A stretch of DNA of 64,000 nt, from NCBI GenBank assembly GCA_037144045.1, contig JBAWXN010000002.1, forward strand, positions 54,734 through 118,733. Reading direction: 5' to 3'. The notes below the pieces were generated by a model that was not told the origin of the DNA, made no database searches, and was given only the letters and a program-made list of their open reading frames with translations. Every line of letters begins with the position of its first letter. Within the stretch, counting starts at the first letter, position 1. Made by a program: the position numbers and the translations under genes. The DNA comes from a bacterium (GTDB lineage Bacteria; Patescibacteriota; Minisyncoccia; Phycocordibacterales; UBA1006). Shown piece by piece: positions 1 through 64,000 of the stretch.

Positions 1-441
1 GTTGGCGAAAAACCAACGGTTGCTTTTTTCGAAGGCCGTGAAGCCGTCGAGCAAGTAATTATGGAAATGCTGTACTGCAAGAAAAAACAGGTTGATTCCA
101 TTGTTCCGAAAGAAAACTTCTTCTGGCAAGTAGGTCGCGATTTTGTAAGTAAATTTGTAAATGAACGTCGACGACGAGGTATTCACACGAAAAACATTTG
201 GCAAGTGGAAGTCGAACCTGAACTTATCCATAAATACTACCCAAGCCCGTCTGAGGTTCGGATTGCCCCTGATTCGATGAAAAAGTTTGATAGCACCGTG
301 TTCCTCTATGATGATAAAACACTCTATGTATCGTCAAAGAAAAATGGCTATGCCATCCTTATGACATCCCAGGAACATCACGATACCATGCGCGCTTGGT
401 TCAATGCTATTTGGGCATCAGCACGTGCACACCAAAAATAA
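1..441 (+). CDS. TrmB-like transcriptional regulator, C-terminal part (5'-truncated at window edge; reading frame open from nt 1)
   Basis: Frame-1 ORF continues upstream of nt 1. The C-terminal region (FLYDDKTLYV...MRAWFNAIWASA) aligns with the C-terminal domains of the TrmB-like paralogs at 31014, 48805 and 52061, sharing the FxxxW/IWxAS tail. Confidence 0.45.
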   Translation, partial: VGEKPTVAFFEGREAVEQVIMEMLYCKKKQVDSIVPKENFFWQVGRDFVSKFVNERRRRGIHTKNIWQVEVEPELIHKYYPSPSEVRIAPDSMKKFDSTVFLYDDKTLYVSSKKNGYAILMTSQEHHDTMRAWFNAIWASARAHQK

Positions 442-461
442 TGCGTGCTATACTTATTTGT

Positions 462-1019
462 ATGAAACACTTTAACCTACAACGCACTATTATCGGTTCC
501 TTGCTCACATTTACCATTCTGGTTAGTCCCGTGTTCGCTGCAGCAGCCGTTGATCAAAACCTTGAACTTAAAAAAGAATTTGCGAAAGATGTTCCAACGA
601 GTTATTCAGACGCTATTAAAAATGGGATGAGTGGTAACATTAGCGCAACTGCATCGGTTACCACACCTATAGCACCTGTGGACGCTCAATTTACTTTTTC
701 ACAATCTGATCAAGATCAAGTACGCGTCGTATATATGGGTCACGCATTATTATTTGGGTTCCTCCCAGTACCCATCGAAATAGAAGCAGCAGTTGATGCA
801 TCAGGACAAGTACGCATTGCATTGCCATGGTACCGGTTTGCATTACGATCAGAAGATTCCGCAACGGTTGAAAATAGTATTTCAACAACCATCCAAGCGC
901 AGACGACTCTTCCTTCACCTGACAATACCTTGTCGCAACACGAACAAGACCTCCTTATGAAGATCTTAAAAGACACGCTTCCGCTACACTTTACCCAAGC
1001 AGGACTTATTAATACGTAA
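462..1019 (+). CDS. hypothetical secreted protein (signal peptide)
   Basis: ORF 396..1019. The internal ATG at 462 gives an N-terminus MKHFNLQRTIIGSLLTFTILVSPVFAAAAV, typical of a signal peptide. No recognisable domain. Confidence 0.35.
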   Translation: MKHFNLQRTIIGSLLTFTILVSPVFAAAAVDQNLELKKEFAKDVPTSYSDAIKNGMSGNISATASVTTPIAPVDAQFTFSQSDQDQVRVVYMGHALLFGFLPVPIEIEAAVDASGQVRIALPWYRFALRSEDSATVENSISTTIQAQTTLPSPDNTLSQHEQDLLMKILKDTLPLHFTQAGLINT

Positions 1020-1033
1020 TACCTATTCTTTAT

Positions 1034-1285
1034 ATGGCAACACCCGGCAGTATGGAATTTAAATTCCCCACCAACGATGCAGGTATGTTCGTTTCTCAAG
1101 AAGAACTTACCAAGCAACAAGACGAGCTCAAAATTCAAGAAATTTCAAAACTCACCAAGGCAGTGCCTCATGTGATCAAAAAAGAAGCTGACGGCGAATG
1201 GACCGTAAGCGGATTCACTATTGAAGACTATCTACGCCTTCATGAAGGTAATGATAATAGTGACATGTGGAAACGTAACAAATAG
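1034..1285 (+). CDS. hypothetical small protein
   Basis: 83-aa ORF followed by a strong bidirectional terminator. No motif recognised. Confidence 0.3.
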   Translation: MATPGSMEFKFPTNDAGMFVSQEELTKQQDELKIQEISKLTKAVPHVIKKEADGEWTVSGFTIEDYLRLHEGNDNSDMWKRNK

Positions 1286-1293
1286 AGATACTA

Positions 1294-1323
1294 AAAGGCC
1301 GGTCGCTGCGCGACCGGCCTTTT
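1294..1323. terminator. Rho-independent bidirectional terminator
   Basis: GGCCGGTCGC-tgc-GCGACCGGCC perfect 10-bp GC stem flanked by an A-run and a T-run, between convergent genes. Confidence 0.55.
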
Positions 1324-1338
1324 AGTTATAACAACTAC

Positions 1339-1971
1339 TTATTCCAATTCCACAATAACATCACTCTGCGCAAATCGCATCTTTGGCATAGCCGCAGCGG
1401 TATCATCTGCAGATCTAAATCCAACCCCTGCAATTACTACCGTGGTTAGGTGTTGTTCTGATAATCCTAGGATTGTATCAAATTGCGCCGGATCAAATCC
1501 CTCCATTGGTGCTGCATCAATTGATTCATGAGCCAATGATGTGAGTAATGTTCCGAGTGCAATATAAGCCTGACGTGCTGCCCATTCAGTTACAGCTGCA
1601 GGCGTCATTCCAGAAACCTTTCCTTTAATCATGTCACCATATCCTTTGAGAACATCTTCTGAAATTCCTTTGACTTCCGCAACGTGTTTAATAAATTGAT
1701 CTACGTACGCACTATCAAGGTTGGTAGGCACTGTAAATACTACGAGTTGTGAAGCGTCAGTAATTTGTGGTTGACCGTATCCAGCGGCGCGCAGTTTTTC
1801 ACGTAGTTCAGTATTACTAATAATAAAAAATTTCCATGGTTGTACCCCGAATGATGATGGTGCCAATCGCAATGATTCTTTTACTAGTTCAAATTGTTCG
1901 TTTGATAATTTTTTACTAGCGTCAAAGTGCTTTGTTGCATAACGCCAGTTAAGAGCTTCGATACTGTTCAT
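1339..1971 (-). CDS. NAD(P)H nitroreductase family protein
   Basis: 210 aa. The N-terminus EALNWRYATKHFD and the dimeric nitroreductase-like organisation resemble NfsB/NfnB-type oxygen-insensitive nitroreductases. Confidence 0.7.
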   Translation of the reverse strand: MNSIEALNWRYATKHFDASKKLSNEQFELVKESLRLAPSSFGVQPWKFFIISNTELREKLRAAGYGQPQITDASQLVVFTVPTNLDSAYVDQFIKHVAEVKGISEDVLKGYGDMIKGKVSGMTPAAVTEWAARQAYIALGTLLTSLAHESIDAAPMEGFDPAQFDTILGLSEQHLTTVVIAGVGFRSADDTAAAMPKMRFAQSDVIVELE

Positions 1972-2062
1972 AATAGATACTATATTTTATATTAATAGAA
2001 TACGAGTATACACCCGTTACTTTACTTTGTAAAGTAGTTATATATTATGCTACACTCTCACT

Positions 2063-2290
2063 ATGAACCTTATTCGCGTCAAAGCTTTTCCTGATGCTAA
2101 AAAAGAACACGTCGAGGAAGTATCCCCAAACGTGCTCCGTATATTTATCCGTGAATCCGCAGAACGCAACATGGCGAATCACGCTGTAATAAAGGCAACT
2201 GCAAAATTCTACAACATTCCCGAGAAGAGACTTATTATCAAAACCGACCACCGCGCGCAAAACAAAACCCTCTTGATTCTTGGCTCATAA
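2063..2290 (+). CDS. DUF167/YggU family protein
   Basis: 75 aa. IRVKAFPDAKKEHVEEV...RLIIKTDHRAQNKTLLILG matches the YggU (UPF0235) pattern. Confidence 0.55.
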   Translation: MNLIRVKAFPDAKKEHVEEVSPNVLRIFIRESAERNMANHAVIKATAKFYNIPEKRLIIKTDHRAQNKTLLILGS

Positions 2291-2332
2291 ATGTCTATAC
2301 TGCCACCATTATCCTTAATTAATACTATTCTT

Positions 2333-2872
2333 ATGAACCTTTGGCACGATATTCCACGAGGAAAAGACATTCCTAACGAATTTAATACCATTATTGAAAT
2401 CCCAAAAGGATCTTTCAATAAATACGAAATCGATAAAGAAACCGGGCTTATCGCTCTCGACCGAGCGAACTATTCTGCGGCCCCTTATCCATTCGATTAT
2501 GGATATGTTCCCCAAACCCTGTGGGGTGATGGTGACCCTCTTGATGTCATTCTCCTTACTACCTATCCATTATTCCCAGGAATCTTGGTAAAGGCGCGAC
2601 CTATCGCAGTTATGGATATGACCGATACTGGTGAATCAGATGCAAAAATTATTGCAGTTCCGGTAGACGATAAACGATTCGATGATGTACATGATCTTGC
2701 CGACTTGAATAAGCACAACCTTAAGGAATTCACCCATTTCTGGGAAACCTATAAAGAACTCAAGAAGGGTGAAAAAGGTACGGTTTCTATTAATGGTATT
2801 TACGACAAGGCAACCGCTATTGCAAATATTAACGAAAGTATTAAGTTATACGACGAAAAATACGGGAAATAA
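2333..2872 (+). CDS. ppa: inorganic pyrophosphatase (family I)
   Basis: EIPKGS..KYEID, DGDPLDVIL and DTGESDAKIIAV are classical soluble PPase motifs. The start was chosen at the internal MNLWHDIP because the ORF 2291..2872 has an atypical N-terminal extension. Confidence 0.85.
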   Translation: MNLWHDIPRGKDIPNEFNTIIEIPKGSFNKYEIDKETGLIALDRANYSAAPYPFDYGYVPQTLWGDGDPLDVILLTTYPLFPGILVKARPIAVMDMTDTGESDAKIIAVPVDDKRFDDVHDLADLNKHNLKEFTHFWETYKELKKGEKGTVSINGIYDKATAIANINESIKLYDEKYGK

Positions 2873-2934
2873 CTATTTTCGGTTATCCACAGAGATCCTG
2901 ACAATCAGGGTCTTTTGTGTTATTATAAGAGTAT

Positions 2935-3243
2935 ATGACATTTAAGACCTTTATTGGTGCAACAACCCTTGCTTTAGCCCTTACCGTTCAAGCAGGATTT
3001 GTATACGCAGCAGAACCTGAAACACTCCCTGTTTCAGAAACTGTTACTGTTGCCACCGAACCAACAACCGAAGTAGCTATCACTGCTTCAAGTACTGACC
3101 CGATCGTACTTGCAACAGAAGAACTTGCTTCTCTCAAACTTCGCGAACAAGACCCAGAAACAGGTTCATTCACCAAGTTCCTCCTTCGATTTAAAATCCG
3201 ACAATTGGAAAACCAGTTGAACATTAAAAAAGCACTGAAATAG
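2935..3243 (+). CDS. small secreted Thr/Glu-rich hypothetical protein
   Basis: Signal peptide MTFKTFIGATTLALALTVQAGFVYA, then a low-complexity region. A terminator overlaps the stop codon. Confidence 0.35.
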   Translation: MTFKTFIGATTLALALTVQAGFVYAAEPETLPVSETVTVATEPTTEVAITASSTDPIVLATEELASLKLREQDPETGSFTKFLLRFKIRQLENQLNIKKALK

Positions 3244-3252
3244 TGCTTTTTT
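3226..3252 (+). terminator. Rho-independent terminator
   Basis: AGCACT-gaaat-AGTGCT followed by TTTTTT. Confidence 0.5.
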
Positions 3253-3278
3253 AATTATTTATGTTACAGTAAAACCCT

Positions 3279-4340
3279 ATGTCACAGCCAACAATCACAA
3301 AACTTGAAAAGTCTCGTGTTGAAATTAAAGCAGTAGTTCCTGCTGCAACATTCGACAGTTATAAGCAAAAAGCCCTTGAATCTATTGGAAAAGTTGCAAA
3401 AATTGATGGATTCCGTCCCGGCCATATTCCAGCGAACGTGGTGGAAAAGCACGTAGGTGATGCTGGCATCCTCGATGAAATGGCGCAAATTGCTATCATG
3501 GACGCTTACCCAACCATTCTTACTGAAAATAAGATCGACGCTATTGGGCGCCCAGAAATTCAAATTACTAAAATTGCCATGGGTAACGATTTGGAATTTA
3601 CTGCGACAACCGCAGTGCTTCCTACTGTTGAACTTGCTGACTACAAAAAAATTGCAAAGGAATCAAATAAGTCAGAAACTGAGGTATCAGTAGACGAAAC
3701 CGAAATAAATGCAGCACTTACTGAATTGCGACAAATGCGCGCGCATAACGAACTCCATGAACTAGGTGTTGAACATCACGATCATGACCATACTAAAATT
3801 TCAGAAGAAAGCCTTCCTGAACTTACTGATGATTTTGTAAAAACACTCGGTAAATTCGAAGGGATCGAAGACTTCAAAACTAAACTTCGTGAAAACCTAT
3901 TGAAAGAAAAACAAGCAAAGGAAGTAGAAAAGAAACGAGTAACCCTTATTGATGGCATCATCGATGGATCAACTATCGATTTACCGGACATACTTGTTGA
4001 TTTCGAACTCGATAAAATGATGCAACAATTCGCTCACGACATTTCTATGATGGGAATGACTATGGATGATTACATGAAGCGCATCGAAAAATCTGAAGCT
4101 GACCTTAAAAAGGACTGGTACGATAACGCAGTAAAACGAGCAAAGATGCAGCTCATTCTCGATGAAATTGCCACTCAAGAAAAACTAGCTCCGACCGATG
4201 AAGAAATTCAAGCAGAAGTTGCAAAGATTATGGATATGTATAAAGACGCAAAAGACATTTCGGAAGACCGAGCTCGCGCGTATGTAATGCAAATCCTCAC
4301 TAACGCAAAAGCGTTTGAATATTTGGAAGGATTGAAGTAA
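3279..4340 (+). CDS. tig: trigger factor (short form, apparently lacking a full PPIase domain)
   Basis: N-terminal ribosome-binding signature KIDGFRPGHIP (GFRxGxxP). 353 aa, so shorter than canonical Tig. Conserved tig-clpP synteny. Confidence 0.75.
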   Translation: MSQPTITKLEKSRVEIKAVVPAATFDSYKQKALESIGKVAKIDGFRPGHIPANVVEKHVGDAGILDEMAQIAIMDAYPTILTENKIDAIGRPEIQITKIAMGNDLEFTATTAVLPTVELADYKKIAKESNKSETEVSVDETEINAALTELRQMRAHNELHELGVEHHDHDHTKISEESLPELTDDFVKTLGKFEGIEDFKTKLRENLLKEKQAKEVEKKRVTLIDGIIDGSTIDLPDILVDFELDKMMQQFAHDISMMGMTMDDYMKRIEKSEADLKKDWYDNAVKRAKMQLILDEIATQEKLAPTDEEIQAEVAKIMDMYKDAKDISEDRARAYVMQILTNAKAFEYLEGLK

Positions 4341-4347
4341 TTCCCAC

Positions 4348-4369
4348 CAAATCCCCTAGGGGATTTTTT
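4348..4369 (+). terminator. Rho-independent terminator after tig
   Basis: AAATCCCCTAGGGGATTTTTT hairpin plus T-run. Member of a recurrent AAAATCCCC/GGGGATTTT hairpin family (also at 35561 and 36741). Confidence 0.55.
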
Positions 4370-4374
4370 GGTAC

Positions 4375-4404
4375 TAAAAAACCCGATGCAATTTGCATCG
4401 GGGG
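4375..4404 (-). terminator. Rho-independent terminator of minus-strand gene 4431..4769
   Basis: CCCGATGCAAATTTGCATCGGG hairpin with a T-run on the minus strand. Confidence 0.5.
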
Positions 4405-4430
4405 CGTCATGAATAAACCAATACACTGTA

Positions 4431-4769
4431 TTACAGTGAAGCTTTCTGCAGCTGTTTAGTGTTTGCCTGCGATCCTATAGCGCGTTGTACATATCCGTAC
4501 TTCGCCTCATCGGATTTTACCATGTCGGCTTTAAACGGCATTTTATGCTCCAGCAGTACCTTTCGTGGTACGCGGGCAGTGATCGTATCGCCACTGTTTG
4601 TTACTACATCACACAGCGGGGTACCGATAGTTCCGGCAGTTATTACATGGTCAGAAACAGTATTATTCTGATGCAGACCAATCACTGTTACCACGTGGTG
4701 CTGAGCACAGCTTTGAAGCATTGCTGCAATAATCATTACCATAAAACCGTTGAAGATTGTTTTTTTCAC
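4431..4769 (-). CDS. small secreted/lipoprotein-like hypothetical protein
   Basis: N-terminal hydrophobic segment ending in LQSC (lipobox-like). 112 aa, no known domain. Confidence 0.35.
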   Translation of the reverse strand: MKKTIFNGFMVMIIAAMLQSCAQHHVVTVIGLHQNNTVSDHVITAGTIGTPLCDVVTNSGDTITARVPRKVLLEHKMPFKADMVKSDEAKYGYVQRAIGSQANTKQLQKASL

Positions 4770-4959
4770 GTTATTCGTTTTTAGTTATTGAATTGTTATA
4801 TAAATATATTAGCATAATAATATAGTTTTGTCAAGTATCTATTATGCCTTTAAGTGAACTACGTTACGTGATATACTCCCCTCGGGATACTGATTTCTAC
4901 AACTGACGAACCAACTGACCCCATACTATTACCTCTTATATTCGAACTATTTTACATTT

Positions 4960-5544
4960 ATGTCATACCTCGTACCAACCGTACTCGAAAAAACATCAAT
5001 GGGTGAACGTGCCTATGATATTTATTCACGTTTATTAAAAGAACGTATTATTTTTATTGGTGGCGCGATTGATGCTGAAATTGCAAACCTGATTATTGCG
5101 CAGCTCATCTTCCTTGAAAACGAAGACAATAAAAAAGACATTACCATCTACATCAATTCACCAGGTGGTTCGGTAACTGCTGGAATGGCAATTATCGACA
5201 CGATGCATTTTGTGAAACCTGACGTTTCAACCGTATGTATTGGAATGGCAGCATCAATGGGTGCTATGATCCTTTCTGCAGGAACCAAAGGAAAACGCTT
5301 TATCCTTCCTAATGCGGAAGTGATGATTCACCAACCCCTTGGTGGAACTGAAGGACAAGCATCGGACATTGCTATCGCTGCTGAACATATTTTGAAGACC
5401 AAGAAAACACTCTACGAAATGCTTGCAAAGAACACTGGAAAAACCCTCGCGCAAATTGAAAAAGATGCCGACCGTGATTATTGGATGTCTTCAAGTGAAT
5501 CCGTTAAGTATGGAATTGTTGATAAAACAATTACGAAGCGATAA
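4960..5544 (+). CDS. clpP: ATP-dependent Clp protease proteolytic subunit
   Basis: Near-canonical ClpP sequence: catalytic region GMAASMGA (Ser), IHQPLGG (His), [15 protein letters not shown]. 194 aa. Confidence 0.95.
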
Positions 5545-5570
5545 AAAAACCAGCCGAGGCTGGTTTTTTT
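5543..5570. terminator. bidirectional Rho-independent terminator
   Basis: AACCAGCC-gag-GCTGGTT flanked by A7 and T7. Confidence 0.55.
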
Positions 5571-5572
5571 AA

Positions 5573-6028
5573 TTAAACGAATTGTTCAGAAGAAACTTCA
5601 AATGGTTTTTTGCTTTTGTTTTTATACCCATTTACAGTTACCTTATTAAAAGTTATTCGTGGTCCAATTTTAAAAACAACACCAACTTCTCTCAAAGACT
5701 CTGGTATTTGCTCTAGAAAATAGTACCTACTCGTCATTTCTTGTTCTCCAATGCCGTAATCGGTGTACCCCCACGGCACTAATGCAACCTTTTCACCTTC
5801 AAGGTATTTAATTACAAAAATCTTACCTGCGTCATCTGCAGTGAACCGATCTGGATTCATTCGAGAATAGCTTTCACGAGAGAGATCCATCGCAGTGCCG
5901 ACCAGAACACCATACACACATAAACCAACTAGTGTACCGGCGAATCTACTCGCTCCGTCAGAGGTTGTGCAAAAAAGCCATACTAGGAATCCAACGTAGA
6001 GCAGCGTAATAAAAGCAACTTTTTTCAT
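5573..6028 (-). CDS. hypothetical membrane protein
   Basis: ORF 5573..6199 overlaps the upstream gene. The internal start MKKVAFITLLYVGFLVWLF (nt 6028) gives a TM-anchored protein of about 151 aa. Confidence 0.3.
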   Translation of the reverse strand: MKKVAFITLLYVGFLVWLFCTTSDGASRFAGTLVGLCVYGVLVGTAMDLSRESYSRMNPDRFTADDAGKIFVIKYLEGEKVALVPWGYTDYGIGEQEMTSRYYFLEQIPESLREVGVVFKIGPRITFNKVTVNGYKNKSKKPFEVSSEQFV

Positions 6029-6107
6029 GACTATGTTTTGCAACCAAGTTACCAAATAGAACTGAAAAAGTAAATAGTTGTTCAAAAATAAAACACTCTT
6101 GGGTGTT

Positions 6108-6602
6108 TTATTTTTGAAGCATTGATTTAACATAATCCACACACGTTTCCAAACTTTCAAAAGTAGGAATTGCATTACGTTCGCAAACAATATCAACATT
6201 ACCCTTCCTCCAAAATCCTTGAGGGCAAATCATGAGACACTTGCCTTCTTTTGCATGTAACCCAAGTTCAAGGAGTGTAACTGGTGATTTAGTATTGGGA
6301 TCAAAGTAGAAAATAATATAATCAGCCATATCCATTCCATTTAATTCCCACTCTACTTGCTTTTTAAATTCTATATTTTCTATTGATTGTATCCATGATG
6401 GATCCCAAGCATCGCGACGAGGATTAAGCAGAGTTACATCAGTATTGCCGAACAATTGCACAACATGGTCTTGCCATTGTTCTGCTACTCCTTCTTCGAT
6501 ACTCCCTGCGAGGAATATTTTAGGCGATGACACCGTAGGAACCAATTCTGGCGCTTTAAACTGAATCATATTACCAGTTTTCTTGGCGAATTGATTCACC
6601 AA
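6108..6602 (-). CDS. nucleoside 2-deoxyribosyltransferase-like (Rcl/DNPH1-fold) protein
   Basis: PKIFLAGSIEEG...LLNPRR...ADYIIFYFD...TLLELGLH fits the flavodoxin-like N-deoxyribosyltransferase/N-glycosidase superfamily. The start may be the internal MIQFKA, avoiding the overlap with prs. Confidence 0.4.
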   Translation of the reverse strand: MVNQFAKKTGNMIQFKAPELVPTVSSPKIFLAGSIEEGVAEQWQDHVVQLFGNTDVTLLNPRRDAWDPSWIQSIENIEFKKQVEWELNGMDMADYIIFYFDPNTKSPVTLLELGLHAKEGKCLMICPQGFWRKGNVDIVCERNAIPTFESLETCVDYVKSMLQK

Positions 6603-7557
6603 GTTTACTGTTAATAATTACTTGAGCAAGCATAGGCGCAAGTGACACTACTTCAAGTTTTTCAAATTTCTTTTCAGGTGCAATGTAAAGACTGTCAGTT
6701 ACAAACACTTTGGTAAATTTAGAATTCTGAAGAATTTCTGGAGCTTCACCATTAAGCAATGCATGTGATGCTGCCATAATTACTTCCTTTGCGCCATGTT
6801 TTTCAATGAGCGCATTCCCCGCTTTTACAGCAGTACTTCCCGTATCAATCATATCATCATACATAAATACCCGTTTACCCGTTACGTCACCGAAAAATTC
6901 CATGTGTTCAATTTCATTAGGTCCAGATCGATATTTAGAAAATGCTGCATTTCCTGTTCCTACTTTTTTTGCAAATGTACGGCCCTCCTTCACAGCGCCT
7001 TCATCCGGACTACAGATCACCCATTCTTCTGGGTTAAGTGTTTCACCTTGTGATTCTAAATATTTTTTCAAGTAATCCCAGAATAATTTTTTCGTTCCAA
7101 TTTTATCTACGGGCACACTCATAAATCCTTCAATGGCGTTGTTATGCAAATGAACACTGGTTAAGTGACTCATTCCTGCAAGTTCGTACATTTTCCCAAG
7201 CAATGATGCATTAATTGACTCGCGACTGTCCGTGGTTTTGTCTTGGCGTTCATAATAATAATACGGAAGCACTACACTAATGCGTGCTGCACCTGATCTG
7301 CGTAATGCGTCGATATAAAACACGAGTCGTAGTACCTCAGTATCAATTGGGTCTTCCATGGTTGAAATCAGCGCAATGTCTTTACCTCGAACCGAAGTTT
7401 CGATAACGGCTTTTTGTTCTCCGTTTTTAAATGTAACTACCGAGCTTTTAATTTCTTCTACTGATTCGTGTTTTTTACGCAACTCATCGATAATTTTTTT
7501 TGGGAGGTCGTGATCGTTTTGAACACCACACACGTAGATAGTTTCTGGTTTGGTCAT
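6571..7557 (-). CDS. prs: ribose-phosphate pyrophosphokinase (PRPP synthetase)
   Basis: PRPP-binding loop VFMYDDMIDTGSTAV, LPYYYYERQDK and N-terminal Prs fold motifs. 328 aa. Confidence 0.9.
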   Translation of the reverse strand: MTKPETIYVCGVQNDHDLPKKIIDELRKKHESVEEIKSSVVTFKNGEQKAVIETSVRGKDIALISTMEDPIDTEVLRLVFYIDALRRSGAARISVVLPYYYYERQDKTTDSRESINASLLGKMYELAGMSHLTSVHLHNNAIEGFMSVPVDKIGTKKLFWDYLKKYLESQGETLNPEEWVICSPDEGAVKEGRTFAKKVGTGNAAFSKYRSGPNEIEHMEFFGDVTGKRVFMYDDMIDTGSTAVKAGNALIEKHGAKEVIMAASHALLNGEAPEILQNSKFTKVFVTDSLYIAPEKKFEKLEVVSLAPMLAQVIINSKLGESIRQENW

Positions 7558-7570
7558 AAATAATTAATAA

Positions 7571-8275
7571 TTACTTGGTTAATAAATAGCGGTCATATAA
7601 ATGAAGCATGGCAAGGGTTGTAGCGCAGTAGCAATACTTGGTAATGTCTTCGAAAGGTACTACACGAACAACAATATGTTCATATTCTTCTTCAAGTCCC
7701 ATCTTAAGTCCATGGTACGTATCCAGAACTTCTTGGGTCACTTCTTTTTCAACCAGGAACGGATAGATAGCTTCGTTGAGGATTCCAGGTGATAAATAAA
7801 ACGGTTTATCAAGGAGTGGAATAACATCATTCGGAGTAAGTCCTAATCGAGTTACCGCATGCGCTTCTTCTTCGAGTTCACGAAGGATCACTGATTCAGG
7901 CGACGTCTGATCGTCAATAAGACCCGCAACTGATTCCGAAATAGTATTTCCTACGGGAACGCGTGGCTGATCTAAGAGGAGCGCATATTTTTTACCTGCA
8001 CAAGTGAGCACGGTAAGTGCAGACACTGCATAATCACGAATCACCACAATCATTCCCGGGAGTTTACCCGCTGGATGAATAATATCTGCCTTAAGTTTTA
8101 TAAAGAGGATGCGTCCGCTTGGAACTCGATCAACCGATTGAATTTCGATTGCCTCGATAATCCATTCTGGATCAAAGGCGTCGAGCCAATTGGTGAACAG
8201 TAATTCTTGAGATATCGTTGCCGCTTCGATCCCTGTAATAGGAATCACCCGATTGTTTTTGGTGATGGTGTGCAT
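7571..8275 (-). CDS. ADP-ribose pyrophosphatase-like Nudix hydrolase (NudF-like)
   Basis: VAGLIDDQTSPESVILRELEEEAH closely resembles the NudF box PAGLIDEGESVEDVARREAIEEAGL. It sits between prs and nadE in the NAD cluster. Confidence 0.55.
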   Translation of the reverse strand: MHTITKNNRVIPITGIEAATISQELLFTNWLDAFDPEWIIEAIEIQSVDRVPSGRILFIKLKADIIHPAGKLPGMIVVIRDYAVSALTVLTCAGKKYALLLDQPRVPVGNTISESVAGLIDDQTSPESVILRELEEEAHAVTRLGLTPNDVIPLLDKPFYLSPGILNEAIYPFLVEKEVTQEVLDTYHGLKMGLEEEYEHIVVRVVPFEDITKYCYCATTLAMLHLYDRYLLTK

Positions 8276-8375
8276 ATGTGATAAAGTTAAAATACCTGAT
8301 AATCATAGCATGCTTGACTCGCGTCGTGCTATTTGCTATGGTAATTAGTGTACTAATAACACTATATCATATCCT

Positions 8376-10319
8376 ATGAAAAATTACAAGTCTCCTTCAA
8401 CCTTTGTTCGTGCTGCAACCATTACCCCTACCCTTACTGTAGGGAACGTTGCCGAAAACACCAAGATCTGCCTTGGCGCTATTAAACAAGCCTACGACGC
8501 CGGTGCACGCATCATCGCTCTGCCTGAACTCGCCCTAACCGGATATACGGCAGCAGACCTGTTTCATACTGACACTCTTAACGCAGCTGTAGAACAAGCG
8601 CTCGTTGATATTGCAGCAGCAACCAAAAAATACGAGGCCACCATCATTATTGGGGCCCCTATCCGAACAGTTCGAGGGATTATCAATGCGGCGGTAGTCT
8701 ACACAGACGGCGAAATTGTAGGGGTAGTGCCTAAAATGCACCTCCCTAACTACAAAGAATTTTATGAGAAACGATGGTTTATTTCTGGATTTGAAACTCC
8801 TGAACCAACTATTTCAATTAATAATGTTGAAGTTCCTTACGGGTCAAACATTTTGTTCACGGATAAAAATAACAAAAAGGTGACTATTGGAATTGAAATT
8901 TGTGAAGACGTATGGATGCCTATACCACCTACTACTGTACACGCACTGAATGGAGCAACTATCTTGATTAACCTTTCGGCGTCAAATGAAATTGTAGGTA
9001 AAGCGGCTTTTCGTAAAGACATGGTAGTAATGCAGTCAGCAAAAACTATCGCCGCGTACATTTACGTGTCATGTGGTGTTCACGAATCTACTACTGATGT
9101 TGTATTTTCTGGACATTCACTCATTGCAGAAAACGGAACACTCATTGCAGAATCACCTCGTTATGCTCGTGAAACCGTAATTACGTACGCCGACATTGAT
9201 ATTGATCACATTGTTACTGATCGCAACCGAACGAATTCATTCGCTGATAATCAAAATGTTGTAGATGTCCCTGCATGGAGCACTATTACGGTTTCTGCAC
9301 CTATTATTAACGGTGTGCCAACCCTTCGTCACGTATCACCTACCCCATTCCTTCCTGCTGACGCAACAAAACGAGCTATCGTTACTGATGATATTTTCAA
9401 TATTCAAGTAGCAGGACTTGCAAAACGACTTCAGAGTATCAATGCTAAAAAAGTAGTCATTGGACTTTCTGGAGGACTTGATTCTACACTTGCCTTCTTG
9501 GTGTGTGTAAAAGTATTTGATTTATTGAAACTTGATCGCAAAGATATTCACGCGATTACCATGCCAGGATTTGGAACAACATCTGGAACTAAAAATAACG
9601 CCTATGATCTAGCAGCTGCAGCTGGTGCAACTCTTGAAGAAATTTCAATTGTTGCAGGAGTGAATCAACACTTCAAAGACATTAAACACGATGACCAAGT
9701 TGAAAACTTTGTGTTTGAAAACAGCCAGGCACGTTATCGAACCATGATCTTGTTTAACAAAGCAAATCAACTAGGTGGTATTGTTGTTGGAACCGGAGAC
9801 CTTTCTGAAATGGCTCTCGGCTGGTGTACCTTCAATGGAGATCATATTTCAAACTACAACGTAAACGGCGGTATTCCAAAAACACTTATTAAATATGTAG
9901 TGCAGCACGTTGCAACAACTGGGGCACCTGATATGCAAAAAGTTCTTACCGACATTTTGGATACCCCTATTTCTCCAGAACTTAAACGAGCTGATAACGA
10001 TAAGATTACTCAGAAAACAGAAGATTTGGTTGGGCCTTACATCCTGCACGACTTCTTCTTGTACCACTTCTTGCGTTGGGGAAGTTCACCGGAAAAAATC
10101 CTTATGCTTGCTGACCTTGCATTCAAGGATTCTGAATTCGACACAGCAACCATTCGTAAATGGTTCAAGGAATTCATGACGCGATTCTTTAAAAATCAAT
10201 GGAAACGTTCAGTTATGGCTGACGGTCCAAAGGTCGGTTCCGTTGCTCTTTCACCTCGTGGTGATTGGCGCATGCCATCTGACGCTGATGTTGCAGAATG
10301 GATAAACAGTGTAGAATAG
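8376..10319 (+). CDS. nadE: glutamine-dependent NAD+ synthetase
   Basis: N-terminal CN-hydrolase domain (PELALTGY, GIEICEDVW with the catalytic Cys) fused to an NAD synthetase domain with the PP-loop GLSGGLDST. 647 aa. Confidence 0.9.
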   Translation: MKNYKSPSTFVRAATITPTLTVGNVAENTKICLGAIKQAYDAGARIIALPELALTGYTAADLFHTDTLNAAVEQALVDIAAATKKYEATIIIGAPIRTVRGIINAAVVYTDGEIVGVVPKMHLPNYKEFYEKRWFISGFETPEPTISINNVEVPYGSNILFTDKNNKKVTIGIEICEDVWMPIPPTTVHALNGATILINLSASNEIVGKAAFRKDMVVMQSAKTIAAYIYVSCGVHESTTDVVFSGHSLIAENGTLIAESPRYARETVITYADIDIDHIVTDRNRTNSFADNQNVVDVPAWSTITVSAPIINGVPTLRHVSPTPFLPADATKRAIVTDDIFNIQVAGLAKRLQSINAKKVVIGLSGGLDSTLAFLVCVKVFDLLKLDRKDIHAITMPGFGTTSGTKNNAYDLAAAAGATLEEISIVAGVNQHFKDIKHDDQVENFVFENSQARYRTMILFNKANQLGGIVVGTGDLSEMALGWCTFNGDHISNYNVNGGIPKTLIKYVVQHVATTGAPDMQKVLTDILDTPISPELKRADNDKITQKTEDLVGPYILHDFFLYHFLRWGSSPEKILMLADLAFKDSEFDTATIRKWFKEFMTRFFKNQWKRSVMADGPKVGSVALSPRGDWRMPSDADVAEWINSVE

Positions 10320-10323
10320 AACT

Positions 10324-10983
10324 ATGCCAGATAAATCATTTCTTAACCCAACGCTTGTGGTAGACATTGTATTATTCACCATTGAGGACGGTGATTTGAA
10401 AGTCCTCTTGATTAATCGTGACGGTGATCCTTTTAAAGGATTTGAAGCACTTCCCGGAGGTTACCTCCTTGCGGGTGAAACAACCAAGACTGCTGCAGAG
10501 CGAGTCCTCAAGGAAAAAGCTGGAGTATCCGATATTTATATCGAACAGCTCTACACGTTTGATGAACTCAATCGTGATCCTCGTGGACCAGTATTTTCAG
10601 TAACCTACCTTGCGCTCGTTCCGCCAGGACTCAATCCTGAAGAACAAGGAACGCAACATCCTAAATGGTTTTCCGTGAAAAAACTTCCTAAGTTAGGATT
10701 TGATCACAAAGCCATTATTGATTACGCTAAGGAACGTCTTCAAGGAAAAATTGAATATACTACTATTGCATTTGGAACCCTCCCTAAACTATTTACCTTA
10801 ACCCAAGTGCAGCAAGTATACGAAGCGATTCTTGAAAAAGAAATTGATAAACGAAATTTCCGTAAGAAGATCGACCAACTTGGCTTCCTTAAAGAAACCA
10901 AGCAAACCCTATCTGGTATGCGCCAGCGCCCTGCGAAGTTGTACACCTTAGGTGCGAAATCTAAAACGATTAAATTGTTTTAA
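10324..10983 (+). CDS. nrtR: NrtR-like Nudix-related transcriptional regulator of NAD metabolism
   Basis: N-terminal Nudix fold with a degenerate box (LPGGYLLAGETTKTAAERVLKEKAGV, Glu replaced by Lys). C-terminal winged helix with NFRKKIDQLGFL...RPAKLYTL, characteristic of NrtR. Embedded among nadE/nadD/pncAB/prs. Confidence 0.6.
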   Translation: MPDKSFLNPTLVVDIVLFTIEDGDLKVLLINRDGDPFKGFEALPGGYLLAGETTKTAAERVLKEKAGVSDIYIEQLYTFDELNRDPRGPVFSVTYLALVPPGLNPEEQGTQHPKWFSVKKLPKLGFDHKAIIDYAKERLQGKIEYTTIAFGTLPKLFTLTQVQQVYEAILEKEIDKRNFRKKIDQLGFLKETKQTLSGMRQRPAKLYTLGAKSKTIKLF

Positions 10984-10984
10984 C

Positions 10985-11020
10985 AAAAAACCCTGTCACT
11001 ATGTGACAGGGTTTCCGTTT
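10985..11020 (+). terminator. Rho-independent terminator
   Basis: ACCCTGTCAC-tat-GTGACAGGGT hairpin followed by a T-rich tract. Confidence 0.5.
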
Positions 11021-11036
11021 TACTAAACGAAAAAAA

Positions 11037-11486
11037 TTAAAGGTTTTGAAGTATCACCAGCGCTTCGTCTTTTGTAATAATTTTATAGTTATTACTGTCT
11101 GAAACCGCAGTATAGTCTTCTTTACCATCTTCAAATCGAACATGGTAGCACAGTCGTAATGTGCCATCATCAAGCTTGAAGAATACTACTGCAATAATTT
11201 CAGCAGGCACATCTCTTCTAAAAGAAAAACTATGTGTGCCAACTAAATATGCTCTTTCGCACTTGGCACGATTTAGATGATCTTCTACTTCTACTTCTGT
11301 TGCAAAAATTGGCTTTAAGCCCGGAAGGAGTTCACCATTATCAGCATAAGCATTGTCACCTAGCCGCTTGGTTTTGTACGGTAAATTATCGAAATGAATC
11401 ATGTCATTTCCGCCAGGGTTGTGATTCATAACAAACACCTCGCCAGGTTTAAGTTCTGGATGATTTTTATTGAATTGCATTCGCAC
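11037..11486 (-). CDS. hypothetical protein (unknown function, inside the NAD cluster)
   Basis: 149-aa ORF between nrtR and nadD. No motif recognised. Confidence 0.35.
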   Translation of the reverse strand: MRMQFNKNHPELKPGEVFVMNHNPGGNDMIHFDNLPYKTKRLGDNAYADNGELLPGLKPIFATEVEVEDHLNRAKCERAYLVGTHSFSFRRDVPAEIIAVVFFKLDDGTLRLCYHVRFEDGKEDYTAVSDSNNYKIITKDEALVILQNL

Positions 11487-11553
11487 ATTTTTAGTTAAAC
11501 AAAGAAATACACTTATTTATAATATCATAAATAAGTGTATTTGTCAATATATC

Positions 11554-12156
11554 TTATCGATACAAGCCTTTTTCCTCGATATAATCATGCACCGCCTGCG
11601 GAATTACTTCTGTGGGTTTTTGATTTCCAGAAATCATGCCCCGTACATCGGTTGCGGATAGTTCTAGAACCCCCGGTAAAAAGGTTGCACGAATACCATG
11701 AGGCACGTCTACAGGAATATTTGAACGATTACGCACAATTAAATCGTGATACGTAACAATTTCATCACCGTATTCCCATGCCAAGATCGATCGCAAGATA
11801 TCATCCCCGGCAATGATTGAAAACGCATAATCAATATGTTTTGCTCGCAATGCACGCAGCGTGTGAAACGTATATGATGGCCGAGGCAGTTCGTCTTCGA
11901 TATCGCACACCTGCATATCCGGATTACTTACCGTTGCACGTCGTACCATTTCAAGGCGGTCTTCGAATGGAGCAAGGCTCCCTAATGGTTTATCAGGATT
12001 ATGTGGCGAAACCACATACCACACCTCGTTCACTAATCCTGCATCAAGGGCCGCTTGCCCAAGTGCAATATGACCGTTGTGAACAGGGTTAAATGAGCCA
12101 AAGAGTAAGCCAACTTTTTTCTTTTCTGCGTATTTCATAGGAATACTATAGCACAA
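11554..12156 (-). CDS. nadD: nicotinate-nucleotide adenylyltransferase
   Basis: FGSFNPVHNGH (HxGH nucleotidyltransferase motif) and the C-terminal LSATDVRGMI (ISSTxIR motif). 200 aa. Confidence 0.85.
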   Translation of the reverse strand: MCYSIPMKYAEKKKVGLLFGSFNPVHNGHIALGQAALDAGLVNEVWYVVSPHNPDKPLGSLAPFEDRLEMVRRATVSNPDMQVCDIEDELPRPSYTFHTLRALRAKHIDYAFSIIAGDDILRSILAWEYGDEIVTYHDLIVRNRSNIPVDVPHGIRATFLPGVLELSATDVRGMISGNQKPTEVIPQAVHDYIEEKGLYR

Positions 12157-12210
12157 GGAGCTACATTGACTTTTTATATAATATGTGATTAATTATAAAA
12201 AAATTTACAA

Positions 12211-13077
12211 ATGAAGAACAAAACAAGCACGTTTTTTGCACTCATCCTGAAATCACCCAAACTTCTGAAACTTTTCAAAATATTAAAATTAATGAAGTTT
12301 GCAAAACCCATGGTGACCATCATTACTATTGCAATTTCAATACTGGCATATTCTATCGTTTATAGTCCATGGATAGCAGTAGGACTCGTGACACTCATTT
12401 TTGTACACGAGATGGGCCACGTCATTGCAATGAACCGACTCGGATTTAAAACAAGTGGACCAGTATTCATACCGTTTCTAGGTGCCGCACTTTTTGCACC
12501 GAGAGACATGACCAGAAAACAAGAAGCCATTCTTGGTATTGGCGGTCCACTACTCGGTAGCCTCTTTGCTTTTCTTGTTGCCGGTATTGCATACCTTACA
12601 CATTCAAAAGAACTCATGATGATCGGTTATCTAGGTATTTTTATAAACCTATTTAATATGGTACCTATTAGTCCCCTTGACAGTGGAAGAGTTACTCAGG
12701 CGGTTGGTAAATTTTTTCCAATTATTGGCTTCTTAATACTTATCGGTGTCACGCTTGCTTTTAAATCTCCGGGGATACTCCTTATTTGGATCTTAGTTCT
12801 TTTTGATTTTACCTTCATGAAGGTTCAGCTACGCTTCTTTTTTGCTCTAATTGTTGAGCTTGCCATGATTTTCATGTTAACTCAAGGAATTGGCATTAGT
12901 GACGATGGTCAATTTTGGTCAGTATTCGCAGACGTAATTATTGGTGGCCTTTACTTATTACTCATTGGAGCAAGTATTGCCTCTGACGCAAAGAAGACGG
13001 AGGAAGTTTTTCTGAAGGCGCAAACCGCGAAGCTCTTACATTTAAAGAAAAACTGTTCTGGTTTTTTACATGGTTAA
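12211..13077 (+). CDS. site-2 protease family (peptidase M50) membrane metalloprotease
   Basis: HEMGH zinc motif in a TM helix. NMVPISPLDSGR matches the second M50 signature (NxxPxxxLDGG). Multiple TM segments. Confidence 0.7.
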   Translation: MKNKTSTFFALILKSPKLLKLFKILKLMKFAKPMVTIITIAISILAYSIVYSPWIAVGLVTLIFVHEMGHVIAMNRLGFKTSGPVFIPFLGAALFAPRDMTRKQEAILGIGGPLLGSLFAFLVAGIAYLTHSKELMMIGYLGIFINLFNMVPISPLDSGRVTQAVGKFFPIIGFLILIGVTLAFKSPGILLIWILVLFDFTFMKVQLRFFFALIVELAMIFMLTQGIGISDDGQFWSVFADVIIGGLYLLLIGASIASDAKKTEEVFLKAQTAKLLHLKKNCSGFLHG

Positions 13078-13259
13078 GTACATCTACAGTTTTACTGGTG
13101 TCATTATTCTATATAAAAAGCTCATTACAAGTTTTTGCACTTACTTAATATATACCTCCCTACAATTTTGCGGGGAGGTTATTTTGTTACTTGACTTTAA
13201 ACGTAATTCATGCTATTGTGTATACGGAAGTTTTTCCAAAACAAAAAATTTAAGAAACA

Positions 13260-13799
13260 ATGAAAGGAGCACTTATCGGATTTGGACTTTTTGCCGTAAT
13301 TGGCTTAGGCCTATTTTTTTACTACATCGGTTTGAAAAACACTGAACAACGCCAACGTAACGCAGTAAATGCACAAACACAGGCAGCGCAGGTTAATTTT
13401 GACGCCATGTGGAAAATCATTAAAGAACAAGCCGGTGTGGCTGATAAGCACAAGGATGCATTTAAGGAAATTTTTATTGGGCAGGCAGAGGCTCGCTATT
13501 CAAAAGACGGGAACCTTATGTTCAAAATGATTACCGAAGACAATCCTGCTTTCACACCCGAACTATATGCAAAATTAATGACTTCTATTGAAGCAAACCG
13601 TAAGGCGTTTGAATTCGAACAGAAAAAATTAATTAGCATGAACCAGGTGCACACCGATTTTGTAACTACATTCCCCGGTAGCATACTTGGCAAAGAAGTA
13701 ATTGAAATTAAATTAGTAACTTCAGCCAGAACAAAAAATGCTTACGAAACCGGTGAAGACAACGAAACATTAATTGACGAGAAGAAACCCACTAAGTAA
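13260..13799 (+). CDS. membrane-anchored hypothetical protein (LemA-like topology, motifs not conserved)
   Basis: Single N-terminal TM followed by a helical soluble domain. It lacks the LemA RRxDLIPNLV motif. Immediately precedes the Cys-rich membrane protein. Confidence 0.35.
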   Translation: MKGALIGFGLFAVIGLGLFFYYIGLKNTEQRQRNAVNAQTQAAQVNFDAMWKIIKEQAGVADKHKDAFKEIFIGQAEARYSKDGNLMFKMITEDNPAFTPELYAKLMTSIEANRKAFEFEQKKLISMNQVHTDFVTTFPGSILGKEVIEIKLVTSARTKNAYETGEDNETLIDEKKPTK

Positions 13800-13802
13800 C
13801 CC

Positions 13803-14939
13803 ATGGTAATATACGGAGCCGTACTTATCTCGATTATTGTTACCGCGCTCCTCTTCCTTTATTTTAGAAAGCAAATCGCGTGGTGGGAATATTTTATTCC
13901 CATCCCGGTTTCTTTACTATTAGTAATTGGAATGAAGGCCATGATTGAACAAACCCAAGTAACCTCTACGGAATACTGGGGCAGCATGGTTGCGCGCGTT
14001 GAATACTACGAAGACTGGGATGAGTGGATCACTCAAACCTGCTACAAAGAGTGCTGCTGTGATAAAGATGGTAAAAACTGTGGTCAAGAGCCATACGACT
14101 GCTCCCACAGAGACTACCATTCAGCCTACTGGCAAATCATTACTACAACAGGAGAAACGATTTCGATAACCGAATCGGAGTACGCCCGTATCAAAGGCAT
14201 ACTTGGCAATGAAACATTCAAAGATCTTGGTCGTGATTATTACACCAAGGACGGAGATGAATACTATTGCACCTGGGATGGGAGTGAAGCAAAAGCAATA
14301 CCTGTTACAACGGTTCACAGTTACGAAAACCGCGTAAAAGCAACCGACCTCAACGTGTTTCACTTTGACAAGGTTGATGATAGTACTAAAGTTCACTACG
14401 AACTGAAAGACTATCCCGGCATGGTAAACAATAACTACACTCAAAATTCATTACTCGGAGATAATTCCCCCGATGCAGTCCAAGCTAATAAAAAGCTTAA
14501 CTACATCAACGGGAAACTCGGACCTAAAAAACAGGTTCGCGTATTCCTCCTTGTTTTCAAAGACCAACCACTTGATGCAGGAATGTACCAAGAATGGTAC
14601 TGGGCCGGAGGAAACAAAAATGAGTTTGTGGTATGCGTTGGCATTGACCGTAACCGTAATGTTACCTGGTGCAAACCTATTAGTTGGACGTACAACGAAA
14701 CACTTAAGGTTGAGACCCGTGATTTTGTTACCCAGCAGAAGCAAGTGAACTTAACCGCTATCGCCAACTACTTGGAATCAGCCATAGATACCAAATTCCA
14801 AAGAAGACATTTCAAGGAGTTTAACTATCTAACGGTTGAACCACCAACGTGGGCCATTGTTCTTACCTACATCATTACTCTATTAGTCAATTTTGGAATC
14901 GGCTACTGGGTAATCAATAACGAATTTGACGAAGAGTAA
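13803..14939 (+). CDS. Cys-rich membrane protein with N- and C-terminal TM helices
   Basis: 378 aa. TM at both ends, a central domain with CYKECCCDKDGKNCG...YDCSH...YYCTWDG, and several N-glycosylation-like NxT/S sites. No known family recognised. Confidence 0.35.
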   Translation: MVIYGAVLISIIVTALLFLYFRKQIAWWEYFIPIPVSLLLVIGMKAMIEQTQVTSTEYWGSMVARVEYYEDWDEWITQTCYKECCCDKDGKNCGQEPYDCSHRDYHSAYWQIITTTGETISITESEYARIKGILGNETFKDLGRDYYTKDGDEYYCTWDGSEAKAIPVTTVHSYENRVKATDLNVFHFDKVDDSTKVHYELKDYPGMVNNNYTQNSLLGDNSPDAVQANKKLNYINGKLGPKKQVRVFLLVFKDQPLDAGMYQEWYWAGGNKNEFVVCVGIDRNRNVTWCKPISWTYNETLKVETRDFVTQQKQVNLTAIANYLESAIDTKFQRRHFKEFNYLTVEPPTWAIVLTYIITLLVNFGIGYWVINNEFDEE

Positions 14940-15009
14940 TCTTCATATCCCTTCTCTTAATTGAGGAGGGATTTTTTTAGGTAAATAAATCCAGTCCATT
15001 TTCTAACTA

Positions 15010-15038
15010 TTGACTTTTATCTATTAATATGTTATATT
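15010..15038 (+). promoter_or_regulatory. sigma70-like promoter upstream of pncA
   Basis: TTGACT-N17-TATATT about 90 nt upstream of the pncA start, in an AT-rich spacer. Confidence 0.35.
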
Positions 15039-15124
15039 AGTATAGATAGAGTATACAAAATATCATGTCTGTGATATATTGTACTTAATACACTAATTAG
15101 TTCATCTTAATAAATTTCATCAAT

Positions 15125-15748
15125 ATGATTGCATTCCTAATTACCATTCTCTTTCTGGTTGCCATAGTATATGTCCTTACCAGAATTATAGCTCTACTAA
15201 ACATCGACATGCAAAATGGTTTCACTCCAGGCGGAGAGCTTGGCGTGAAAGAAGGTGACGTAATTATACCAATAATTAACCGACTCACCTTCTGGTTCAT
15301 CCATATCTTTCGCGCTCTTGTCGTATTTTCTAGAGACTGGCATCCGCGTGTTTCTAAACACTTCAAGGAATTTGGCGGCAATTGGTCAACCCACTGTGTA
15401 ATTAATACACATAGTGCGGAATTCCATAAGGATTTGTTTGTTCCGAAAAATGCCAACATTCTTTCAAAAGGTTTGTACGAAGACGACCAAGCCTACTCGG
15501 CATTCGATAAGAATGCTCGCATCAACGGCATGGACCTAGCCACCTACTTGCGCAAGAAAGGAATAAAGATCCTCTTTGTCACCGGTCTCGCAACAGACTG
15601 GTGTGTGAAGGAAACTGTCCTAGATGCGCGAAAAAATGGATTCTGGGTATTTGTAATCACGAGCGCTATGCGTCCCGTGAATTTGAAACCTGGAGACGAA
15701 GAACGTGCCATCAAGGAAATGAAGGCCGCCGGTGCCATCATTATCTAA
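15125..15748 (+). CDS. pncA: nicotinamidase/pyrazinamidase (isochorismatase family)
   Basis: ALLNIDMQNGF (Asp), FSRDWHP, WSTHCV (catalytic Cys) and GLATDWCV. The N-terminus has an extra 20-aa hydrophobic extension, so the start is uncertain. Confidence 0.8.
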   Translation: MIAFLITILFLVAIVYVLTRIIALLNIDMQNGFTPGGELGVKEGDVIIPIINRLTFWFIHIFRALVVFSRDWHPRVSKHFKEFGGNWSTHCVINTHSAEFHKDLFVPKNANILSKGLYEDDQAYSAFDKNARINGMDLATYLRKKGIKILFVTGLATDWCVKETVLDARKNGFWVFVITSAMRPVNLKPGDEERAIKEMKAAGAIII

Positions 15749-15754
15749 TTTCCA

Positions 15755-15787
15755 AAAACAGCGCCCGGCTAACCCGGGCGTTTTTAT
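15755..15787 (+). terminator. Rho-independent terminator after pncA
   Basis: CGCCCGG-ctaac-CCGGGCG followed by TTTTTATT. Confidence 0.55.
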
Positions 15788-15816
15788 TACTCTAAGTTCG
15801 TGATATATTTAATTTT

Positions 15817-17136
15817 ATGACAACCAATAGAACTACAGAAAACCCAAAAACATTCTCAAGTCTTAATCTCGGACAGCTCGACGATTCGATGTTGAACGGC
15901 CAGATTGTTACTTCACTTCTTGAAGATGACTTTTATAAATTTTCCATGGGACAGGTGCTTTTCGACCATCCAGAATATGGCAATGAAATAATGGTTTGGC
16001 GATTCAAATGCCGAACTAAAATCGCACTTGGTGAATATATTACCGAGGCAGATTTCATGAACGAATACCACCATGTCACGAAACTGCGAGCAACAAAGAC
16101 TGAACTACATTACCTCCGAGGAACCAATGAATACGATGTCCGCATGTTTACTGAAGAGTACCTCGAACACCTTGCAAATCTCCAGGTACCTCCCGCAACA
16201 TTTCATGTAACCCCTGATAATCATATCGAAATTGAAGTCGCAGGACCATGGAGTCATGTGATGCATGCAGAAATGCCCATTTTGAAAATAATCAACACCC
16301 TCTTCTATCGCAGTCAGTTAAAAAATATGTCTCGGATACAACGAGAAGCGATCTATGCAGAAGGAATTAAACGACTCCATGGAACGATACAGCAAATCAA
16401 GGAGCATCCGCATGTTAAATTTTCTGATTTTGGAAACCGTCGCGCATTCGGACCCGTGTGGCATGATTATGTAGTGGCTCGATGTGCGGAAGAATTAGGT
16501 GACCAATTTATTGGGACTTCGAACGTTGCCCTTGCATCTAAATATGATCTGTCACCTATCGGAACCTGTGCTCACGAACTTTCTATGGGAATCACTGCAC
16601 TTATGTTCGACGGCACCGGACAGTCCGTAAAGGATTCACTCAACCGACTCCATGAAATTTGGTGGAATAAGTATGGTCAAGGACTCTCAATTAGTCTTCC
16701 CGATACCTACGGCACGACATTCACCCTTGATCTTATGACGGAACAAATGCTCCGCGACTGGAAAGGATTCCGTATCGATTCCAAAGACCCCATGGTGGCT
16801 ATTCCCGAATTGATCGAAAAATATACCGCTCTAGGTATCGATCCAAAAACAAAAATGGCAATTCCTAGTGACGGGCTCACTGTTGAATCAATGATCGCCA
16901 TCGCTGATACATTCCAAGGACAGATGAAAGTATCGTTTGGTATTGGAACGAATCTTACGAACAATATGGGTCTCAAACAACTCTCTATTGTGGTAAAACC
17001 ATATTCACTCGGAGGAAAATACTGCGTGAAACTTTCCGACAACCTCGAAAAGGCTATGGGAGAACCAGAGACCGTTGCTGCTTACAAGAAAGCACTCGGA
17101 TATCACGAAACCTATGACAAAGAAACTATTGTTTAA
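15817..17136 (+). CDS. pncB: nicotinate phosphoribosyltransferase
   Basis: LLEDDFYKFSM (PncB N-terminus), DFGNRRA and GTSNV motifs. 439 aa. Confidence 0.85.
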   Translation: MTTNRTTENPKTFSSLNLGQLDDSMLNGQIVTSLLEDDFYKFSMGQVLFDHPEYGNEIMVWRFKCRTKIALGEYITEADFMNEYHHVTKLRATKTELHYLRGTNEYDVRMFTEEYLEHLANLQVPPATFHVTPDNHIEIEVAGPWSHVMHAEMPILKIINTLFYRSQLKNMSRIQREAIYAEGIKRLHGTIQQIKEHPHVKFSDFGNRRAFGPVWHDYVVARCAEELGDQFIGTSNVALASKYDLSPIGTCAHELSMGITALMFDGTGQSVKDSLNRLHEIWWNKYGQGLSISLPDTYGTTFTLDLMTEQMLRDWKGFRIDSKDPMVAIPELIEKYTALGIDPKTKMAIPSDGLTVESMIAIADTFQGQMKVSFGIGTNLTNNMGLKQLSIVVKPYSLGGKYCVKLSDNLEKAMGEPETVAAYKKALGYHETYDKETIV

Positions 17137-17264
17137 GTAGTCTAAAAAAGATCCTAAGAAGGGTCTTTTTTGGTTGTTAAAAACAAGTATTGACTTTTCG
17201 TAAAAATATTATACAATAATTTCAACAATTCCCTTTTACGTTCATTCATAAAAAAATTATATCC

Positions 17265-18926
17265 ATGAATTCACCAAACGAACAAACACTGAGAGATGCT
17301 GTTTTTGATAAGCTCTCACAGATATTCGAGTTAATTCCGGACGCGACTCAAGATTTATGGAGTGCAGCCACTCGTGGAGCATTCCCTACTGAAACCCTTG
17401 CTGCCATCTACGATGACCTTGGGCTATTTCTGGATTCATATCCCGAATACCGAAGACTTGTGTTGTACATCCCATTTGAGTTACTACCCTATTGCAATGA
17501 CAACTGCACAGTTATGAGTGCGAAACTCAACCAATCTGCACAAACATTCCTCGTCTCTTACCTCAAGAGATGGAACGAGTTACTACACATCAGTGATGTG
17601 CGTGCTAATTTCATGAACGGAGACGTTCCAGAAGACCACCTCTTAACTGAACCCCTGCATCGCACGACCAAAGCAGCGCAGTTGATTCCCTTGCTCATAC
17701 GTAAGAATATTCTGTCTCGAAAACACGCTCAAACATTGTGGCTCGAGTCTGATGGGTTACTTAATGAGACCCTCACAGAAGTTCTTGGTTATACAAGCGT
17801 GCCCACACCGGACGATCTATTTTCTTCATGCGAAATCATTGAGAATCAATTTATCGTTGATAGTCATAATCTGACTGATGCACGAGCAAACTGGCTACGC
17901 CAGGTGCGCATCCATGCACTTACAGAAAAAAATGCGTTGCAGCTTGTGGAAAAAATCAAATTAGGTAATGGTTCGATAGATGATCTGAAAAAATATCTAT
18001 CGGCTCATAGTAGTCCTACGGTTCACCAAACAGGAATTATAGCTCTTCGTGAATATGCTCAGCATCTCGCAAAGACTGACCTGTTATCGGCTCAGCAGTT
18101 AGCAAGCTCGTTTGCAGAACTATTAACAGCGTTATGGGAGACCGCTTCTCATGAGAACAAGGACCTGATAGGAACTCTCGTATCGCATTTTGCATACTTG
18201 AAAATAATTCCGGAAGATAGTTCTTTGTTGCAACTAACTCAGATCCCTTTCCCGTCATTTGCGCGCTTCTTTATAGAAACAACCCATGAAACGAATCAGC
18301 TTTTGGATGAACTGAAACGATTAACTTTGACTATTGAGACCGATGAAGTATCGCAGTATGTCTATCCAATAATTATTGCGTATGGTTCGCAGATAAAAGG
18401 ATACAGTGGAATTGGTGCAGACATTGATAGTGCTGTACTTATAAAACCGGGCACTGAGGTTTCGAAGCGTGAATATATTCATGAAAGGCTCAGTCAGATT
18501 CTGGTCCATGAAAAAATAAAAGAGTTGCCAACTGAGTTTTGGATTACTGAAAGTAACGGAACCATTGGTATTCGAGATTATAAAAGTTTCTCGCATCCTG
18601 ATAATCAGATTGGTGATTCATTATTTATTCATATCCTGCTTCAATGTCCCTGGATCGGAAACAGTGAACTGATTCAGTTACTCAAACCAGCAGTTCACTC
18701 TATCTATACTCGAAACACGATTCCTACCAATCGAAATCTTTGGGCAGAATCACTCGAACACGATATCATTCAGTATCGACTCCTACACAAAGGCTATGCG
18801 AGACTGTTTCCTAAACAAATTCCGGCCACACTTCCTAATGTTATTGATGTTGAAAGTACGTTCTGGGATTCTGGATTCAGAAGACTTGCAACACTTTTGT
18901 ATATCAAGAAGGTCATAGTTCCGTAA
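17265..18926 (+). CDS. large hypothetical protein with a C-terminal minimal nucleotidyltransferase (MNT/Pol-beta-like) domain
   Basis: 553 aa. Residues about 365-395, IIAYGSQIKGYSGIGADIDSAVLI, form a G[S]-x10-DxD nucleotidyltransferase-fold signature. The helical N-terminal region of about 360 aa has no recognisable family. Confidence 0.45.
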   Translation: MNSPNEQTLRDAVFDKLSQIFELIPDATQDLWSAATRGAFPTETLAAIYDDLGLFLDSYPEYRRLVLYIPFELLPYCNDNCTVMSAKLNQSAQTFLVSYLKRWNELLHISDVRANFMNGDVPEDHLLTEPLHRTTKAAQLIPLLIRKNILSRKHAQTLWLESDGLLNETLTEVLGYTSVPTPDDLFSSCEIIENQFIVDSHNLTDARANWLRQVRIHALTEKNALQLVEKIKLGNGSIDDLKKYLSAHSSPTVHQTGIIALREYAQHLAKTDLLSAQQLASSFAELLTALWETASHENKDLIGTLVSHFAYLKIIPEDSSLLQLTQIPFPSFARFFIETTHETNQLLDELKRLTLTIETDEVSQYVYPIIIAYGSQIKGYSGIGADIDSAVLIKPGTEVSKREYIHERLSQILVHEKIKELPTEFWITESNGTIGIRDYKSFSHPDNQIGDSLFIHILLQCPWIGNSELIQLLKPAVHSIYTRNTIPTNRNLWAESLEHDIIQYRLLHKGYARLFPKQIPATLPNVIDVESTFWDSGFRRLATLLYIKKVIVP

Positions 18927-18943
18927 AAAAAAATCATACAAAG

Positions 18944-18976
18944 AAAAACCCGCACGTAATCGTGCGGGAATTTTTA
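18944..18976. terminator. bidirectional Rho-independent terminator
   Basis: CCCGCACG-taat-CGTGCGGG with flanking A/T runs, between convergent genes. Confidence 0.55.
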
Positions 18977-18996
18977 TTTAATTGGAAAGGATAACC

Positions 18997-20190
18997 TTAT
19001 ACTCTTGTACGAACTTTACCATTACCACCAATTCCTGATAAGCCTTTGTCGAGCTTGTCCCATGGAATGGTCGCACCTAACTGAATCATGGCCGCAATAT
19101 AACGGTATTCTTCATCAGGAACAGTAATTTTAGGGAATTCGATAATTGCCAAGGTGAAGCGAGTAATGTTTCTTTCTAAGCGAACATAATCGGCACCAAC
19201 TGCAATATCAAGCTGCTTCAGCATTTGATCGCGATTGATTGCGCCTACTGCGGCAGGAAGAGATGGATTCTCTAAAACCTCTTTAATGCGCGTAGCGTCA
19301 TAAGCCAAGGCTTTTGCAATCGGAATACCGAGTCCTGCAAACACCTTATTAATGCTTTCATTCACTGCTTCTGCTTCGTCATGCAAGCCGTTAGTTTCTG
19401 GTGGGGTAATCATACCAGACATTAAGCCAGTCTTTCCACCACCTAACTGTCCCATTAATAACATCGCAATATTGGCACTACTACCCGCTCCTGCATTGTA
19501 TGCTTCAAGCCACTGTGAAAGCATTTCGTTGAAGCCACGCAATGAACCCCAAAGATTTGCTTCTAATTTTGCAAGAAATGCTTTTTGGCGAGCATCGCTC
19601 ATGAATGAGCCTTCGATTCCCATAGCGTTCAATACCTCAGCATAACTTCTGGTAACAACCAGCTTTTGAAGCTTAAAGTACTCAGCTCCTACCGGTTCAG
19701 CTTGCTCTTCTGCAAACACTTCCATTTTTTCTTTGATAATCTTTGGGAGTCCAAACAGTCCAAGCTTATTTGCTATTCCTGCTTTTACAGCAGAAAGCAC
19801 TTCAGTCTTTCCTACTTTCAACTCACCACCAACTTTCAGAGAAGCAACAAAGCTTTCATCTTCGGGCACACTTGGCAATACTGCATCATACGCATTTGGA
19901 GTAGCACGTTCCTCTGCAACTACAACCGGCGCACCGCGCAATTTAGCGAGGTTCAACTTAAGTTTCCCTAATGGGATATTAAGCGACCCAAGCGCTTTAA
20001 TTAATTCCTCATCGCTGAAAGCTTCCTTACTGGAAAGCACTTCGAGAGCCGCAGTAGCTGATTTTTCATCCACTGGATCGCCAGTGTGAACTGCAAGCAA
20101 CGCAGAAATTTCATCGAGGTTTTTTTCTACCGCCTCGGCAAAGGGCTGAACTCTGTCGTTCCAACCCTTAAAATAATTTGTTGTACTCAT
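18997..20190 (-). CDS. hypothetical protein (397 aa)
   Basis: No confident family. Contains a Gly-rich stretch NAGAGSSANIAMLLMGQLGGGKTGLMSG. Confidence 0.3.
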   Translation of the reverse strand: MSTTNYFKGWNDRVQPFAEAVEKNLDEISALLAVHTGDPVDEKSATAALEVLSSKEAFSDEELIKALGSLNIPLGKLKLNLAKLRGAPVVVAEERATPNAYDAVLPSVPEDESFVASLKVGGELKVGKTEVLSAVKAGIANKLGLFGLPKIIKEKMEVFAEEQAEPVGAEYFKLQKLVVTRSYAEVLNAMGIEGSFMSDARQKAFLAKLEANLWGSLRGFNEMLSQWLEAYNAGAGSSANIAMLLMGQLGGGKTGLMSGMITPPETNGLHDEAEAVNESINKVFAGLGIPIAKALAYDATRIKEVLENPSLPAAVGAINRDQMLKQLDIAVGADYVRLERNITRFTLAIIEFPKITVPDEEYRYIAAMIQLGATIPWDKLDKGLSGIGGNGKVRTRV

Positions 20191-20342
20191 TACTTTTTCT
20201 TTTTTAGTTTAAAAATACAATTTCTACAATCAAGATATCCCATTTAAAGATATTTGTCAAGCAACCTGTGGATAAGTGTAATTTGTACACTAAAAAACAG
20301 ATTCTTGCGAATCTGTTGATACTATCTCCTAGTATTATGTTG

Positions 20343-21737
20343 TTATAAGAGCATTTTATCATCCTCCGTAGGGCCAAATGATACCATTCTAACCGGAACC
20401 TTGAGCTGCTCCATCAACTGCTGTGCGCAGAGCTCGGCAATTGCACCATCATCAGCGTAATCTAAAAGATTATGACTAACAATGTTTGGCGTGCACTGCT
20501 GTAGCAGTTCCCCGAGCTTTTGTTGACGGCTGAAGCAGTCCTCAGGTTTTCCAGTAAACAATTTCATGTCACCGTGTTCGGTAAAAAACGAAGGATCTGT
20601 AGCATTGGTATAGCTCGTGCATAGTTTCCAATCACCCATTACTTTTACTTGATCAAACCAAGTAATTGCAAGTGCATCGAAAAATTGAGGACCACCGCAG
20701 GCAGCAATCGCATAACGAAGCGCTACAGCATCAAGCGGACCGATACGAATCTTCCCCTGCCAACGATTATCGTCCTTACTACTATCAGGTAGCATATGCG
20801 GAAGCATTTCTGGAGATTCGGTAACGAGAGGGCCTGCACCGTGGCGGACTTGGTATGCACGACTAATGCCAAGCTTTACCATACGTCCATCATACCCACA
20901 TTCATTAATCATCTGGAGTGTATTACTCGGCAAGGTTTTAAGATAGCTGGTATGCGGATGAAAGCCAACATAACGATCAGTAAGAACCCCATGAGAACTT
21001 TCCACAATAACCTTACCTTCCTGTCCTAAAATATCGCGCTTCAGATATTCCAAATCAACTATTTTTACCAGACTTGCGAACTTGTTAAATTCTAGAACAA
21101 TGCGATTTACAAAATCATCGTCATTTAATAGTTCTAATTGCTGACTCGCAATCATCCGGTCAGTATCTGGAAATTTCTGAACTAATTCAACAATAGGTCG
21201 GAGTTCTACACGTTTCATAGTGCGTACTGCCTCCAATCGTGCGCGTAATGTAGATGCATTACAATCTTTCGCATAAATCGCGAGCTCAGGATATTGCTCT
21301 GCATCTTTCAGCGCTTCTCCACCTCCTATTCCTACCGTACCTTTTGGTTTATCGCCTCGCGCTAATTCTTTGAGCTTTGAGGAAATACTATGGAACGGAG
21401 TAATGCAGAGCGCATCCTCATCAACAGTGACAAGGTCATACACATTACTCACTCCTGATTCATATTTCAGAATATTAGCTTCGTGGATAAAGCGATAAGG
21501 TTCAATTACAAACAATTTACTGATGTGGGTTCTGAGTCCTTCAAAGGTCCCACAGCCCATCTGACTAAATACTCCTGATTGACCACGACTTGTTTTAACT
21601 CCGTGACCACCCTGAGCACCTCCAACTTTGATGACGGTATGTGCACCTGGGAAGGTACACAACTTATGTACCACACCTCCCTTGCCTCCATCACCAGGAC
21701 CTAGATCGGTTACTGTATAGAGTGTTTTGTCTTCCAT
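20343..21737 (-). CDS. divergent adenylosuccinate synthetase (PurA/PurZ) family ligase
   Basis: Core PurA blocks are recognisable: LGPGDGGKGG (cf. GDEGKGK; Asp13 kept, Lys18 replaced by Gly), GGAQGGHGV (cf. NAGHT; catalytic His kept), ESSHGVLTD (cf. EGAQGT), RAYQVRHGAGPLVTE (cf. KAYTTRVGGGPFPTE), and IGPLDAVALRYAI (cf. GWLDLVALRYA). 464 aa with insertions. Confidence 0.55.
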   Translation of the reverse strand: MEDKTLYTVTDLGPGDGGKGGVVHKLCTFPGAHTVIKVGGAQGGHGVKTSRGQSGVFSQMGCGTFEGLRTHISKLFVIEPYRFIHEANILKYESGVSNVYDLVTVDEDALCITPFHSISSKLKELARGDKPKGTVGIGGGEALKDAEQYPELAIYAKDCNASTLRARLEAVRTMKRVELRPIVELVQKFPDTDRMIASQQLELLNDDDFVNRIVLEFNKFASLVKIVDLEYLKRDILGQEGKVIVESSHGVLTDRYVGFHPHTSYLKTLPSNTLQMINECGYDGRMVKLGISRAYQVRHGAGPLVTESPEMLPHMLPDSSKDDNRWQGKIRIGPLDAVALRYAIAACGGPQFFDALAITWFDQVKVMGDWKLCTSYTNATDPSFFTEHGDMKLFTGKPEDCFSRQQKLGELLQQCTPNIVSHNLLDYADDGAIAELCAQQLMEQLKVPVRMVSFGPTEDDKMLL

Positions 21738-21782
21738 ATCTCAATAATTTACTGTTGAAAATGTTTTTGAAAAATGTGTGTA

Positions 21783-21812
21783 AAAAAGGGCGGCATGATC
21801 GCCGCCCCTATT
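21783..21812 (-). terminator. Rho-independent terminator of the vWA/kinase-like operon (minus strand)
   Basis: GGGCGGC-atgatc-GCCGCCC stem followed by a T-run when read on the minus strand. Confidence 0.5.
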
Positions 21813-21843
21813 GAATTGTGGAACTAATAACTAAAAGCTGCGT

Positions 21844-22995
21844 TTAGAGCCAAATGTTTGATTCGTTCTTTTTGGCTTTTCGGGTATCTGTGGCGCCCTT
21901 ATCAATTTCTTCCGAAGCATCTGCTACGTCAGAACCAATAGGCCACAAATCGTTTTTATCAGCGAACATATCACCTGCTACGGGCAATTTTGAAAAATTC
22001 TCAAGTGCAGCCTGAGCCCCAATCGGAATTTTAGAAACTGCGCGAACAATGGTTGATGCCACACTACTGGAAAGCTTGGCTTCGTTTACTAAAAACGCTT
22101 CAAGGTTTTGTAAATCAAGCGTACCTTCTGTTAAGCCAATAATTGCTGCCTGCACCTCTGGTAGGTATTTGGTATCCTCCAAAATAATTACTCTATCATT
22201 ACCATAAATCTCTTTCCAGAAATTGGTAACGCTCGAATTAGTACCTATTTGCAACATAAATGCATGGGCTCGGGTTAGTAAATCATTCACCACCTGCTTG
22301 AGCTCTGGTAATTGTTTTTCATTGATGTCGTGTCCGTTTTCACGAACCTTATCGAGCACCTCTTCACCAAAGACTCTTTTAAGGTTGCTTACACTGAATT
22401 TTTTTCTGCTATCCGCATCGGTAGCCATAAAATGATAATGTTTCAATTCATAGCGCTGTAGCTGGGTATGCGTCAGATAAGCCGCACCAAACAATCCATA
22501 GTGTGGATCCTCTGTTCCATCACCGCCCTGCTTTTCAGGAACCATCAGGCGCATTTGCTCTGCAATTTGCTCATCCATTTCAGCCTGAGAACGGCACAGA
22601 ATGTAATTATCTGTCACGTCTCCGAAAATTGCTGTAATCATTTGCACATCATAGCGCGAAAGTGGTGCCAGAGGACCCCTTGCTAACAGGTTATACGTTT
22701 TTGGAAGTGAATGAAACGCAAGGTCCACATTACCTCCCATTGATCCTGTTGTGTCGAGCTCCATTTCAATAAGCATCGCAACACCCCGAACCAAGGTAAA
22801 GCGTTTTCCTTTTGCTTCAAACGGTCCATAAGATCGTCTGATAACACCGTAGCCTTTTGGGTCTACTAATTCATGAAGGCCTTTACCTTCTTTATGGCGT
22901 TGCTCACCTTTACTGGTTGCTGATCCGCCATCTTCTTTTACTTCAGTAGCTACACGTTTGTAAGCTGTTTCTGAAAATGTACTTCTTCCTGACAT
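21844..22995 (-). CDS. vWA (von Willebrand factor A) domain protein
   Basis: MIDAS motif LDTTGSMGGN and the downstream ITAIFGDVTDNY block fit a vWA fold. The start was chosen at the internal MSGRSTF because ORF 21844..23154 overlaps the upstream gene. Confidence 0.5.
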   Translation of the reverse strand: MSGRSTFSETAYKRVATEVKEDGGSATSKGEQRHKEGKGLHELVDPKGYGVIRRSYGPFEAKGKRFTLVRGVAMLIEMELDTTGSMGGNVDLAFHSLPKTYNLLARGPLAPLSRYDVQMITAIFGDVTDNYILCRSQAEMDEQIAEQMRLMVPEKQGGDGTEDPHYGLFGAAYLTHTQLQRYELKHYHFMATDADSRKKFSVSNLKRVFGEEVLDKVRENGHDINEKQLPELKQVVNDLLTRAHAFMLQIGTNSSVTNFWKEIYGNDRVIILEDTKYLPEVQAAIIGLTEGTLDLQNLEAFLVNEAKLSSSVASTIVRAVSKIPIGAQAALENFSKLPVAGDMFADKNDLWPIGSDVADASEEIDKGATDTRKAKKNESNIWL

Positions 22996-23065
22996 TGGTA
23001 CTCTTTTTTTGTTTTGGTTAAAAAATAAATAGTTAAATACAATTAGTGATTCTTGCGATACCTTA

Positions 23066-23926
23066 CTATACAGGATAGGCTGCGAACTTGTGAAACCCAA
23101 GAGGCCAGAGTGACTTGATGAGCTTGTAAAATCGAGTATGTGCTTGTTGTGCATCTGATTCTGCTCCCGCTTTGAATTCTTTCAATAGATCTTCATAGCT
23201 AGAATTAATCATTTGCTCATCCGGCACAAGAGTCCCTGTTTCTAAATCTGCACCTAATACCTCAAGAACCGCATCGGTAACCGCTGCGATTTCCTCGGTA
23301 GTTTCCTGTGGAGAAAGCTTAGTTTCAATAACCGCCTTACTCCAATCGAATACTGCCACATAGTGCTGTTCACGATTGATTAGAATGTTTTCTGTGGTTA
23401 AATTATTAATAACCACATTAATACTCTGAGTGAATACCAACATTTTGAGTAGCTTACCAAGTATCCACGCGCTCGTTCTCGGATCCACACGGACCTGGTC
23501 GCGAGACGTTATGAACGACAAAGGTGCAAGCTCGTTTAATTTTCCCGAAGGGTTAATGTTTGGAAATCCAAGCACGATTACCCTGCGGTTTTCATGCTCG
23601 GTCATAACAAAGGTCTCAACGACCTCAGGAAAACAAAAGTGATAATTCAAAGGTATCTTTTCAGGATACTTTTTCGCAAATTCTGCTTCGATTACATCTG
23701 ATTCGCTACGCATCGTTTTTAAAAGGTACGCCTCACGGTCGAGCACAGGATTGTGCTCAGCCTTTTTGGCTACCTTAAAAATTGCCGTAGTTCCGTCTTC
23801 GAGTACGCATTCGCGTAATCGGTAAATGTCAGTCTCGCCAATTTCTTGCCTGACCTGGTACGTCTTGCCCGCTGGGCTTCTTATTACTATGTCCATTACT
23901 GTTTCTTTTTTAAATTTAGTTATCAA
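23066..23926 (-). CDS. protein-kinase-like fold protein lacking the catalytic HRD Asp (putative pseudokinase)
   Basis: Gly-loop-like EIGETDIYRL, VAIK-like AIFKVAKK, an alphaC Glu, NNLTTENILI in place of HRDLKPENIL, and DWS in place of DFG. About 70 nt upstream of the vWA gene. Confidence 0.4.
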   Translation of the reverse strand: MITKFKKETVMDIVIRSPAGKTYQVRQEIGETDIYRLRECVLEDGTTAIFKVAKKAEHNPVLDREAYLLKTMRSESDVIEAEFAKKYPEKIPLNYHFCFPEVVETFVMTEHENRRVIVLGFPNINPSGKLNELAPLSFITSRDQVRVDPRTSAWILGKLLKMLVFTQSINVVINNLTTENILINREQHYVAVFDWSKAVIETKLSPQETTEEIAAVTDAVLEVLGADLETGTLVPDEQMINSSYEDLLKEFKAGAESDAQQAHTRFYKLIKSLWPLGFHKFAAYPV

Positions 23927-24100
23927 AAAACAAATATGCCGTATATGTTATATCAAATTATTAGGATATGTCAATACTTCTCGATGAACTGTATAATTTG
24001 TTGCATTATGGCTTATTTAGTGTTATTATAACACTAAGAATGATCATGTGCAAGCACCTCCTAGTCCCCCTCCCTTGTAAAAGCATGCTACTATAATTCT

Positions 24101-25048
24101 ATGCAACAATTTAGATTTTTTAAAAAAGTAGATGAATATCGTACCTATATCTACGAAGAAATATTCACCCATCACGAATTTAGAAATAACCTTTTTTATC
24201 GTGGACTTATCGAATTCATTATTGAACACCGCGCCCCTATATTCTTCTCACTAACCAAAGACGAGGAATTCTCACATTTTACCCAATACTTTAACGCAGT
24301 GCTCGATCGAGGGGACTACTACAAAAATGATTTCATAAGAAGCATGTATTTTGCGCATGATTTTGTGCATATGCTTTTTAACAATCCTTTGCGTCCTCGT
24401 GATATGACTTTTGAAAAGTATTGCGAAGTACTCAACGTAAACGAATGGATTGCGTCTAATGAAACTGAAGTTTATACCTATTTTAGAATCGATGGTGCAC
24501 GTCACCACGGATTAGATTATACGATTCTCTATGATCTCCTAAAATACGCTGGGCACTCACAACCTGAAATAAAAAAACTGCTTGAGTTTAGAAAGCACGT
24601 AATTGGTGGTGGCGGTGAAGCAGTTCTTGAACAACACCCAGAAGCCACCATGGTGTTTAATTACTTGAGAAAGTTTAAAGAAAACAACAAAGCCTGGTGT
24701 AAGCTTTGGTATGAAGGCTTCCCTGAAATACCTGCGGCTTATACTGACGAACGCATGTGCCTCCCTGTACTTGAATACGATAAAATACTACGACACTACA
24801 CTCCTGGTATCCACGTGAACAATCAACAAGAGGCCTACGAGTACAACATGTTGCTCAACATTAAAAACCTTGCACTCCTTGCAGGGTTACCAGAAGAGCA
24901 TATTCCAAAAACTTTTGACGATTGCGAAAAAACACTTGAGCAACTCGAAGGAAAAATCATTATGCCTAAAGTCGCCGAGGAATTTCATTATACTTATATC
25001 AAAAATAAGAAGGTGGGAACTCCTGAGAAAAAAGAACTGAATCCATAA
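24101..25048 (+). CDS. hypothetical protein (315 aa)
   Basis: ORF with its own terminator. No family recognised. Confidence 0.35.
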   Translation: MQQFRFFKKVDEYRTYIYEEIFTHHEFRNNLFYRGLIEFIIEHRAPIFFSLTKDEEFSHFTQYFNAVLDRGDYYKNDFIRSMYFAHDFVHMLFNNPLRPRDMTFEKYCEVLNVNEWIASNETEVYTYFRIDGARHHGLDYTILYDLLKYAGHSQPEIKKLLEFRKHVIGGGGEAVLEQHPEATMVFNYLRKFKENNKAWCKLWYEGFPEIPAAYTDERMCLPVLEYDKILRHYTPGIHVNNQQEAYEYNMLLNIKNLALLAGLPEEHIPKTFDDCEKTLEQLEGKIIMPKVAEEFHYTYIKNKKVGTPEKKELNP

Positions 25049-25051
25049 TAA

Positions 25052-25090
25052 AAAATAAAAACCCGCTATCGTGAGCGGGTTGTTTTTTTT
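25052..25090. terminator. bidirectional Rho-independent terminator
   Basis: ACCCGCTATCGTGAGCGGGT hairpin with a T8 run, shared by convergent genes. Confidence 0.55.
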
Positions 25091-25105
25091 AGAGAATGTT
25101 TGTGA

Positions 25106-26461
25106 TCATCCTACTAAAGCTGATTGTTTCTCTGTGCCGTAATACTCTTCATACTTTTCAGTATTGAATGAGTAAGCACCCTGGAAAAATTCAATGACTT
25201 TTTTAGTATCACGTAGTGCATTAGCAGGAGCAATAGAAGCGCCTGGTGAAGGAGCAATATTACCTAAGAAATTTGGTCCGACTACTTGAGTATCACCTAA
25301 TTCTAATGTTCGCTTGATGGTATCTACTAATTGCGGGCGTAAGCCTCTTCCTTTGTGGAAAACTAACTGAGAAGATTGCAAACTTGGAATAATCTTGCGC
25401 GCTGATTGTGTAAATAAATCTTTGCCAATCAGTGGTAACTGAAATGACATATTCTGTGCCATGTACCCTAACATTTCAGGGTCTGCAAGTATTCCCGTGA
25501 GGGTTGCAACGCCGTCCCATGTTGGAACTGAAACACGTAAGAAGTCCATTACTGTTGACCAATCACCGTCTACCAATGTAGGCAACACAATTGCAGTAGG
25601 TCCGAAACGAGTAATGTTTGGATTATGCATTTCAGCATCACCATGCACGGCAGCAAACGGACGCTTAGGGTTTTGTACCGTGTACACCTTTCCGATAAGT
25701 AACGGTACTATCGAATCGTAAAAATTTCCTCCGATAGGTAAAATACCCAAATGTTGTCCCAAGCCTAGCGCTTTTGCAGCGATAAGACTATAGGCACCGG
25801 TTGCAAAGATAACCACATCCGCAGTGTACTGAAAACCTTTTGAATCAGTCAGTAAGTACTTATCACCAATGCGAGTTATCTGGCGTTCCATAATACGCGT
25901 ATTCATATAGCGCAACAATCGGCCAGTACTCACCGCATCATTAACATACCATTGTGCAAGTAATCCAAAATCAATCGTGTAGCCAGGATTAGAAATTGCC
26001 ACTACGTTTTCCTTCGGATTGCGCCCCTTCATTACCATTGGTTCTCTACGTGCAATTTCTGCACCATAAATGAGTTCCATTTCAGGAAAGAAGGGACTAA
26101 ATTCCTCGCTGCGAGTTGATACAATGTCACACTCTTCATCACCTACACCCAACAAAAATTTGGGTCCTTTGCGATACATGTCTGGGTTAACACCAATCAA
26201 CTTTTTAAGGTCAGTAACGGTGATATCCGTATCTGCTTTTACTTTTACCACTTTGTCACGTTTGTAGTGTTCAGTACTGCCATCGTGAATGGTTCCCGAA
26301 TTATTGGTTACTTTACTATTAAGGTTACCTATAGTATCCCCCATTTCAAAGAGTGCAATTGTAGGTATATCGGTAAAACGCACTAACTTGTTTACTAGTG
26401 AACCACCTACTACGCCACCACCTACTACTGCAACGTTTACGTGTCTTTCTATTCTGTTCAT
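25106..26461 (-). CDS. FAD-dependent oxidoreductase of the malate:quinone oxidoreductase / L-2-hydroxyglutarate oxidase family
   Basis: Rossmann VAVVGGGVVGGSL. NSKVTNNSGTIHDGSTEHY resembles the Mqo block [20 protein letters not shown]. 451 aa. Confidence 0.55.
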   Translation of the reverse strand: MNRIERHVNVAVVGGGVVGGSLVNKLVRFTDIPTIALFEMGDTIGNLNSKVTNNSGTIHDGSTEHYKRDKVVKVKADTDITVTDLKKLIGVNPDMYRKGPKFLLGVGDEECDIVSTRSEEFSPFFPEMELIYGAEIARREPMVMKGRNPKENVVAISNPGYTIDFGLLAQWYVNDAVSTGRLLRYMNTRIMERQITRIGDKYLLTDSKGFQYTADVVIFATGAYSLIAAKALGLGQHLGILPIGGNFYDSIVPLLIGKVYTVQNPKRPFAAVHGDAEMHNPNITRFGPTAIVLPTLVDGDWSTVMDFLRVSVPTWDGVATLTGILADPEMLGYMAQNMSFQLPLIGKDLFTQSARKIIPSLQSSQLVFHKGRGLRPQLVDTIKRTLELGDTQVVGPNFLGNIAPSPGASIAPANALRDTKKVIEFFQGAYSFNTEKYEEYYGTEKQSALVG

Positions 26462-26540
26462 TCTTTCTTTTATTTATGTTTGAGTGAGCAATATTTTTGT
26501 CTCTTATATAATAGCACATTTTCAATGAAAAGTCAACCTA

Positions 26541-27647
26541 TTACTTGGTATTTTCAAGCTTGTTTATAACGGTTTCTAAACCATTCCCCTTACAAAGGGC
26601 AGTGGTATCAGCAACGATATTGTTTGTGTACTTATCAAGATTTTCCAAAAATAATTTGAATGTCTCGGAATCTATTGCATCATGCATAACTCCAAAATTA
26701 TTTTCCTCAATAATATGCGCGTTCATTTGTTGCTCGTAAATAGGAAGCGGTATTGCGTAGACGGGTATTTCTAAATACATCGCTTCAGCAATTAATGTAT
26801 GCCCTGCAGTTGTAATAATTCCGTTTACTAACACTAATACTTTCATGAACTCCTCGTCATTATACTTATTCCAATATACGTTTACGGGCAATTGAGTCTG
26901 TGGGATACTCTGGGCAAAAACATGAAACACAACATCAGGGAATTTTTTAAAAACAGAGACGATAGATTCATGAGATTGTTTAATATCTTGATTGCTCGTT
27001 AAATACACAAGAATATTTTTCTGTTTAGAATTAGTACTTCTTTTCAAATGAACAACCGATTCTTTTATGATTGCAGGAACCACTAAAACATTCATACCCT
27101 CCTTTCCTTTTTTAGACACCTTAAAGAATGAACACGCAATACGTTCTACTGCAGTCGGGAAAAATAATTGCAACCTAGCTACCTCATCGGCATAGGTACA
27201 ATTATTAAGTGTTTCGGGAAAATCTCCGATTAAATATTTACTTTGTTGGTCAATGGTTACCAATGGTACGGCGTGTTCATAGGCGATACCTGCGCTGACC
27301 GGTTCGTAGTCACTTACTACAAGATCAGGAATTCCTAGCCAAGCTATCATTTCTATAATCGCCTTATTATTTATTGCGTCAAAATCAATATTATTTTTTT
27401 CAAGTTTTTTTGTCGCTTTAAAATCTATTCCTGTTTTATTTCCCACATAAAAAGGCACAGCAACTTCAAGTACTTTTATATTAATATCACCACCGAATAA
27501 AATATTACTGGTTTGGAAACTGGAACCGTAAGCAAAAATAGCAATTCGATTTGTTTTAGCAAGATGTTGAATAATAGGTAATTGTCGTTGCATGTGACCA
27601 TTTCCTATTCCACATATTCCATAGAGAATCTTTTTTTTGTTATTCAT
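26541..27647 (-). CDS. GT-B fold glycosyltransferase (GT1/MurG-like)
   Basis: N-terminal ICGIGNGHMQR loop. C-terminal TAGHTLIAEAMYLEIPVYAIPL..EQQMNA, the classic GT-B donor-binding region. 4-nt overlap (ATGA) with the upstream gene. Confidence 0.6.
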   Translation of the reverse strand: MNNKKKILYGICGIGNGHMQRQLPIIQHLAKTNRIAIFAYGSSFQTSNILFGGDINIKVLEVAVPFYVGNKTGIDFKATKKLEKNNIDFDAINNKAIIEMIAWLGIPDLVVSDYEPVSAGIAYEHAVPLVTIDQQSKYLIGDFPETLNNCTYADEVARLQLFFPTAVERIACSFFKVSKKGKEGMNVLVVPAIIKESVVHLKRSTNSKQKNILVYLTSNQDIKQSHESIVSVFKKFPDVVFHVFAQSIPQTQLPVNVYWNKYNDEEFMKVLVLVNGIITTAGHTLIAEAMYLEIPVYAIPLPIYEQQMNAHIIEENNFGVMHDAIDSETFKLFLENLDKYTNNIVADTTALCKGNGLETVINKLENTK

Positions 27648-28429
27648 AGTTTTTTTATTTCATCCGTCACAAATTCAAGTGCTCCTTCGATGGTGTATAC
27701 AGGTACTGTGGTTTTTCTCAGGTGTTGCGATAAATAACGCTCCGTTCCTTCTGGCGCTCTACCCACTAGTACATCATCATTATCATCTAACACAACATCA
27801 GCGTTTACCGCATCCATGAAATAGGGATAGAGCATGTGCACTCGTGAATCACCCACTACTTGTTTTAAAATATTTTTATAACTATTCAATTTTACTACAA
27901 CAACCGCATCTATTTCCCCGTAAGCTTCTGATTGATAATCAATAATAATTCTGTCCCAAACTTCTACTCGATTATTACTCATCAAGATATCAGGGATTGA
28001 ATCAGTATTTTTTATACTTACCGCAGTGGTACCTGCATTCATAAATAACTTATCGTTAATAAACGAAACGATTGTTTTATTTCCAGAATCAATTCTTGCT
28101 CCTTGTTCTAATAAATTCAAAGCAACTGTTGTTTTCCCTGAGCCTGAATGACCAATGATAAGTACCCGTTTATGGATCGAAACACATGCACCATGCACAC
28201 AGAACTGTTTTCTTGTGAGTAACTCCCTGCGCAGCAAACCATAGAGTTTTTGTGCGAAACCAGCTACTCCATCATACGTAACTGACAGGTCTATTTTTTC
28301 CGGCACTTGAGAGCTTTTTTTAATTCCGGGAACATAAGCGCTTAACACAAGCTCTTCGTTTTGAGTAATACCCTGTTCATGGATAAGCTCTATTGTTATT
28401 TGATTTTCGACACTATAGTAAGTTTTCAT
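27644..28429 (-). CDS. HprK C-terminal-domain-like P-loop protein (putative small-molecule or protein kinase)
   Basis: VHGACVSIHKRVLIIGHSGSGKTTVALNLLEQGARIDSGNKTIV aligns with the HprK/P C-domain block [43 protein letters not shown]. Translationally coupled to both flanking glycosyltransferases. Confidence 0.55.
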   Translation of the reverse strand: MKTYYSVENQITIELIHEQGITQNEELVLSAYVPGIKKSSQVPEKIDLSVTYDGVAGFAQKLYGLLRRELLTRKQFCVHGACVSIHKRVLIIGHSGSGKTTVALNLLEQGARIDSGNKTIVSFINDKLFMNAGTTAVSIKNTDSIPDILMSNNRVEVWDRIIIDYQSEAYGEIDAVVVVKLNSYKNILKQVVGDSRVHMLYPYFMDAVNADVVLDDNDDVLVGRAPEGTERYLSQHLRKTTVPVYTIEGALEFVTDEIKKL

Positions 28430-29415
28430 AATGATTTAATTGCTTTGTAAACAGCAACGCCTCCGTCACTTCCAAATTCATCTAATAATGTTTTTGTGCC
28501 ACATATTGTCGGCAAGTTTCCTTCTAAACTATTTTCATCGCTTATCGATGCACTTACTAATCCCTTTTGTTTCATAAGTTCTAATTGTTCTTTCTGGCTT
28601 TCATTAGCAGGAGGTAACCACACTGTAGGAATATCGTAACTTGCTGTGTCATAAATATTTCCAAGTCCTGGGGTCATGAATGCCAATTTTGTTCTCTTGA
28701 GCAGTTCCTCCATTTCATCACGCGCATAGCTTTTTACATTGAATTCTGAAAGACGTTCTGCTACCGCACTACTGGTTGCAATAACAACCTTGTCCAATGA
28801 ACCTAATAAGGCTTGGACTGTTTTAATATTCTGGCGCGCATAGTCTTCGACATCATCTAATTTCCAATGCGGATTTTGTAGACCACCCATATTCAGTAAC
28901 ACAACATCTTTATTCTTTGCAGGTTCTTGAACAGAAACGATTGGGGGTACTACTATTGTATTTTTAGAAAATTTATTACGCTCATTCTTAATGCGGTCCG
29001 TTACTCCAATAAAGTTTTGTGCGATATACATATCACATCCTGTAATTACCGGATGAATGTCTTTCCAAAACCAAGTCAGGGGGTCATAAATAATTACCTG
29101 GAGTCCTAATGATTGAGCACGAGCTGCCATTTCAAAATCAAGTGCGGTAATAAATACGTCATATTTCTTTATAATCAAATCAAGCTCAGTAGGTTCATAA
29201 TCAGCACTATCATACACCGCATCGTAAGCGAGCGATCGTTGGAGATCAAGAGTATGACGAGTACCCATATATGCCAGGGTTTCATAGTCATTCCTTAAGT
29301 AAGGAAAGAATGTAGCAATGGCTGCTGCTGGCCCAAATCCAAACGGTTCGGCATTGAGTAAAATTTTACGTGATGTTTTTTTCATATGATTCAATTCCAT
29401 ACATGAGTTTTCCAA
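28426..29415 (-). CDS. GT-B-like glycosyltransferase (divergent)
   Basis: N-terminal Gly-rich NAEPFGFGPAAAIATFF. C-terminal TPGLGNIYDTASYDIPTVWLPPANESQKEQ fits the GT-B C-domain pattern. The start may be an internal Met (29400 or 29385), which reduces the overlap with the PhyH gene. Confidence 0.45.
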   Translation of the reverse strand: MENSCMELNHMKKTSRKILLNAEPFGFGPAAAIATFFPYLRNDYETLAYMGTRHTLDLQRSLAYDAVYDSADYEPTELDLIIKKYDVFITALDFEMAARAQSLGLQVIIYDPLTWFWKDIHPVITGCDMYIAQNFIGVTDRIKNERNKFSKNTIVVPPIVSVQEPAKNKDVVLLNMGGLQNPHWKLDDVEDYARQNIKTVQALLGSLDKVVIATSSAVAERLSEFNVKSYARDEMEELLKRTKLAFMTPGLGNIYDTASYDIPTVWLPPANESQKEQLELMKQKGLVSASISDENSLEGNLPTICGTKTLLDEFGSDGGVAVYKAIKSL

Positions 29416-30502
29416 GTAAGGATAACTGTTCTGGTTTTCTTACTTCTTCTAACATTTTCGGATTAGTATATCTTGGTTTTTTACTCGCATGCATGAGTGC
29501 TTCGCGGTTATTACTTCCTATTCCAGAACGAAACGCTTCGTGACGTGCATTCACTAGTGTATGATCAGTTTCGCAAGCAGGCCCGGCTGCAGTATAGGCA
29601 ACATACCGAATATCTTGAGAAATATTTTCAGTATTTGCATGAGTAGTACGACTATCCCATAATACCAAATCGCCTTTACGTAGTGGAAATGCTTGAAGCT
29701 GTTTATCGATCCAAGAAACACCTGCAAGAGATTCTGGTAGTTCAACATATTCACCCTTGTTCGGTACATGCGGCTTATAATCAAGAAAATGGTTTCGTGA
29801 TCCAATTGCCGCAACGAACGTTCCTCGCTCAACTGGACAATCTACTAGGGCAAGCACGCCTTGAACCGTTCTAAAGTCAGGATGAATCAACGGATTCTGA
29901 TCGACATGTAACGATAGTGCTTTTGATTCTGCATGGTGAGGCAATTTGACTCCTAACCGATCAAAACTAGTCCAAATATCGTATCTATTCCAAATAAGTA
30001 CCTGAGCCAAGTAATGAATTACCGACTGACGAATTTGTGCAAGTATATCATCATGATACAACTCGAAGAATCCTCGAGAGATAAATGGAGTACCTGCATC
30101 ATCAACAGGGATAGCATTCCACGAATCAGCATTATTCAATTCGCAAACACCATTACTCATCAGCTTAACCACTTCATTCATTCTTGCAATAGTTGCATCA
30201 CATTGATGTACACTTATTACATTCTTGATAACTACTACACCAAATTTGCTCCAAGTATCTACTAACGAAGCTTCATCAGCAAGTGGATCGAATGCGATCG
30301 CATATCCATCACGATCAAGAGGATACTTTTCAGCCCGGCGAACAGAAACCAACTTTTTCAAATTTGTAGACGAACTGTTTGTTTTAAGACTTTCTTTAAC
30401 CTCTGAAATAAGTTTGATAACATCAGTATCTGATGACGAATTGGTTTTCGTATTTAATTGTAATTTCGTAGCTAGCTGCTTAATAATTGGTGTAATAATC
30501 AT
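29366..30502 (-). CDS. phytanoyl-CoA dioxygenase (PhyH)-family Fe(II)/2-oxoglutarate oxygenase
   Basis: HVDQNP (HxD) and a distal His in TTHANTEN, in a 378-aa protein with PhyH-like spacing. Confidence 0.6.
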   Translation of the reverse strand: MIITPIIKQLATKLQLNTKTNSSSDTDVIKLISEVKESLKTNSSSTNLKKLVSVRRAEKYPLDRDGYAIAFDPLADEASLVDTWSKFGVVVIKNVISVHQCDATIARMNEVVKLMSNGVCELNNADSWNAIPVDDAGTPFISRGFFELYHDDILAQIRQSVIHYLAQVLIWNRYDIWTSFDRLGVKLPHHAESKALSLHVDQNPLIHPDFRTVQGVLALVDCPVERGTFVAAIGSRNHFLDYKPHVPNKGEYVELPESLAGVSWIDKQLQAFPLRKGDLVLWDSRTTHANTENISQDIRYVAYTAAGPACETDHTLVNARHEAFRSGIGSNNREALMHASKKPRYTNPKMLEEVRKPEQLSLLGKLMYGIESYEKNIT

Positions 30503-30542
30503 AAGGAAAAGAAAACCTGCGCGAGCGCAGGTGCATTAATAA

Positions 30543-30836
30543 TTAACTGTTAGGATGTAGCGCATGCTTCTTTTTGAGACTCATGCGGTATTCACCACTC
30601 GGACGAGTTCCATAAATGCGAATACTCGATGAAAGTTTCACATCAGTTTCCGCACCACAACAAGGACAACAAAACGTAGTGTAATAATCGGTTGAGCCGT
30701 CATAACATTCATGACGTGTTTGGTATAAATCCATTTGAGAGACGAGGAGCACTGCTCCGCATCCAAGATCACCGTTTCCGGATCCTGTGCAAGTAAATTC
30801 CTTACCTGCAGCTCCACCTTCTTGTATAACTTTCAT
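30543..30836 (-). CDS. small Cys-rich protein (97 aa), first gene of the modification cassette
   Basis: Seven Cys including FTCTGSGNGDLGCG and TTFCCPCCGAETD. Could be a zinc-binding protein or a modified-peptide substrate. Confidence 0.3.
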   Translation of the reverse strand: MKVIQEGGAAGKEFTCTGSGNGDLGCGAVLLVSQMDLYQTRHECYDGSTDYYTTFCCPCCGAETDVKLSSSIRIYGTRPSGEYRMSLKKKHALHPNS

Positions 30837-30985
30837 ATGATTGTTTTTTGAATTGAAAAGAATGATACATACCCAGTATATTCAGAAATAAAATTTGTAC
30901 CGAAAAAATACGAGCACTTGTAACAAGCACCAGTGGTTAATCTAGAAACCCTTTATTTTTAATAGTATTTTGCTATACTTACCAT

Positions 30986-31001
30986 GTAACAAATTTGTTA
31001 C
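30986..31001. promoter_or_regulatory. perfect 16-bp palindrome GTAACAAATTTGTTAC, candidate TrmB-type operator
   Basis: Lies 12 bp upstream of the start of the TrmB-like gene at 31014. It sits in the divergent promoter region shared with the Cys-rich/PhyH/GT cassette. A related CTTGTAACAAG lies about 70 bp upstream. Confidence 0.4.
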
Positions 31002-31013
31002 AGATATTACTCT

Positions 31014-31742
31014 ATGAACACGATTACCACCTCCCTTACCCAATTAGGTCTTTCAGTCCACGCTGCTGATATGTATGTATTCCTCCTTGAACGTGGACAA
31101 AAAACCGCAACTGAATTAGTTTCAGGATTACGACTCCATCGCCCGCAAGTCTATCGAGCCCTTGGCGAACTGCACGAATCACAACTTATTGTTCAAACCA
31201 CTTCTGGAAGTCAGAAAAAGTATTACGCTGAACCACCCAAGAAACTCGACCGCCTTGCCAAAGATGTTGCCGATCGCATTACCACTATCATTCCAGAACT
31301 CGAGGAACGCAGCTTACGCAAAAATAACCAACCTTTTGTGAAAATACTTGAAGGATCCAAAGGGATACGAGCCGTGTTCGACGACCTTGTGGAATCATGC
31401 AGCAAAGGCGAGATTTTTTATCGGTACACCTCGGAGCTTGATCTCGATAAAGTGAATAGCTTCCTTCCCAAAGATTATCGGATACGTCGTGACACAAAAA
31501 AACTTGAGCGGTTCGTTATTAGTAATAAATTATCCGGAAGTCAAAAAAAACAACGCCTCGAACGTACCCTAAAATTTATTCCTCAAGATGACCCGTTTAA
31601 TCAAAATATTATTGAACTGATCTATGCAAATAAGGTCGCCATTATTGACCTGAACACTCAGACGAGCCTCCTGATCGAAAATGAAAGTATTGCAGCATTT
31701 CAAAAGGTAATCTTCCGAAATTTGTACAAACGACTCATATAA
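31014..31742 (+). CDS. TrmB-like transcriptional regulator
   Basis: N-terminal wHTH LGLSVHAADMYVFLLERGQKTATELVSGLRLHRPQVYRALGELHESQLI, plus the C-terminal domain shared with the paralogs. Confidence 0.6.
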   Translation: MNTITTSLTQLGLSVHAADMYVFLLERGQKTATELVSGLRLHRPQVYRALGELHESQLIVQTTSGSQKKYYAEPPKKLDRLAKDVADRITTIIPELEERSLRKNNQPFVKILEGSKGIRAVFDDLVESCSKGEIFYRYTSELDLDKVNSFLPKDYRIRRDTKKLERFVISNKLSGSQKKQRLERTLKFIPQDDPFNQNIIELIYANKVAIIDLNTQTSLLIENESIAAFQKVIFRNLYKRLI

Positions 31743-31867
31743 GGTTCCTGTACACCTCGAATATTTTCTGGTATGGTGAAACCAGAGATGTCCCGTTATT
31801 CTTATACGATCCAACCTCTTTATCTCTCTTAACTGACTTTTAAAAAACGGCATAACTGCCCTGACTT

Positions 31868-33391
31868 ATGAAATTTTTAATACTTACCGACATTATTGCG
31901 GTAATCCTTGGGATTATTGCTGGGTACTATGTGCGACAAATAGTGGCACGATTCCAAAAACGCTCTCTTGAAACAAACGTTAAGGAACTCATGCTTCGCG
32001 CCCGAGAAGACGCGACACGAATCACCGAAGACGCCGATCGCCGTGCAGAACATCGTTTACACGAATTGCGTAACCTAGAACGCGAACACGAAATTGAATT
32101 CAAAAAAAATAAAGACTTCCTCGTAAAAAAGGAGAGTCTTTTAGATGCCCGACAAATGGAAATTGATGTAAACTACGAAGACCTGAAGAAGAAGATCGAG
32201 GAAGTACGTGCACTGAAAGACAAAATGAATGAGGCTACCGCACGACAAGAACAAGAACTCGTACGTCTTGCAGGAATGAATCGAGAAGAAGCCCGCGATA
32301 TCATTGTTGCAAGTGCAGAAGAAAAATATAGTGAAGATATTTTGGTACGCCTCCGTAAACTCGAACTTTATGGCGAAGAAAAATATAAAGAGCGCGCTCG
32401 TTCAATACTCGTAACGGCAATTCATCGCCTGGCGAGTTCTACAGCCCATGACGTAACTACTACCGCGGTCGAAATTCCTAACGAGGAAACTAAAGGAAAA
32501 ATCATCGGAAAGGAGGGACGCAATATTAGAACCTTTGAACGCATTACCGGTGTTGAACTCATTATTGATGAGTCACCAGATGAAATTATTATTTCATCAT
32601 TTGATCCGGTGCGACGACAAATTGCTAAGGTTGCCATGGAAGAACTTATTAAGGACGGCCGCATTCAACCAGCAAAAATTGAGGAATTTTTTGAAAAAGC
32701 GAAAGATGATATCAATGAAATCATTAGACGCAAAGGTGAAGACGCGGTACACGAATGTGGTATCTATACCCTTGATCCGCGCATTGTTGCTATTATTGGT
32801 CGCCTACACTTCCGAACCAGTTATGGACAAAACGTATTGCAGCACTCAATTGAAGTGGCTCACCTATGTGAAATGCTTGCAACCGAGTTAGGCGCGGATC
32901 CTATGATTGCAAAAGTTGCAGGACTCGTTCACGACATTGGTAAAGCGCTCGATCATGAAGTTGAAGGAACCCATATCGATATTGGTATGCGCATCCTTGA
33001 AAAATTTGGCGCTGATCCGCGAGTTATCACCGCCATGAAATCACATCACGATGATTGGCCTCATGAAACCATTGAAGCAGTTATTGTACAAGTAGCTGAC
33101 ATGATTTCAGGTTCTCGTCCTGGCGCACGTCGTGATACTCTTGAAAATTACTTGAAGCGACTCCGTGAACTCGAAGCTGTAGTGAACACCTTTACCGGAG
33201 TTCAAAAATCATACGCACTCCAAGCAGGTCGCGAGATCCGAGTCTTTGTACACCCTGATCAAGTAAGTGACCTTGAAGCGAAACGAGCTGCCCGCGCTAT
33301 GGCTGTTCGTATCGAACAAGAGCTACGGTATCCTGGTGAAATCAAAGTAACCGTAATTCGTGAAAACCGTATTATTGAATACGCGCGGTAA
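31868..33391 (+). CDS. rny: ribonuclease Y
   Basis: N-terminal TM, coiled coil, KH domain GKIIGKEGRNIR, HD domain HSIEVAHLCEMLATELG...LVHDIGKA. 507 aa. Confidence 0.9.
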   Translation: MKFLILTDIIAVILGIIAGYYVRQIVARFQKRSLETNVKELMLRAREDATRITEDADRRAEHRLHELRNLEREHEIEFKKNKDFLVKKESLLDARQMEIDVNYEDLKKKIEEVRALKDKMNEATARQEQELVRLAGMNREEARDIIVASAEEKYSEDILVRLRKLELYGEEKYKERARSILVTAIHRLASSTAHDVTTTAVEIPNEETKGKIIGKEGRNIRTFERITGVELIIDESPDEIIISSFDPVRRQIAKVAMEELIKDGRIQPAKIEEFFEKAKDDINEIIRRKGEDAVHECGIYTLDPRIVAIIGRLHFRTSYGQNVLQHSIEVAHLCEMLATELGADPMIAKVAGLVHDIGKALDHEVEGTHIDIGMRILEKFGADPRVITAMKSHHDDWPHETIEAVIVQVADMISGSRPGARRDTLENYLKRLRELEAVVNTFTGVQKSYALQAGREIRVFVHPDQVSDLEAKRAARAMAVRIEQELRYPGEIKVTVIRENRIIEYAR

Positions 33392-33394
33392 ATA

Positions 33395-33433
33395 AAAAAA
33401 ACAAACCCTTTGGTGTTACCAAAGGGTTTTTGT
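33395..33433. terminator. bidirectional Rho-independent terminator
   Basis: AAACCCTTTGG-tgtta-CCAAAGGGTTT with flanking A/T runs. Confidence 0.6.
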
Positions 33434-33756
33434 TAAATATTATTTTTTTCTACAAGCGCCTGTTCATAGTCTGCAAGTGGAGCAATGTCCCATCCTAATT
33501 CTTTAGCAACCGCCTCAGCAGTTTCCTGACTCGTGGGAAGTAGCTCTAATAGTGTTGCAACTACTATTCGTCCATTCTGGAAATGTGCATTTGGAATTGA
33601 TTCAAGCAATATGTTTTTTGAGTGTTCATAGCGACTACTTGTGTCAAACTCCTCACCACCTTCCCATGAAACTATTACTTCAATCTTACCTTTGTAAAAA
33701 ATTACTTTCCTTCGATTAAGAAGGTTAGCGAAACGAAACCAAAATTCAATCTTCAT
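33433..33756 (-). CDS. hypothetical protein (107 aa)
   Basis: ORF only. Confidence 0.3.
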   Translation of the reverse strand: MKIEFWFRFANLLNRRKVIFYKGKIEVIVSWEGGEEFDTSSRYEHSKNILLESIPNAHFQNGRIVVATLLELLPTSQETAEAVAKELGWDIAPLADYEQALVEKNNI

Positions 33757-33774
33757 AGTTATTACTTTAATACA

Positions 33775-33939
33775 TTACATGGCCTTACGTGGGATATGCT
33801 TCATTTGTGATCGTCCCCCTCCTTTAAGTGCTTTGGTGTTTACTGAACGATTCCCTACATTAACACCTTGTCTTTGGGTATCTAAAAATGTACTTCTTTT
33901 CTTAGAGTTATGAGTTCCTTTACGGTTTTTGTTTGGCAT
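33775..33939 (-). CDS. small highly basic protein (possibly ribosomal-protein-like)
   Basis: MPNKNRKGTHNSKKRSTF...GNRSVNTKALKGGGRSQ. Lys/Arg-rich, 54 aa from the internal Met. Loosely L34/L28-like but not assignable. Confidence 0.25.
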   Translation of the reverse strand: MPNKNRKGTHNSKKRSTFLDTQRQGVNVGNRSVNTKALKGGGRSQMKHIPRKAM

Positions 33940-34024
33940 AATATAGTTTTTTATACTATATAACAATTTATAATAAAGTCAAGTATTTTGAGACTTCCCC
34001 TCCCGATGTGTTATACTCATTTAT

Positions 34025-34498
34025 ATGGCAACAGAAACCGAACGCAAGTTCCTCTTGAAAGACAATTCTTGGAACACAGGAATTACAGGGACAGAATATA
34101 AACAAGGATACCTCGTGAGTAGTCCCGAGCGAACTGCACGCATTAGAATTGCAGGGAACAAAGGATACATTACTATTAAAGGTCCAGGTGCTGAAGGTTC
34201 GCTTACACGACCTGAATATGAATACGAAATCCCTCTTGCTGATGCAGAAGAACTATTTAACAACCTCTGTGAACCTGAAAAAATTGAAAAAACGCGATAC
34301 AAAATTCCTTTCGAAAACCATGTTTGGGAAGTAGATGTGTTTCACGGAACCAACGAAGGTCTTATCATGGCAGAAGTAGAGCTCGCAGATGAACACGAAG
34401 AAGTTATTATTCCACCCTGGATTGGTGATGAAGTGTCTGACGATCCTCGCTATTTCAATAGCAAACTCGCAAAAAATCCGTTTACTACTTGGGAATAG
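34025..34498 (+). CDS. CYTH-domain protein (CyaB/thiamine-triphosphatase-like triphosphate tunnel metalloenzyme)
   Basis: N-terminal ETERKFLL (ExExK), with Glu/Lys/Arg ladders across the beta strands typical of CYTH. 157 aa. Confidence 0.75.
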   Translation: MATETERKFLLKDNSWNTGITGTEYKQGYLVSSPERTARIRIAGNKGYITIKGPGAEGSLTRPEYEYEIPLADAEELFNNLCEPEKIEKTRYKIPFENHVWEVDVFHGTNEGLIMAEVELADEHEEVIIPPWIGDEVSDDPRYFNSKLAKNPFTTWE

Positions 34499-34568
34499 GT
34501 CTTTACGAAACAACGATTTAATGTATAATCACATTAAATCTTTTTGTTTCACTTTAATTGCGTAATCC

Positions 34569-35063
34569 ATGAGCACTGCAGCACTAGCACCTGAAAAAAC
34601 AGGTTTTCGTTTCTTTTCCCTTACTGAGTCAGGCCTCATCGAGCCAGGAATTCCAAGCTTTAAACAGCATGATGGCACATTATTAATAAAGCCACGGGGG
34701 AAACGAGGCCGCCAATTTAAAATATTTGCCAACACCACAATAAGCACAACCACTGCGGTCGTAAATAAAAGCGGTACATTCTATATCCAGTCTGGACTCA
34801 TTCAAGAATTCAACGAGGACAATGTGCTTCAAATACGAGATGCGTTGTCTTATTCTTTCGATAAAGTTGCTGTGTACCTTCCTGTTAACTTAGGGCGTAA
34901 ACTATTACTAGAAGAAACCCAAGGGTACGTAAACGAGCTTGCTCATTCATTTCTGATTTTGAAAGACAATACTTCATTTACCGTATGCCTTGGGAGGTCA
35001 TTTTACAAAGTTACCTACCTCAATAAAGAACTGACATGCACTTTAGTTCCTTTTACAGACTAA
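34569..35063 (+). CDS. hypothetical protein (164 aa)
   Basis: ORF only. Confidence 0.3.
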   Translation: MSTAALAPEKTGFRFFSLTESGLIEPGIPSFKQHDGTLLIKPRGKRGRQFKIFANTTISTTTAVVNKSGTFYIQSGLIQEFNEDNVLQIRDALSYSFDKVAVYLPVNLGRKLLLEETQGYVNELAHSFLILKDNTSFTVCLGRSFYKVTYLNKELTCTLVPFTD

Positions 35064-35267
35064 TATTCTCATATTAAATAAAACGCCTGAATCATAAATA
35101 ATGATTCAGGCGTTTTTTGTCAAGTTTCCCTCCGAAAAAACCTTATGGTATAATGATTTCGCTTTTGGTATTCGAAAAAACCAAACAGCTAAGCTTAGCA
35201 TTACAAGTAAGGTAATTTAATTTAAGAACGAAGTATCGGCCGATATCTCGTTCACATCATAATTTCT

Positions 35268-35540
35268 ATGAACAAAGCAGCTCTCGCAGATCTTATCCAC
35301 GCTAAAATTGGTGGAACAAAAACACAATCAGAAGAAGTAGTACAAATGATCATTGATTCAATCATTTCAACTTTGAAAAAAGGAGATGAAGTTTCACTAG
35401 CTGGTCTTGGAATCTTCTCAGTAAAAGACCGAGCAGCCCGAGAAGCTCGAAACCCAAAAACTGGTGAAACAGTTAAGGTTGCCGCTACAAAGGTTCCTAA
35501 GTTCCGAGCTGCTAAAGCTTTGAAAGACGCTGTTAAATAA
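35268..35540 (+). CDS. hup: DNA-binding protein HU
   Basis: MNKAALADLIHAKIGGTKTQSEEVV...GLGIFSVKDRAAREARNPKTGE is near-canonical HU/IHF. 90 aa. Confidence 0.9.
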   Translation: MNKAALADLIHAKIGGTKTQSEEVVQMIIDSIISTLKKGDEVSLAGLGIFSVKDRAAREARNPKTGETVKVAATKVPKFRAAKALKDAVK

Positions 35541-35560
35541 TATCCATTCAGATAAACAAA

Positions 35561-35590
35561 AAATCCCTTTAGGGGATTTTTTGTTTTGTG
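35561..35590 (+). terminator. Rho-independent terminator after hup
   Basis: AAAAATCCCTTTAGGGGATTTTTTG hairpin plus T-run. Confidence 0.55.
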
Positions 35591-35661
35591 TGCGGCGCAA
35601 GGGAATCGAACCCTTATCCACTGCTTGGAAGGCAGTTATTCTACCACTAAACTAGCACCGC
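35591..35661 (-). tRNA. tRNA-Gly (anticodon TCC), CCA not encoded
   Basis: Minus-strand cloverleaf: acceptor GCGGTGC/GCGCCGC, D-arm TAGTTTAGTGGTAGAA, anticodon stem-loop ACTGC-CTTCCAA-GCAGT, T-arm GGGTTCGATTCCC. Confidence 0.8.
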
Positions 35662-35792
35662 ATTATTTTCGTTCGCCGATGAGGCGAGCGCAAGTTTTCC
35701 TATCATAGCAGATTATCTAAAAAACTCAAGTACATCTTTTCCTTATAACTTGATAATGATATACTAATCACGTTAACTAATTAATTTACTTT

Positions 35793-36230
35793 ATGAAACA
35801 TTTAAAACATTTACACAAACCACATTTAGGAATCCTCTTGCTCCGCATTGTTGTGGGTGCAGTATTCGTATATGCAGGATATCAAAAACTTCATGATATG
35901 CCGCAAACCGTTCAATTCTTTGGAATGATTGGATTTTCTCCATTCTGGGCTTGGGTTACCGCACTCACCGAATTCATCGGAGGAATTATGATTATCGTTG
36001 GATATGGAATGCGCATTGCAGGATTCCTCCTTGCAGTTACTATGGTAGTTGCTGCGGTTAAAGTTGCTCCTCAAGCTGGATTTATGGGCGCATTGTCCCC
36101 TATCCTCCTTGCTACAACATCACTTTATTTTGTAACTTCAGGATGCGGAAAATATAGCGCTTGCAGTATGCTTCACGGAAAAAATTGCAATGATTGTAAA
36201 GCTGCTGGTAAATGCGATTGCCAACACTAA
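35793..36230 (+). CDS. DoxX-family membrane protein with a C-terminal Cys-rich tail
   Basis: LLLRIVVGAVFVYAGYQKL plus four TM helices typical of DoxX. C-terminus CGKYSACSMLHGKNCNDCKAAGKCDCQH. Confidence 0.6.
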   Translation: MKHLKHLHKPHLGILLLRIVVGAVFVYAGYQKLHDMPQTVQFFGMIGFSPFWAWVTALTEFIGGIMIIVGYGMRIAGFLLAVTMVVAAVKVAPQAGFMGALSPILLATTSLYFVTSGCGKYSACSMLHGKNCNDCKAAGKCDCQH

Positions 36231-36262
36231 TAAAAAACTCCTCACTATGAGGAGTTTTTTAT
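36231..36262. terminator. bidirectional Rho-independent terminator
   Basis: ACTCCTCA-cta-TGAGGAGT with A6/T6 flanks. Confidence 0.6.
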
Positions 36263-36271
36263 TATAAACAA

Positions 36272-36754
36272 TTATTGAAATACAACAGGTACTGAATACG
36301 ATGCATCAAATTGTGGTTCACCTGAAGGATTATCCTTAGTAAACACGAGCGTACCTGCGCCTTGATAGTTTGTTACCGGAAGGGTTACAGAAAAAGGAAT
36401 TGAATTAGTAGTCATCCAATCCTGTGATGAATGGGCAAGCGCTACCCCAATTTGGTTTCCATTAATGTCTTTCATGAATACTGGAAACGATCCCTCAAAA
36501 AACCAATTCCCTACCACCATTCCTGTAACTGTCATAGGTAGCGTAATAGCTTGTCCAGAAGTTAATGAATCTATAGTAACAGGATTTGTAGTTGACTGAT
36601 TTTGTTGAGGAGTTTCAGGAACTGATGGAATTGTTTCCGTGCGATATTTCCATAACAAGACACTTCCCAAAATAACCACTCCAAGTCCAATAATGATTGC
36701 AATTGATTTTATGTGCTTCATGCATAAAGTATACCATATGAAAAATCCCCTCAC
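36272..36754 (-). CDS. secreted Ig-like (Gmad2-like) hypothetical protein
   Basis: N-terminal TM/signal, then a beta-rich domain. GTG start. Low-confidence family assignment. Confidence 0.3.
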   Translation of the reverse strand: MRGFFIWYTLCMKHIKSIAIIIGLGVVILGSVLLWKYRTETIPSVPETPQQNQSTTNPVTIDSLTSGQAITLPMTVTGMVVGNWFFEGSFPVFMKDINGNQIGVALAHSSQDWMTTNSIPFSVTLPVTNYQGAGTLVFTKDNPSGEPQFDASYSVPVVFQ

Positions 36755-36768
36755 GGGGATTTTTCATA

Positions 36769-36844
36769 TGGTCGGAGTGCAGGGATTCGAACCCTGAGTC
36801 ACCTGCTCCCAAAGCAGGCATGTTAGCCGTTACACCACACTCCG
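36769..36844 (-). tRNA. tRNA-Pro (anticodon TGG), CCA encoded
   Basis: Acceptor CGGAGTG/CACTCCG, D-arm with GG, anticodon stem-loop CCTGC-TTTGGGA-GCAGG, T-arm GGGTTCGAATCCC, 3' ACCA. Confidence 0.8.
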
Positions 36845-36930
36845 TTATTAAGCGACAATGCTCATACTAACACATTCCACCAAAAAGAAAAGCCTCACTT
36901 GCTCGTAATGAGAAGTGAGACTTCATATTA

Positions 36931-37488
36931 TTAGACCGTTAAGGCCTCATGAGGAACTGGCTGCAGCTCCTGTTTTTTCTTTTTTACTACCGGTTGCTTC
37001 TGATAGAAATAACTATCACGTAGCACCACATTTGCTTTGTTTGTGGTATCGAACTGTTCCTTGTGCTTAAAGCACAAGTCGCCGGTCTGATACAGACCAA
37101 TTACTTCACAAATACTTGTAAAGCGCAGTGTCAGGAATGGGTCATTACTAGCCTCTATTTTATTCTTGTACGTGTTAATGAATTTCCACAACTCGTTTAT
37201 CGCTAGGAGCTGTTTCTCAGAGTCTTTGATGTGTTCCATCTTTTCCTCTGTTTTGTAGGCTCTTTCTGGATCAGCGATGTCCTTCACCGTGCCATTTAGC
37301 TTTCCCTTAGTAAGCTGAAATAATACTTTGCCCAGGAATTTCATACGGGAATTCCCTTCCTTGTTTCCTAGTTTCAGTAGGTACTTAGTCTTCTCGGCAA
37401 GTTGTTGTTTAAATTCATCCCAGGTTACCAGGGATTCGCGACCAAGCTGTTGCTTCGATGCCGCTGCAAGTACTGCTGCTGTCTTCAT
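36931..37488 (-). CDS. hypothetical protein (185 aa)
   Basis: ORF only. Lies between tRNA-Pro and tRNA-Arg. Confidence 0.3.
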   Translation of the reverse strand: MKTAAVLAAASKQQLGRESLVTWDEFKQQLAEKTKYLLKLGNKEGNSRMKFLGKVLFQLTKGKLNGTVKDIADPERAYKTEEKMEHIKDSEKQLLAINELWKFINTYKNKIEASNDPFLTLRFTSICEVIGLYQTGDLCFKHKEQFDTTNKANVVLRDSYFYQKQPVVKKKKQELQPVPHEALTV

Positions 37489-37606
37489 ATAAAGTTGTTT
37501 AATGAAAAATGAATATCAATATACCACACGTGAAGTATTTTGCAATAAAATAAGGGGCTCCTTGCGGAACCCCTCTTCACAACCCACTGACCACATATTT
37601 TATTTA

Positions 37607-38164
37607 TTATGCAACCGGGAGACCAACTCTTCTTAAGAGCTCATCTCTACCAGCCTTTGTTTCAGGTTTTGAAACTTCAGGCCTGTTTGCGGTTATATAG
37701 TTGAACGCTGCAATTGATGATTGTTTCTCGCGATGGAAATCATCAATGTTTGCATTTCCTGTAGCGAATTTCGTAAAAATATCGTAAATAAGCCAGAAAA
37801 CGAATTTTTCATACAAATCTCTGTCTTCTTGGTGCGCTATACCTTGCAGCGCATTAAGGCCTTCTGCCCAAGCTTTCGAAACTTTTGTTTTTTGTGTCGA
37901 ATTTGGGCGATTGGTTTTAAAGTTCTCAATCGTCTTTCTTGTTTTTTCCTGGTCGAACAGAAACGTAATCTGTTCACCTTTTTTATTCAACAGGATAGCT
38001 TCTGCTAACCGAACTAAATGTTTGTAGTGCGAACACTTACACTCAGAACCAACAGTATAGATTTTTAATAGCGGTTCTCTTACAACGGCTATTATTTCTA
38101 AAATGGCCGGAGACTGCTGTCCTCCAATATCCGCGAACGGTTCCTTATTCTTTTTTTCCTGCAT
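37607..38164 (-). CDS. hypothetical protein (185 aa)
   Basis: ORF only. Lies between tRNA-Pro and tRNA-Arg. Confidence 0.3.
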   Translation of the reverse strand: MQEKKNKEPFADIGGQQSPAILEIIAVVREPLLKIYTVGSECKCSHYKHLVRLAEAILLNKKGEQITFLFDQEKTRKTIENFKTNRPNSTQKTKVSKAWAEGLNALQGIAHQEDRDLYEKFVFWLIYDIFTKFATGNANIDDFHREKQSSIAAFNYITANRPEVSKPETKAGRDELLRRVGLPVA

Positions 38165-38193
38165 ATGTTAGATTTGAAAGAGAATACCACATA

Positions 38194-38589
38194 TTATATA
38201 TTTGCGCAAGTATCGGTAATATTCCAGATGGTGCTCAATTTTGCAATCCTTGTTTCACGATTAATATGTACCGCTACCGCATCCAGCATATATTTTGTTT
38301 CATGTGAAACCTTTCGTTCAGCTAAATACCATAAAACAGTCTTTTTAATCTTGGCTATTTTGTAGCCAGTTATATTTTCAAAAGGATTATAGCAGGATCC
38401 GTATTTTATAAGTGTTTTAACTTCTATAAAATGGAGTACTGGACCTAAGCGGGCTACTATATCTATTTCACCAATCTTCTTAGTATAATTTCTTTCAACA
38501 ATGATAAAGCCTCGTGAAACGAGATAGTCTACGGTGATTGACTCACCAAGTTCCCCTATTTTCTGTTTCTCAGAACTAAACTGTTTCAT
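38194..38589 (-). CDS. YraN/UPF0102-family endonuclease-like protein
   Basis: GEIDIVARLGPVLHFIEVKT matches the UPF0102 core GEIDLIA...FVEVKTR (PD-(D/E)xK-like). 131 aa. Confidence 0.65.
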   Translation of the reverse strand: MKQFSSEKQKIGELGESITVDYLVSRGFIIVERNYTKKIGEIDIVARLGPVLHFIEVKTLIKYGSCYNPFENITGYKIAKIKKTVLWYLAERKVSHETKYMLDAVAVHINRETRIAKLSTIWNITDTCANI

Positions 38590-38676
38590 ATATCTATAGT
38601 AACAAACGACAATAAATAACTAATCAGTAATTAATAAAAGACACATTATCGTCATTATCGACAAATATATGACGTT

Positions 38677-38742
38677 TTATCCACTATTTACCCTTAGTTA
38701 TTAACACTTACCCCCAAGTTATCCACAGTTTTAGTGGATAAC
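38677..38742. promoter_or_regulatory. cluster of three DnaA-box-like 9-mers in an AT-rich spacer
   Basis: TTATCCACT (38677-38685), a perfect TTATCCACA (38719-38727) and an inverted TTATCCAC(T) (38734-38742, GTGGATAAC on the plus strand). They sit within 66 bp in the AT-rich YraN-to-tRNA-Arg intergenic region. Confidence 0.3.
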
Positions 38743-38766
38743 TGTCGTTAATGTCGATTAGGTTTC

Positions 38767-38812
38767 ATCTATAGAAAAAGACACTCATGGTTGAGTGTCT
38801 TTTTCTATAGAT
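38767..38812. repeat. 46-bp perfect palindrome (21-bp arms, 4-bp spacer); likely bidirectional terminator or recombination site
   Basis: ATCTATAGAAAAAGACACTCA-tggt-TGAGTGTCTTTTTCTATAGAT immediately 3' of tRNA-Arg. Confidence 0.5.
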
Positions 38813-38819
38813 TATTATG

Positions 38820-38891
38820 TGCACCCGCTAGGACTCGAACCTAGAACGACAGTTCCGAAGACTGTAGTGATATCCGTTTCACTACGGGTGC
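38820..38891 (-). tRNA. tRNA-Arg (anticodon TCG), CCA not encoded
   Basis: Acceptor GCACCCG/CGGGTGC, anticodon stem-loop ACAGT-CTTCGGA-ACTGT, T-arm AGGTTCGAGTCCT. Confidence 0.8.
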
Positions 38892-39021
38892 ATATTACGT
38901 TCTCAGGCACTATAAGCGCTTTCGATTGTTGAAACACTATACATGATATCTTACGATAAATCAAATAATACTGAACGTCTTCTTGAGAAAATAAGGCAAA
39001 TAAGGTATAGTATCCCTGCTT

Positions 39022-39095
39022 GCGGCCATGGTTTAGTGGTAGAACACGTCCTTGCCAAGGATGAGATGGGAGTCCGATTCTCCCTGGCCGCACCA
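39022..39095 (+). tRNA. tRNA-Gly (anticodon GCC), CCA encoded
   Basis: Acceptor GCGGCCA/TGGCCGC, D-loop AGTGGTAG, anticodon stem-loop CGTCC-TTGCCAA-GGATG, T-arm GGGAGTCCGATTCTCCC, 3' ACCA. Abuts the cca start. Confidence 0.8.
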
Positions 39096-39097
39096 AC

Positions 39098-40628
39098 GTT
39101 TCACATGAAACACTCTATTAATACTCATTTAATCCCCCAACATGTTTCGCATGTAACAGAATCCCTTAAAGCCGCAGGTTTTGAGGCTTTTGTGGTGGGT
39201 GGATGTGTCCGGGATATTATTATGGGGCGTACACCTAAAGACTGGGACATTACCACAGACGCAGTACCTGAACAGATCATTAGCCTTTTTGAGTCTCAGG
39301 GTAAAAAAGTAGTTTACGAGAATGCTTTTGGGACAGTTGCTCTCATAGAAGAAAACGAACCATTTGATTCAGTTACTCGCCAGATTGAGATTACCCCATT
39401 CCGCAGTGAAACAACCTATTCCGATAATCGACACCCTGATGCTGTTACTTTTTCTAAAACATTGAATGAGGATTTAAAACGACGTGACTTCACTATTAAC
39501 GCACTTGCCTATGACATTGAAAACGACATACTGATCGATAATTATCAAGGTTTAAACGACATTGAAAACGACATACTAAAAACCGTTGGAAATGCTGAAG
39601 AACGGCTTTCTGAGGACGCACTACGTATCCTTCGAGGTATCAGATTTGCCGCACAACTAGGATTTACTGTTTCACATGAAACAATCAATGCTATGTTTCA
39701 CGTGAAACATTTATTGAATAACATATCTCAGGAACGAATTCGGGATGAATTCGTTAAAATGATCGATTCGAACCACCCAATTATTGCACTAGGAATCATG
39801 AAGCAATTGGGTATACTGGAAATGATTATACCTGAATTACTTGAAGGTGATGGCTGTGAACAAGGCGGAGTTCATAAATACGATGTTTTTGAACATTTAT
39901 TGCATGCTTGCCAGCACGCAGCAGATAAAGATTATACGTTCCACGTGAAACTTGCAGCTCTGTTTCATGATATTGGGAAACCAAGAACACGGAGACCTGG
40001 ACAGAAGAAAGCTTGGACCTTCTATGGTCATGAAGTCGTAGGAGCTCGAATGTCGTTAAAGATCATGGAACGGCTCAGGTTTCCTAAGTCAGACGCAGAA
40101 CTTGTTGTGAAACTTGTCCGTTATCATATGTTCTTCAGCGACACTGAACAGATCACACTATCTGCGGTTCGTCGTATGATTGCGAATGTTTCACGTGAAA
40201 ACATTTGGACCTTGATGCAAATTCGAGAATGTGACCGCGTCGGTATGGCAAAACCTGAAGCTCCTTATCGCTTACGTAAGTACCACGCAATGATCGAAGA
40301 GTGCCTTCGTGATCCAATATCTGTTTCACAGCTTAAGATTGATGGCAATTACCTTATGAAGGAGTTACACGTGAAACCAGGTCCTCGTATGGGATGGATG
40401 TTACACGCACTTCTTGAAGAGGTGCTAGAAAACCCTGAAAAGAACACAATTGAGTATCTTTCTGCAAGAATCAACACTTTCCAAGGTTTCACAGATTTAG
40501 AACTTAGAAAATTAGGCGAACAAGGTAAGCAAACTAAAGAAGAATTGGATGATGCTGAAATCACCAAGTTACACGTGAAACATGGGGTTGCAGCTCAATC
40601 AAAGAAGAAGTAATGTTTCACGTGAAAC
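39098..40628. repeat. array of eight near-perfect copies of the 14-bp palindrome GTTTCACGTGAAAC (CACGTG/CATGTG core) within and flanking the cca CDS
   Basis: Copies at 39098-39111 (overlapping the ATG), 39669-39682, 39695-39708, 39938-39951, 40188-40201, 40364-40377, 40568-40581 and 40615-40628 (2 nt after the stop). More copies lie just outside at 38297-38310 and 40812-40825, with half-sites at 39405, 40323 and 40911. The copies sit in two different reading frames. Confidence 0.6.
39105..40613 (+). CDS. cca: CCA-adding tRNA nucleotidyltransferase with C-terminal HD domain
   Basis: GGCVRDIIMGRTPKDWDITT (class II NTase GGxVRD...DxD), RRDFTINALA, and an HD domain ALFHDIGK. ORF 38943..40613 runs through the tRNA-Gly gene, so the start was placed at the first ATG after the tRNA (MKHSINTHL). 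Confidence 0.8.
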   Translation: MKHSINTHLIPQHVSHVTESLKAAGFEAFVVGGCVRDIIMGRTPKDWDITTDAVPEQIISLFESQGKKVVYENAFGTVALIEENEPFDSVTRQIEITPFRSETTYSDNRHPDAVTFSKTLNEDLKRRDFTINALAYDIENDILIDNYQGLNDIENDILKTVGNAEERLSEDALRILRGIRFAAQLGFTVSHETINAMFHVKHLLNNISQERIRDEFVKMIDSNHPIIALGIMKQLGILEMIIPELLEGDGCEQGGVHKYDVFEHLLHACQHAADKDYTFHVKLAALFHDIGKPRTRRPGQKKAWTFYGHEVVGARMSLKIMERLRFPKSDAELVVKLVRYHMFFSDTEQITLSAVRRMIANVSRENIWTLMQIRECDRVGMAKPEAPYRLRKYHAMIEECLRDPISVSQLKIDGNYLMKELHVKPGPRMGWMLHALLEEVLENPEKNTIEYLSARINTFQGFTDLELRKLGEQGKQTKEELDDAEITKLHVKHGVAAQSKKK

Positions 40629-40637
40629 AAAAAGGCC

Positions 40638-42266
40638 TCATTGGGTCTTTTTTGTTTCTATAGCTGCTTTTATGAGACCATCAAACAAAGGATGTGGCTT
40701 GTCTGGTCGGGATAGGAATTCAGGATGACTTTGAGTTCCTACAAAATAGGGATGCATTTCTGGATTTAATTCAATCATTTCTACAAGATAATCTTCGGGA
40801 TTATCTCCAATGTTTCCCGTGAAACGTCCTGAAATAAGCATTCCACGATCTTCTAATTGTTTTACATATTGATTTTGGACTTCTAGGCGGTGTCTGTGAC
40901 GTTCTATGGTCTGTGAAACACCGAATAGCGATGCAATTTTGGTTTCTGGCTGTATATCACACCTGTAATCGCCCAGGCGCATAGTCCCGCCTTTTTGCGT
41001 AATTTTGAGTTGTTCCGGAATGAAGTCGATAATGAAATCTGAATCTGGTGAAGTGTTTTCCATTTCTCGGGATACGGCGCGCGGAATGCCGCAGGCATTC
41101 CGCGCGAACTCAACTACAGCAAGCTGCATTCCTAAACAGATACCAAAATAGGGCACCTTGTGCATACGCACATACTCAATCGCTTTTATTTTGCCTTCCA
41201 TTCCACGCGAACCGAATCCACCGGGAACAATAACAGCATCGTACGTCTTCAATTCAGTAATCAGTGCATCGTCGTCAGCATCTAAAATAGTTACTACGCA
41301 ATCAACATTGTTGGCAGCTGCAGCTATTTTAACCGATTCTATAACGCTCAAATAAGCATCTGATAATTTCGTATACTTAGATACCAATGCAACTTTTACT
41401 TTTATTTCCTTAGGTTTTTGAATATCATGGAAAAACCGAGGAAGCTTAATGTGCAGGTCTCTATCCATAAATTCAGCAAGTACTTCCGATATCTTGGTAT
41501 TTTCAAGTAAATGAATGGGTACCGAATAAATACTCGACATATCAGGGCAGGGGATGACTCGATCTTGATTCAAGTTTCCAAATAGAGCAATTTTTTCAAG
41601 GAGTCCTAGTGGTAAATCACCATGATCGGGCTCATAGCGTGCCGCAATAATATCAGGCTGAATTCCTAAACGAAGCAGTTCTCGTAATGAATTTTGCAGC
41701 GGTTTTGACTTATATTCACCAGAAACCTTAAGGAAGGGTACATATCCCAAGTGAATATGAAGGACTTTACCTGGGTGATCGCGCCGAAATTGACGTAACC
41801 CCTCCAAAAACACTTCTGCTTCCATGTCGCCCGTAGAGCCTCCAATTTCGATAACTTTTACATCACTTTCTGTTCCTGAGTATATTTTCTTAATATAATC
41901 AGTTATATGAGGAATAAGTTGTACCGTATGACCCAAAAAGACCCCTTCACGCTCCTGATCAAGGATTGATTGGTAAATACGTCCAGCACTCATCGTTGAT
42001 CGTTTGGTAAGATGGGTTTGGAGGAAGCGTTCGTAGTGGCCTAAATCAAGGTCTGTTTCCGCGCCGTCCCCAAGTACATATACCTCACCATGTTCGTAAG
42101 GCGACATGGTTCCAGGATCAACATTCAAATAGGGGTCCATTTTTAAAGCTTCGACGCTGATGCCGCTTGATTTAAGAATCAAGCCAATGCTTGCACCAAT
42201 GATGCCCTTCCCGAGTCCAGACACCACTCCGCCAGTAACTACAATGTAGCGTGCGCCGGTATTCAC
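40638..42266 (-). CDS. pyrG: CTP synthase
   Basis: YIVVTGGVVSGLGKG N-terminus, amidoligase domain, and a C-terminal glutamine amidotransferase domain (GICLGMQ). Confidence 0.95.
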   Translation of the reverse strand: MNTGARYIVVTGGVVSGLGKGIIGASIGLILKSSGISVEALKMDPYLNVDPGTMSPYEHGEVYVLGDGAETDLDLGHYERFLQTHLTKRSTMSAGRIYQSILDQEREGVFLGHTVQLIPHITDYIKKIYSGTESDVKVIEIGGSTGDMEAEVFLEGLRQFRRDHPGKVLHIHLGYVPFLKVSGEYKSKPLQNSLRELLRLGIQPDIIAARYEPDHGDLPLGLLEKIALFGNLNQDRVIPCPDMSSIYSVPIHLLENTKISEVLAEFMDRDLHIKLPRFFHDIQKPKEIKVKVALVSKYTKLSDAYLSVIESVKIAAAANNVDCVVTILDADDDALITELKTYDAVIVPGGFGSRGMEGKIKAIEYVRMHKVPYFGICLGMQLAVVEFARNACGIPRAVSREMENTSPDSDFIIDFIPEQLKITQKGGTMRLGDYRCDIQPETKIASLFGVSQTIERHRHRLEVQNQYVKQLEDRGMLISGRFTGNIGDNPEDYLVEMIELNPEMHPYFVGTQSHPEFLSRPDKPHPLFDGLIKAAIETKKTQ

Positions 42267-42344
42267 AAACGTAATTATAACAAATCATTACTAAGAAGCT
42301 AATAAAAAAACTATCCACAAAATTACACCACAAATTTTTAAAAT

Positions 42345-43373
42345 GTGCTATACTCTTTTTTATCTATGAACTTGATTATTCAGGCCGCTATTATTATTAC
42401 TATTACAGGTTTCTTTGGAATGCTCGAAGCTGCACTATTTACAGTTCCTATATCGCGTGCACGCGTTCTCGCTTCACAAAAAAAGAGTGGCGCGGAAGCA
42501 CTGCTCACCCTTAAGCGCTCTATGGCACGACCTATTTTCCTATTGGTTGTTTTCGTTAACGTATCCACAGTACTCGGAAGTATTATCCTTGGTAAAAATG
42601 CTGGGGAAACAGCTGGTGTTTCAGTAGGACTCGTATCAGCACTCATGACTATTGGAATTATTATTTTTGGAGAACTCCTTCCTAAAAGTTTTGGTGACAA
42701 GCACGCTGAAACTATTGCGCGGTTTTTTGCACCATTTTTAATTTTTATTACAAAAATATTTACTCCTATTGTTTGGCTCTATGAAAAGGGAATTACTTTG
42801 TTACTAGGAAGTCATACGACCCCGGTATCAGAAGATGATCTACGCGTTTTATCTGAAACAAGTCACACAGAAGGGGGAATCGAAGCTGATGAAAAAGAAA
42901 TCATCCTTAACACGTTTCGCATGAATGATACTCATGCACGCGACATTATGACCCCTCGCGTTAACATTGAAGCACTTCCTGAACATACCACCCTTCAAGA
43001 AGCGTTGATAATTATCGGCGATAAACCGTTTTCGCGAATGCCGGTGTATAGTAAAAACATAGATGATATTGTTGGTGTTGTAACATCGAAAGACATTTTA
43101 CGTGCATTAGCCCATGATGAACACGCAAACCATGTTTCACAATATATTCGACCCCATACAACCGTAAGCGAAACCATGCGAGCAGACCACTTACTTGGAA
43201 TGTTTCAAAAACAAAAAATGCACTGCGCGATTGTGATTGATGATTTCGGTGGAACTGCTGGGTTTATTACTCTTGAAGACGTACTCGAAGTACTCGTAGG
43301 CGAAATCATGGATGAAACCGACGAAATTGAAGATTTACGTAAACCACAACACCATTCTAACAACCCAGCCTAG
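42345..43373 (+). CDS. CNNM/CorC-HlyC-family transporter (DUF21 plus CBS pair)
   Basis: N-terminal DUF21 membrane domain (GELLPKSFG), two CBS-like motifs (DIMTPRV.., GVVTSKDIL) and a C-terminal acidic tail. It lacks an obvious CorC_HlyC transporter-associated domain. Confidence 0.7.
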   Translation: MLYSFLSMNLIIQAAIIITITGFFGMLEAALFTVPISRARVLASQKKSGAEALLTLKRSMARPIFLLVVFVNVSTVLGSIILGKNAGETAGVSVGLVSALMTIGIIIFGELLPKSFGDKHAETIARFFAPFLIFITKIFTPIVWLYEKGITLLLGSHTTPVSEDDLRVLSETSHTEGGIEADEKEIILNTFRMNDTHARDIMTPRVNIEALPEHTTLQEALIIIGDKPFSRMPVYSKNIDDIVGVVTSKDILRALAHDEHANHVSQYIRPHTTVSETMRADHLLGMFQKQKMHCAIVIDDFGGTAGFITLEDVLEVLVGEIMDETDEIEDLRKPQHHSNNPA

Positions 43374-43460
43374 TGTTGGGTTGTTATTTGCTTTAAATCG
43401 AAAAGTATGGTTTAATACTGACCAACCTATTTTTATTTATGTACTTCTAAAAATTGAACT

Positions 43461-43826
43461 GTGCCAGAACAAACACAAGGAACCATGTTTTTACTCGTTG
43501 AAGGGAAAATTACAAAAGCCAAGGGCGAGGATCGAAAGTTACAAGTAATATTTCGAGAAGATGGTACGAGTCATCCTATTGAAAAAAAGTTATGGCTTGG
43601 TTCTATTACGGTAATAGAACGAGGTGACAAAAAGTTTTTTTCTGAGACTGTTTTTATTAACAACAACAATCAAAAAATTATTCTCGGCACTGCGGAGGGT
43701 GATGTCCACAAAAGAGAATTTCCTCACTTACTAGACGAGGAGAGAAAACAAGGTCTCTTTTCCTTGTATAAAGAACAAGACATTCCTCGCATTTTTATCC
43801 TTAATAAAGCATTACTTTCTGAATAA
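43461..43826 (+). CDS. hypothetical protein (121 aa)
   Basis: ORF followed by a bidirectional terminator. Confidence 0.3.
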   Translation: MPEQTQGTMFLLVEGKITKAKGEDRKLQVIFREDGTSHPIEKKLWLGSITVIERGDKKFFSETVFINNNNQKIILGTAEGDVHKREFPHLLDEERKQGLFSLYKEQDIPRIFILNKALLSE

Positions 43827-43830
43827 ACTA

Positions 43831-43858
43831 ATAAAACCCTACTTCTGTAGGGTTTATT
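43831..43858. terminator. bidirectional Rho-independent terminator
   Basis: ACCCTAC-ttct-GTAGGGT with A/T flanks. Confidence 0.5.
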
Positions 43859-43861
43859 TTA

Positions 43862-44215
43862 TTAGTTCTTATTTTCTAGTGCTGCAGCTGCAGTATATTT
43901 TCTAATAGTATCAGCATTTGTTCCAGCAACTACATTAAGTGAGTCATTCATACTCTTCTGAAACTCTTCAGTTTTTTCAAGAGCTTCTGCCTCTGCAAGG
44001 AGTTCTCTTGCTTTATCAAGCATGCCAAGCTTTCTGAATTCTCGGCTTAATGAAAATAATTCCTCAAGGTTCGCAAGGTGGTCATTACTTAGCGCAAGTG
44101 CTGCGTGCCGTTCCAGCAGTTTTGCTTTTTCAGTTTCAACTTCGGTTTGATTTGGAGCCAACATGTTTTCGTGATTCATGAGATAAGTATACCAGTAATT
44201 ACTTTGATAATTCAA
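43862..44215 (-). CDS. hypothetical coiled-coil protein (117 aa)
   Basis: ORF with heptad-like Ala/Glu/Leu content. Confidence 0.3.
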   Translation of the reverse strand: MNYQSNYWYTYLMNHENMLAPNQTEVETEKAKLLERHAALALSNDHLANLEELFSLSREFRKLGMLDKARELLAEAEALEKTEEFQKSMNDSLNVVAGTNADTIRKYTAAAALENKN

Positions 44216-44993
44216 GCACTACTGGACAATGGTCTGATCCCATTTGTTGAGGGAGTATCGTACATGATTTTACTCGAGTCTTTAATTTTTCAGACACAAA
44301 CCAATAATCAATTCTCCAACCAATGTTCCGGACTCGTGAATTGGCGAAATTACTCCACCAACTATAGTGACCATTGCCTTGGGTAAACATACGAAATGTG
44401 TCAATAAACCCAGTTTTAATCATCTTATCTATTCCTGACCGTTCTTCTGCAGTAAACCCATGTGTACGCTCATTTGATTTGGGATTTGCGAGATCGTCTG
44501 GAGTATGCGCTACATTCAGGTCTCCGCAGAACACTACTGGTTTTTTCTTCTCGAGGAGTTTACAGTGATCAAGGAATGCTGGGTCCCAGTTTTTCTCTCG
44601 CAGTTCAAGGCGTGACAGATCACCTTTTGAATTGGGTGTATATACATTAACCACATAAAAATCTTTGAACTCAGCCGTAATCACACGACCCTCAGTAGTA
44701 GTGTCTCCATAAGAATCTGCAAGACGGTATTTTTTAGCAACGGCATCTGTAAATCCCAACTGGATCGACAATGGTTCAACTTTAGAAAAAATTGCAACGC
44801 CACTATAACCTTTTTTCTGTGCTGAGTGCCAGTATTCATGATAATCAGAGAGGTCAACAGGGGACTCGTGTTGCTGCGCCTTGGTTTCTTGAAAACAAAT
44901 AATGTCTGGTTGTTCTGATTCAATAAAAGGTACCAATAGTCCCTTTTTATGCACTGCACGGATTCCATTTACGTTCCAGGTGATGAGTTTCAT
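44199..44993 (-). CDS. xth: exodeoxyribonuclease III / AP endonuclease
   Basis: MKLITWNVNGIRA...ICFQETK, DSYGDTTTEGR, and a C-terminal SDHCPV, all typical of Xth-family endonucleases. The start was placed at the internal Met; the track ORF begins with TTG at 45023. Confidence 0.85.
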   Translation of the reverse strand: MKLITWNVNGIRAVHKKGLLVPFIESEQPDIICFQETKAQQHESPVDLSDYHEYWHSAQKKGYSGVAIFSKVEPLSIQLGFTDAVAKKYRLADSYGDTTTEGRVITAEFKDFYVVNVYTPNSKGDLSRLELREKNWDPAFLDHCKLLEKKKPVVFCGDLNVAHTPDDLANPKSNERTHGFTAEERSGIDKMIKTGFIDTFRMFTQGNGHYSWWSNFANSRVRNIGWRIDYWFVSEKLKTRVKSCTILPQQMGSDHCPVVLELSK

Positions 44994-45037
44994 GAAAAAG
45001 AGTATACCATACCAAAAATTCAAAAAATAAGTTGTGT

Positions 45038-45068
45038 AAAAAGCCGAACAATAGTTCGGCTTTTAATT
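45038..45068. terminator. bidirectional Rho-independent terminator
   Basis: AGCCGAAC-aata-GTTCGGCT with A5/T4 flanks. Confidence 0.55.
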
Positions 45069-45083
45069 TAATTGTGTTAACTA

Positions 45084-45545
45084 CTAATATTCACACACAG
45101 AAGACATTGCTATGCGAAACGCTGTGTAATCAAGGTCTTCTAATTCGCGCCAGTAACTAAAGTAGCCAAACCTACCCATGAAATGCTTGTCTACTTTTTC
45201 ATCAGGCACACCATCTTTGTTTAGATCTTGAATAATTGAAAAGTTTCCGAAAACACCTGTTTTTATTAGTTTGAATCTACCCCAACTTCTAATAAGATAG
45301 TACTCTGACAGTTCGCCATCACCTTTCCAAATTTCTTTCGAATAAGTTAACGGGATAATGACCCAGACAAAGAAAGCACTGCCAACAATTCCAAGCAATA
45401 TTACTATCTTAAACGAGTCCTCCCCGCAAACAAGCCTAATAAGAGCTGGGGACACTAAGACTACTGCCAATGCGGCTAACCTGAATATAACCTTCCCAGC
45501 CTCTGTAATATCATACCTAAGCCATTTCCATGTATTTTCCATCAT
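45084..45545 (-). CDS. hypothetical membrane protein (153 aa)
   Basis: Two predicted TM helices. No family. Confidence 0.3.
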   Translation of the reverse strand: MMENTWKWLRYDITEAGKVIFRLAALAVVLVSPALIRLVCGEDSFKIVILLGIVGSAFFVWVIIPLTYSKEIWKGDGELSEYYLIRSWGRFKLIKTGVFGNFSIIQDLNKDGVPDEKVDKHFMGRFGYFSYWRELEDLDYTAFRIAMSSVCEY

Positions 45546-45687
45546 TATTTAATTTAATTTTGAAAGAATATCCTTTCTTGTATGTATTAAACCATATTTT
45601 TATAATTTTGTCTAATTATATGTATATTATAGTATATAAGTAAAAGAATTTTTTACTTATTACATATTTATATGGTAGAATACCTAT

Positions 45688-46551
45688 ATGAATATATTAA
45701 AACCTCAGTCCATCGAGGAATACATCGTTTCTCTCCTTCAAAAAAATTCTCGTTCTGGCTCAGAACTTCTTACAGCTATTCAATCCAAACGTCCAGGAAC
45801 CACTAAACAGGCTCTGTATGCATCACTCCGAAAACTAAGATCCGATGAAATCGTAGTGGTGCACAAAATGCGGATATCATTATCCAGTATCTGGGTCACC
45901 AAAATGGCCGAATTCTTTACCCTTGCAAAACACTTCTATACCAAAACCACTACAACCGACGAAGGATTTCTTAACCTTGAAGATGGTGACCGGGTGACGT
46001 ATTCATTTAAAAACCCTAATGTTACTGACATTTTCTGGGGACACGCATTCGATATTCTTGCAGAAATTACTCCCATTACTGAACCAGTGTTTCTATACAA
46101 TCCACATGATTGGTTTATGCTAGCTCGTCCAGAAACGGAGAAATTATTGTTTAAGAAGTTTGCTAAAGCAGGGAAGCAATTATTAATATTAGTAGGAGAT
46201 GCCAAGCCACTTGATAAATATATTATTAAAGAATTCGATGGAACGATTGCTCAGTACCATCCAACGAATGAACTTGTTTTTGATAAACGAAATTATTACG
46301 TAAACATCTTTGATGATTTCATTATCGAAGTCCATCTTGATGAAATCACTACAAAGAAAATTGACGAGTTCTACAACACAGCGAATGACTGGAATCCCGA
46401 AAACGAGGCTGTCTTGAAAAAAATTATCGCAAATGAAGGTAAAAATAAGCTTACTATTTCAAAGAATCGAAAGAAGGCGGAACACTTGAAAAAAATATTC
46501 AGGAAATATTTTTATATTAAATCCTTGAAACAAAATACAACCCATATATAA
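45688..46551 (+). CDS. winged-helix transcriptional regulator with a C-terminal domain of unknown function (TrmB-like architecture, fifth paralog candidate)
   Basis: N-terminal wHTH YIVSLLQKNSRSGSELLTAIQSKRPGTTKQALYASLRKLRSDEIV, followed by a 200-aa domain with weak similarity to the other TrmB-like C-domains. Confidence 0.4.
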   Translation: MNILKPQSIEEYIVSLLQKNSRSGSELLTAIQSKRPGTTKQALYASLRKLRSDEIVVVHKMRISLSSIWVTKMAEFFTLAKHFYTKTTTTDEGFLNLEDGDRVTYSFKNPNVTDIFWGHAFDILAEITPITEPVFLYNPHDWFMLARPETEKLLFKKFAKAGKQLLILVGDAKPLDKYIIKEFDGTIAQYHPTNELVFDKRNYYVNIFDDFIIEVHLDEITTKKIDEFYNTANDWNPENEAVLKKIIANEGKNKLTISKNRKKAEHLKKIFRKYFYIKSLKQNTTHI

Positions 46552-46558
46552 TACATTT

Positions 46559-47011
46559 ATGACACATATTATATTGATTACCCTTATAGGAGCTTTGATA
46601 TCTATTATTATTGGAAGCATCTGGTATTCAGACAAAACCCCGATGGGACAACTACACATGCAAGTACTTGGTTTTGATAAATTATCAAAAGAACAACAGC
46701 AACAGCTTATTGAGGAAGCGAAACCACACATGTGGAAATCATTCCTTGGACAATTTATTCTTTCGGGACTCACTGCATTTTTCATTGCACTAGTAAGCGT
46801 ACAAGGGAGTCAGAACGGTGAAACTATGGGTATGATTGCAGGTTATAGTGTTCTAGCCTGGCTTTGTTTCATGGTTCCAATTATTGGATCAAACATTATT
46901 TGGGGTAACATAGATCGAAAAATTGCATTCAAGAAATTTATTTTTGATATTCTTGCCAATTTAGTAACCATTGGATTAGTACTCGTAATTGCATATTTGT
47001 TTGTAAAATAA
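46559..47011 (+). CDS. hypothetical membrane protein (DUF1761-like)
   Basis: Four hydrophobic segments, 150 aa. Confidence 0.3.
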   Translation: MTHIILITLIGALISIIIGSIWYSDKTPMGQLHMQVLGFDKLSKEQQQQLIEEAKPHMWKSFLGQFILSGLTAFFIALVSVQGSQNGETMGMIAGYSVLAWLCFMVPIIGSNIIWGNIDRKIAFKKFIFDILANLVTIGLVLVIAYLFVK

Positions 47012-47040
47012 TAAAACCGGACAGTACGTCCGGTTTTATA
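47012..47040. terminator. bidirectional Rho-independent terminator
   Basis: CCGGAC-agtac-GTCCGG with A4/T4 flanks. Confidence 0.5.
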
Positions 47041-47698
47041 GTGCTTTGTACAATGAAAATATGAGTGCCAGTTGGTCGCCAGGATCAGTACGAGCATCGA
47101 AGAATTCAACACGTTGATCTACTACTTGTAATCCCACTGAGCCAAAGAGGGTATTAAGCTCGTCTTTCGTAAAAAAGTAATACGAGACACCAAATTTTTC
47201 AAACTGTGAATCAGGTGAAATTTTAGGTCGGAACCCAAGGAACCGCTGTGTTTCTTTTGAAAGAGAAACATTAAGCACGTAGCCACCTGATTTCACGACA
47301 CGCTGTATTTCAGATATATATTGATTCCAATCAATAGGATCAAGGTGCTGGAGTACTCCAATATCAGTAACCGCATCAAACGAATTATCAACAAGGGGAA
47401 TGTCGCGTACGTCACCGTGAACAAATCGCGCACGATCAGCATATCCTTCACGTTTGATTTCGCGATTACCTTTTTGAACCACATCATTAATATATTCAAG
47501 TCCGATAACACGGTTTCCATCAGCAACTAATTTTCCTATCCAAAGCCCACGACCTGCACCTACGTCTAACACCAACGCATCAGGCGCAAGAGGGGGAAGT
47601 ACTTGCAAGGCAATGTGATGATAGGGAATATGAGTCCACACATCAGAACCAGTACGATACGCAATTTCAAAATAATTTTTCTGAGCACTGTAATCCAT
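47036..47698 (-). CDS. class I SAM-dependent methyltransferase
   Basis: Motif I VLDVGAGRG, motif II-like RFVHGDVRDIP, post-I acidic residue. Has a small-molecule (UbiE/Type 11) rather than DNA-MTase character. 220 aa. Confidence 0.7.
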   Translation of the reverse strand: MDYSAQKNYFEIAYRTGSDVWTHIPYHHIALQVLPPLAPDALVLDVGAGRGLWIGKLVADGNRVIGLEYINDVVQKGNREIKREGYADRARFVHGDVRDIPLVDNSFDAVTDIGVLQHLDPIDWNQYISEIQRVVKSGGYVLNVSLSKETQRFLGFRPKISPDSQFEKFGVSYYFFTKDELNTLFGSVGLQVVDQRVEFFDARTDPGDQLALIFSLYKAL

Positions 47699-47751
47699 TA
47701 CTAAAAGTATATCATGAAAAAACCTACCGAGGAGGTAGGTTTATTTATTTA

Positions 47752-48726
47752 TCACTTGTTCTTGTACTCGTTCACCATGCGTACCTCTAGATGAGCAAGT
47801 GGGTGAAGTGGAGTAGGGAGGTTGTCTAATGTGACCCATTTGATTTCATCAAATTTATGCGGCTCACCATTTATGACTTGTTCGCGATCTACTTCAACGA
47901 GGAAAATCATACATAACCAATGTCGCAAACCTCGATCTGATGTACGAAATAAATCATGGTATCCTAGGAAATTTATTTCTTTTGGAGTAACACCATATTC
48001 TTCTCGTAATTCTTTATGAACGGTTTGCACGATCGAATCACCGAATTCAACACGACCACCTCCGAAGTCCCATGCACCATGTTCGTCATTACATTGAATA
48101 CTGCGCTTGTTCATTAAATAATTTCCTTGACCATCATGGCATACATAACAAATAGTAATTGCTGGATAGTCGAGCCCTCTCCGCGACTCAATTTGTTTTC
48201 TTAGTGTGTCATGTTCTCCGAAACATTCGGAAATTACTTTTTTATTTACTTCAAAATTTTCTTCGAAAGAATAATTCGAATTAACTACATAGTTGAAGCA
48301 GGTCGTCCGATCATACACCTCGTTATAAAAATTACAGAAAGATAAGATAGTAGCGACACCTCGTTCCTCGAACAAGGTCATAGGCTTCTCTGATGAGACC
48401 ATATTAATGACAATGTCTCGCCTCGGGTCAAACAAAACACAAAAGTCTCGAGGATTGCGTACGCCATCAAAAATATTTCCCAAATCCTTACTTGAATTAT
48501 TTTTTGCGTGATTAGCAAAAAAATCTGGATCAATTTTTAAAAACTCTTTTGATTGATTGGTTATTCGTTGCGTGTAATCAAATAATGATTCACCTTCATG
48601 CCGTGGAAACTGTTGTTTCAAGTAAGAAGATAGTTGAACCCGCTTATAGTTAAATTGCTCTATAAGAAAATTTCCAAGTGTTGTTTTGCCGGTCCCTGTA
48701 GAACCAATGATAAATACATTTTTCAT
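47752..48726 (-). CDS. fusion protein: N-terminal nicotinamide-riboside-kinase-like P-loop kinase plus C-terminal Nudix hydrolase
   Basis: N-terminus MKNVFIIGSTGTGKTTLGNFL and DPDFF resemble human NRK1 (MKTFIIGISGVTNSGKTTLAKNL; QDDFF). The C-terminus FGGGRVEFGDSIVQTVHKELREEYGV is a canonical Nudix box. Confidence 0.5.
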   Translation of the reverse strand: MKNVFIIGSTGTGKTTLGNFLIEQFNYKRVQLSSYLKQQFPRHEGESLFDYTQRITNQSKEFLKIDPDFFANHAKNNSSKDLGNIFDGVRNPRDFCVLFDPRRDIVINMVSSEKPMTLFEERGVATILSFCNFYNEVYDRTTCFNYVVNSNYSFEENFEVNKKVISECFGEHDTLRKQIESRRGLDYPAITICYVCHDGQGNYLMNKRSIQCNDEHGAWDFGGGRVEFGDSIVQTVHKELREEYGVTPKEINFLGYHDLFRTSDRGLRHWLCMIFLVEVDREQVINGEPHKFDEIKWVTLDNLPTPLHPLAHLEVRMVNEYKNK

Positions 48727-48804
48727 ACGATTTTTTTAGTGAAACTATTTGTTTGTTAAGGAATATTACTTGCACGATAGCAGGGAATAGCTATACTTGT
48801 ATAC

Positions 48805-49620
48805 ATGTCAGACAATATTCGACAACATAAACCCTCCACGAACCCCGAGGACCTGTTATCTAGACTAGGCCTCAGCGATAAAGAATCACATATCTACCTC
48901 GACTTGTTACAAAACGGTCCACGACCTGTCGCAGTTATTGCCAAACGCGCCGGAGTAACGCGCACCAATGGATATGACCTCGTAAAAAACCTCGAGAAGA
49001 AAGGACTCTGTTTTAGCAGTGGAACCACCTATGGTAAAAAAATTCATGCTCATGATCCTGTCGTATTCAAAGAAATTATTGCAGAAAAAAAGCGATCTCT
49101 TGATCACTTAGCAGCAGAACTTAACGACAGTGTTCATGTCTTTAAAAAAACAAAAACGACACCCTACACCAATCATGAGGTCACCTATCTGGAGGGTACA
49201 GAAAATATTAAGAAAATATTTCCCATGATGGCAGCACCTCATGTTTCACAGGTATATGGTGTTGGCTCTGAATTAGAACTCGAAGAATATGTTGGTCGTG
49301 AAACACTTGAGCAATTCCATGAGCAGCGTAAGCGCAATAACACCCACCTTTCAGTCCTCCGAGCAGGACCCCAACGTCTTTCGGGAAATGCGTTTCACGA
49401 TGATGTCGCCTATTTGCGCGAAGTCCGGATTCGCCCTAAAGGTAAGGTTCGACTGAAATCGCAGCTGTATTTATTTGATAACACCATCATTTTCTTAAAC
49501 CTATTCGACAAACCATTCGCAACCATTATTCACAACGAACCCATGTTTATTATGTTTCACTCATGGTACGAATTCATCTGGAATGCTTCTGAAACAGTGG
49601 TTTCACGGAAAAGTAAATAA
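48805..49620 (+). CDS. TrmB-like transcriptional regulator
   Basis: N-terminal wHTH LGLSDKESHIYLDLLQNGPRPVAVIAKRAGVTRTNGYDLVKNLEKKGL. The C-terminal domain ends in the FHSWYEFIWNAS motif shared with the paralogs. The coding sequence carries seven GTTTCAC/GTGAAAC heptamers. Confidence 0.6.
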   Translation: MSDNIRQHKPSTNPEDLLSRLGLSDKESHIYLDLLQNGPRPVAVIAKRAGVTRTNGYDLVKNLEKKGLCFSSGTTYGKKIHAHDPVVFKEIIAEKKRSLDHLAAELNDSVHVFKKTKTTPYTNHEVTYLEGTENIKKIFPMMAAPHVSQVYGVGSELELEEYVGRETLEQFHEQRKRNNTHLSVLRAGPQRLSGNAFHDDVAYLREVRIRPKGKVRLKSQLYLFDNTIIFLNLFDKPFATIIHNEPMFIMFHSWYEFIWNASETVVSRKSK

Positions 49621-49642
49621 CTTCTAAAGTTTTTATAAGCAA

Positions 49643-49677
49643 AAAATAAACCCATCTTGTTACAGATGGGTTTTTGT
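49643..49677. terminator. bidirectional Rho-independent terminator
   Basis: AACCCATCT-tgttacag-ATGGGTTT with A/T flanks. Confidence 0.5.
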
Positions 49678-49690
49678 GAAACGTTTCACA
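49675..49690. promoter_or_regulatory. perfect CRP/FNR-like palindrome TGTGAAACGTTTCACA (swapped-half version of the cca palindrome)
   Basis: TGTGA-N6-TCACA consensus, located between the convergent 3' ends of the TrmB-like gene and the HAD-NadM-Nudix gene. Confidence 0.3.
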
Positions 49691-51190
49691 TTAATTAATG
49701 AGAGCAATAATATCTTGCTCTTCCTCATCAATGAGTTTAGCTAACTGACTTTTAGTTACATAGCGAACTTCAGCGATTTGCGCACCGCGGTAATGAGGAC
49801 TCACGCGCGCAGACTTTTCAATATCCACTTCATAAATCATAGCGCGAGTTTTTATACCCGCCTCACGATGACGCCAATCAGGCACCGCAACATCACCTAA
49901 AAACTTTAACGGTTTTCCACTCAGTTGGGTTTCAAGTTTTGTTGTAACCTTTCTGGTAAGCGCCTCTTCGAAGGTAGTATCCTTTGAAGGTACCATATAC
50001 CCACCAGGGAAACGAAATTTTCTCTCGTCTGACGATGCATACCTAACAATCGCAATTTTACCTTTCGCATTTTTAATGATAGCGCGTACCTGCATAAACA
50101 GCAGCACCTTCGGCTGTCGCAACTGTGCAGCAATAATTCCATGCGCATACGTCACATTAAGTGATTTATGCGACAGTACACGTCTCCGCAAATCAGTGGC
50201 GTTTACATCTGGTATTTCTTCAACACCATACACCGGAAACCTTCCCGTAGGAATGTAATGCTTTCCAAAGCCATCACGACCTTCAATAAGACATACGTCA
50301 TCATTAGCAAGATCTGGTTTCTGAATAAGTGAGGCAATTTGTTTTTCAATTTCAGTAGTCCAAACGCTGTTATAGCGCTGGTTGCGTAATGGAAAAATTT
50401 CATACTGCCTATCGCCATACCCAGCTTCAGTAATTGCTTCTTCAAAAAGTTTTTTGCGAACCCAGAATGGTAACACATTTCTCCCTGAAGGGAACGAGCG
50501 ATCGCACGCTAAAAAAATAATAACCATTTCGCCACGAGCAAACGCTTCATGAACTACTTGCATGTGCCCAACTGTTGGACCATCGGGACTGTGTGTACGC
50601 ATCACTGTCGATGCAACTAAAAATTTCTTTTTAGGACCTGTCAGCAATGGAGTAACCTTGACTGCCTCCAAAAGAAGTGACCAGTGTTTTTTTGGATCAA
50701 AGCCTGCTTTGTCATCCAAAATTAAATTCATGTATGGCTTCTTCGAAAAATCGGCATAGTGAGTATTACCCTGTTCGGGATTTTCGTTTACATAGGTAAA
50801 AATTATTCCTAACTTTTCAAACATTGCCTTGTACTGTTCCACATGATCATCTTTCGATGATGTGTAAATAACAAGCACTATGTCTTTTCGTGCGGAAAGA
50901 GCCTGAAGGGTCGCGAGTGCTCCATCAAAAAAATTTCTAGATATGTCACCACCCGTATAACTGGAACCTAGTACGGTGTCGTGCAAATCTACAAAAATGT
51001 AAATTTTGTCCCATTCGCGTGTACGAGCTTTTACAAACTCAGCAAACCATTTCGCAATAAGGGAATCTTTCATTAATTCTTCTATATTCATTTTTAATCG
51101 TTTTGCGTATTTAACCATTAAAATATGAATAAGTAAAGGGTCTTCATATTTGTAGCATGTCGTGCTATTGTGATCAAAATAAAACAGCAT
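49691..51190 (-). CDS. three-domain protein: HAD-like phosphatase plus NadM-type nicotinamide-nucleotide adenylyltransferase plus degenerate Nudix domain
   Basis: N-terminal HAD-like domain (IYIFVDLHDTVL; LILDDKAGF). The central part matches archaeal-type NMNAT: PTVGHMQVVHEAF (TxGH), NSVWTTEIE (cf. NSIWVSYVE) and NATDLRRRVL (cf. SGTEIRRRML). C-terminus FPGGYMVPSKDTTFEEALTRKVTTKLE is a Nudix box with the catalytic Glu residues lost. Confidence 0.5.
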   Translation of the reverse strand: MLFYFDHNSTTCYKYEDPLLIHILMVKYAKRLKMNIEELMKDSLIAKWFAEFVKARTREWDKIYIFVDLHDTVLGSSYTGGDISRNFFDGALATLQALSARKDIVLVIYTSSKDDHVEQYKAMFEKLGIIFTYVNENPEQGNTHYADFSKKPYMNLILDDKAGFDPKKHWSLLLEAVKVTPLLTGPKKKFLVASTVMRTHSPDGPTVGHMQVVHEAFARGEMVIIFLACDRSFPSGRNVLPFWVRKKLFEEAITEAGYGDRQYEIFPLRNQRYNSVWTTEIEKQIASLIQKPDLANDDVCLIEGRDGFGKHYIPTGRFPVYGVEEIPDVNATDLRRRVLSHKSLNVTYAHGIIAAQLRQPKVLLFMQVRAIIKNAKGKIAIVRYASSDERKFRFPGGYMVPSKDTTFEEALTRKVTTKLETQLSGKPLKFLGDVAVPDWRHREAGIKTRAMIYEVDIEKSARVSPHYRGAQIAEVRYVTKSQLAKLIDEEEQDIIALIN

Positions 51191-51733
51191 ATGAACATTA
51201 AAAAAGCAGTGGTATCGTTCCTTGTTATGAACTTAGGAACATCAGACAGTCCTTGGAATTTATTCTGTGGCTTTGATCCAGAAAAAAACCGTATTGTGTT
51301 TTTCAAAACCCTACGACTTCGATCAATCCCTAACTATTTTTCGCAAGACTCGGTAACTATCACCGTGACTCGTGATAACCAATTTTTTTCTTCGGGAAGT
51401 CCTCAACTTGTGGGACCTAACCATGAAGCGTATCAGCTCGATGGATTGCGAGAAATCTGTGGAGTAAAACATTCAACTGATCAACTAGACGCATTTCATT
51501 TCAATGATGGCGATATCGTTACCGTTGAAAAATCTGACTGGGCTCATGATGAAAACCCTATTGATATCCTTGCCACCCGTAGAACCGTTGGCACACCTCT
51601 TCATCAGGTTTACTCTGTGAATCAACGCACTATCGACCAGTTTAAGAATTTCTTCCAGGATCATCTTAACGTATTAACTACAACAGTGGTTGTGGAAAGT
51701 AATCCGGGACCCAACTACATGAAATATTTCTAA
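51191..51733 (+). CDS. hypothetical protein (possible signal peptide)
   Basis: ORF 51170..51733. The internal start MNIKKAVVSFLVMNLGTS avoids the overlap with the preceding gene. No family. Confidence 0.3.
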   Translation: MNIKKAVVSFLVMNLGTSDSPWNLFCGFDPEKNRIVFFKTLRLRSIPNYFSQDSVTITVTRDNQFFSSGSPQLVGPNHEAYQLDGLREICGVKHSTDQLDAFHFNDGDIVTVEKSDWAHDENPIDILATRRTVGTPLHQVYSVNQRTIDQFKNFFQDHLNVLTTTVVVESNPGPNYMKYF

Positions 51734-51767
51734 TTAAAAAAACGGCTTCGTGCCGTTTTATTTTAAT

Positions 51768-51992
51768 TTAGTTGTAAACATCAACCTTTCCACATTTTTC
51801 ACATTGGTATTTAATCCATGCGGGATCACCGTCTGGTCGAAACGTGCTTTGACTATGGTGCTGCATAGTGTGCAATCCACCTTTGGGGCAGATATCATCT
51901 GCGCTAATAATTGGTGTTTGAGGATTTTGATCCTCTGGATAATCATACTCATGGAAAATAGGATTCCAGGTTCCGTGCTTCTTGTCTGACAT
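51768..51992 (-). CDS. small hypothetical protein with a C-terminal CxxGG...CxxCG zinc-ribbon-like motif
   Basis: CPKGG...CEKCG near the C-terminus. Start placed at the internal MSDKKHG. Confidence 0.25.
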   Translation of the reverse strand: MSDKKHGTWNPIFHEYDYPEDQNPQTPIISADDICPKGGLHTMQHHSQSTFRPDGDPAWIKYQCEKCGKVDVYN

Positions 51993-52060
51993 TTTATTTT
52001 GGTTTAGTGAACAATATAGTTCGTCCCAACTAGTATACCAAATTCTGTTTAGTTGAAACA

Positions 52061-52822
52061 CTACTTATTCCAGAGCTCTTTGAACACTTCACGCATATTG
52101 TGTGCCATTACAGAATCATGAATTTCAACCAGATAACAAGGTTTCTGCGCTGTAACAATAAGAACTATATACGAGCCAATAATCCACTGAGTACCGGTAA
52201 TATTATTTGTTCCTTTCCAGAAACGAATGTTTCTTTGGTTGATTTTTTCACTCTGCATTTGTGACTCAATATCTGAATCATTTGAAAACATTTTAAGGTT
52301 CACTTCTTTAGGTGCGTGTTTCCAAAACCAAACAATCCAATTTTTGTATTTTTCGACAAAGGTATGATCCTGAAAACCCCACCACGTAGGGTCATTTGCC
52401 AGATTACTTTCGATCCACCGAGGTGTTGCATCATGTAAATACTTATCAATATCTTCCTCGGCAACGAATCTGATTTTTGGTATTGAAAAAGTAGTAGATT
52501 GAGATACCAGTTTTAAAGCATCTTTTAATTCATGGAGACCTTCTTCCTTTTCCCTAAACTCTTTTCTGTCGTGCTCCAAAATTTTGTCTATTTCTTCAGG
52601 TTGAGCAGGGAGATAGTATAATGTCTTGCTTCCAAGATCTTCAATAATAAGACCTCGTGCTTTTAGCTCGTTTGCAACGCTATACACTGTAGTCCGATTT
52701 ATACCTGTTTTTCGTGAAATAGTTACTGGTGCAATTTTTCCGCTTTCTAAGATTAATTTATACACCTTTTTTGCTTTTATAGTTAACCCAAGCTTTTCTA
52801 AGATTTTGTCTAAGTTATCCAT
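52061..52822 (-). CDS. TrmB-like transcriptional regulator
   Basis: N-terminal wHTH LGLTIKAKKVYKLILESGKIAPVTISRKTGINRTTVYSVANELKARGLI. C-terminal domain ending HNMREVFKELWNK. Divergent from the ABC transporter operon. Confidence 0.6.
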   Translation of the reverse strand: MDNLDKILEKLGLTIKAKKVYKLILESGKIAPVTISRKTGINRTTVYSVANELKARGLIIEDLGSKTLYYLPAQPEEIDKILEHDRKEFREKEEGLHELKDALKLVSQSTTFSIPKIRFVAEEDIDKYLHDATPRWIESNLANDPTWWGFQDHTFVEKYKNWIVWFWKHAPKEVNLKMFSNDSDIESQMQSEKINQRNIRFWKGTNNITGTQWIIGSYIVLIVTAQKPCYLVEIHDSVMAHNMREVFKELWNK

Positions 52823-52983
52823 ACGACTTTATAGTACCAGTGTTGTCTATTTATTGTCAACACATTTTTTTATTATTCTATTAAAGTGTTAGAAAATAAG
52901 TGTTTTTTTGTTATTATATATTGACATATATTGATATATGTGCTATATATAATAAGTATTATTAATCGGATTTATTAAACATT

Positions 52984-53808
52984 ATGAAAAAATATTCAAT
53001 CATTATTATTGGAATAATTGCAGTAATCGCCCTTATATTAGGCATTACAACATTATCAAGAAACAAATCTATATCTGTAGCAGAACGAGTTGTAAGTAAA
53101 GGAGAAATCCGGATTGGATACATTGTGTATCCACCATTACTCCTTAAGAACCCAGTAACAGGCGAACTTTCAGGCATTTCATACGACCTCGTTGAAGCTG
53201 CAGCAAAAAATCTGGGACTAAAAACTAACTGGGTCGAAGAAGTCGGATGGGGAACTGCAATCGAAGGACTAAAAACAAAGCGTTACGACATTCTAGGAAC
53301 TCAAATGTGGCCAAACTCTGCTCGTGCACGTGAAGCTGCATTTTCATTAGCTCCAATGAATAGTACTATCTATCCCTACGCACGACCTAACGATTATCGC
53401 TTTAATTCTCTTGAAAGTATTAATTCCTCGAATATTACTATCGGGGTTCTCGACGGAGAAATGGCATCATTTATTGCAGAACAAGATTATCCTAACGCTA
53501 AAGTAAACGCGCTTCCTCAACTTTCATCTTATTCTGAAGTTTTTCTTAATATTCTTAACAAGAAATCAGATGTTGCATTTGTCGAACCATCAGTTGCAAA
53601 TGATTTTCTGGAAAAGAATCCCGGCTCTGTTGTACGTATAGGAAACGAGCCCGTTCGTACTCTTGGGAACAGTTTCGCTTTTGCTCGAGGAGAAGATTCT
53701 ATGGTTACTATGTGGAATATTGCTATGCAGGAGCTTATTAACGATGGTACCGTAAAACGAACTCTCGAAAAGTACAATGTTTCTAAAGAATACACTATTA
53801 CTAAATAA
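52984..53808 (+). CDS. ABC transporter substrate-binding protein (family 3, polar amino acid type)
   Basis: Signal/TM anchor, then an SBP_bac_3-like domain (IRIGYIVYPP...SGISYDL...YDILGTQM). Confidence 0.7.
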   Translation: MKKYSIIIIGIIAVIALILGITTLSRNKSISVAERVVSKGEIRIGYIVYPPLLLKNPVTGELSGISYDLVEAAAKNLGLKTNWVEEVGWGTAIEGLKTKRYDILGTQMWPNSARAREAAFSLAPMNSTIYPYARPNDYRFNSLESINSSNITIGVLDGEMASFIAEQDYPNAKVNALPQLSSYSEVFLNILNKKSDVAFVEPSVANDFLEKNPGSVVRIGNEPVRTLGNSFAFARGEDSMVTMWNIAMQELINDGTVKRTLEKYNVSKEYTITK

Positions 53809-53820
53809 TTAATCACCTAC

Positions 53821-54474
53821 ATGTTCCAAGTTCTCATACAATACCACCACCTCTGGCTACATGGGTTTTTCATGACCTTGAAGCTACTAGGCACTATAAT
53901 ACTGATTGGAATTCCTACAGGGATCACTCTCGGAGTAATTGGGGGAAAATTTAGCACAGAACTTGGAGTCATTATCAAGGGCGCAAGATTCGTAACTAAA
54001 GTCATCCCGGTTCTTGTTCTTTTGTTTTGGCTACACTATCCACTACAAGGAATGTTGCACGTTGTAATAAATCCATTTTGGACAACCGTTATTGCACTGG
54101 GCCTTATTAATATGATTGCAACAGCATCCATTATTAGTATTGAACTACAACTAATTCCAAAAGCATACCGAGAAGCAGGAATCACTTTAGGCATGAATTC
54201 ACTGCAAATTGTGAAGTATATTGAACTTCCACTTTTACTCCGTCGAACCCTTCCCCAAATTCTCTTAGGTCAGGCATCCATACTCGAGTACACATTATTC
54301 GCTAGTCTCATTTCTGTACCAGAATTATTTCGTGTCGCGCAAACTATTAACGCTATGGCTTATAAACCTATTGCCATTTATTCACTTCTTGTTATTTTTT
54401 TTCTATTAATCCTAGGACCTCTTCATATATTAATTAACTGGATCAAGGAAAAATATATTGCCGAATATGCTTAA
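53821..54474 (+). CDS. ABC transporter permease (His/Glu/Gln/Arg/opine family)
   Basis: Five TM helices with the EAA-like loop region (EAGITLGMNSLQIVKYIELPL). 217 aa. Confidence 0.7.
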   Translation: MFQVLIQYHHLWLHGFFMTLKLLGTIILIGIPTGITLGVIGGKFSTELGVIIKGARFVTKVIPVLVLLFWLHYPLQGMLHVVINPFWTTVIALGLINMIATASIISIELQLIPKAYREAGITLGMNSLQIVKYIELPLLLRRTLPQILLGQASILEYTLFASLISVPELFRVAQTINAMAYKPIAIYSLLVIFFLLILGPLHILINWIKEKYIAEYA

Positions 54475-55588
54475 CATTACCCACGCTACAAAAAAATATT
54501 CTCGAGGAAATTTAGTTCGAGGCATAACCGACGTTTCTTTAAAAGTAGAGACCGGGGAAATCGTTTGTATTCTCGGCTCAAGCGGTTCAGGTAAAAGCAC
54601 CTTACTTCGGGTTGCTGCCGGACTTGAACCACTTGATAGTGGATCACTTACACAAGATCCCAACATTTTTTCTAGTTATGTTTCACAAGAATACACTCTT
54701 TGGCCCCATCTCACTATTATTGAAAACATGACTCTCGCACCAAAACTTAACACAGCCACATCAATTGAAAATCTTCGCACGGAAGCACTTACCCTGCTCA
54801 AGCGATTTGAATTAGAAGATTATGCCGATACTTATCCCACGCAACTTTCTGGAGGTCAACGTCAACGCGTAGCGCTCTTACGAGCGGTTATTATGAAACC
54901 AAGAATTCTACTCTTGGATGAAATTACATCAGCTCTCGATCCGGAACTTACCAAAAGCGTTCTTGATCTTATTCGAGCACTAGCTAAAGATGGGTACACC
55001 ATGATTATCGTAACGCATCACATGTCATTCGCTTTATCAGTTGCAGATAGAATTATTTTTCTCAAAAACGGCTCTGTCGCAGCTGACCAAACTACTCATG
55101 AATTCTTTTTTAATCAGTCAAACCCAGAGATAAAATCCTTCATTATTGATATAGCAAAAAAAGATGACATGGTTGAAATTTTCAAAGGCGTTGAACAGTT
55201 TCAAGCCTATCATATAGGACTCATCAGAAAACTTCCTGAATGCTCAATTATTCATGTTGCAGGCGCCGTTGGCAATAGTTGGTATATTCCAATGGGTGAC
55301 TTTTATGAAAAATACGAACACCTCCGTCACCAAAAGAAAATAATTTGGAAAATGGTTACTTACGAACAGGGAGTCATTGATAAAAGACTCCTCAAGGAAT
55401 TTCCAGAATATAATCAATACCGACAAATGCCTCGAGCATTGCAGAACCCTGCAAACTATAATGTATTTGGTGACACGGTCATTACGCAAATCTTCGAAAA
55501 CGAACCTACGATTATTCAGATAAGAAGCCAGCATGTTGCGAATGCATACTTAAGGTTTTTTGAAGAACTTTGGGAGCTGTCAAAATAA
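54458..55588 (+). CDS. ABC transporter ATP-binding protein with a C-terminal TrmB-C-domain-like extension
   Basis: Walker A GSSGSGKST, signature LSGGQRQRVAL, Walker B LLLDEITSALD, H-loop. The extra 130-aa C-terminal region is not part of the ABC fold. Its blocks DFYEKYEHLRHQKKIIWKMV and HVANAYLRFFEELWELSK parallel HTFVEKYKNWIVWFWKHAPKEV and MAHNMREVFKELWNK of the adjacent TrmB-like protein. Confidence 0.7.
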   Translation: MPNMLNITHATKKYSRGNLVRGITDVSLKVETGEIVCILGSSGSGKSTLLRVAAGLEPLDSGSLTQDPNIFSSYVSQEYTLWPHLTIIENMTLAPKLNTATSIENLRTEALTLLKRFELEDYADTYPTQLSGGQRQRVALLRAVIMKPRILLLDEITSALDPELTKSVLDLIRALAKDGYTMIIVTHHMSFALSVADRIIFLKNGSVAADQTTHEFFFNQSNPEIKSFIIDIAKKDDMVEIFKGVEQFQAYHIGLIRKLPECSIIHVAGAVGNSWYIPMGDFYEKYEHLRHQKKIIWKMVTYEQGVIDKRLLKEFPEYNQYRQMPRALQNPANYNVFGDTVITQIFENEPTIIQIRSQHVANAYLRFFEELWELSK

Positions 55589-55612
55589 AAAGACTGTTAC
55601 AGTCTTTTTATT
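55588..55612. terminator. bidirectional Rho-independent terminator
   Basis: AGACTG-ttac-AGTCT with A5/T5 flanks. Confidence 0.5.
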
Positions 55613-56504
55613 TTCCATGAAATTTTTTATGAACTTCACGTAATTGTTTATCGGTAACATGGGTATAGACTTGAGTTGTAGCAATATTGGCATGTCCCAG
55701 CATTATCTGCACACTACGCATATCAGCACCATTTGAAAGTAAGTCAGTTGCGAAACTGTGACGCAATACGTGCGGGGTAACCTTTTTATAAATACCTGCC
55801 TTGATTGCGTAGTGTTTCACAATGCGTTGAATAGACCGCGGCGTAAGTCGAGCATCAGAACCTTCATTAAAAGATTCACTTACAAATAATGGATCCGCCA
55901 TATCTTTACGTGATTTAAGGTAATCTCGCAAAACACTTTTAGCGCGATCTGATAGAAACACTACGCGCACCTTGTCTCCTTTTCCTCGAATTGAAAACTC
56001 ATCCTTAGATAAATCAATATCACGATTGAGTGAACATAATTCAGAAAGACGTAGCCCTGTAGAAAAAAAGAGTTCTAAAATAGCTAAATCTCGAGCGTTG
56101 TCACTTGCTGCTGCAAGGAATCGTTTGAGTTCAGCTCCCGAAAGAGGGTCAATGTCTCGCGATCCCGTCTTTGCAAGTTCGATCACATCCGGAGCCACTG
56201 AAGGAATGTTACACTTCTTCATGTATTTCAAGAAAGAGCGTAGTGCAATTAAATAGTAATTCTGCGTTGCCTTTTTCATAGTTCCCTGAGTTTGTCCTTT
56301 TACCTTAACTCCTTTAGAGCGATTCAAGTTAAGGCGAAATTCACGAATCATGGTCTCAGTAATATCAGCAGGGGATTTCACTTTACCAAACTCAAAAAAA
56401 ACATTGAGATAGTGCTCATAATTCCGAACGGTATTAAGTGCTCGCCCTTTTTCAATTTCTACATATTCAAGGAATTGGCGCTTCAGATCGTGAACGTCAT
56501 ACAT
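55608..56504 (-). CDS. tyrosine site-specific recombinase (XerC/XerD family)
   Basis: C-terminal catalytic region LRHSFATDLLSNGADMRSVQIMLGHANIATTQVYTHV (R..HxxR...Y). The start was placed at the internal MYDVHDLKRQFLEY because the track ORF extends to 56633. Confidence 0.8.
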   Translation of the reverse strand: MYDVHDLKRQFLEYVEIEKGRALNTVRNYEHYLNVFFEFGKVKSPADITETMIREFRLNLNRSKGVKVKGQTQGTMKKATQNYYLIALRSFLKYMKKCNIPSVAPDVIELAKTGSRDIDPLSGAELKRFLAAASDNARDLAILELFFSTGLRLSELCSLNRDIDLSKDEFSIRGKGDKVRVVFLSDRAKSVLRDYLKSRKDMADPLFVSESFNEGSDARLTPRSIQRIVKHYAIKAGIYKKVTPHVLRHSFATDLLSNGADMRSVQIMLGHANIATTQVYTHVTDKQLREVHKKFHGK

Positions 56505-56523
56505 ATGTAAGTATTGTACCACG

Positions 56524-56829
56524 TTGACAAAAAGCATAAAAAGGGGATACTTGAACAAATCTTCTATTATGAGCATAAGAACTGCTTTTCTAGCAATTGC
56601 CTGGCTTCTTGGCATTATTATACAATTAGCCATTACCGGGATTATTATTTTTATAGCGTACCACCTTAAAAACTATAGTGCCGTGCACTTTTCGGAGTCC
56701 ACCTCTCACTTCACCTCACTAATTCCGATTGGAATCTGGATCCTTCAGTTATTCTTTTTCTTGCAATGGGCTGGGCTAATACCTAATAAAATAAGGAATT
56801 CCCAGGAAAGACACGAACTATTATCCTAA
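56524..56829 (+). CDS. small membrane protein (101 aa)
   Basis: Three hydrophobic helices, followed by a strong terminator. Confidence 0.3.
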   Translation: MTKSIKRGYLNKSSIMSIRTAFLAIAWLLGIIIQLAITGIIIFIAYHLKNYSAVHFSESTSHFTSLIPIGIWILQLFFFLQWAGLIPNKIRNSQERHELLS

Positions 56830-56833
56830 CCAT

Positions 56834-56872
56834 ACCCCCTGGAACACGTTCTCGCGTTCCAGGGGGATTTTA
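56834..56872 (+). terminator. Rho-independent terminator
   Basis: CCCCCTGGAACACG-ttctcg-CGTTCCAGGGGG 14-bp stem followed by ATTTT. Confidence 0.55.
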
Positions 56873-56911
56873 CTTGCATAAAAACAGAATGTGTGATAAA
56901 GTCATAGCACT

Positions 56912-57175
56912 ATGTTAACGACAGCCAAAAAACAAAAAGTGATGGCGGCATCAGCTCGAAAAGACGGAGATACTGGTTCACCAGAAGTACAAATCGCCCT
57001 TATTTCTGAACAAATCAGTCAATTGACGACTCACTTGCAAACCCACAAGAAAGACAACCATTCTCGCCGAGGATTGGTGATTATGGTAGCGCAACGACGA
57101 AAACTCTTAAATTACCTTAAGAAGTCAGACGTTAAAGCATACGAAAAAACACTTAAACTTGTTGGATTAAAGTAA
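56912..57175 (+). CDS. rpsO: 30S ribosomal protein S15
   Basis: Canonical S15: GSPEVQIALISEQISQLTTHLQTHKKDNHSRRGL..MVAQRRKLLNYL. 87 aa. Confidence 0.9.
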   Translation: MLTTAKKQKVMAASARKDGDTGSPEVQIALISEQISQLTTHLQTHKKDNHSRRGLVIMVAQRRKLLNYLKKSDVKAYEKTLKLVGLK

Positions 57176-57176
57176 T

Positions 57177-57203
57177 AAAAAACACCCTAAGGGTGTTTTT
57201 TAT
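57177..57203 (+). terminator. Rho-independent terminator after rpsO
   Basis: ACACCCT-aa-GGGTGT followed by T6. Confidence 0.6.
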
Positions 57204-57499
57204 TTGACCTGGTTCAGTAAACCAGTATACTACAACAAATAACTCTGTATGTTTTTTATAGATGATGATGAAGATGCCGCATGGGAGCAAGAACGCGAAC
57301 GTAACCGCAAATCAAAAAAATCGAATCGTAACGGATTTGATATGATCCATGCCGCACAACTCCTGAGACAAATACTTAACGAACTTTGTATTCCTGTAAT
57401 GGACCACCAACAACAACGTGCATTTGATAGGCGCAATAAAAATGGAACCAAGTAACCCTTGGTTTTTATTTATGCACAATAATTGATATACTGCACCTA

Positions 57500-59176
57500 A
57501 TGAAAACTGCGTATATTTTCCACGACGCCTTTTGCGATCCATTTTCAGAATGGTATCCATGGATGAAAACAACCCTCGAATCAAAAGGGTATTTAGTTAT
57601 CGTTCCAAAGTTTCCCAGCCCCGCAGGACAATCCTACGAATCTTGGAAAGTAGTTATAAAAAATTATATTAATACATTCGACAGTGACACGATTATCATC
57701 GGACATGGAACTGGTGGCGTATTTGGGTTACGGATCGTACAAGAACTTACTCAAAAGATTCAAGGATTGTTCCTGGTTGCAAGCTATGGCGAGCCGATTG
57801 GTAATATTGGATACGATCGTATTAATAAAACATTTTATGAACCTGCCCTGGATTGGAAAAAAATAAAGGAACACGCGATAACGATTCGCATCTTCGCAGG
57901 TGACCAAGACCCGTTTGTACCTCTTGCTATTACTGAACGACTTGCTGAAGGCCTTGGCGAAAACGTTGAAACCATTCCTGAGGGTGGCCACTTAGGAAAA
58001 GCTGCGGGGTTTACTCAATTAGTACCTGTAGCGTCTCGCATTTTTGAAAGTCTTTCTGAAATTGATAAATCTATTACTGTTGAAAAAAATACTGACGATG
58101 AAATAGCTGTATTAGCACCTATTGCAGTAAACCCGGTCGCACCTCAACAAGAACCTATTTCCCAGGCAGATAAACCTGTTCATAATCCGGAACTCCACGC
58201 TCATACAATGTATCAAGACATGTCACACCTGGTTAATTCCAATAAAGGAACGGTTGCCTCATCACTCCTGACTAAGGCTCGTACCGACAAAGCAGTGGCC
58301 GATGCAGCATCACCCGCATCTGGGAAAAATATTATGTATACCTTGTTTTCAATTTTCCTCATCGGAGCAACACTCGGTATTGTAATATTCCTCGTTCAAA
58401 AATATGCACCCACACCAACTATTCCACCAACTCCTGAAGTGCTCTCATTGATTAAGTCTGAAGAACATAAAAAAATAACTCTCAGTGGCGAACCAGTATT
58501 CCTCCTTGATCAGAAAATTAGGAATGTTTTTGAACAGCCCATGACTGATGGCACGATTAGAGATATTTATTATGTTAATGCAACGGGTCGCGCATCATTT
58601 AGCGATCTGATTACTGCACTTGGTATTACTAACTTACCAGCGGGACTTACTGACGAATTCCCAAGTAGTGAAAACAGTGTTCCAGTGTTCATGCATGGAC
58701 TTTCTACTAAAAACCAAGTTGCACGCCATTTCTTAGTTATTAAGATAAACAATTACGATATAACGTTTGCGTTTATGAAGCAGTGGGAACGAACCATGCT
58801 TAAAGACCTTGGACCGCTCATGAATATTTCATCAGATTTTTTAAAAACACGATTAGGTAAAGACGTGTTTCAAGATGAATTATTACAGAATAAAAACGTT
58901 CGCACGTTGCGCTATCGTAAACCAGTGACAATTAGTTTAGATGATACCTCTACCGCGGTCACATCTACTACTTCGTCAGCATTAGATTCTATAAGTTCAA
59001 CCGTGCAAACTGTTCTTGCTAACAATCCGTTTACGAATCAGTCAGCTCCGTATCAGGAAAAAGATCTCATGATTTCGTACTTTTTCTTGAATGAAAAAAC
59101 GCTCGTAATCACTGATAACCTTGAATTAGTTCCTGAACTCCTCAAGCGTTACGCCAACAGCCAAATATACCAGTAA
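57500..59176 (+). CDS. membrane-anchored protein with an N-terminal YdeN/RBBP9-like alpha/beta-hydrolase domain (nucleophile position GHGTGG)
   Basis: YIFHDAFCDPFSEWYPWMKTTL (HW.PWL pattern). IIIGHGTGGVFG sits where the family has GHSxG, so Thr replaces Ser. Then a TM helix (LFSIFLIGATLGIVIFLV) and a 280-aa extracytoplasmic domain. Confidence 0.45.
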   Translation: MKTAYIFHDAFCDPFSEWYPWMKTTLESKGYLVIVPKFPSPAGQSYESWKVVIKNYINTFDSDTIIIGHGTGGVFGLRIVQELTQKIQGLFLVASYGEPIGNIGYDRINKTFYEPALDWKKIKEHAITIRIFAGDQDPFVPLAITERLAEGLGENVETIPEGGHLGKAAGFTQLVPVASRIFESLSEIDKSITVEKNTDDEIAVLAPIAVNPVAPQQEPISQADKPVHNPELHAHTMYQDMSHLVNSNKGTVASSLLTKARTDKAVADAASPASGKNIMYTLFSIFLIGATLGIVIFLVQKYAPTPTIPPTPEVLSLIKSEEHKKITLSGEPVFLLDQKIRNVFEQPMTDGTIRDIYYVNATGRASFSDLITALGITNLPAGLTDEFPSSENSVPVFMHGLSTKNQVARHFLVIKINNYDITFAFMKQWERTMLKDLGPLMNISSDFLKTRLGKDVFQDELLQNKNVRTLRYRKPVTISLDDTSTAVTSTTSSALDSISSTVQTVLANNPFTNQSAPYQEKDLMISYFFLNEKTLVITDNLELVPELLKRYANSQIYQ

Positions 59177-59180
59177 TCAT

Positions 59181-60191
59181 ATGAAAAAATTTTTAATTTA
59201 TAACCTAATAGTAATGCCACTGGTAGTGCTTGGAGTACTCGGATCAACAGCTGTATTTCCTCTGGCAGTTAATCATGCTAACGCAGAGAACACTGTCAAC
59301 GTACAAAATAATGACTTCTCCACCGGAGTCTCCGACGCCTGCACCGGTAAAGACTGTTACAGTTTGTTCTCTGGATTTGCAACAGCACTTGGAGGTAAGT
59401 TTGATAACATACAGAATGCAGACAGTATTGGAGGATTAGTAAATGCACTCATTGCCTTTGGTATAGGACTTGGGGGAGTACTTGCGGTTGCTATGATCAT
59501 GTATCAAGGATTCTTGTACATGAAAACTGATAATACTAATACTAAGTTAAATACTAAAGGTAAGATTATTAATACCATTGTAGGATTTCTCTTATTACTT
59601 ACGATCTATACCATATTGAAGACAATTAATCCTGATTTGTTGAATTTGATGCCGCGTATTGATTATTCACAACTTGACCCAGGTGAAAACGGAGACGGTA
59701 GACCTCAAGATGCTGTAACAGGCGCTGACACTAATGGAACTCCACCTCCACCAACAACCGTATCAGGATGTAGAGCTGGTATTGTAACCGTTCAAAACAT
59801 CAAGATTTGTAAAAACTTAGCCAAAGGACTCGACGATATGATTACCGCTGCAAAACAAGCAGGATTCACATTAACTGGATACGGATGGCGTAGTTCACAA
59901 AGCCAAATCAACCTTCGTATTAAAAACTGTGGGGGAAACAACAATTACAATATTTATGAAAAACCATCTGGTCAATGTAATCCTGAAACAGCAATACCCG
60001 GAAGGTCGCGTCACGAACAAGGTCTTGCAGTGGACTTCCTCTGCGCAGGGGTACAGATTAATCGATCAGCGTCACCATCGACTACCGGATGCTTTAACTG
60101 GCTCTATAATAACGCTGCTAAATATGGTTTCTACAACCTTAAGAGTAACACTCGAACAGAGGATTGGCACTGGTCAAGCGACGCACATTAA
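59181..60191 (+). CDS. peptidase M15 (VanY/D,D-carboxypeptidase-like LAS metallopeptidase) with an N-terminal pilin-like two-helix membrane region
   Basis: C-terminal SRHEQGLAVDF...TEDWHWS (the HxxxxxxD and ExxH zinc ligands of the M15/LAS fold). The N-terminal 150 aa has a signal/TM plus a second hydrophobic helix, resembling conjugative/VirB2-like pilins. A Pro/Thr-rich linker joins the two. Confidence 0.5.
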   Translation: MKKFLIYNLIVMPLVVLGVLGSTAVFPLAVNHANAENTVNVQNNDFSTGVSDACTGKDCYSLFSGFATALGGKFDNIQNADSIGGLVNALIAFGIGLGGVLAVAMIMYQGFLYMKTDNTNTKLNTKGKIINTIVGFLLLLTIYTILKTINPDLLNLMPRIDYSQLDPGENGDGRPQDAVTGADTNGTPPPPTTVSGCRAGIVTVQNIKICKNLAKGLDDMITAAKQAGFTLTGYGWRSSQSQINLRIKNCGGNNNYNIYEKPSGQCNPETAIPGRSRHEQGLAVDFLCAGVQINRSASPSTTGCFNWLYNNAAKYGFYNLKSNTRTEDWHWSSDAH

Positions 60192-60244
60192 TTAATCAAC
60201 TCTGTCAAATTTCTTTTTAAGCCCATCTATGCTAAGCTGGTTCC

Positions 60245-60604
60245 ATGAAAAAAGAACGCATCAATTACTTTAAAGAAAAACTCACTGCTGAAAAAGCTAT
60301 TCTTGAAGATGAGCTCCAAAGTATTGGTGTAAAAGACGCTAATGGTGACTGGAGTGCTGTTCCAGAAGCACATACAGACGTAGAAGGTGACGAGGGGGAT
60401 CAAGCTGAATTCATTCAAGACTTCGATTCTAAGATTGCTCGCCTTGGATCACTCGAAACAAAATATCATCAAGTAGTAGATGCTCTCGCACGTATCGAAA
60501 ACGAAACCTATGGAATCTGTTTAAAGTCCGGAGCTCCTATCGAGGAAGACCGCCTTGAAGCAAATCCAGCCGCAGAAACCTGTAAGGCAATGATGAATAG
60601 TTAA
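60245..60604 (+). CDS. DksA/TraR-family C4 zinc-finger protein
   Basis: N-terminal coiled coil plus C-terminal CLKSGAPIEEDRLEANPAAETC (the CxxC-x17-CxxC-like DksA/TraR finger). 119 aa. Confidence 0.6.
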   Translation: MKKERINYFKEKLTAEKAILEDELQSIGVKDANGDWSAVPEAHTDVEGDEGDQAEFIQDFDSKIARLGSLETKYHQVVDALARIENETYGICLKSGAPIEEDRLEANPAAETCKAMMNS

Positions 60605-60670
60605 TCGAAAATCCCATTTATATGGGTTTTTCTTTATAAAAAATTTACCTCTTGTTGGTACTATTTACCC

Positions 60671-62209
60671 ATGGCAAAAAACTTTTCACGCATTTATTCA
60701 GCACAACCCTATCACTTGGAAGGACATATCGTGTCAGTGGAAATTGATATCACTAATGGTCTCCATTCGTTTTCTATTGTAGGACTTCCTGATAAAGCCG
60801 TAGAAGAATCGCGCGATCGTGTAGCAAGTGCTATTAAAAATTCTGGATTTACTTCACCAAAACAAGAAAATCATAAAACAGTTGTTTCACTTGCACCTGC
60901 TGAACTCCGTAAGGAAGGCTCATATTTTGATTGTGCTATTGCCGTTGGATATTTACTTGCAGGGCACCATATAGAATTTTCACCTGACAAAAAATTGTTT
61001 ATCGGTGAACTTTCCTTAAACGGTGAACTACAACCAATACATGGAATACTTCCTATTGTCCAAACCGCCAAAAAACATGGTTTCACTGAGCTATTTATTC
61101 CAGAAAAAAATACACTCGAGGCAGCGCTTATTTCTGGTATTACTATTTATCCAGCCAAAAACCTCTCCGAGATTATCAACCACATCGATGAATCATCTGA
61201 TACCAGAATCTATATCCGCCCACAACCTGTTACCCTAATTCCACAACCAGAGCCGCTTGCGGTAAATAATTTTAATACTATCTTCGGTCAAGAAACCGCA
61301 AAGCGAGGACTCGAGATTGCTGCATCAGGAGGACACAACATCATTATGTCAGGACCCCCTGGAACTGGAAAAACTCTGCTGGCTCGTGCGTTTAACGAAC
61401 TCCTTCCACCTCTTCCTATTGAATCCATTCTTGAAGTAACAGGGATCCATAGCGTGGCAGGACTTCTTAATAACCATGTTCGACCCTTGGTTGTACAACC
61501 ACCGTTCAGATCGCCTCATCATACCTCAAGTTATGTTTCGCTCATCGGCGGTGGATCTATTCCACGTCCAGGCGAAGTAACCCTTGCACATCGAGGAGTA
61601 TTATTCCTTGATGAATTTCCTGAATTTGATAAACGGGTTATTGAATCGTTACGACAGCCTATTGAGGATCGTATGGTTACGATTGCACGCGCTCGTGGCA
61701 GTGCTTTATTTCCAGCTCAATTCACCCTTATTGCAGCAATGAATCCATGTCCTTGTGGAAACTTTGGGTCACTTCATAAAATATGTGTTTGCAATCCTCA
61801 TGAAATAGGTCGCTATCGTAAAAAAATATCAGGACCCATTCTTGATCGCATTGATATTTGGCTTGCAGTAGAACATATTGATTATAATAAACTATCTACG
61901 TCGAGTACTATCCCTGAATCCAGTGAAGCAGTAAGAGCGCGCGTAATCAGTGCTCGAAAAACTCAGCAAGAACGATTCAGTAGCTCAGTAAAATTAAACG
62001 CTCACATGAGTAATAAAGATATTCAGTCAATTCACTTAACGCCCGATGTAAGAAAACTCCTTGTTGAAAGTAGTGAACTTTTTAAACTATCACCGCGGTC
62101 ATTTCATCGAATTATTAAAATAGCACGAACTATAGCTGATTTGGACGGGTCCAAAGAATTAACTACTGATCACATACTTGAAGCGTTTCACTATAGGCCG
62201 AGACAATAA
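60671..62209 (+). CDS. comM: YifB/ComM-family Mg-chelatase-like AAA+ ATPase
   Basis: N-terminal Lon-protease-like domain, Walker A GPPGTGKT, Walker B LFLDEFPEF, a Cys cluster CPCGNFG..CVC, and a C-terminal ChlI-like domain. 512 aa. Confidence 0.9.
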   Translation: MAKNFSRIYSAQPYHLEGHIVSVEIDITNGLHSFSIVGLPDKAVEESRDRVASAIKNSGFTSPKQENHKTVVSLAPAELRKEGSYFDCAIAVGYLLAGHHIEFSPDKKLFIGELSLNGELQPIHGILPIVQTAKKHGFTELFIPEKNTLEAALISGITIYPAKNLSEIINHIDESSDTRIYIRPQPVTLIPQPEPLAVNNFNTIFGQETAKRGLEIAASGGHNIIMSGPPGTGKTLLARAFNELLPPLPIESILEVTGIHSVAGLLNNHVRPLVVQPPFRSPHHTSSYVSLIGGGSIPRPGEVTLAHRGVLFLDEFPEFDKRVIESLRQPIEDRMVTIARARGSALFPAQFTLIAAMNPCPCGNFGSLHKICVCNPHEIGRYRKKISGPILDRIDIWLAVEHIDYNKLSTSSTIPESSEAVRARVISARKTQQERFSSSVKLNAHMSNKDIQSIHLTPDVRKLLVESSELFKLSPRSFHRIIKIARTIADLDGSKELTTDHILEAFHYRPRQ

Positions 62210-62218
62210 ATTATGTAA

Positions 62219-62247
62219 TAAAAAACTCTGCACTGCAGAGTTTTTTA
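62219..62247. terminator. bidirectional Rho-independent terminator
   Basis: CTCTGCA-c-TGCAGAG with A6/T6 flanks. Confidence 0.55.
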
Positions 62248-63417
62248 TTAATACAATACCGGGGTAGGGTATACTCCTCGAATCTCGTAGTGGAGATGTG
62301 GACCTGTTGATTTTCCTGTATTTCCAGTATATCCAATTATCTGACCCTGCGAGACACGTTCACCAGAACTTACACTAATCTTACTTTGATGAGCATACAG
62401 CGTTTGTGAACTATTTCCGTGCGTAATAATAGTAAGTCCTCCATACCCTCCATTATAACCATTCGGAGACTTAGTAACAATAACGGTTCCATCCGCCATT
62501 GCTCTAATAGGAGTACCTACTGGAGCACCTACATCGATAGCATTATATCGTGTGTGGAATCCTTGAGTTTTTCGAATTCGACCACCATCGGGTACAACCG
62601 GTTGAATGTAGTAACCTTTTGAAGAAGGAACTCCTGTTTTCTTTACTCCTGAACCTGGAACAATCTTCGTTGTCTTAGTAGGAGTACTTACGGTTACGAT
62701 TTCACCATCGGGAATAATTAATACCTCGCCCTGTCTTAAGATATCACTCGCGACTAAATCGTTATAATCAGTAATATCGGTAACGTCTACCTTATACTTT
62801 TTAGCGATACTTTGAATTGTTTCACCTTTCTGAACTTTATGTTTCACCCCAGTAATAGGAAGGATTACTAGATTTTGTCCACGCTGTAATACATCTTTTT
62901 TACCTAATCCATTTGCCCAACGTACCGTGTTTTCAGAGACTCCGAATTTTGTGGCAACTTTTGCTACCGTGTCGCCTGGTTGAACAATATAAGTACTAAT
63001 AGTATCGGTTACTGGAATATCAACAAGGTCTGCCAAAGTTCCTGATGACCCTATATCGGCGACAATAGCTTCACTATCAGCAATGTGAATATCTGCATCT
63101 GGATCTACCGGCTTAAGATCGGACATCATTCCTACCTCAGAAGACAATAACGGCATATTTTGCGCACTATCAGCACTTACGGTTGATTGAAAACTAGGAT
63201 CACTTTGTGCAAACGCAGACGAAAAGAACCAGGCCTGACTCGTAGCTGGTGTAATCATAAGAACCACTAGTGTAATACTAGCGATGAGAGGTAGACCTAT
63301 AGCTTCCAAGTGTTTTTTAGATGAAAAAAGACTTAGTTTTTTTGAGAAGTGTATTATAAGCCAAGAAAAAGATATCAAAAACGCGAGACCAAAGATTAAA
63401 AAAATAAATGTAAACAC
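62248..63417 (-). CDS. LysM-domain M23 peptidase (cell-wall endopeptidase)
   Basis: N-terminal TM, two LysM repeats (YIVQPGDTVAKVATKFGVS..; HKVQKGETIQSIAKKYKVD..), and a C-terminal M23 domain with HGNSSQTLYAH..GNTGKSTGPHLHYEI. Confidence 0.8.
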   Translation of the reverse strand: MFTFIFLIFGLAFLISFSWLIIHFSKKLSLFSSKKHLEAIGLPLIASITLVVLMITPATSQAWFFSSAFAQSDPSFQSTVSADSAQNMPLLSSEVGMMSDLKPVDPDADIHIADSEAIVADIGSSGTLADLVDIPVTDTISTYIVQPGDTVAKVATKFGVSENTVRWANGLGKKDVLQRGQNLVILPITGVKHKVQKGETIQSIAKKYKVDVTDITDYNDLVASDILRQGEVLIIPDGEIVTVSTPTKTTKIVPGSGVKKTGVPSSKGYYIQPVVPDGGRIRKTQGFHTRYNAIDVGAPVGTPIRAMADGTVIVTKSPNGYNGGYGGLTIITHGNSSQTLYAHQSKISVSSGERVSQGQIIGYTGNTGKSTGPHLHYEIRGVYPTPVLY

Positions 63418-63621
63418 GTTTTTGAAATTACTCGAATATCTGAAATTCGGCCAGGTCTATCGTACTGCTTTCCAACCAGGGCAAAGCCCCATACCTAACC
63501 AGGGTACCAAACTGACCGAATGGGTCAACAGGGAATGGGGATAGCCTATTTTTTGACAAGTTGTAAACAAATGTGTTCTTGTTTGTAGCGTTCTCATCCT
63601 AATTCATTTATAATAATTTCA

Positions 63622-64000
63622 TATGGGCATTAAAGACATTCCTCTTTCAACAACACCCGCTTCTGCACAAGCCATCCCTGTGCCCCCTTCACTTGAATCT
63701 ATTATTCAAACTGCCAAGGGACAAATAAGTAACGACCCGCAATCAGGGAGTATCTTGAAACTGCTTAGTGAAAACGGATTTAAAGAAAAGATTCAAGAAG
63801 GTTACAAAAATGGAAGAACTTACACCATTCTCCATGCAGCACCAAGTCCTGATTTTACTCTTATTGAAAATTGGACAGAAACCACGAAAGACGAAAATGG
63901 TAATAGTGTTTCCAATCCGAGAAAAACATACCAGTTCTTTAAAATTGTCATAGACACTCCACCAGTTCAAGAAACGAGCCAGCCAGCAACCCCGTTAGAG
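63622..64000 (+). CDS. hypothetical protein, 3'-truncated at window edge
   Basis: ATG at 63622 opens a frame that runs to the window end (MGIKDIPLSTTPASAQAIPVPPSLES...). No family. Confidence 0.2.

Follow-up and report, generated by a model that had tools for sequence, protein, structure and literature searches.

ParB (Spo0J) proteins bind the chromosomal parS site, whose canonical consensus is TGTTNCACGTGAAACA (PMC7022226). In P. aeruginosa, ParB also occupies hundreds of solitary half-parS heptamers of sequence GTTCCAC/GTTTCAC, as seen by ChIP-seq, and this occupancy is independent of spreading (PMC5961200; PMC10419367). According to a proposal by the authors of that work, half-sites keep ParB on the nucleoid or form a bridge to the parS complex. 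Half-site recognition is not universal: the ParBs of several other species also bind half-parS, but such binding is absent for the proteins of B. subtilis, S. coelicolor and V. cholerae as well as C. glutamicum (PMC7022226). What half-parS sites do biologically is still presented as an open question (PMC7022226), since they seem to be distributed at random and since mutating 25 of them had only mild effects (PMC10419367).

Here we analyze a cluster of GTTTCAC/GTGAAAC heptamers found in a 64-kb stretch of DNA from a member of the Patescibacteria (hereafter the window). The cluster lies at the 3' end of a gene for a TrmB-like regulator, and the heptamer that composes it recurs as one arm of the palindromes found in and around the cca gene. 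On balance, we take the seven heptamers to be a conserved, selected array of parS half-sites, which would constitute a secondary docking area putatively bound by ParB. Both parS and half-parS are already known. To our knowledge, no half-site array has been described in Patescibacteria that is clustered, conserved in position and under synonymous-site constraint and that includes an everted pair; neither the half-parS literature nor the parS/ParB literature on these bacteria yielded such a report. The window carries ordinary bacterial housekeeping genes. CTP synthase, cca and NrtR were confirmed by profile searches; from the translations, we recognized by eye trigger factor, ClpP, an NAD-salvage gene set, RNase Y, XerC/D and ComM. 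Four tRNAs are present as well.

Local concentration and identity of the heptamer

Reading positions 48600-50000 directly, we found seven exact copies of GTTTCAC/GTGAAAC within 49243-49689 (Table 1). The number given in the preliminary description was thus correct, whereas its positions were 1-2 nt off and its "49564" was a typo for 49554. Similarly, of the string GAAACAGTGGTTTCAC that it had placed at 49591-49606, the GTTTCAC part is an exact copy and the rest is not. The number of copies expected by chance in the cluster, which had been put below 0.1, is about 0.08-0.18 by our calculation, the upper value corresponding to the background rate of 0.40/kb (0.18 per 447 bp). At this background rate, the probability of observing at least seven copies in 447 bp is 1e-9, and that of observing at least six is 4e-8.

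Table 1. Coordinates of the features discussed in the text (numbering of the window)
Feature	Position	Strand	Remarks
NrtR gene	10324-10983		PF21906
Primary parS array	38296..40826	.	UPF0102 gene, tRNA genes, cca, pyrG 3' end; eleven 16-mers with at most 3 mismatches from TGTTTCACGTGAAACA
Peripheral heptamer (eighth copy)	48739..48745	-	Divergent promoter region; exact in the window
TrmB-like wHTH regulator gene	48805..49620	+	Pfam PF01978 TrmB, E=2.5e-11, residues 18-72; 5 heptamers in the 3' half
Half-parS heptamer site 1 (putative)	49243..49249	+	GTT TCA C, phase 0, encodes V-S; in 11/12 orthologues
Half-parS heptamer site 2 (putative)	49298..49304	-	cGT GAA AC, phase 1, opposite orientation; in 9/12 orthologues
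Half-parS heptamer site 3 (putative)	49392..49398	+	gcG TTT CAC, phase 2; in 11/12 orthologues
Half-parS heptamer site 4 (putative)	49554..49560	+	atG TTT CAC, phase 2; in 9/12 orthologues
Half-parS heptamer site 5 (putative)	49600..49606	+	GTT TCA Cgg, phase 0; in 11/12 orthologues
Bidirectional intrinsic-terminator hairpin	49648..49673	.	10-pair stem, A and T runs either side; between convergent genes
Everted (tail-to-tail) half-site pair TGTGAAACGTTTCACA	49675..49690	.	Exact, single occurrence in the window; conserved core is the 14-mer 49676-49689
Everted-pair heptamers in the spacer	49676(-) and 49683(+)	both strands	Exact copies
Convergent gene, weakly NadM-like	49691-51190	-	499 aa; NadM/HAD label from weak NCBIfam hits

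The whole window contains 52 copies of the heptamer, compared to 10.9 +/- 3.2 in dinucleotide shuffles, and GTTTCAC ranks first in over-representation among all 7-mers of the window under a maximal-order Markov model. This excess is local: 23 copies lie at 38252-40919, in and around cca, and 8 at 48739-49689, and the rate of 0.40/kb mentioned above is that of the remaining 58.5 kb. The same holds across the related loci described below: the cluster has 10.7 heptamers/kb, and the remaining 161 kb of these loci, the cca arrays excluded, have 0.35/kb. The eighth copy of the TrmB-like region, located upstream of the gene, is degenerate in one relative (L007) and missing from the matching upstream sequence of the others; it probably lies outside the selected cluster.

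The gene that hosts the cluster is one of several TrmB-like paralogues held by the region. Its start is marked by a TCGACA..TCGACA repeat, a deeply conserved promoter/operator-like element that does not contain GTTTCAC. The last two heptamers abut tail to tail in TGTGAAACGTTTCACA, directly 3' of the terminator hairpin, which occurs at the same place in relatives with a different sequence. As stated in the preliminary description, this pair is located between the convergent 3' ends of two genes; the partner gene, which had been labelled HAD-NadM-Nudix, is only weakly NadM/HAD-like, and its 499-aa product gave no match in Pfam or in a sequence search of the Protein Data Bank. The only Rfam matches in the window are the four tRNAs, with none at the heptamer region.

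The heptamers of the cca region are arranged head to head. The resulting palindrome, TGTTTCACGTGAAACA, has 13 matches in the window at up to 3 mismatches, compared to 0.42 expected, and 11 of these lie in 38296-40826. Two are perfect (at 39694 and 40614) and the remaining nine of the array are near-perfect. The exact 16-mer recurs in the literature on ParB, parS and related chromosome organization. Judging from this identity, the cca palindromes are canonical parS sites and the "cca palindrome array" of the preliminary description is a parS array. GTTTCAC is one arm of parS, since the 16-mer TGTTTCACGTGAAACA is the canonical site. The array is itself conserved: the parS positions in cca match one to one among the compared genomes, and at the heptamers defined in the window the codon is identical in three genomes for 19 of 20 columns, versus 118 of 353 elsewhere (p = 3e-8). 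A cluster of four DnaA-box-like 9-mers (38655-38741) adjoins the array; as regards other origin features, the window shows no sign change of the GC skew, and neither dnaA nor dnaN was recognized among its ORFs.

The parS array lies about 9 kb upstream of the TrmB-like cluster in the window, and 4.6-10 kb separate the two wherever both are visible (window, L007, L017 and L005). The TrmB-like locus itself (48.7-49.7 kb) contains no full parS: its best 16-mer, at 49290, has 3 mismatches, and the left, non-matching arm of this 16-mer varies freely at synonymous sites in orthologues. What the locus contains are isolated half-sites and one everted pair. The link that had been drawn between the two loci, together with the idea of a shared DNA-binding factor, is thus upheld, the heptamer being the arm of the cca palindromes. 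The alternative of a shared origin by co-acquisition found no such backing: with a GC content of 0.38-0.41 at both motif-rich loci, compared to 0.397 for the window, their base composition is typical of the window and gives no sign of it.

Selection on the heptamers at the DNA level

To follow the heptamers through evolution, we used a set of 12 orthologous loci, i.e. the window and eleven independent fetched loci (referred to by L numbers), which were compared in codon-aware alignments. Their TrmB-like proteins share 59-89% pairwise identity, and identity to the window protein ranges from 61 to 90%. A metagenome scan gave no further orthologues. The five intragenic heptamers occupied the same alignment columns in 9 to 11 of the 12 sequences (Table 1).

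We then asked whether codon usage is constrained at these sites. The first codon test was performed on nine orthologues (60-87% pairwise amino-acid identity) and considered the degenerate columns in which the amino acid is invariant, a column being counted as a heptamer column if its third codon position falls within a heptamer. A single codon was used in 6 of the 7 columns inside heptamers, compared to 3 of the 111 columns outside (Fisher p = 1.7e-7), and mean pairwise codon identity was 0.94 inside versus 0.42 outside. With all 12 sequences, the corresponding numbers of single-codon columns were 3/4 and 0/101 (p = 2e-5). Invariant nucleotide runs of at least 7 nt were rare, with only four present in all nine orthologues: three of them overlap heptamer sites, site 5 (49600) included, and two are exactly GTTTCAC.

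Individual sites tell the same story. At site 1 (49243), the serine codon TCA is invariant among orthologues. The codon that precedes the rest of site 3 is GCG, GAG or GTG, encoding Ala, Glu or Val, yet its third-position G, which belongs to the heptamer, is retained. L005 and L003 have lost site 2, which lies on the minus strand, through a change from Arg to Tyr; in each of these loci, a new heptamer is present on the plus strand, 16 nt downstream. As for the encoded peptides, they differ at the five sites (HVSQ, GRET, AFHD, MFHS and VVSR, in phases 0, 1, 2, 2 and 0, respectively), and resampling synonymous codons while keeping the protein fixed gave 0.8-1.07 copies expected in the TrmB-like gene, compared to the 5 observed (P = 0.0004-0.002). 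Amino-acid repeats as the cause of the cluster are ruled out by these three reading phases, by the differing peptide contexts and by the excess over the single copy or so expected.

Conservation extends into the terminator spacer, where the arrangement of the copies changes. The window, L018, L016, L015 and L019 share the 14-mer core of the everted pair, GTGAAACGTTTCAC, without any difference, and L017 deviates from it at one position; the intergenic sequence surrounding it has diverged. The nucleotides that flank the 14-mer are T..A in the window and L016, T..G in L018, C..G in L015 and C..A in L019. Other relatives show different arrangements: two separated single heptamers in L007, one single heptamer in L014 and a direct tandem pair in L005. 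The number of copies per cluster is nonetheless stable, with 7 copies in 7 of the 12 loci and 6 in two loci.

We also looked at more distant relatives. Homologues with 37-42% identity to the TrmB-like protein, which came from a genome collection and only from MAGs labelled Candidatus Saccharibacteria, Nomurabacteria or Paceibacterota, served as heptamer-free controls: they have no heptamer in the gene and other residues at the corresponding positions, and they do possess the TCGACA..TCGACA element. The labels of these MAGs place the source among the Patescibacteria (CPR). Likewise, L020, an orthologue with 75% identity whose neighbours differ and which is followed downstream by a fragment of a xer gene, has kept only one of the five sites. 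The protein therefore does not need the motif, and the motif is, in the light of these comparisons, a feature of the locus rather than of the encoded protein.

Taken as evidence on selection, the alignments show that selection acting on double-stranded DNA preserves the heptamers, regardless of reading frame, strand and exact arrangement, and that it maintains about seven copies per ~0.5 kb across the 3' end of the TrmB-like gene and the terminator spacer. They also establish that the selected unit is the heptamer, the number or density of sites being maintained and not any one arrangement. Neither chance nor recent transfer can account for this pattern, because synonymous positions are conserved site by site across proteins of 59-89% pairwise identity.

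Candidate binding factors

Because the heptamer is an arm of the lineage's own conserved parS, ParB is the most economical binder, and it is most plausibly the factor shared by the cca and TrmB-like loci. The half-site binding by the ParBs of P. aeruginosa and several other species provides an experimental precedent, and the distance of only 4.6-10 kb between the cluster and the parS array also speaks for ParB. The helix-turn-helix of ParB (Spo0J) would bind each half-site at low affinity, and the CTP-dependent clamp loading, for which a full palindrome is required, would play no part. In this view, which adopts the mechanism put forward for P. aeruginosa, the cluster would be a secondary landing pad for ParB: it could retain the protein near the centromere, or it could form a bridge with the ParB-parS complex of cca and contribute to the shape of the partition complex. 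More tentatively, we propose that half-parS heptamers, rather than being incidental low-affinity sites, might be selectable into a dedicated secondary centromere element, in which some seven monomer sites, among them an everted dimer site, would capture ParB CTP-independently and, by bridging the ~9 kb to the parS array, create a defined centromeric loop in these ultra-small bacteria; this is a possibility towards which we remain rather reserved. Motif and Pfam scans of the 64-kb window and of 20 related loci gave neither a ParB domain nor a box II motif. That the lineage possesses a ParB is, for this reason, deduced only from the parS array, whose conservation at synonymous sites implies that the genome should encode a ParB. 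These negative scans count against ParB as the binder, as do the limited spread of half-site binding among ParBs, the random scatter of the half-sites in P. aeruginosa and two further observations. The copies are biased towards the sense (plus) strand, which carries 5 of the 7 copies in the window and all copies in L005 and L003, and simple monomer binding does not predict such a bias; and L002 has kept four sites though the cca array is absent within 10 kb upstream.

Selection at the DNA level by itself names no particular binder, and another sequence-specific DNA-binding protein could read GTTTCAC, either monomerically or in loose pairs, be it a TrmB-like paralogue (e.g. in autoregulation via intragenic roadblocks) or an uncharacterized nucleoid protein. 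Its identity with the parS arm would then be coincidental, or else the factor would compete with ParB. The position of the cluster inside a regulator gene, the presence of several TrmB-like paralogues in the region, the failure to find parB in the window and the persistence of four sites in L002 away from any nearby cca array all speak for such a protein. We nevertheless consider it unlikely, as the heptamer agrees letter for letter with one arm of a perfect 16-bp parS that is conserved in the same genomes, and a second, unrelated factor with the same 7-mer is unparsimonious. Moreover, sites in the 3' half of a coding sequence and in a terminator region are atypical for autoregulation, and the TrmB-like gene has its own conserved, heptamer-free TCGACA..TCGACA element. 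A dimeric transcription factor of the CRP/FNR or LacI/GalR type, for which the everted palindrome would be an operator unrelated to the intragenic heptamers, strikes us as far less credible still. The preliminary description had called the sequence a textbook CRP/FNR site, and TGTGA-N6-TCACA is indeed present at 49675-49690, exact and unique in the window. The CRP core is also exact in L016, the sole substitution of L017 falls within the N6 spacer, and the 14-mer is conserved in 5 of the 12 loci, a sixth deviating from it at a single position; in addition, its centre, AAACGTTT, resembles operators of the LacI/GalR type. However, the CRP/FNR designation does not withstand the comparison of relatives: the heptamers are kept while the flanks vary, both T and A being preserved in only two of the five loci that have a perfect 14-mer, and L007, L014 and L005 carry singles or a direct pair in place of the palindrome. 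Nor does it fit the setting, as the site follows a terminator between convergent stop codons, with no promoter to act on, and it leaves unexplained the five conserved solitary heptamers under synonymous constraint. The same reasons speak against an operator of the LacI/GalR type. Among the ORFs of the window (40 compared to Pfam and the remaining recognizable ones examined by eye), none was found to encode a cNMP-binding/CRP domain or a LacI domain, and no CRP/FNR-family gene was recognized. TGTGA-N6-TCACA is better regarded as a by-product of two abutting tail-to-tail heptamers, because such a pair spells it when flanked by T and A.

The sense-strand majority of the copies might instead point to RNA, with GUUUCAC acting as the target of an RNA-binding protein, as an sRNA seed or as the cleavage site of a MazF/PemK-type endoribonuclease that would tune transcript stability; a PemK-family toxin gene is located directly downstream in L002. 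This seems to us highly improbable. The antisense site 2 is conserved in 9 of 12 loci and a sense copy replaces it when it is lost, which indicates that orientation is immaterial; the intergenic pair, located beyond the terminator, has one copy per strand; in cca, the same heptamer builds DNA palindromes (parS); no Rfam family matches the region; and the toxin gene is found at one locus only. We give as little weight to the idea that GTTTCAC is a genome-wide signal (a DNA-uptake sequence, a Chi-like element or a restriction/methylation motif), or a feature due to chance or hitch-hiking. These bacteria are believed to rely on the uptake of DNA, a TfoX_N gene occurs in the syntenic region of L005, and the heptamer is still about twice as frequent as the dinucleotide expectation outside the clusters. 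Yet uptake and Chi signals span the whole genome, whereas the heptamer falls from 10.7/kb inside to 0.35-0.40/kb outside the two clusters, and chance and recent transfer do not account for position-specific synonymous conservation at such protein divergence. Finally, given that the window contains an NrtR gene, we considered the NrtR operator, which is a 21-bp palindrome with a GT-N7-AC core located upstream of NAD genes (PMC2330246). The everted pair is an even-length 14/16-mer with GT-N10-AC, placed at 3' ends, and was rejected as a misfit to both the NrtR motif and its promoter location.

Relation to known parS, half-parS and clustered-motif systems

Should ParB bind the cluster, the conservation described here would provide direct evidence, from evolution, that half-sites can have a function; and if the more specific proposal of a secondary centromere element were true, it would be the first evolutionary evidence for functional half-parS sites. 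With seven sites in 0.5 kb, the locus is a compact and testable model, which would open the function of half-parS to direct testing if ParB proved to be the binder, and it offers a first glimpse of centromere organization in Patescibacteria. It also carries a caution, namely that a "perfect CRP site" can be the by-product of two abutting half-sites.

Compared to a CRP/FNR operator, the 16-mer at 49675-49690 matches the core pattern but differs in its non-promoter location, in its unconserved flanks and in the lack of a CRP gene in the window. The cluster also resembles the GATC/SeqA clusters at oriC and DnaA-box clusters, in which a short motif is likewise locally concentrated and conserved irrespective of coding context, a combination that implies cooperative low-affinity binding. 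Unlike these clusters, the TrmB-like locus involves another motif and another presumed binder, and shows no replication-origin features. With canonical parS (TGTTNCACGTGAAACA; the Spo0J/ParB sites of B. subtilis), it shares the half-site sequence, the frequent location inside coding sequences and the proximity of other parS sites. In contrast to canonical parS, it has no head-to-head palindrome, its best 16-mer matching at 13 of 16 positions. ParB clamp loading as at a full parS would not be expected here, because the only palindrome of the locus has its arms reversed.

The closest system is the half-parS of P. aeruginosa (Kawalek et al. 2018, PMC5961200; 2023, PMC10419367). The sequence is the same, GTTTCAC being the second-best bound variant there, and in both cases the heptamer is an arm of the organism's own parS, is mostly intragenic and occurs in either orientation. 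The half-sites of P. aeruginosa, however, number in the hundreds and are scattered approximately at random, without shown selection on individual sites, so that a selected half-site cluster has no precedent in that species. The array described here, known from sequence alone, departs from this pattern: about seven copies per 0.5 kb are held at a fixed locus, their synonymous positions are kept, and two of them form a tail-to-tail pair.

The parS array around cca and the neighbouring DnaA-box-like group

The dense parS array (Table), which extends over the UPF0102 gene, tRNA-Arg, tRNA-Gly, cca and pyrG (3' end), comprises 11 16-mers with at most three mismatches to TGTTTCACGTGAAACA, two of the 11 being perfect, and solitary half-sites (GTTTCAC/GTGAAAC heptamers, each one arm of parS) are also present around these 16-mers. 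Every site of the array has a conserved counterpart in L007 and in L017, two relatives carrying an orthologue of the TrmB-like gene; synonymous positions are frozen within the array, as judged from the three-way comparison of the window, L007 and L017 (19/20 versus 118/353). Adjoining the array, the intergenic stretch that separates the UPF0102 gene from tRNA-Arg contains four DnaA-box-like 9-mers within 90 bp, a possible oriC. No GC-skew switch was found anywhere in the window, and neither dnaA nor dnaN was seen there.

Coordinates of features in the window
Feature	Position	Detail
NAD-metabolism gene neighbourhood	6571-17136	
Nudix gene	7571-8275	Pfam-confirmed
NrtR	10324-10983	Pfam PF21906 NrtR_WHD
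PRPP synthetase, NadE, NadD, PncA, PncB	within 6571-17136	by eye, from translations
TrmB-like wHTH paralogues	31014-31742, 48805-49620, 52061-52822	
Dense parS array	38296-40826	16-mer matches to TGTTTCACGTGAAACA
Four DnaA-box-like 9-mers	38655-38741	TTATCCACA, at most one mismatch
Promoter and start of TrmB-like gene	48755-48830	DNA-level conservation

TrmB-like paralogues and the conserved gene start

Paralogues of the TrmB-like wHTH regulator are markedly expanded in the window region and in relatives, with five copies in 20 kb in L002; among them, only the 48805 paralogue harbours the heptamer cluster. A gene neighbourhood devoted to NAD metabolism also lies in the window (Table).

The 48805 gene is preceded by a promoter, TTGCAC ... 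TATACT, and its first ~25 nt (ATGTCAGACAATATTCGACAACAT) form a TCGACA-type direct repeat. Both promoter and start are kept as DNA even in homologues of 37-42% identity (L008-L013, matched gene start). Since codon 4 of the matched gene is TAA in L008-L011, the repeat is untranslated in these four loci. GTTTCAC is absent from this conserved element, whose repeat region may serve as an autoregulatory operator or as a leader element.

Heptamers outside the main cluster and a rearranged orthologue

Three close relatives share an extra, conserved minus-strand heptamer (L007, 11239; L017, 9331; L018, 2616), located within the convergent NadM-like gene, ~293-299 nt from its 3' end, and missing from the corresponding position of the window; in some genomes, therefore, the cluster reaches into the neighbouring gene. 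Separately, GTTTCAC occurs five times in ~2 kb at 60884-62841 (ComM and LysM-peptidase genes), each time on the plus strand, with two of the copies 22 nt apart (62819 and 62841). This group is probably due to chance, since L005 and L003 do not keep its copies in their syntenic regions.

A single heptamer remains in the TrmB-like orthologue of L020 (75% identity), a 2178-bp contig of ERR14949374 in which the neighbours differ and a xerC/D gene fragment lies downstream. The same peptide, LRFFLESNQ, is encoded at both ends of this contig, which suggests that the assembly is circular or tandemly repeated.

What the first reader, a model, noticed from the sequence alone, without database searches (positions are those of the whole stretch)
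52061..55588. ABC-transporter ATPase carries a C-terminal domain homologous to the C-terminal domain of the adjacent divergent TrmB-like regulator
The last about 130 residues of the ATPase (54458-55588) are outside the ABC fold. They align block-for-block with the C-terminal domain of the TrmB-like protein encoded divergently at 52061-52822: FYEKYE versus FVEKYK, IIQIRSQHVANAYLRFFEELW versus YLVEIHDSVMAHNMREVFKELW. The same tail motif (hydrophobic-x-x-W-x-x-I/L-W) ends the TrmB paralogs at 1-441 and 48805-49620. In TrmB this domain binds the effector sugar. A shared sensor domain on both the regulator and the transporter motor would let one ligand control expression and transport activity, analogous to the MalK regulatory domain but built from a different fold. 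Notably the transporter is of the polar-amino-acid type, not a sugar transporter.
Basis: seen in the sequence. Interest (0 to 1): 0.65.

Follow-up and report, generated by a model that had tools for sequence, protein, structure and literature searches.

The report
ABC importer ATPase with TrmB-type tail
In a group of tiny uncultured bacteria (CPR/Patescibacteria), the motor protein of an amino-acid-type nutrient importer carries an extra end domain copied from the non-DNA-binding half of the lineage's TrmB-like gene regulators; this is a previously undescribed kind of add-on domain for this class of transporter, and it probably controls the motor.

Summary
The ATPase (54458/54467-55588) is a complete GlnQ/HisP-type ABC domain (residues 1-231) followed by a 145-residue tail with no Pfam match. 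The tail matches a genuine TrmB winged-helix regulator by BLASTP (33% identity over 132 aa, E=2e-29). Its profile finds 759 proteins: tail-bearing ABC ATPases, and TrmB regulators with 1 to 7 copies of the domain. The adjacent divergent regulator (52061-52822) is a remote member. A domain HMM scores all 120 of its family at 14.7-34.9 bits, against 12.7 or less for shuffled controls. The two models have the same 12 secondary-structure elements in the same order. Both are non-catalytic phospholipase-D-like folds, equivalent to the first subdomain of the TrmB effector domain.

TrmB's sugar contacts lie mostly in a second subdomain that is absent here. Only 8 of the 55 conserved tail positions recur in the adjacent regulator family. 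The conserved operator overlaps the regulator's own promoter.

The fusion is conserved in more than 115 protein clusters and 24 species, and the tail is as conserved as the ATPase core. It most likely acts as a new type of C-terminal regulatory or dimerising domain. ModC/ModE is the closest precedent.

The parts
54458..55150 (+). ABC ATPase nucleotide-binding domain (residues 1-231). The probable true start is the ATG at 54467, which overlaps the permease stop by 8 nt.
55151..55588 (+). C-terminal tail (residues 232-376 plus stop): a non-catalytic PLD-like domain of the TrmB-regulator type.
   Evidence: No Pfam hit. BLASTP to the TrmB-wHTH protein P0152 gives E=2e-29. The tail profile finds 759 proteins. 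Model pLDDT is about 85-95 with 12 elements in the same order as the regulator domain. Foldseek gives PLD-family hits (poxvirus F13-like lipase E=1.5e-4, Terrestrivirus PLD E=3e-4). Mean pairwise identity is 61% in the tail against 58% in the ATPase core.
55445..55495 (+). Most conserved tail motif, NPANYNVFGDTVITQIF (residues 330-346). It is a beta-hairpin, inferred to sit where catalytic PLDs carry HxK(x)4D.
   Evidence: Invariant or nearly invariant columns. Strands E330-334 and E337-342 in the model, 373-aa numbering. No HxKxxxxD is present in the tail sequence (read directly). The structural equivalence to the HKD site is an inference and was not tested at residue level.
53821..54474 (+). 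ABC permease (a single gene, presumably a homodimer).
   Evidence: BPD_transp_1 E=2.9e-9. GlnP/ArtQ/EhuC-like, below cutoffs. Syntenic in all related loci.
52984..53808 (+). Family-3 (polar amino acid/opine type) substrate-binding protein with an N-terminal membrane anchor.
   Evidence: SBP_bac_3 E=4.8e-18. Best NCBIfam hits are EhuB, LAO and cystine binding proteins, all far below cutoff.
52921..52949 (+). Candidate operon promoter: TTGACA-N17-TATATA preceded by TG.
   Evidence: Sequence read. The TTGACA and TG-n-TAT elements are conserved in the alignment of 11 intergenic regions. The consensus scanner did not list it because the last base of the -10 is A.
52841..52862 (.). Imperfect palindrome TGTTGTC-N8-GTCAACA, the candidate operator of the adjacent regulator.
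   Evidence: One match in the 64 kb window against 0.14 expected. Conserved in 11 loci next to the regulator's start codon. Also present beside relatives of the regulator that have no transporter next to them, and absent upstream of the transporter where the regulator is absent. Overlaps the -35 of a 10/12 minus-strand promoter match at 52860-52831.
52598..52822 (-). Winged-helix DNA-binding domain of the adjacent regulator (residues 1-75).
52061..52498 (-). C-terminal PLD-like domain of the adjacent regulator (residues 109-253 plus stop), a remote homologue of the ATPase tail.
48805..49620 (+). TrmB-like paralogue (271 aa) carrying the same domain.
   Evidence: PF01978 E=2.5e-11. Domain HMM 36 bits, covering positions 6-142 of 144.
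31014..31742 (+).
   Evidence: Domain HMM 39.7 bits on residues 104-239; wHTH matched by phmmer.
1..441 (+). C-terminal part of another TrmB-like paralogue, cut by the window edge.
   Evidence: Domain HMM 46 bits, covering positions 11-142 of 144.

Best explanation
The ATPase of a polar-amino-acid-type (PAAT) type I ABC importer of a CPR/Patescibacteria bacterium has acquired, by an ancient gene fusion, the non-DNA-binding domain of the lineage's TrmB-like regulators. That domain is a phospholipase-D-like fold without the catalytic HKD residues. It is equivalent to the first subdomain of the TrmB effector domain and to the C-domain of TrmBL2.

I infer that the domain serves as the transporter's C-terminal regulatory domain. 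The two tails of the ATPase dimer would pair beneath the nucleotide-binding domains, as PLD-like halves and the regulatory domains of MalK, ModC and MetN do. They would set how easily the ATPase dimer can close, in response to a cytoplasmic signal sensed through the tail-specific conserved polar motifs (EQFQAYH, GD-W, QNPANYN). The signal is most plausibly the imported compound or a metabolite derived from it. This would be trans-inhibition with a new fold.

Shown: the domain boundaries, the homology, the fold class, the loss of catalytic residues, the conservation of the fusion, and the operon.

Inferred: tail dimerisation, ligand binding, and the effect on ATPase activity.

The adjacent regulator is a remote paralogue of the tail. 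It is probably autoregulated through the palindrome at 52841-52862. Nothing shows that it shares a ligand with the tail.
For: - Homology.
- Fold: the regulator model matches PLD nucleases and TrmB/TrmBL2. The ATPase model gives PLD-family Foldseek hits that cannot come from the ABC domain. Secondary-structure order is identical. The top recurrent weak Pfam hits of domain members are PLDc_2, DUF7436 and Regulator_TrmB.
- Functional constraint: more than 115 clusters of about 373 aa at 49-71% identity with full coverage, more divergent fusions at 37-45%, and 24 GTDB species. The tail is as conserved as the ATPase core, with 55 positions at least 90% conserved.
- Position: the tail starts within about 5 residues of the end of the GlnQ-like core, where the regulatory domains of type I importers sit (PMC4245157).
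- Precedent: ModC and ModE share a sensor fold.
Against: - No ligand, pocket or dimer has been demonstrated. No multimer model could be run.
- The PLD-like subdomain contributes only one of TrmB's seven sugar contacts, and TrmBL2, the closest architectural relative, is not known to bind an effector. The domain may therefore be an oligomerisation or scaffold module rather than a sensor.
- The existence of regulators with 2-7 tandem copies fits a protein-protein or assembly role at least as well as ligand sensing.
- The conserved tail residues could equally be an interface with the ATPase core or with a partner protein.
Confidence: 0.4

Rival explanations
1. The tail is a constitutive dimerisation or stability module. 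It only holds the two ATPase subunits together or stabilises the complex, and senses no signal.
For: PLD-like halves characteristically pair (established knowledge of Nuc and two-HKD PLDs; the fold match is). Tandem arrays of 2-7 copies in regulators suggest self-association. TrmBL2-type proteins lack the sugar-binding subdomain.
Against: The tail family has many conserved polar and aromatic residues that are not shared with other subfamilies of the domain. That is more than a generic dimer interface usually needs. Most PAAT ATPases (GlnQ, HisP, ArtP) work without any such domain (profiles of about 240 aa).
Confidence: 0.25
2. The tail is a docking platform for TrmB-like regulators. Because it is homologous to their C-domains, it forms mixed dimers with a regulator and holds it at the membrane depending on the transport state, as MalK does with MalT. 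This would couple transport to transcription.
For: The tail shares a domain with a large paralogous regulator family; the window alone has four members. The closest regulators keep many tail motifs, with 19 of 55 positions shared and 33% identity. A TrmB-like gene lies beside the operon in 12 of about 20 loci, and second TrmB-like genes are often nearby. MalK-MalT is a precedent.
Against: The adjacent regulator is only a remote relative, with 8 of 55 positions shared. No regulator of the tail's own subfamily lies in the window. Eight loci lack an adjacent regulator. No interaction data exist.
Confidence: 0.15
3. One reading: the tail and the adjacent regulator bind the same effector, so one ligand controls both expression and transport (strict ModC/ModE logic).
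For: Homologous domains sit on both proteins. The arrangement is divergent and adjacent in 12 loci. The ModC/ModE precedent applies.
Against: The conserved polar motifs differ completely: NPANYN versus FTGTQW, and EQFQAYH has no counterpart. The operator overlaps the regulator's own promoter, is centred about 100 bp upstream of the operon start, and is found with regulators that have no transporter nearby. TrmB's sugar-binding subdomain is absent.
Confidence: 0.1
4. The fusion is an artefact: an assembly or frameshift join of an ATPase gene to a downstream regulator fragment.
For: None beyond the general risk in metagenome assemblies.
Against: The same 373-aa architecture occurs in more than 115 independent clusters and 24 species-level genomes from many samples. 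There is no wHTH remnant. The tail is under strong conservation.
Confidence: 0.01

Closest known systems
ModC / ModE (molybdate importer ATPase and molybdate-responsive repressor)
   Same: A type I ABC importer ATPase carries a C-terminal domain of the same fold as the effector domain of a transcription factor. In ModC the domain mediates trans-inhibition by keeping the ATPase dimer open (PMC4245157).
   Different: The fold differs: TOBE/Mop beta-barrel in ModC/ModE, alpha/beta PLD-like here. The ligand here is unknown. The tail and the adjacent regulator do not share conserved polar residues, so a common ligand is not indicated.
MalK, MetN and OpuA/ProV C-terminal regulatory domains
   Same: They occupy the same position directly after the ABC core, are expected to pair beneath the ATPase dimer, and regulate transport. 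The MalK regulatory domain binds the regulator MalT.
TrmBL2 and TrmB (archaeal TrmB family, PF01978)
   Different: TrmB's second, sugar-binding beta-barrel subdomain is absent (250 aa against 338 aa). PF11495 is not detected in the window proteins. These are bacterial (CPR) proteins. In the ATPase the domain occurs without any DNA-binding domain.
PLD superfamily nucleases and lipases (Nuc, NucT, Zucchini, poxvirus F13)
   Same: Same fold.
   Different: The tail has no HxK(x)4D motif (read from the sequence; family consensus). It is presumed non-enzymatic.

Membership tests
ABC transporter ATPase, polar amino acid (PAAT; GlnQ/HisP/ArtP) type | Walker A, Q-loop, LSGGQ signature, Walker B with catalytic Glu, and H-loop | tested here: met
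   G40-K46-S47 (GSSGSGKST), LSGGQRQR, LLLDE and THH are read in the sequence. They are invariant in 57 homologues. ABC_tran E=7e-29.
ABC transporter ATPase, polar amino acid (PAAT; GlnQ/HisP/ArtP) type | Operon with a family-3 binding protein and a HisM/GlnP-type permease | tested here: met
   SBP_bac_3 and BPD_transp_1 lie immediately upstream. The arrangement is conserved in all related loci.
ABC transporter ATPase, polar amino acid (PAAT; GlnQ/HisP/ArtP) type | Equivalog-level match to a characterised ATPase, which would allow substrate assignment | tested here: not met
   The best hit, GlnQ, scores 191.7 bits against a cutoff of 379, and all others are also below cutoff. The substrate is unknown.
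TrmB family regulators (PF01978) | N-terminal TrmB-type winged helix-turn-helix | tested here: met
   Met for the regulators at 52061-52822 and 48805-49620 (E=1e-10 and 2.5e-11). The ATPase has none, so it is not a member. It carries only the accessory domain.
TrmB family regulators (PF01978) | Sugar-binding effector domain (PF11495), including the second beta-barrel subdomain with the Gly320/Glu326 site | tested here: not met
PLD-like (phospholipase D/nuclease) superfamily | The alpha/beta PLD fold | tested here: met
PLD-like (phospholipase D/nuclease) superfamily | Catalytic HxK(x)4D motif | tested here: not met
   The tail has no such motif. Its only HxK (HQK, residues 291-293) lacks the Asp, and the His is not conserved (consensus).
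Known ABC importer regulatory domains (TOBE/MalK-ModC, MetN C2/NIL, CBS) | Sequence or structural match of the C-terminal extension | tested here: not met
ModC/ModE-type shared-sensor system | The same ligand-binding residues are conserved in both the ATPase domain and the regulator domain | tested here: not met
   Only 8 of 55 conserved tail positions are shared with the adjacent regulator family, all of them core residues.
ModC/ModE-type shared-sensor system | The regulator controls the transporter operon | tested here: inconclusive
   The regulator is divergent and adjacent in 12 of about 20 loci. However, the only conserved palindrome overlaps the regulator's own promoter and also accompanies regulators that have no transporter.
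ABC importer regulatory domain (functional class) | Ligand- or partner-dependent modulation of ATPase activity or transport | not testable with these tools
   This needs biochemistry or multimer modelling.

The most novel reading that the evidence does not exclude
The tail is a decoy copy of the regulators' own assembly domain. It forms mixed PLD-like dimers with one or more of the many TrmB-like regulators of these reduced genomes and holds them at the idle or active transporter. The importer would then act as the sensor for a whole paralogous transcription-factor family. This is a MalK-MalT-like 'trigger transporter' built by domain sharing, in organisms with very few other signalling systems.
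Probability: 0.12. Interest if true: 0.8.

Novelty: new variant of a known kind. Interest (0 to 1): 0.55.

Why it matters
C-terminal regulatory domains of ABC importers are known in only a few folds (TOBE, MetN C2/NIL-type, CBS). Amino-acid-type ATPases of the GlnQ/HisP class are generally regarded as lacking them. This is a fourth, unrelated fold. It is conserved across many CPR/Patescibacteria lineages and unannotated in Pfam and NCBI names.

It links post-translational control of nutrient uptake to the domain used by the lineage's abundant TrmB-like regulators. CPR bacteria depend on imported building blocks, so a conserved switch on an importer is a concrete handle on their physiology.

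The work also defines an unmodelled domain family found in single and in 2-7 tandem copies. It clarifies that bacterial 'TrmB-like' regulators of about 250 aa are TrmBL2-like, without the sugar-binding subdomain.

Tried and rejected
1. Direct BLASTP of the ATPase or its tail against the three window regulators gave E=0.3-0.5, so it was not usable alone.
2. The first word-indexed search with the tail found only 10 fragments and wrongly suggested rarity. The exhaustive search and the full-length search corrected this.
3. hhalign of the shallow tail profile against the regulator family was weak (probability 16%).
4. The strong hhalign result (96%) was discarded as evidence because the 48805 paralogue was in both alignments. 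It was redone cleanly.
5. A profile search of PDB sequences found nothing significant, so the link to TrmB is structural only.
6. Fold search against afdb50 was unavailable.
7. Literature searches for TrmB with Patescibacteria, with candidate phyla radiation, with PLD-like, and with phospholipase D/fold/winged helix returned nothing.
8. I looked for the operator upstream of the transporter in loci lacking the regulator and found none.
9. I checked whether the regulator family is always beside the transporter. It is not: P0035 sits beside an unrelated 577-aa gene.
10. The context of the closest regulator, P0152, was uninformative because the contig is only 1.6 kb.
11. Trying to locate the PF11495-matching members, to map the match onto the TrmB profile, did not find them in the 10 sequences tested.
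12. The artefact or frameshift explanation was rejected.
Full report
**1. What is in the sequence**

The region holds a divergent gene pair and a three-gene importer operon:
- a TrmB-like regulator at 52061-52822(-), 253 aa;
- a family-3 substrate-binding protein with an N-terminal membrane anchor at 52984-53808(+);
- one permease at 53821-54474(+);
- an ATPase at 54458-55588(+).

Public gene calls start the ATPase at the ATG at 54467, giving 373 aa and an 8-nt overlap with the permease. Pfam and NCBIfam assign the expected families. The GlnQ profile covers ATPase residues 4-230, and every ABC motif is present and invariant in homologues. All NCBIfam scores fall far below equivalog cutoffs, so the substrate is unknown. 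Residues 232-376 have no Pfam match even at E<=1. The window comes from a CPR/Patescibacteria genome assembled from a metagenome: identical proteins are labelled 'MAG ... [bacterium]', and relatives are Parcu-, Nomura-, Magasanik-, Uhr- and Kerfeldbacteria among others.

**2. Is the tail homologous to TrmB-like C-domains?**

It does align the extreme C-termini in register.

An exhaustive HMMER search with a profile of the tail found 759 proteins at E<=1e-3 and 197 at E<=1e-10. They have three architectures:
- ABC ATPase plus tail (377-395 aa);
- TrmB wHTH (PF01978) plus one copy (241-256 aa), with matches spanning the whole tail;
- TrmB wHTH plus 2-7 tandem copies (up to 1079 aa).

The window's tail aligns to one such regulator, P0152, at 33% identity over 132 residues, E=2e-29. 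That settles family-level homology.

**3. Is the adjacent regulator itself related?**

I built an HMM from 208 domain copies taken from those hits; none came from the window. Its scores on the window proteins, for single comparisons, were:

| Window protein | Bits | E | Coverage |
|---|---|---|---|
| Fragment at 1-441 | 46 | 2e-16 | full length |
| Paralogue at 48805 | 36 | 4e-13 | full length |
| Adjacent regulator | 24.7 | 1e-9 | residues 165-252 |

As a control, the HMM scores all 120 listed relatives of the adjacent regulator at 14.7-34.9 bits (median 23.7). Reversed sequences reach at most 3.1 bits, and 578 shuffled sequences at most 12.7.

A profile-profile comparison gave 96% probability over 144 columns. 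I discount that result because the 48805 paralogue was present in both alignments. The clean rerun gives P=1.8e-4 over 85 columns.

The adjacent regulator is therefore a real but remote member of the same domain superfamily. The first block (FYEKYE versus FVEKYK) is not: the HMM register pairs FYEKYE with WIVWFW. The terminal signature is [FY]-x-x-[LI]-W. A fourth TrmB-like paralogue lies at 31014-31742.

**4. Fold**

The regulator model (pLDDT 89) and the ATPase model (pLDDT 88) show the same twelve elements in the same order in the two domains: beta-alpha-beta-alpha-alpha-beta-alpha-beta-beta-beta-beta-alpha.

- TrmB 3qph and 2f5t 10.2, TrmBL2 10.0.

Foldseek of the ATPase model against viral structures gives ABC hits and also PLD-family hits, which can only come from the tail: crocodilepox F13-like lipase E=1.5e-4, a Terrestrivirus PLD E=3e-4, and Orf virus envelope protein E=1.5e-3. 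Among 31 diverse domain members, the three most recurrent weak Pfam hits are PLDc_2, DUF7436 and Regulator_TrmB.

The tail has no HxK(x)4D motif, so it is a non-catalytic PLD-like domain.

**5. What the domain corresponds to in TrmB**

According to the TrmB-family review (PMC4158304), the TrmB effector domain has two subdomains. The first is an eight-stranded sheet flanked by helices. The second is a beta-barrel that supplies six of the seven sugar-contacting residues. The first subdomain supplies only Ser229. TrmBL2 (264 aa) lacks the sugar-binding part.

The domain here is about 145 aa and alpha/beta, and 122 of the 233 residues of 2f5t align to it. It therefore equals the first subdomain only. 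The 250-aa regulators are TrmBL2-like in architecture. The statement 'this domain binds the effector sugar' is largely incorrect.

**6. Conservation of the fusion and its context**

A full-length search found more than 115 clusters of about 373 aa at 49-71% identity with full coverage. More divergent fusions at 37-45% identity also exist, and 24 GTDB species carry the fusion. All sit in the same operon of binding protein, permease and ATPase.

The tail is as conserved as the ATPase core: 61% against 58% mean pairwise identity. Fifty-five positions are at least 90% conserved.

A regulator of the adjacent type lies divergently upstream in 12 of about 20 loci with enough flank. In many of the others a UbiE-like methyltransferase follows the ATPase, and in two clusters it is fused to it.

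**7. Does one ligand serve both proteins?**

Of the 55 conserved tail positions, 19 keep the same residue in the closest single-copy regulators. Only 8, all core residues, do so in the adjacent regulator family. The tail's polar motifs (EQFQAYH, GD-W, QNPANYN) have no counterpart there.

The intergenic region has one conserved palindrome, TGTTGTC-N8-GTCAACA, at 52841-52862 (1 match against 0.14 expected). Four observations bear on its role:
- It overlaps the -35 box of a 10/12 promoter match for the regulator itself.
- It is centred about 100 bp upstream of the inferred operon start; the candidate promoter is at 52921-52949.
- It accompanies relatives of the regulator that have no transporter nearby.
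- It is absent upstream of the operon where the regulator is absent.

This points to autoregulation. Control of the operon by this regulator is possible but not shown.

**8. Mechanism**

The best-supported reading is a new type of C-terminal regulatory domain on a type I importer ATPase. The domain sits where such domains sit, is under strong constraint, and has lineage-specific conserved polar residues. It also belongs to a fold whose halves typically pair, which suits the two-fold symmetric ATPase dimer.

I therefore favour signal-dependent gating of ATPase dimer closure, that is, trans-inhibition (confidence 0.4).

The closest known logic is ModC/ModE, where the ATPase regulatory domain and the repressor's effector domain share a fold (PMC4245157). 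Tail pairing, ligand binding and the effect on the ATPase are all inferences.

**9. Novelty**

I found no Pfam model, no informative database name (sources call it 'polar amino acid transport ATP-binding protein') and no paper in the searchable library. It is a new variant of a known kind: an ABC importer ATPase with an accessory regulatory domain.

Noticed in passing
Related proteins P0136 (524 aa), P0141 (1079 aa), P0147 (1061 aa) and others: TrmB winged-helix proteins carry 2 to 7 tandem copies of the same PLD-like domain. Among the best 149 representatives, 59 have one copy, 25 two, 34 three, 22 four, 6 five, 2 six and 1 seven. I know of no description of such arrays; they suggest the domain is a self-associating module.
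   Followed up: partly
The 64 kb window therefore holds five copies of the domain.
   Followed up: partly
window 52841-52862, with promoter candidates at 52831-52860 (-) and 52921-52949 (+): The conserved palindrome TGTTGTC-N8-GTCAACA overlaps the -35 of the regulator's own promoter. It is conserved in 11 loci and also beside relatives of the regulator that lack a neighbouring transporter.
   Followed up: yes
L002 6130-6909; L004 6164-6937; L005, L007, L009, L010, L011, L016, L017, L020, L023 directly after the ATPase; L021 3048-3764; proteins P0319 and P0377: A UbiE-like SAM methyltransferase (about 240-259 aa) is a frequent fourth gene directly after the tail-bearing ATPase. It occurs mostly in loci that lack the divergent regulator. 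In two clusters it is fused to the ATPase, giving ABC core, tail and methyltransferase in 606 and 621 aa. This may hint at the fate of the substrate. The window has no such gene: its methyltransferase at 47036-47698 is a different one.
   Followed up: partly
window 47752-48726 (-) and 49691-51190 (-): Two unusual multi-domain proteins lie between the TrmB-like genes. One combines a P-loop kinase-like N-terminus with a Nudix domain (324 aa). The other is a 499-aa protein with an NMN-adenylyltransferase-like centre and a Nudix-like C-terminus. All matches are weak.
   Followed up: no
window 55608-56633 (-) and 56912-57175 (+): A XerC/D-type tyrosine recombinase gene converges on the ATPase with only 19 nt between the stop codons, followed by rpsO. 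The same recombinase and rpsO neighbourhood is kept in the Uhrbacteria locus L003/L022.
   Followed up: no
L016, L018, L025 (labelled Gammaproteobacteria) and L028 (labelled Oceanicoccus sp.): Contigs carrying this CPR-type operon are filed under proteobacterial MAG names in the genome collection. This is probably mis-binning or mislabelling.
   Followed up: no
Pfam DUF7436 (PF24217): Several domain copies give weak but collinear matches to DUF7436, for example positions 50-147 against 50-149 of 153. DUF7436 may be a related, already modelled branch of the same domain.
   Followed up: partly
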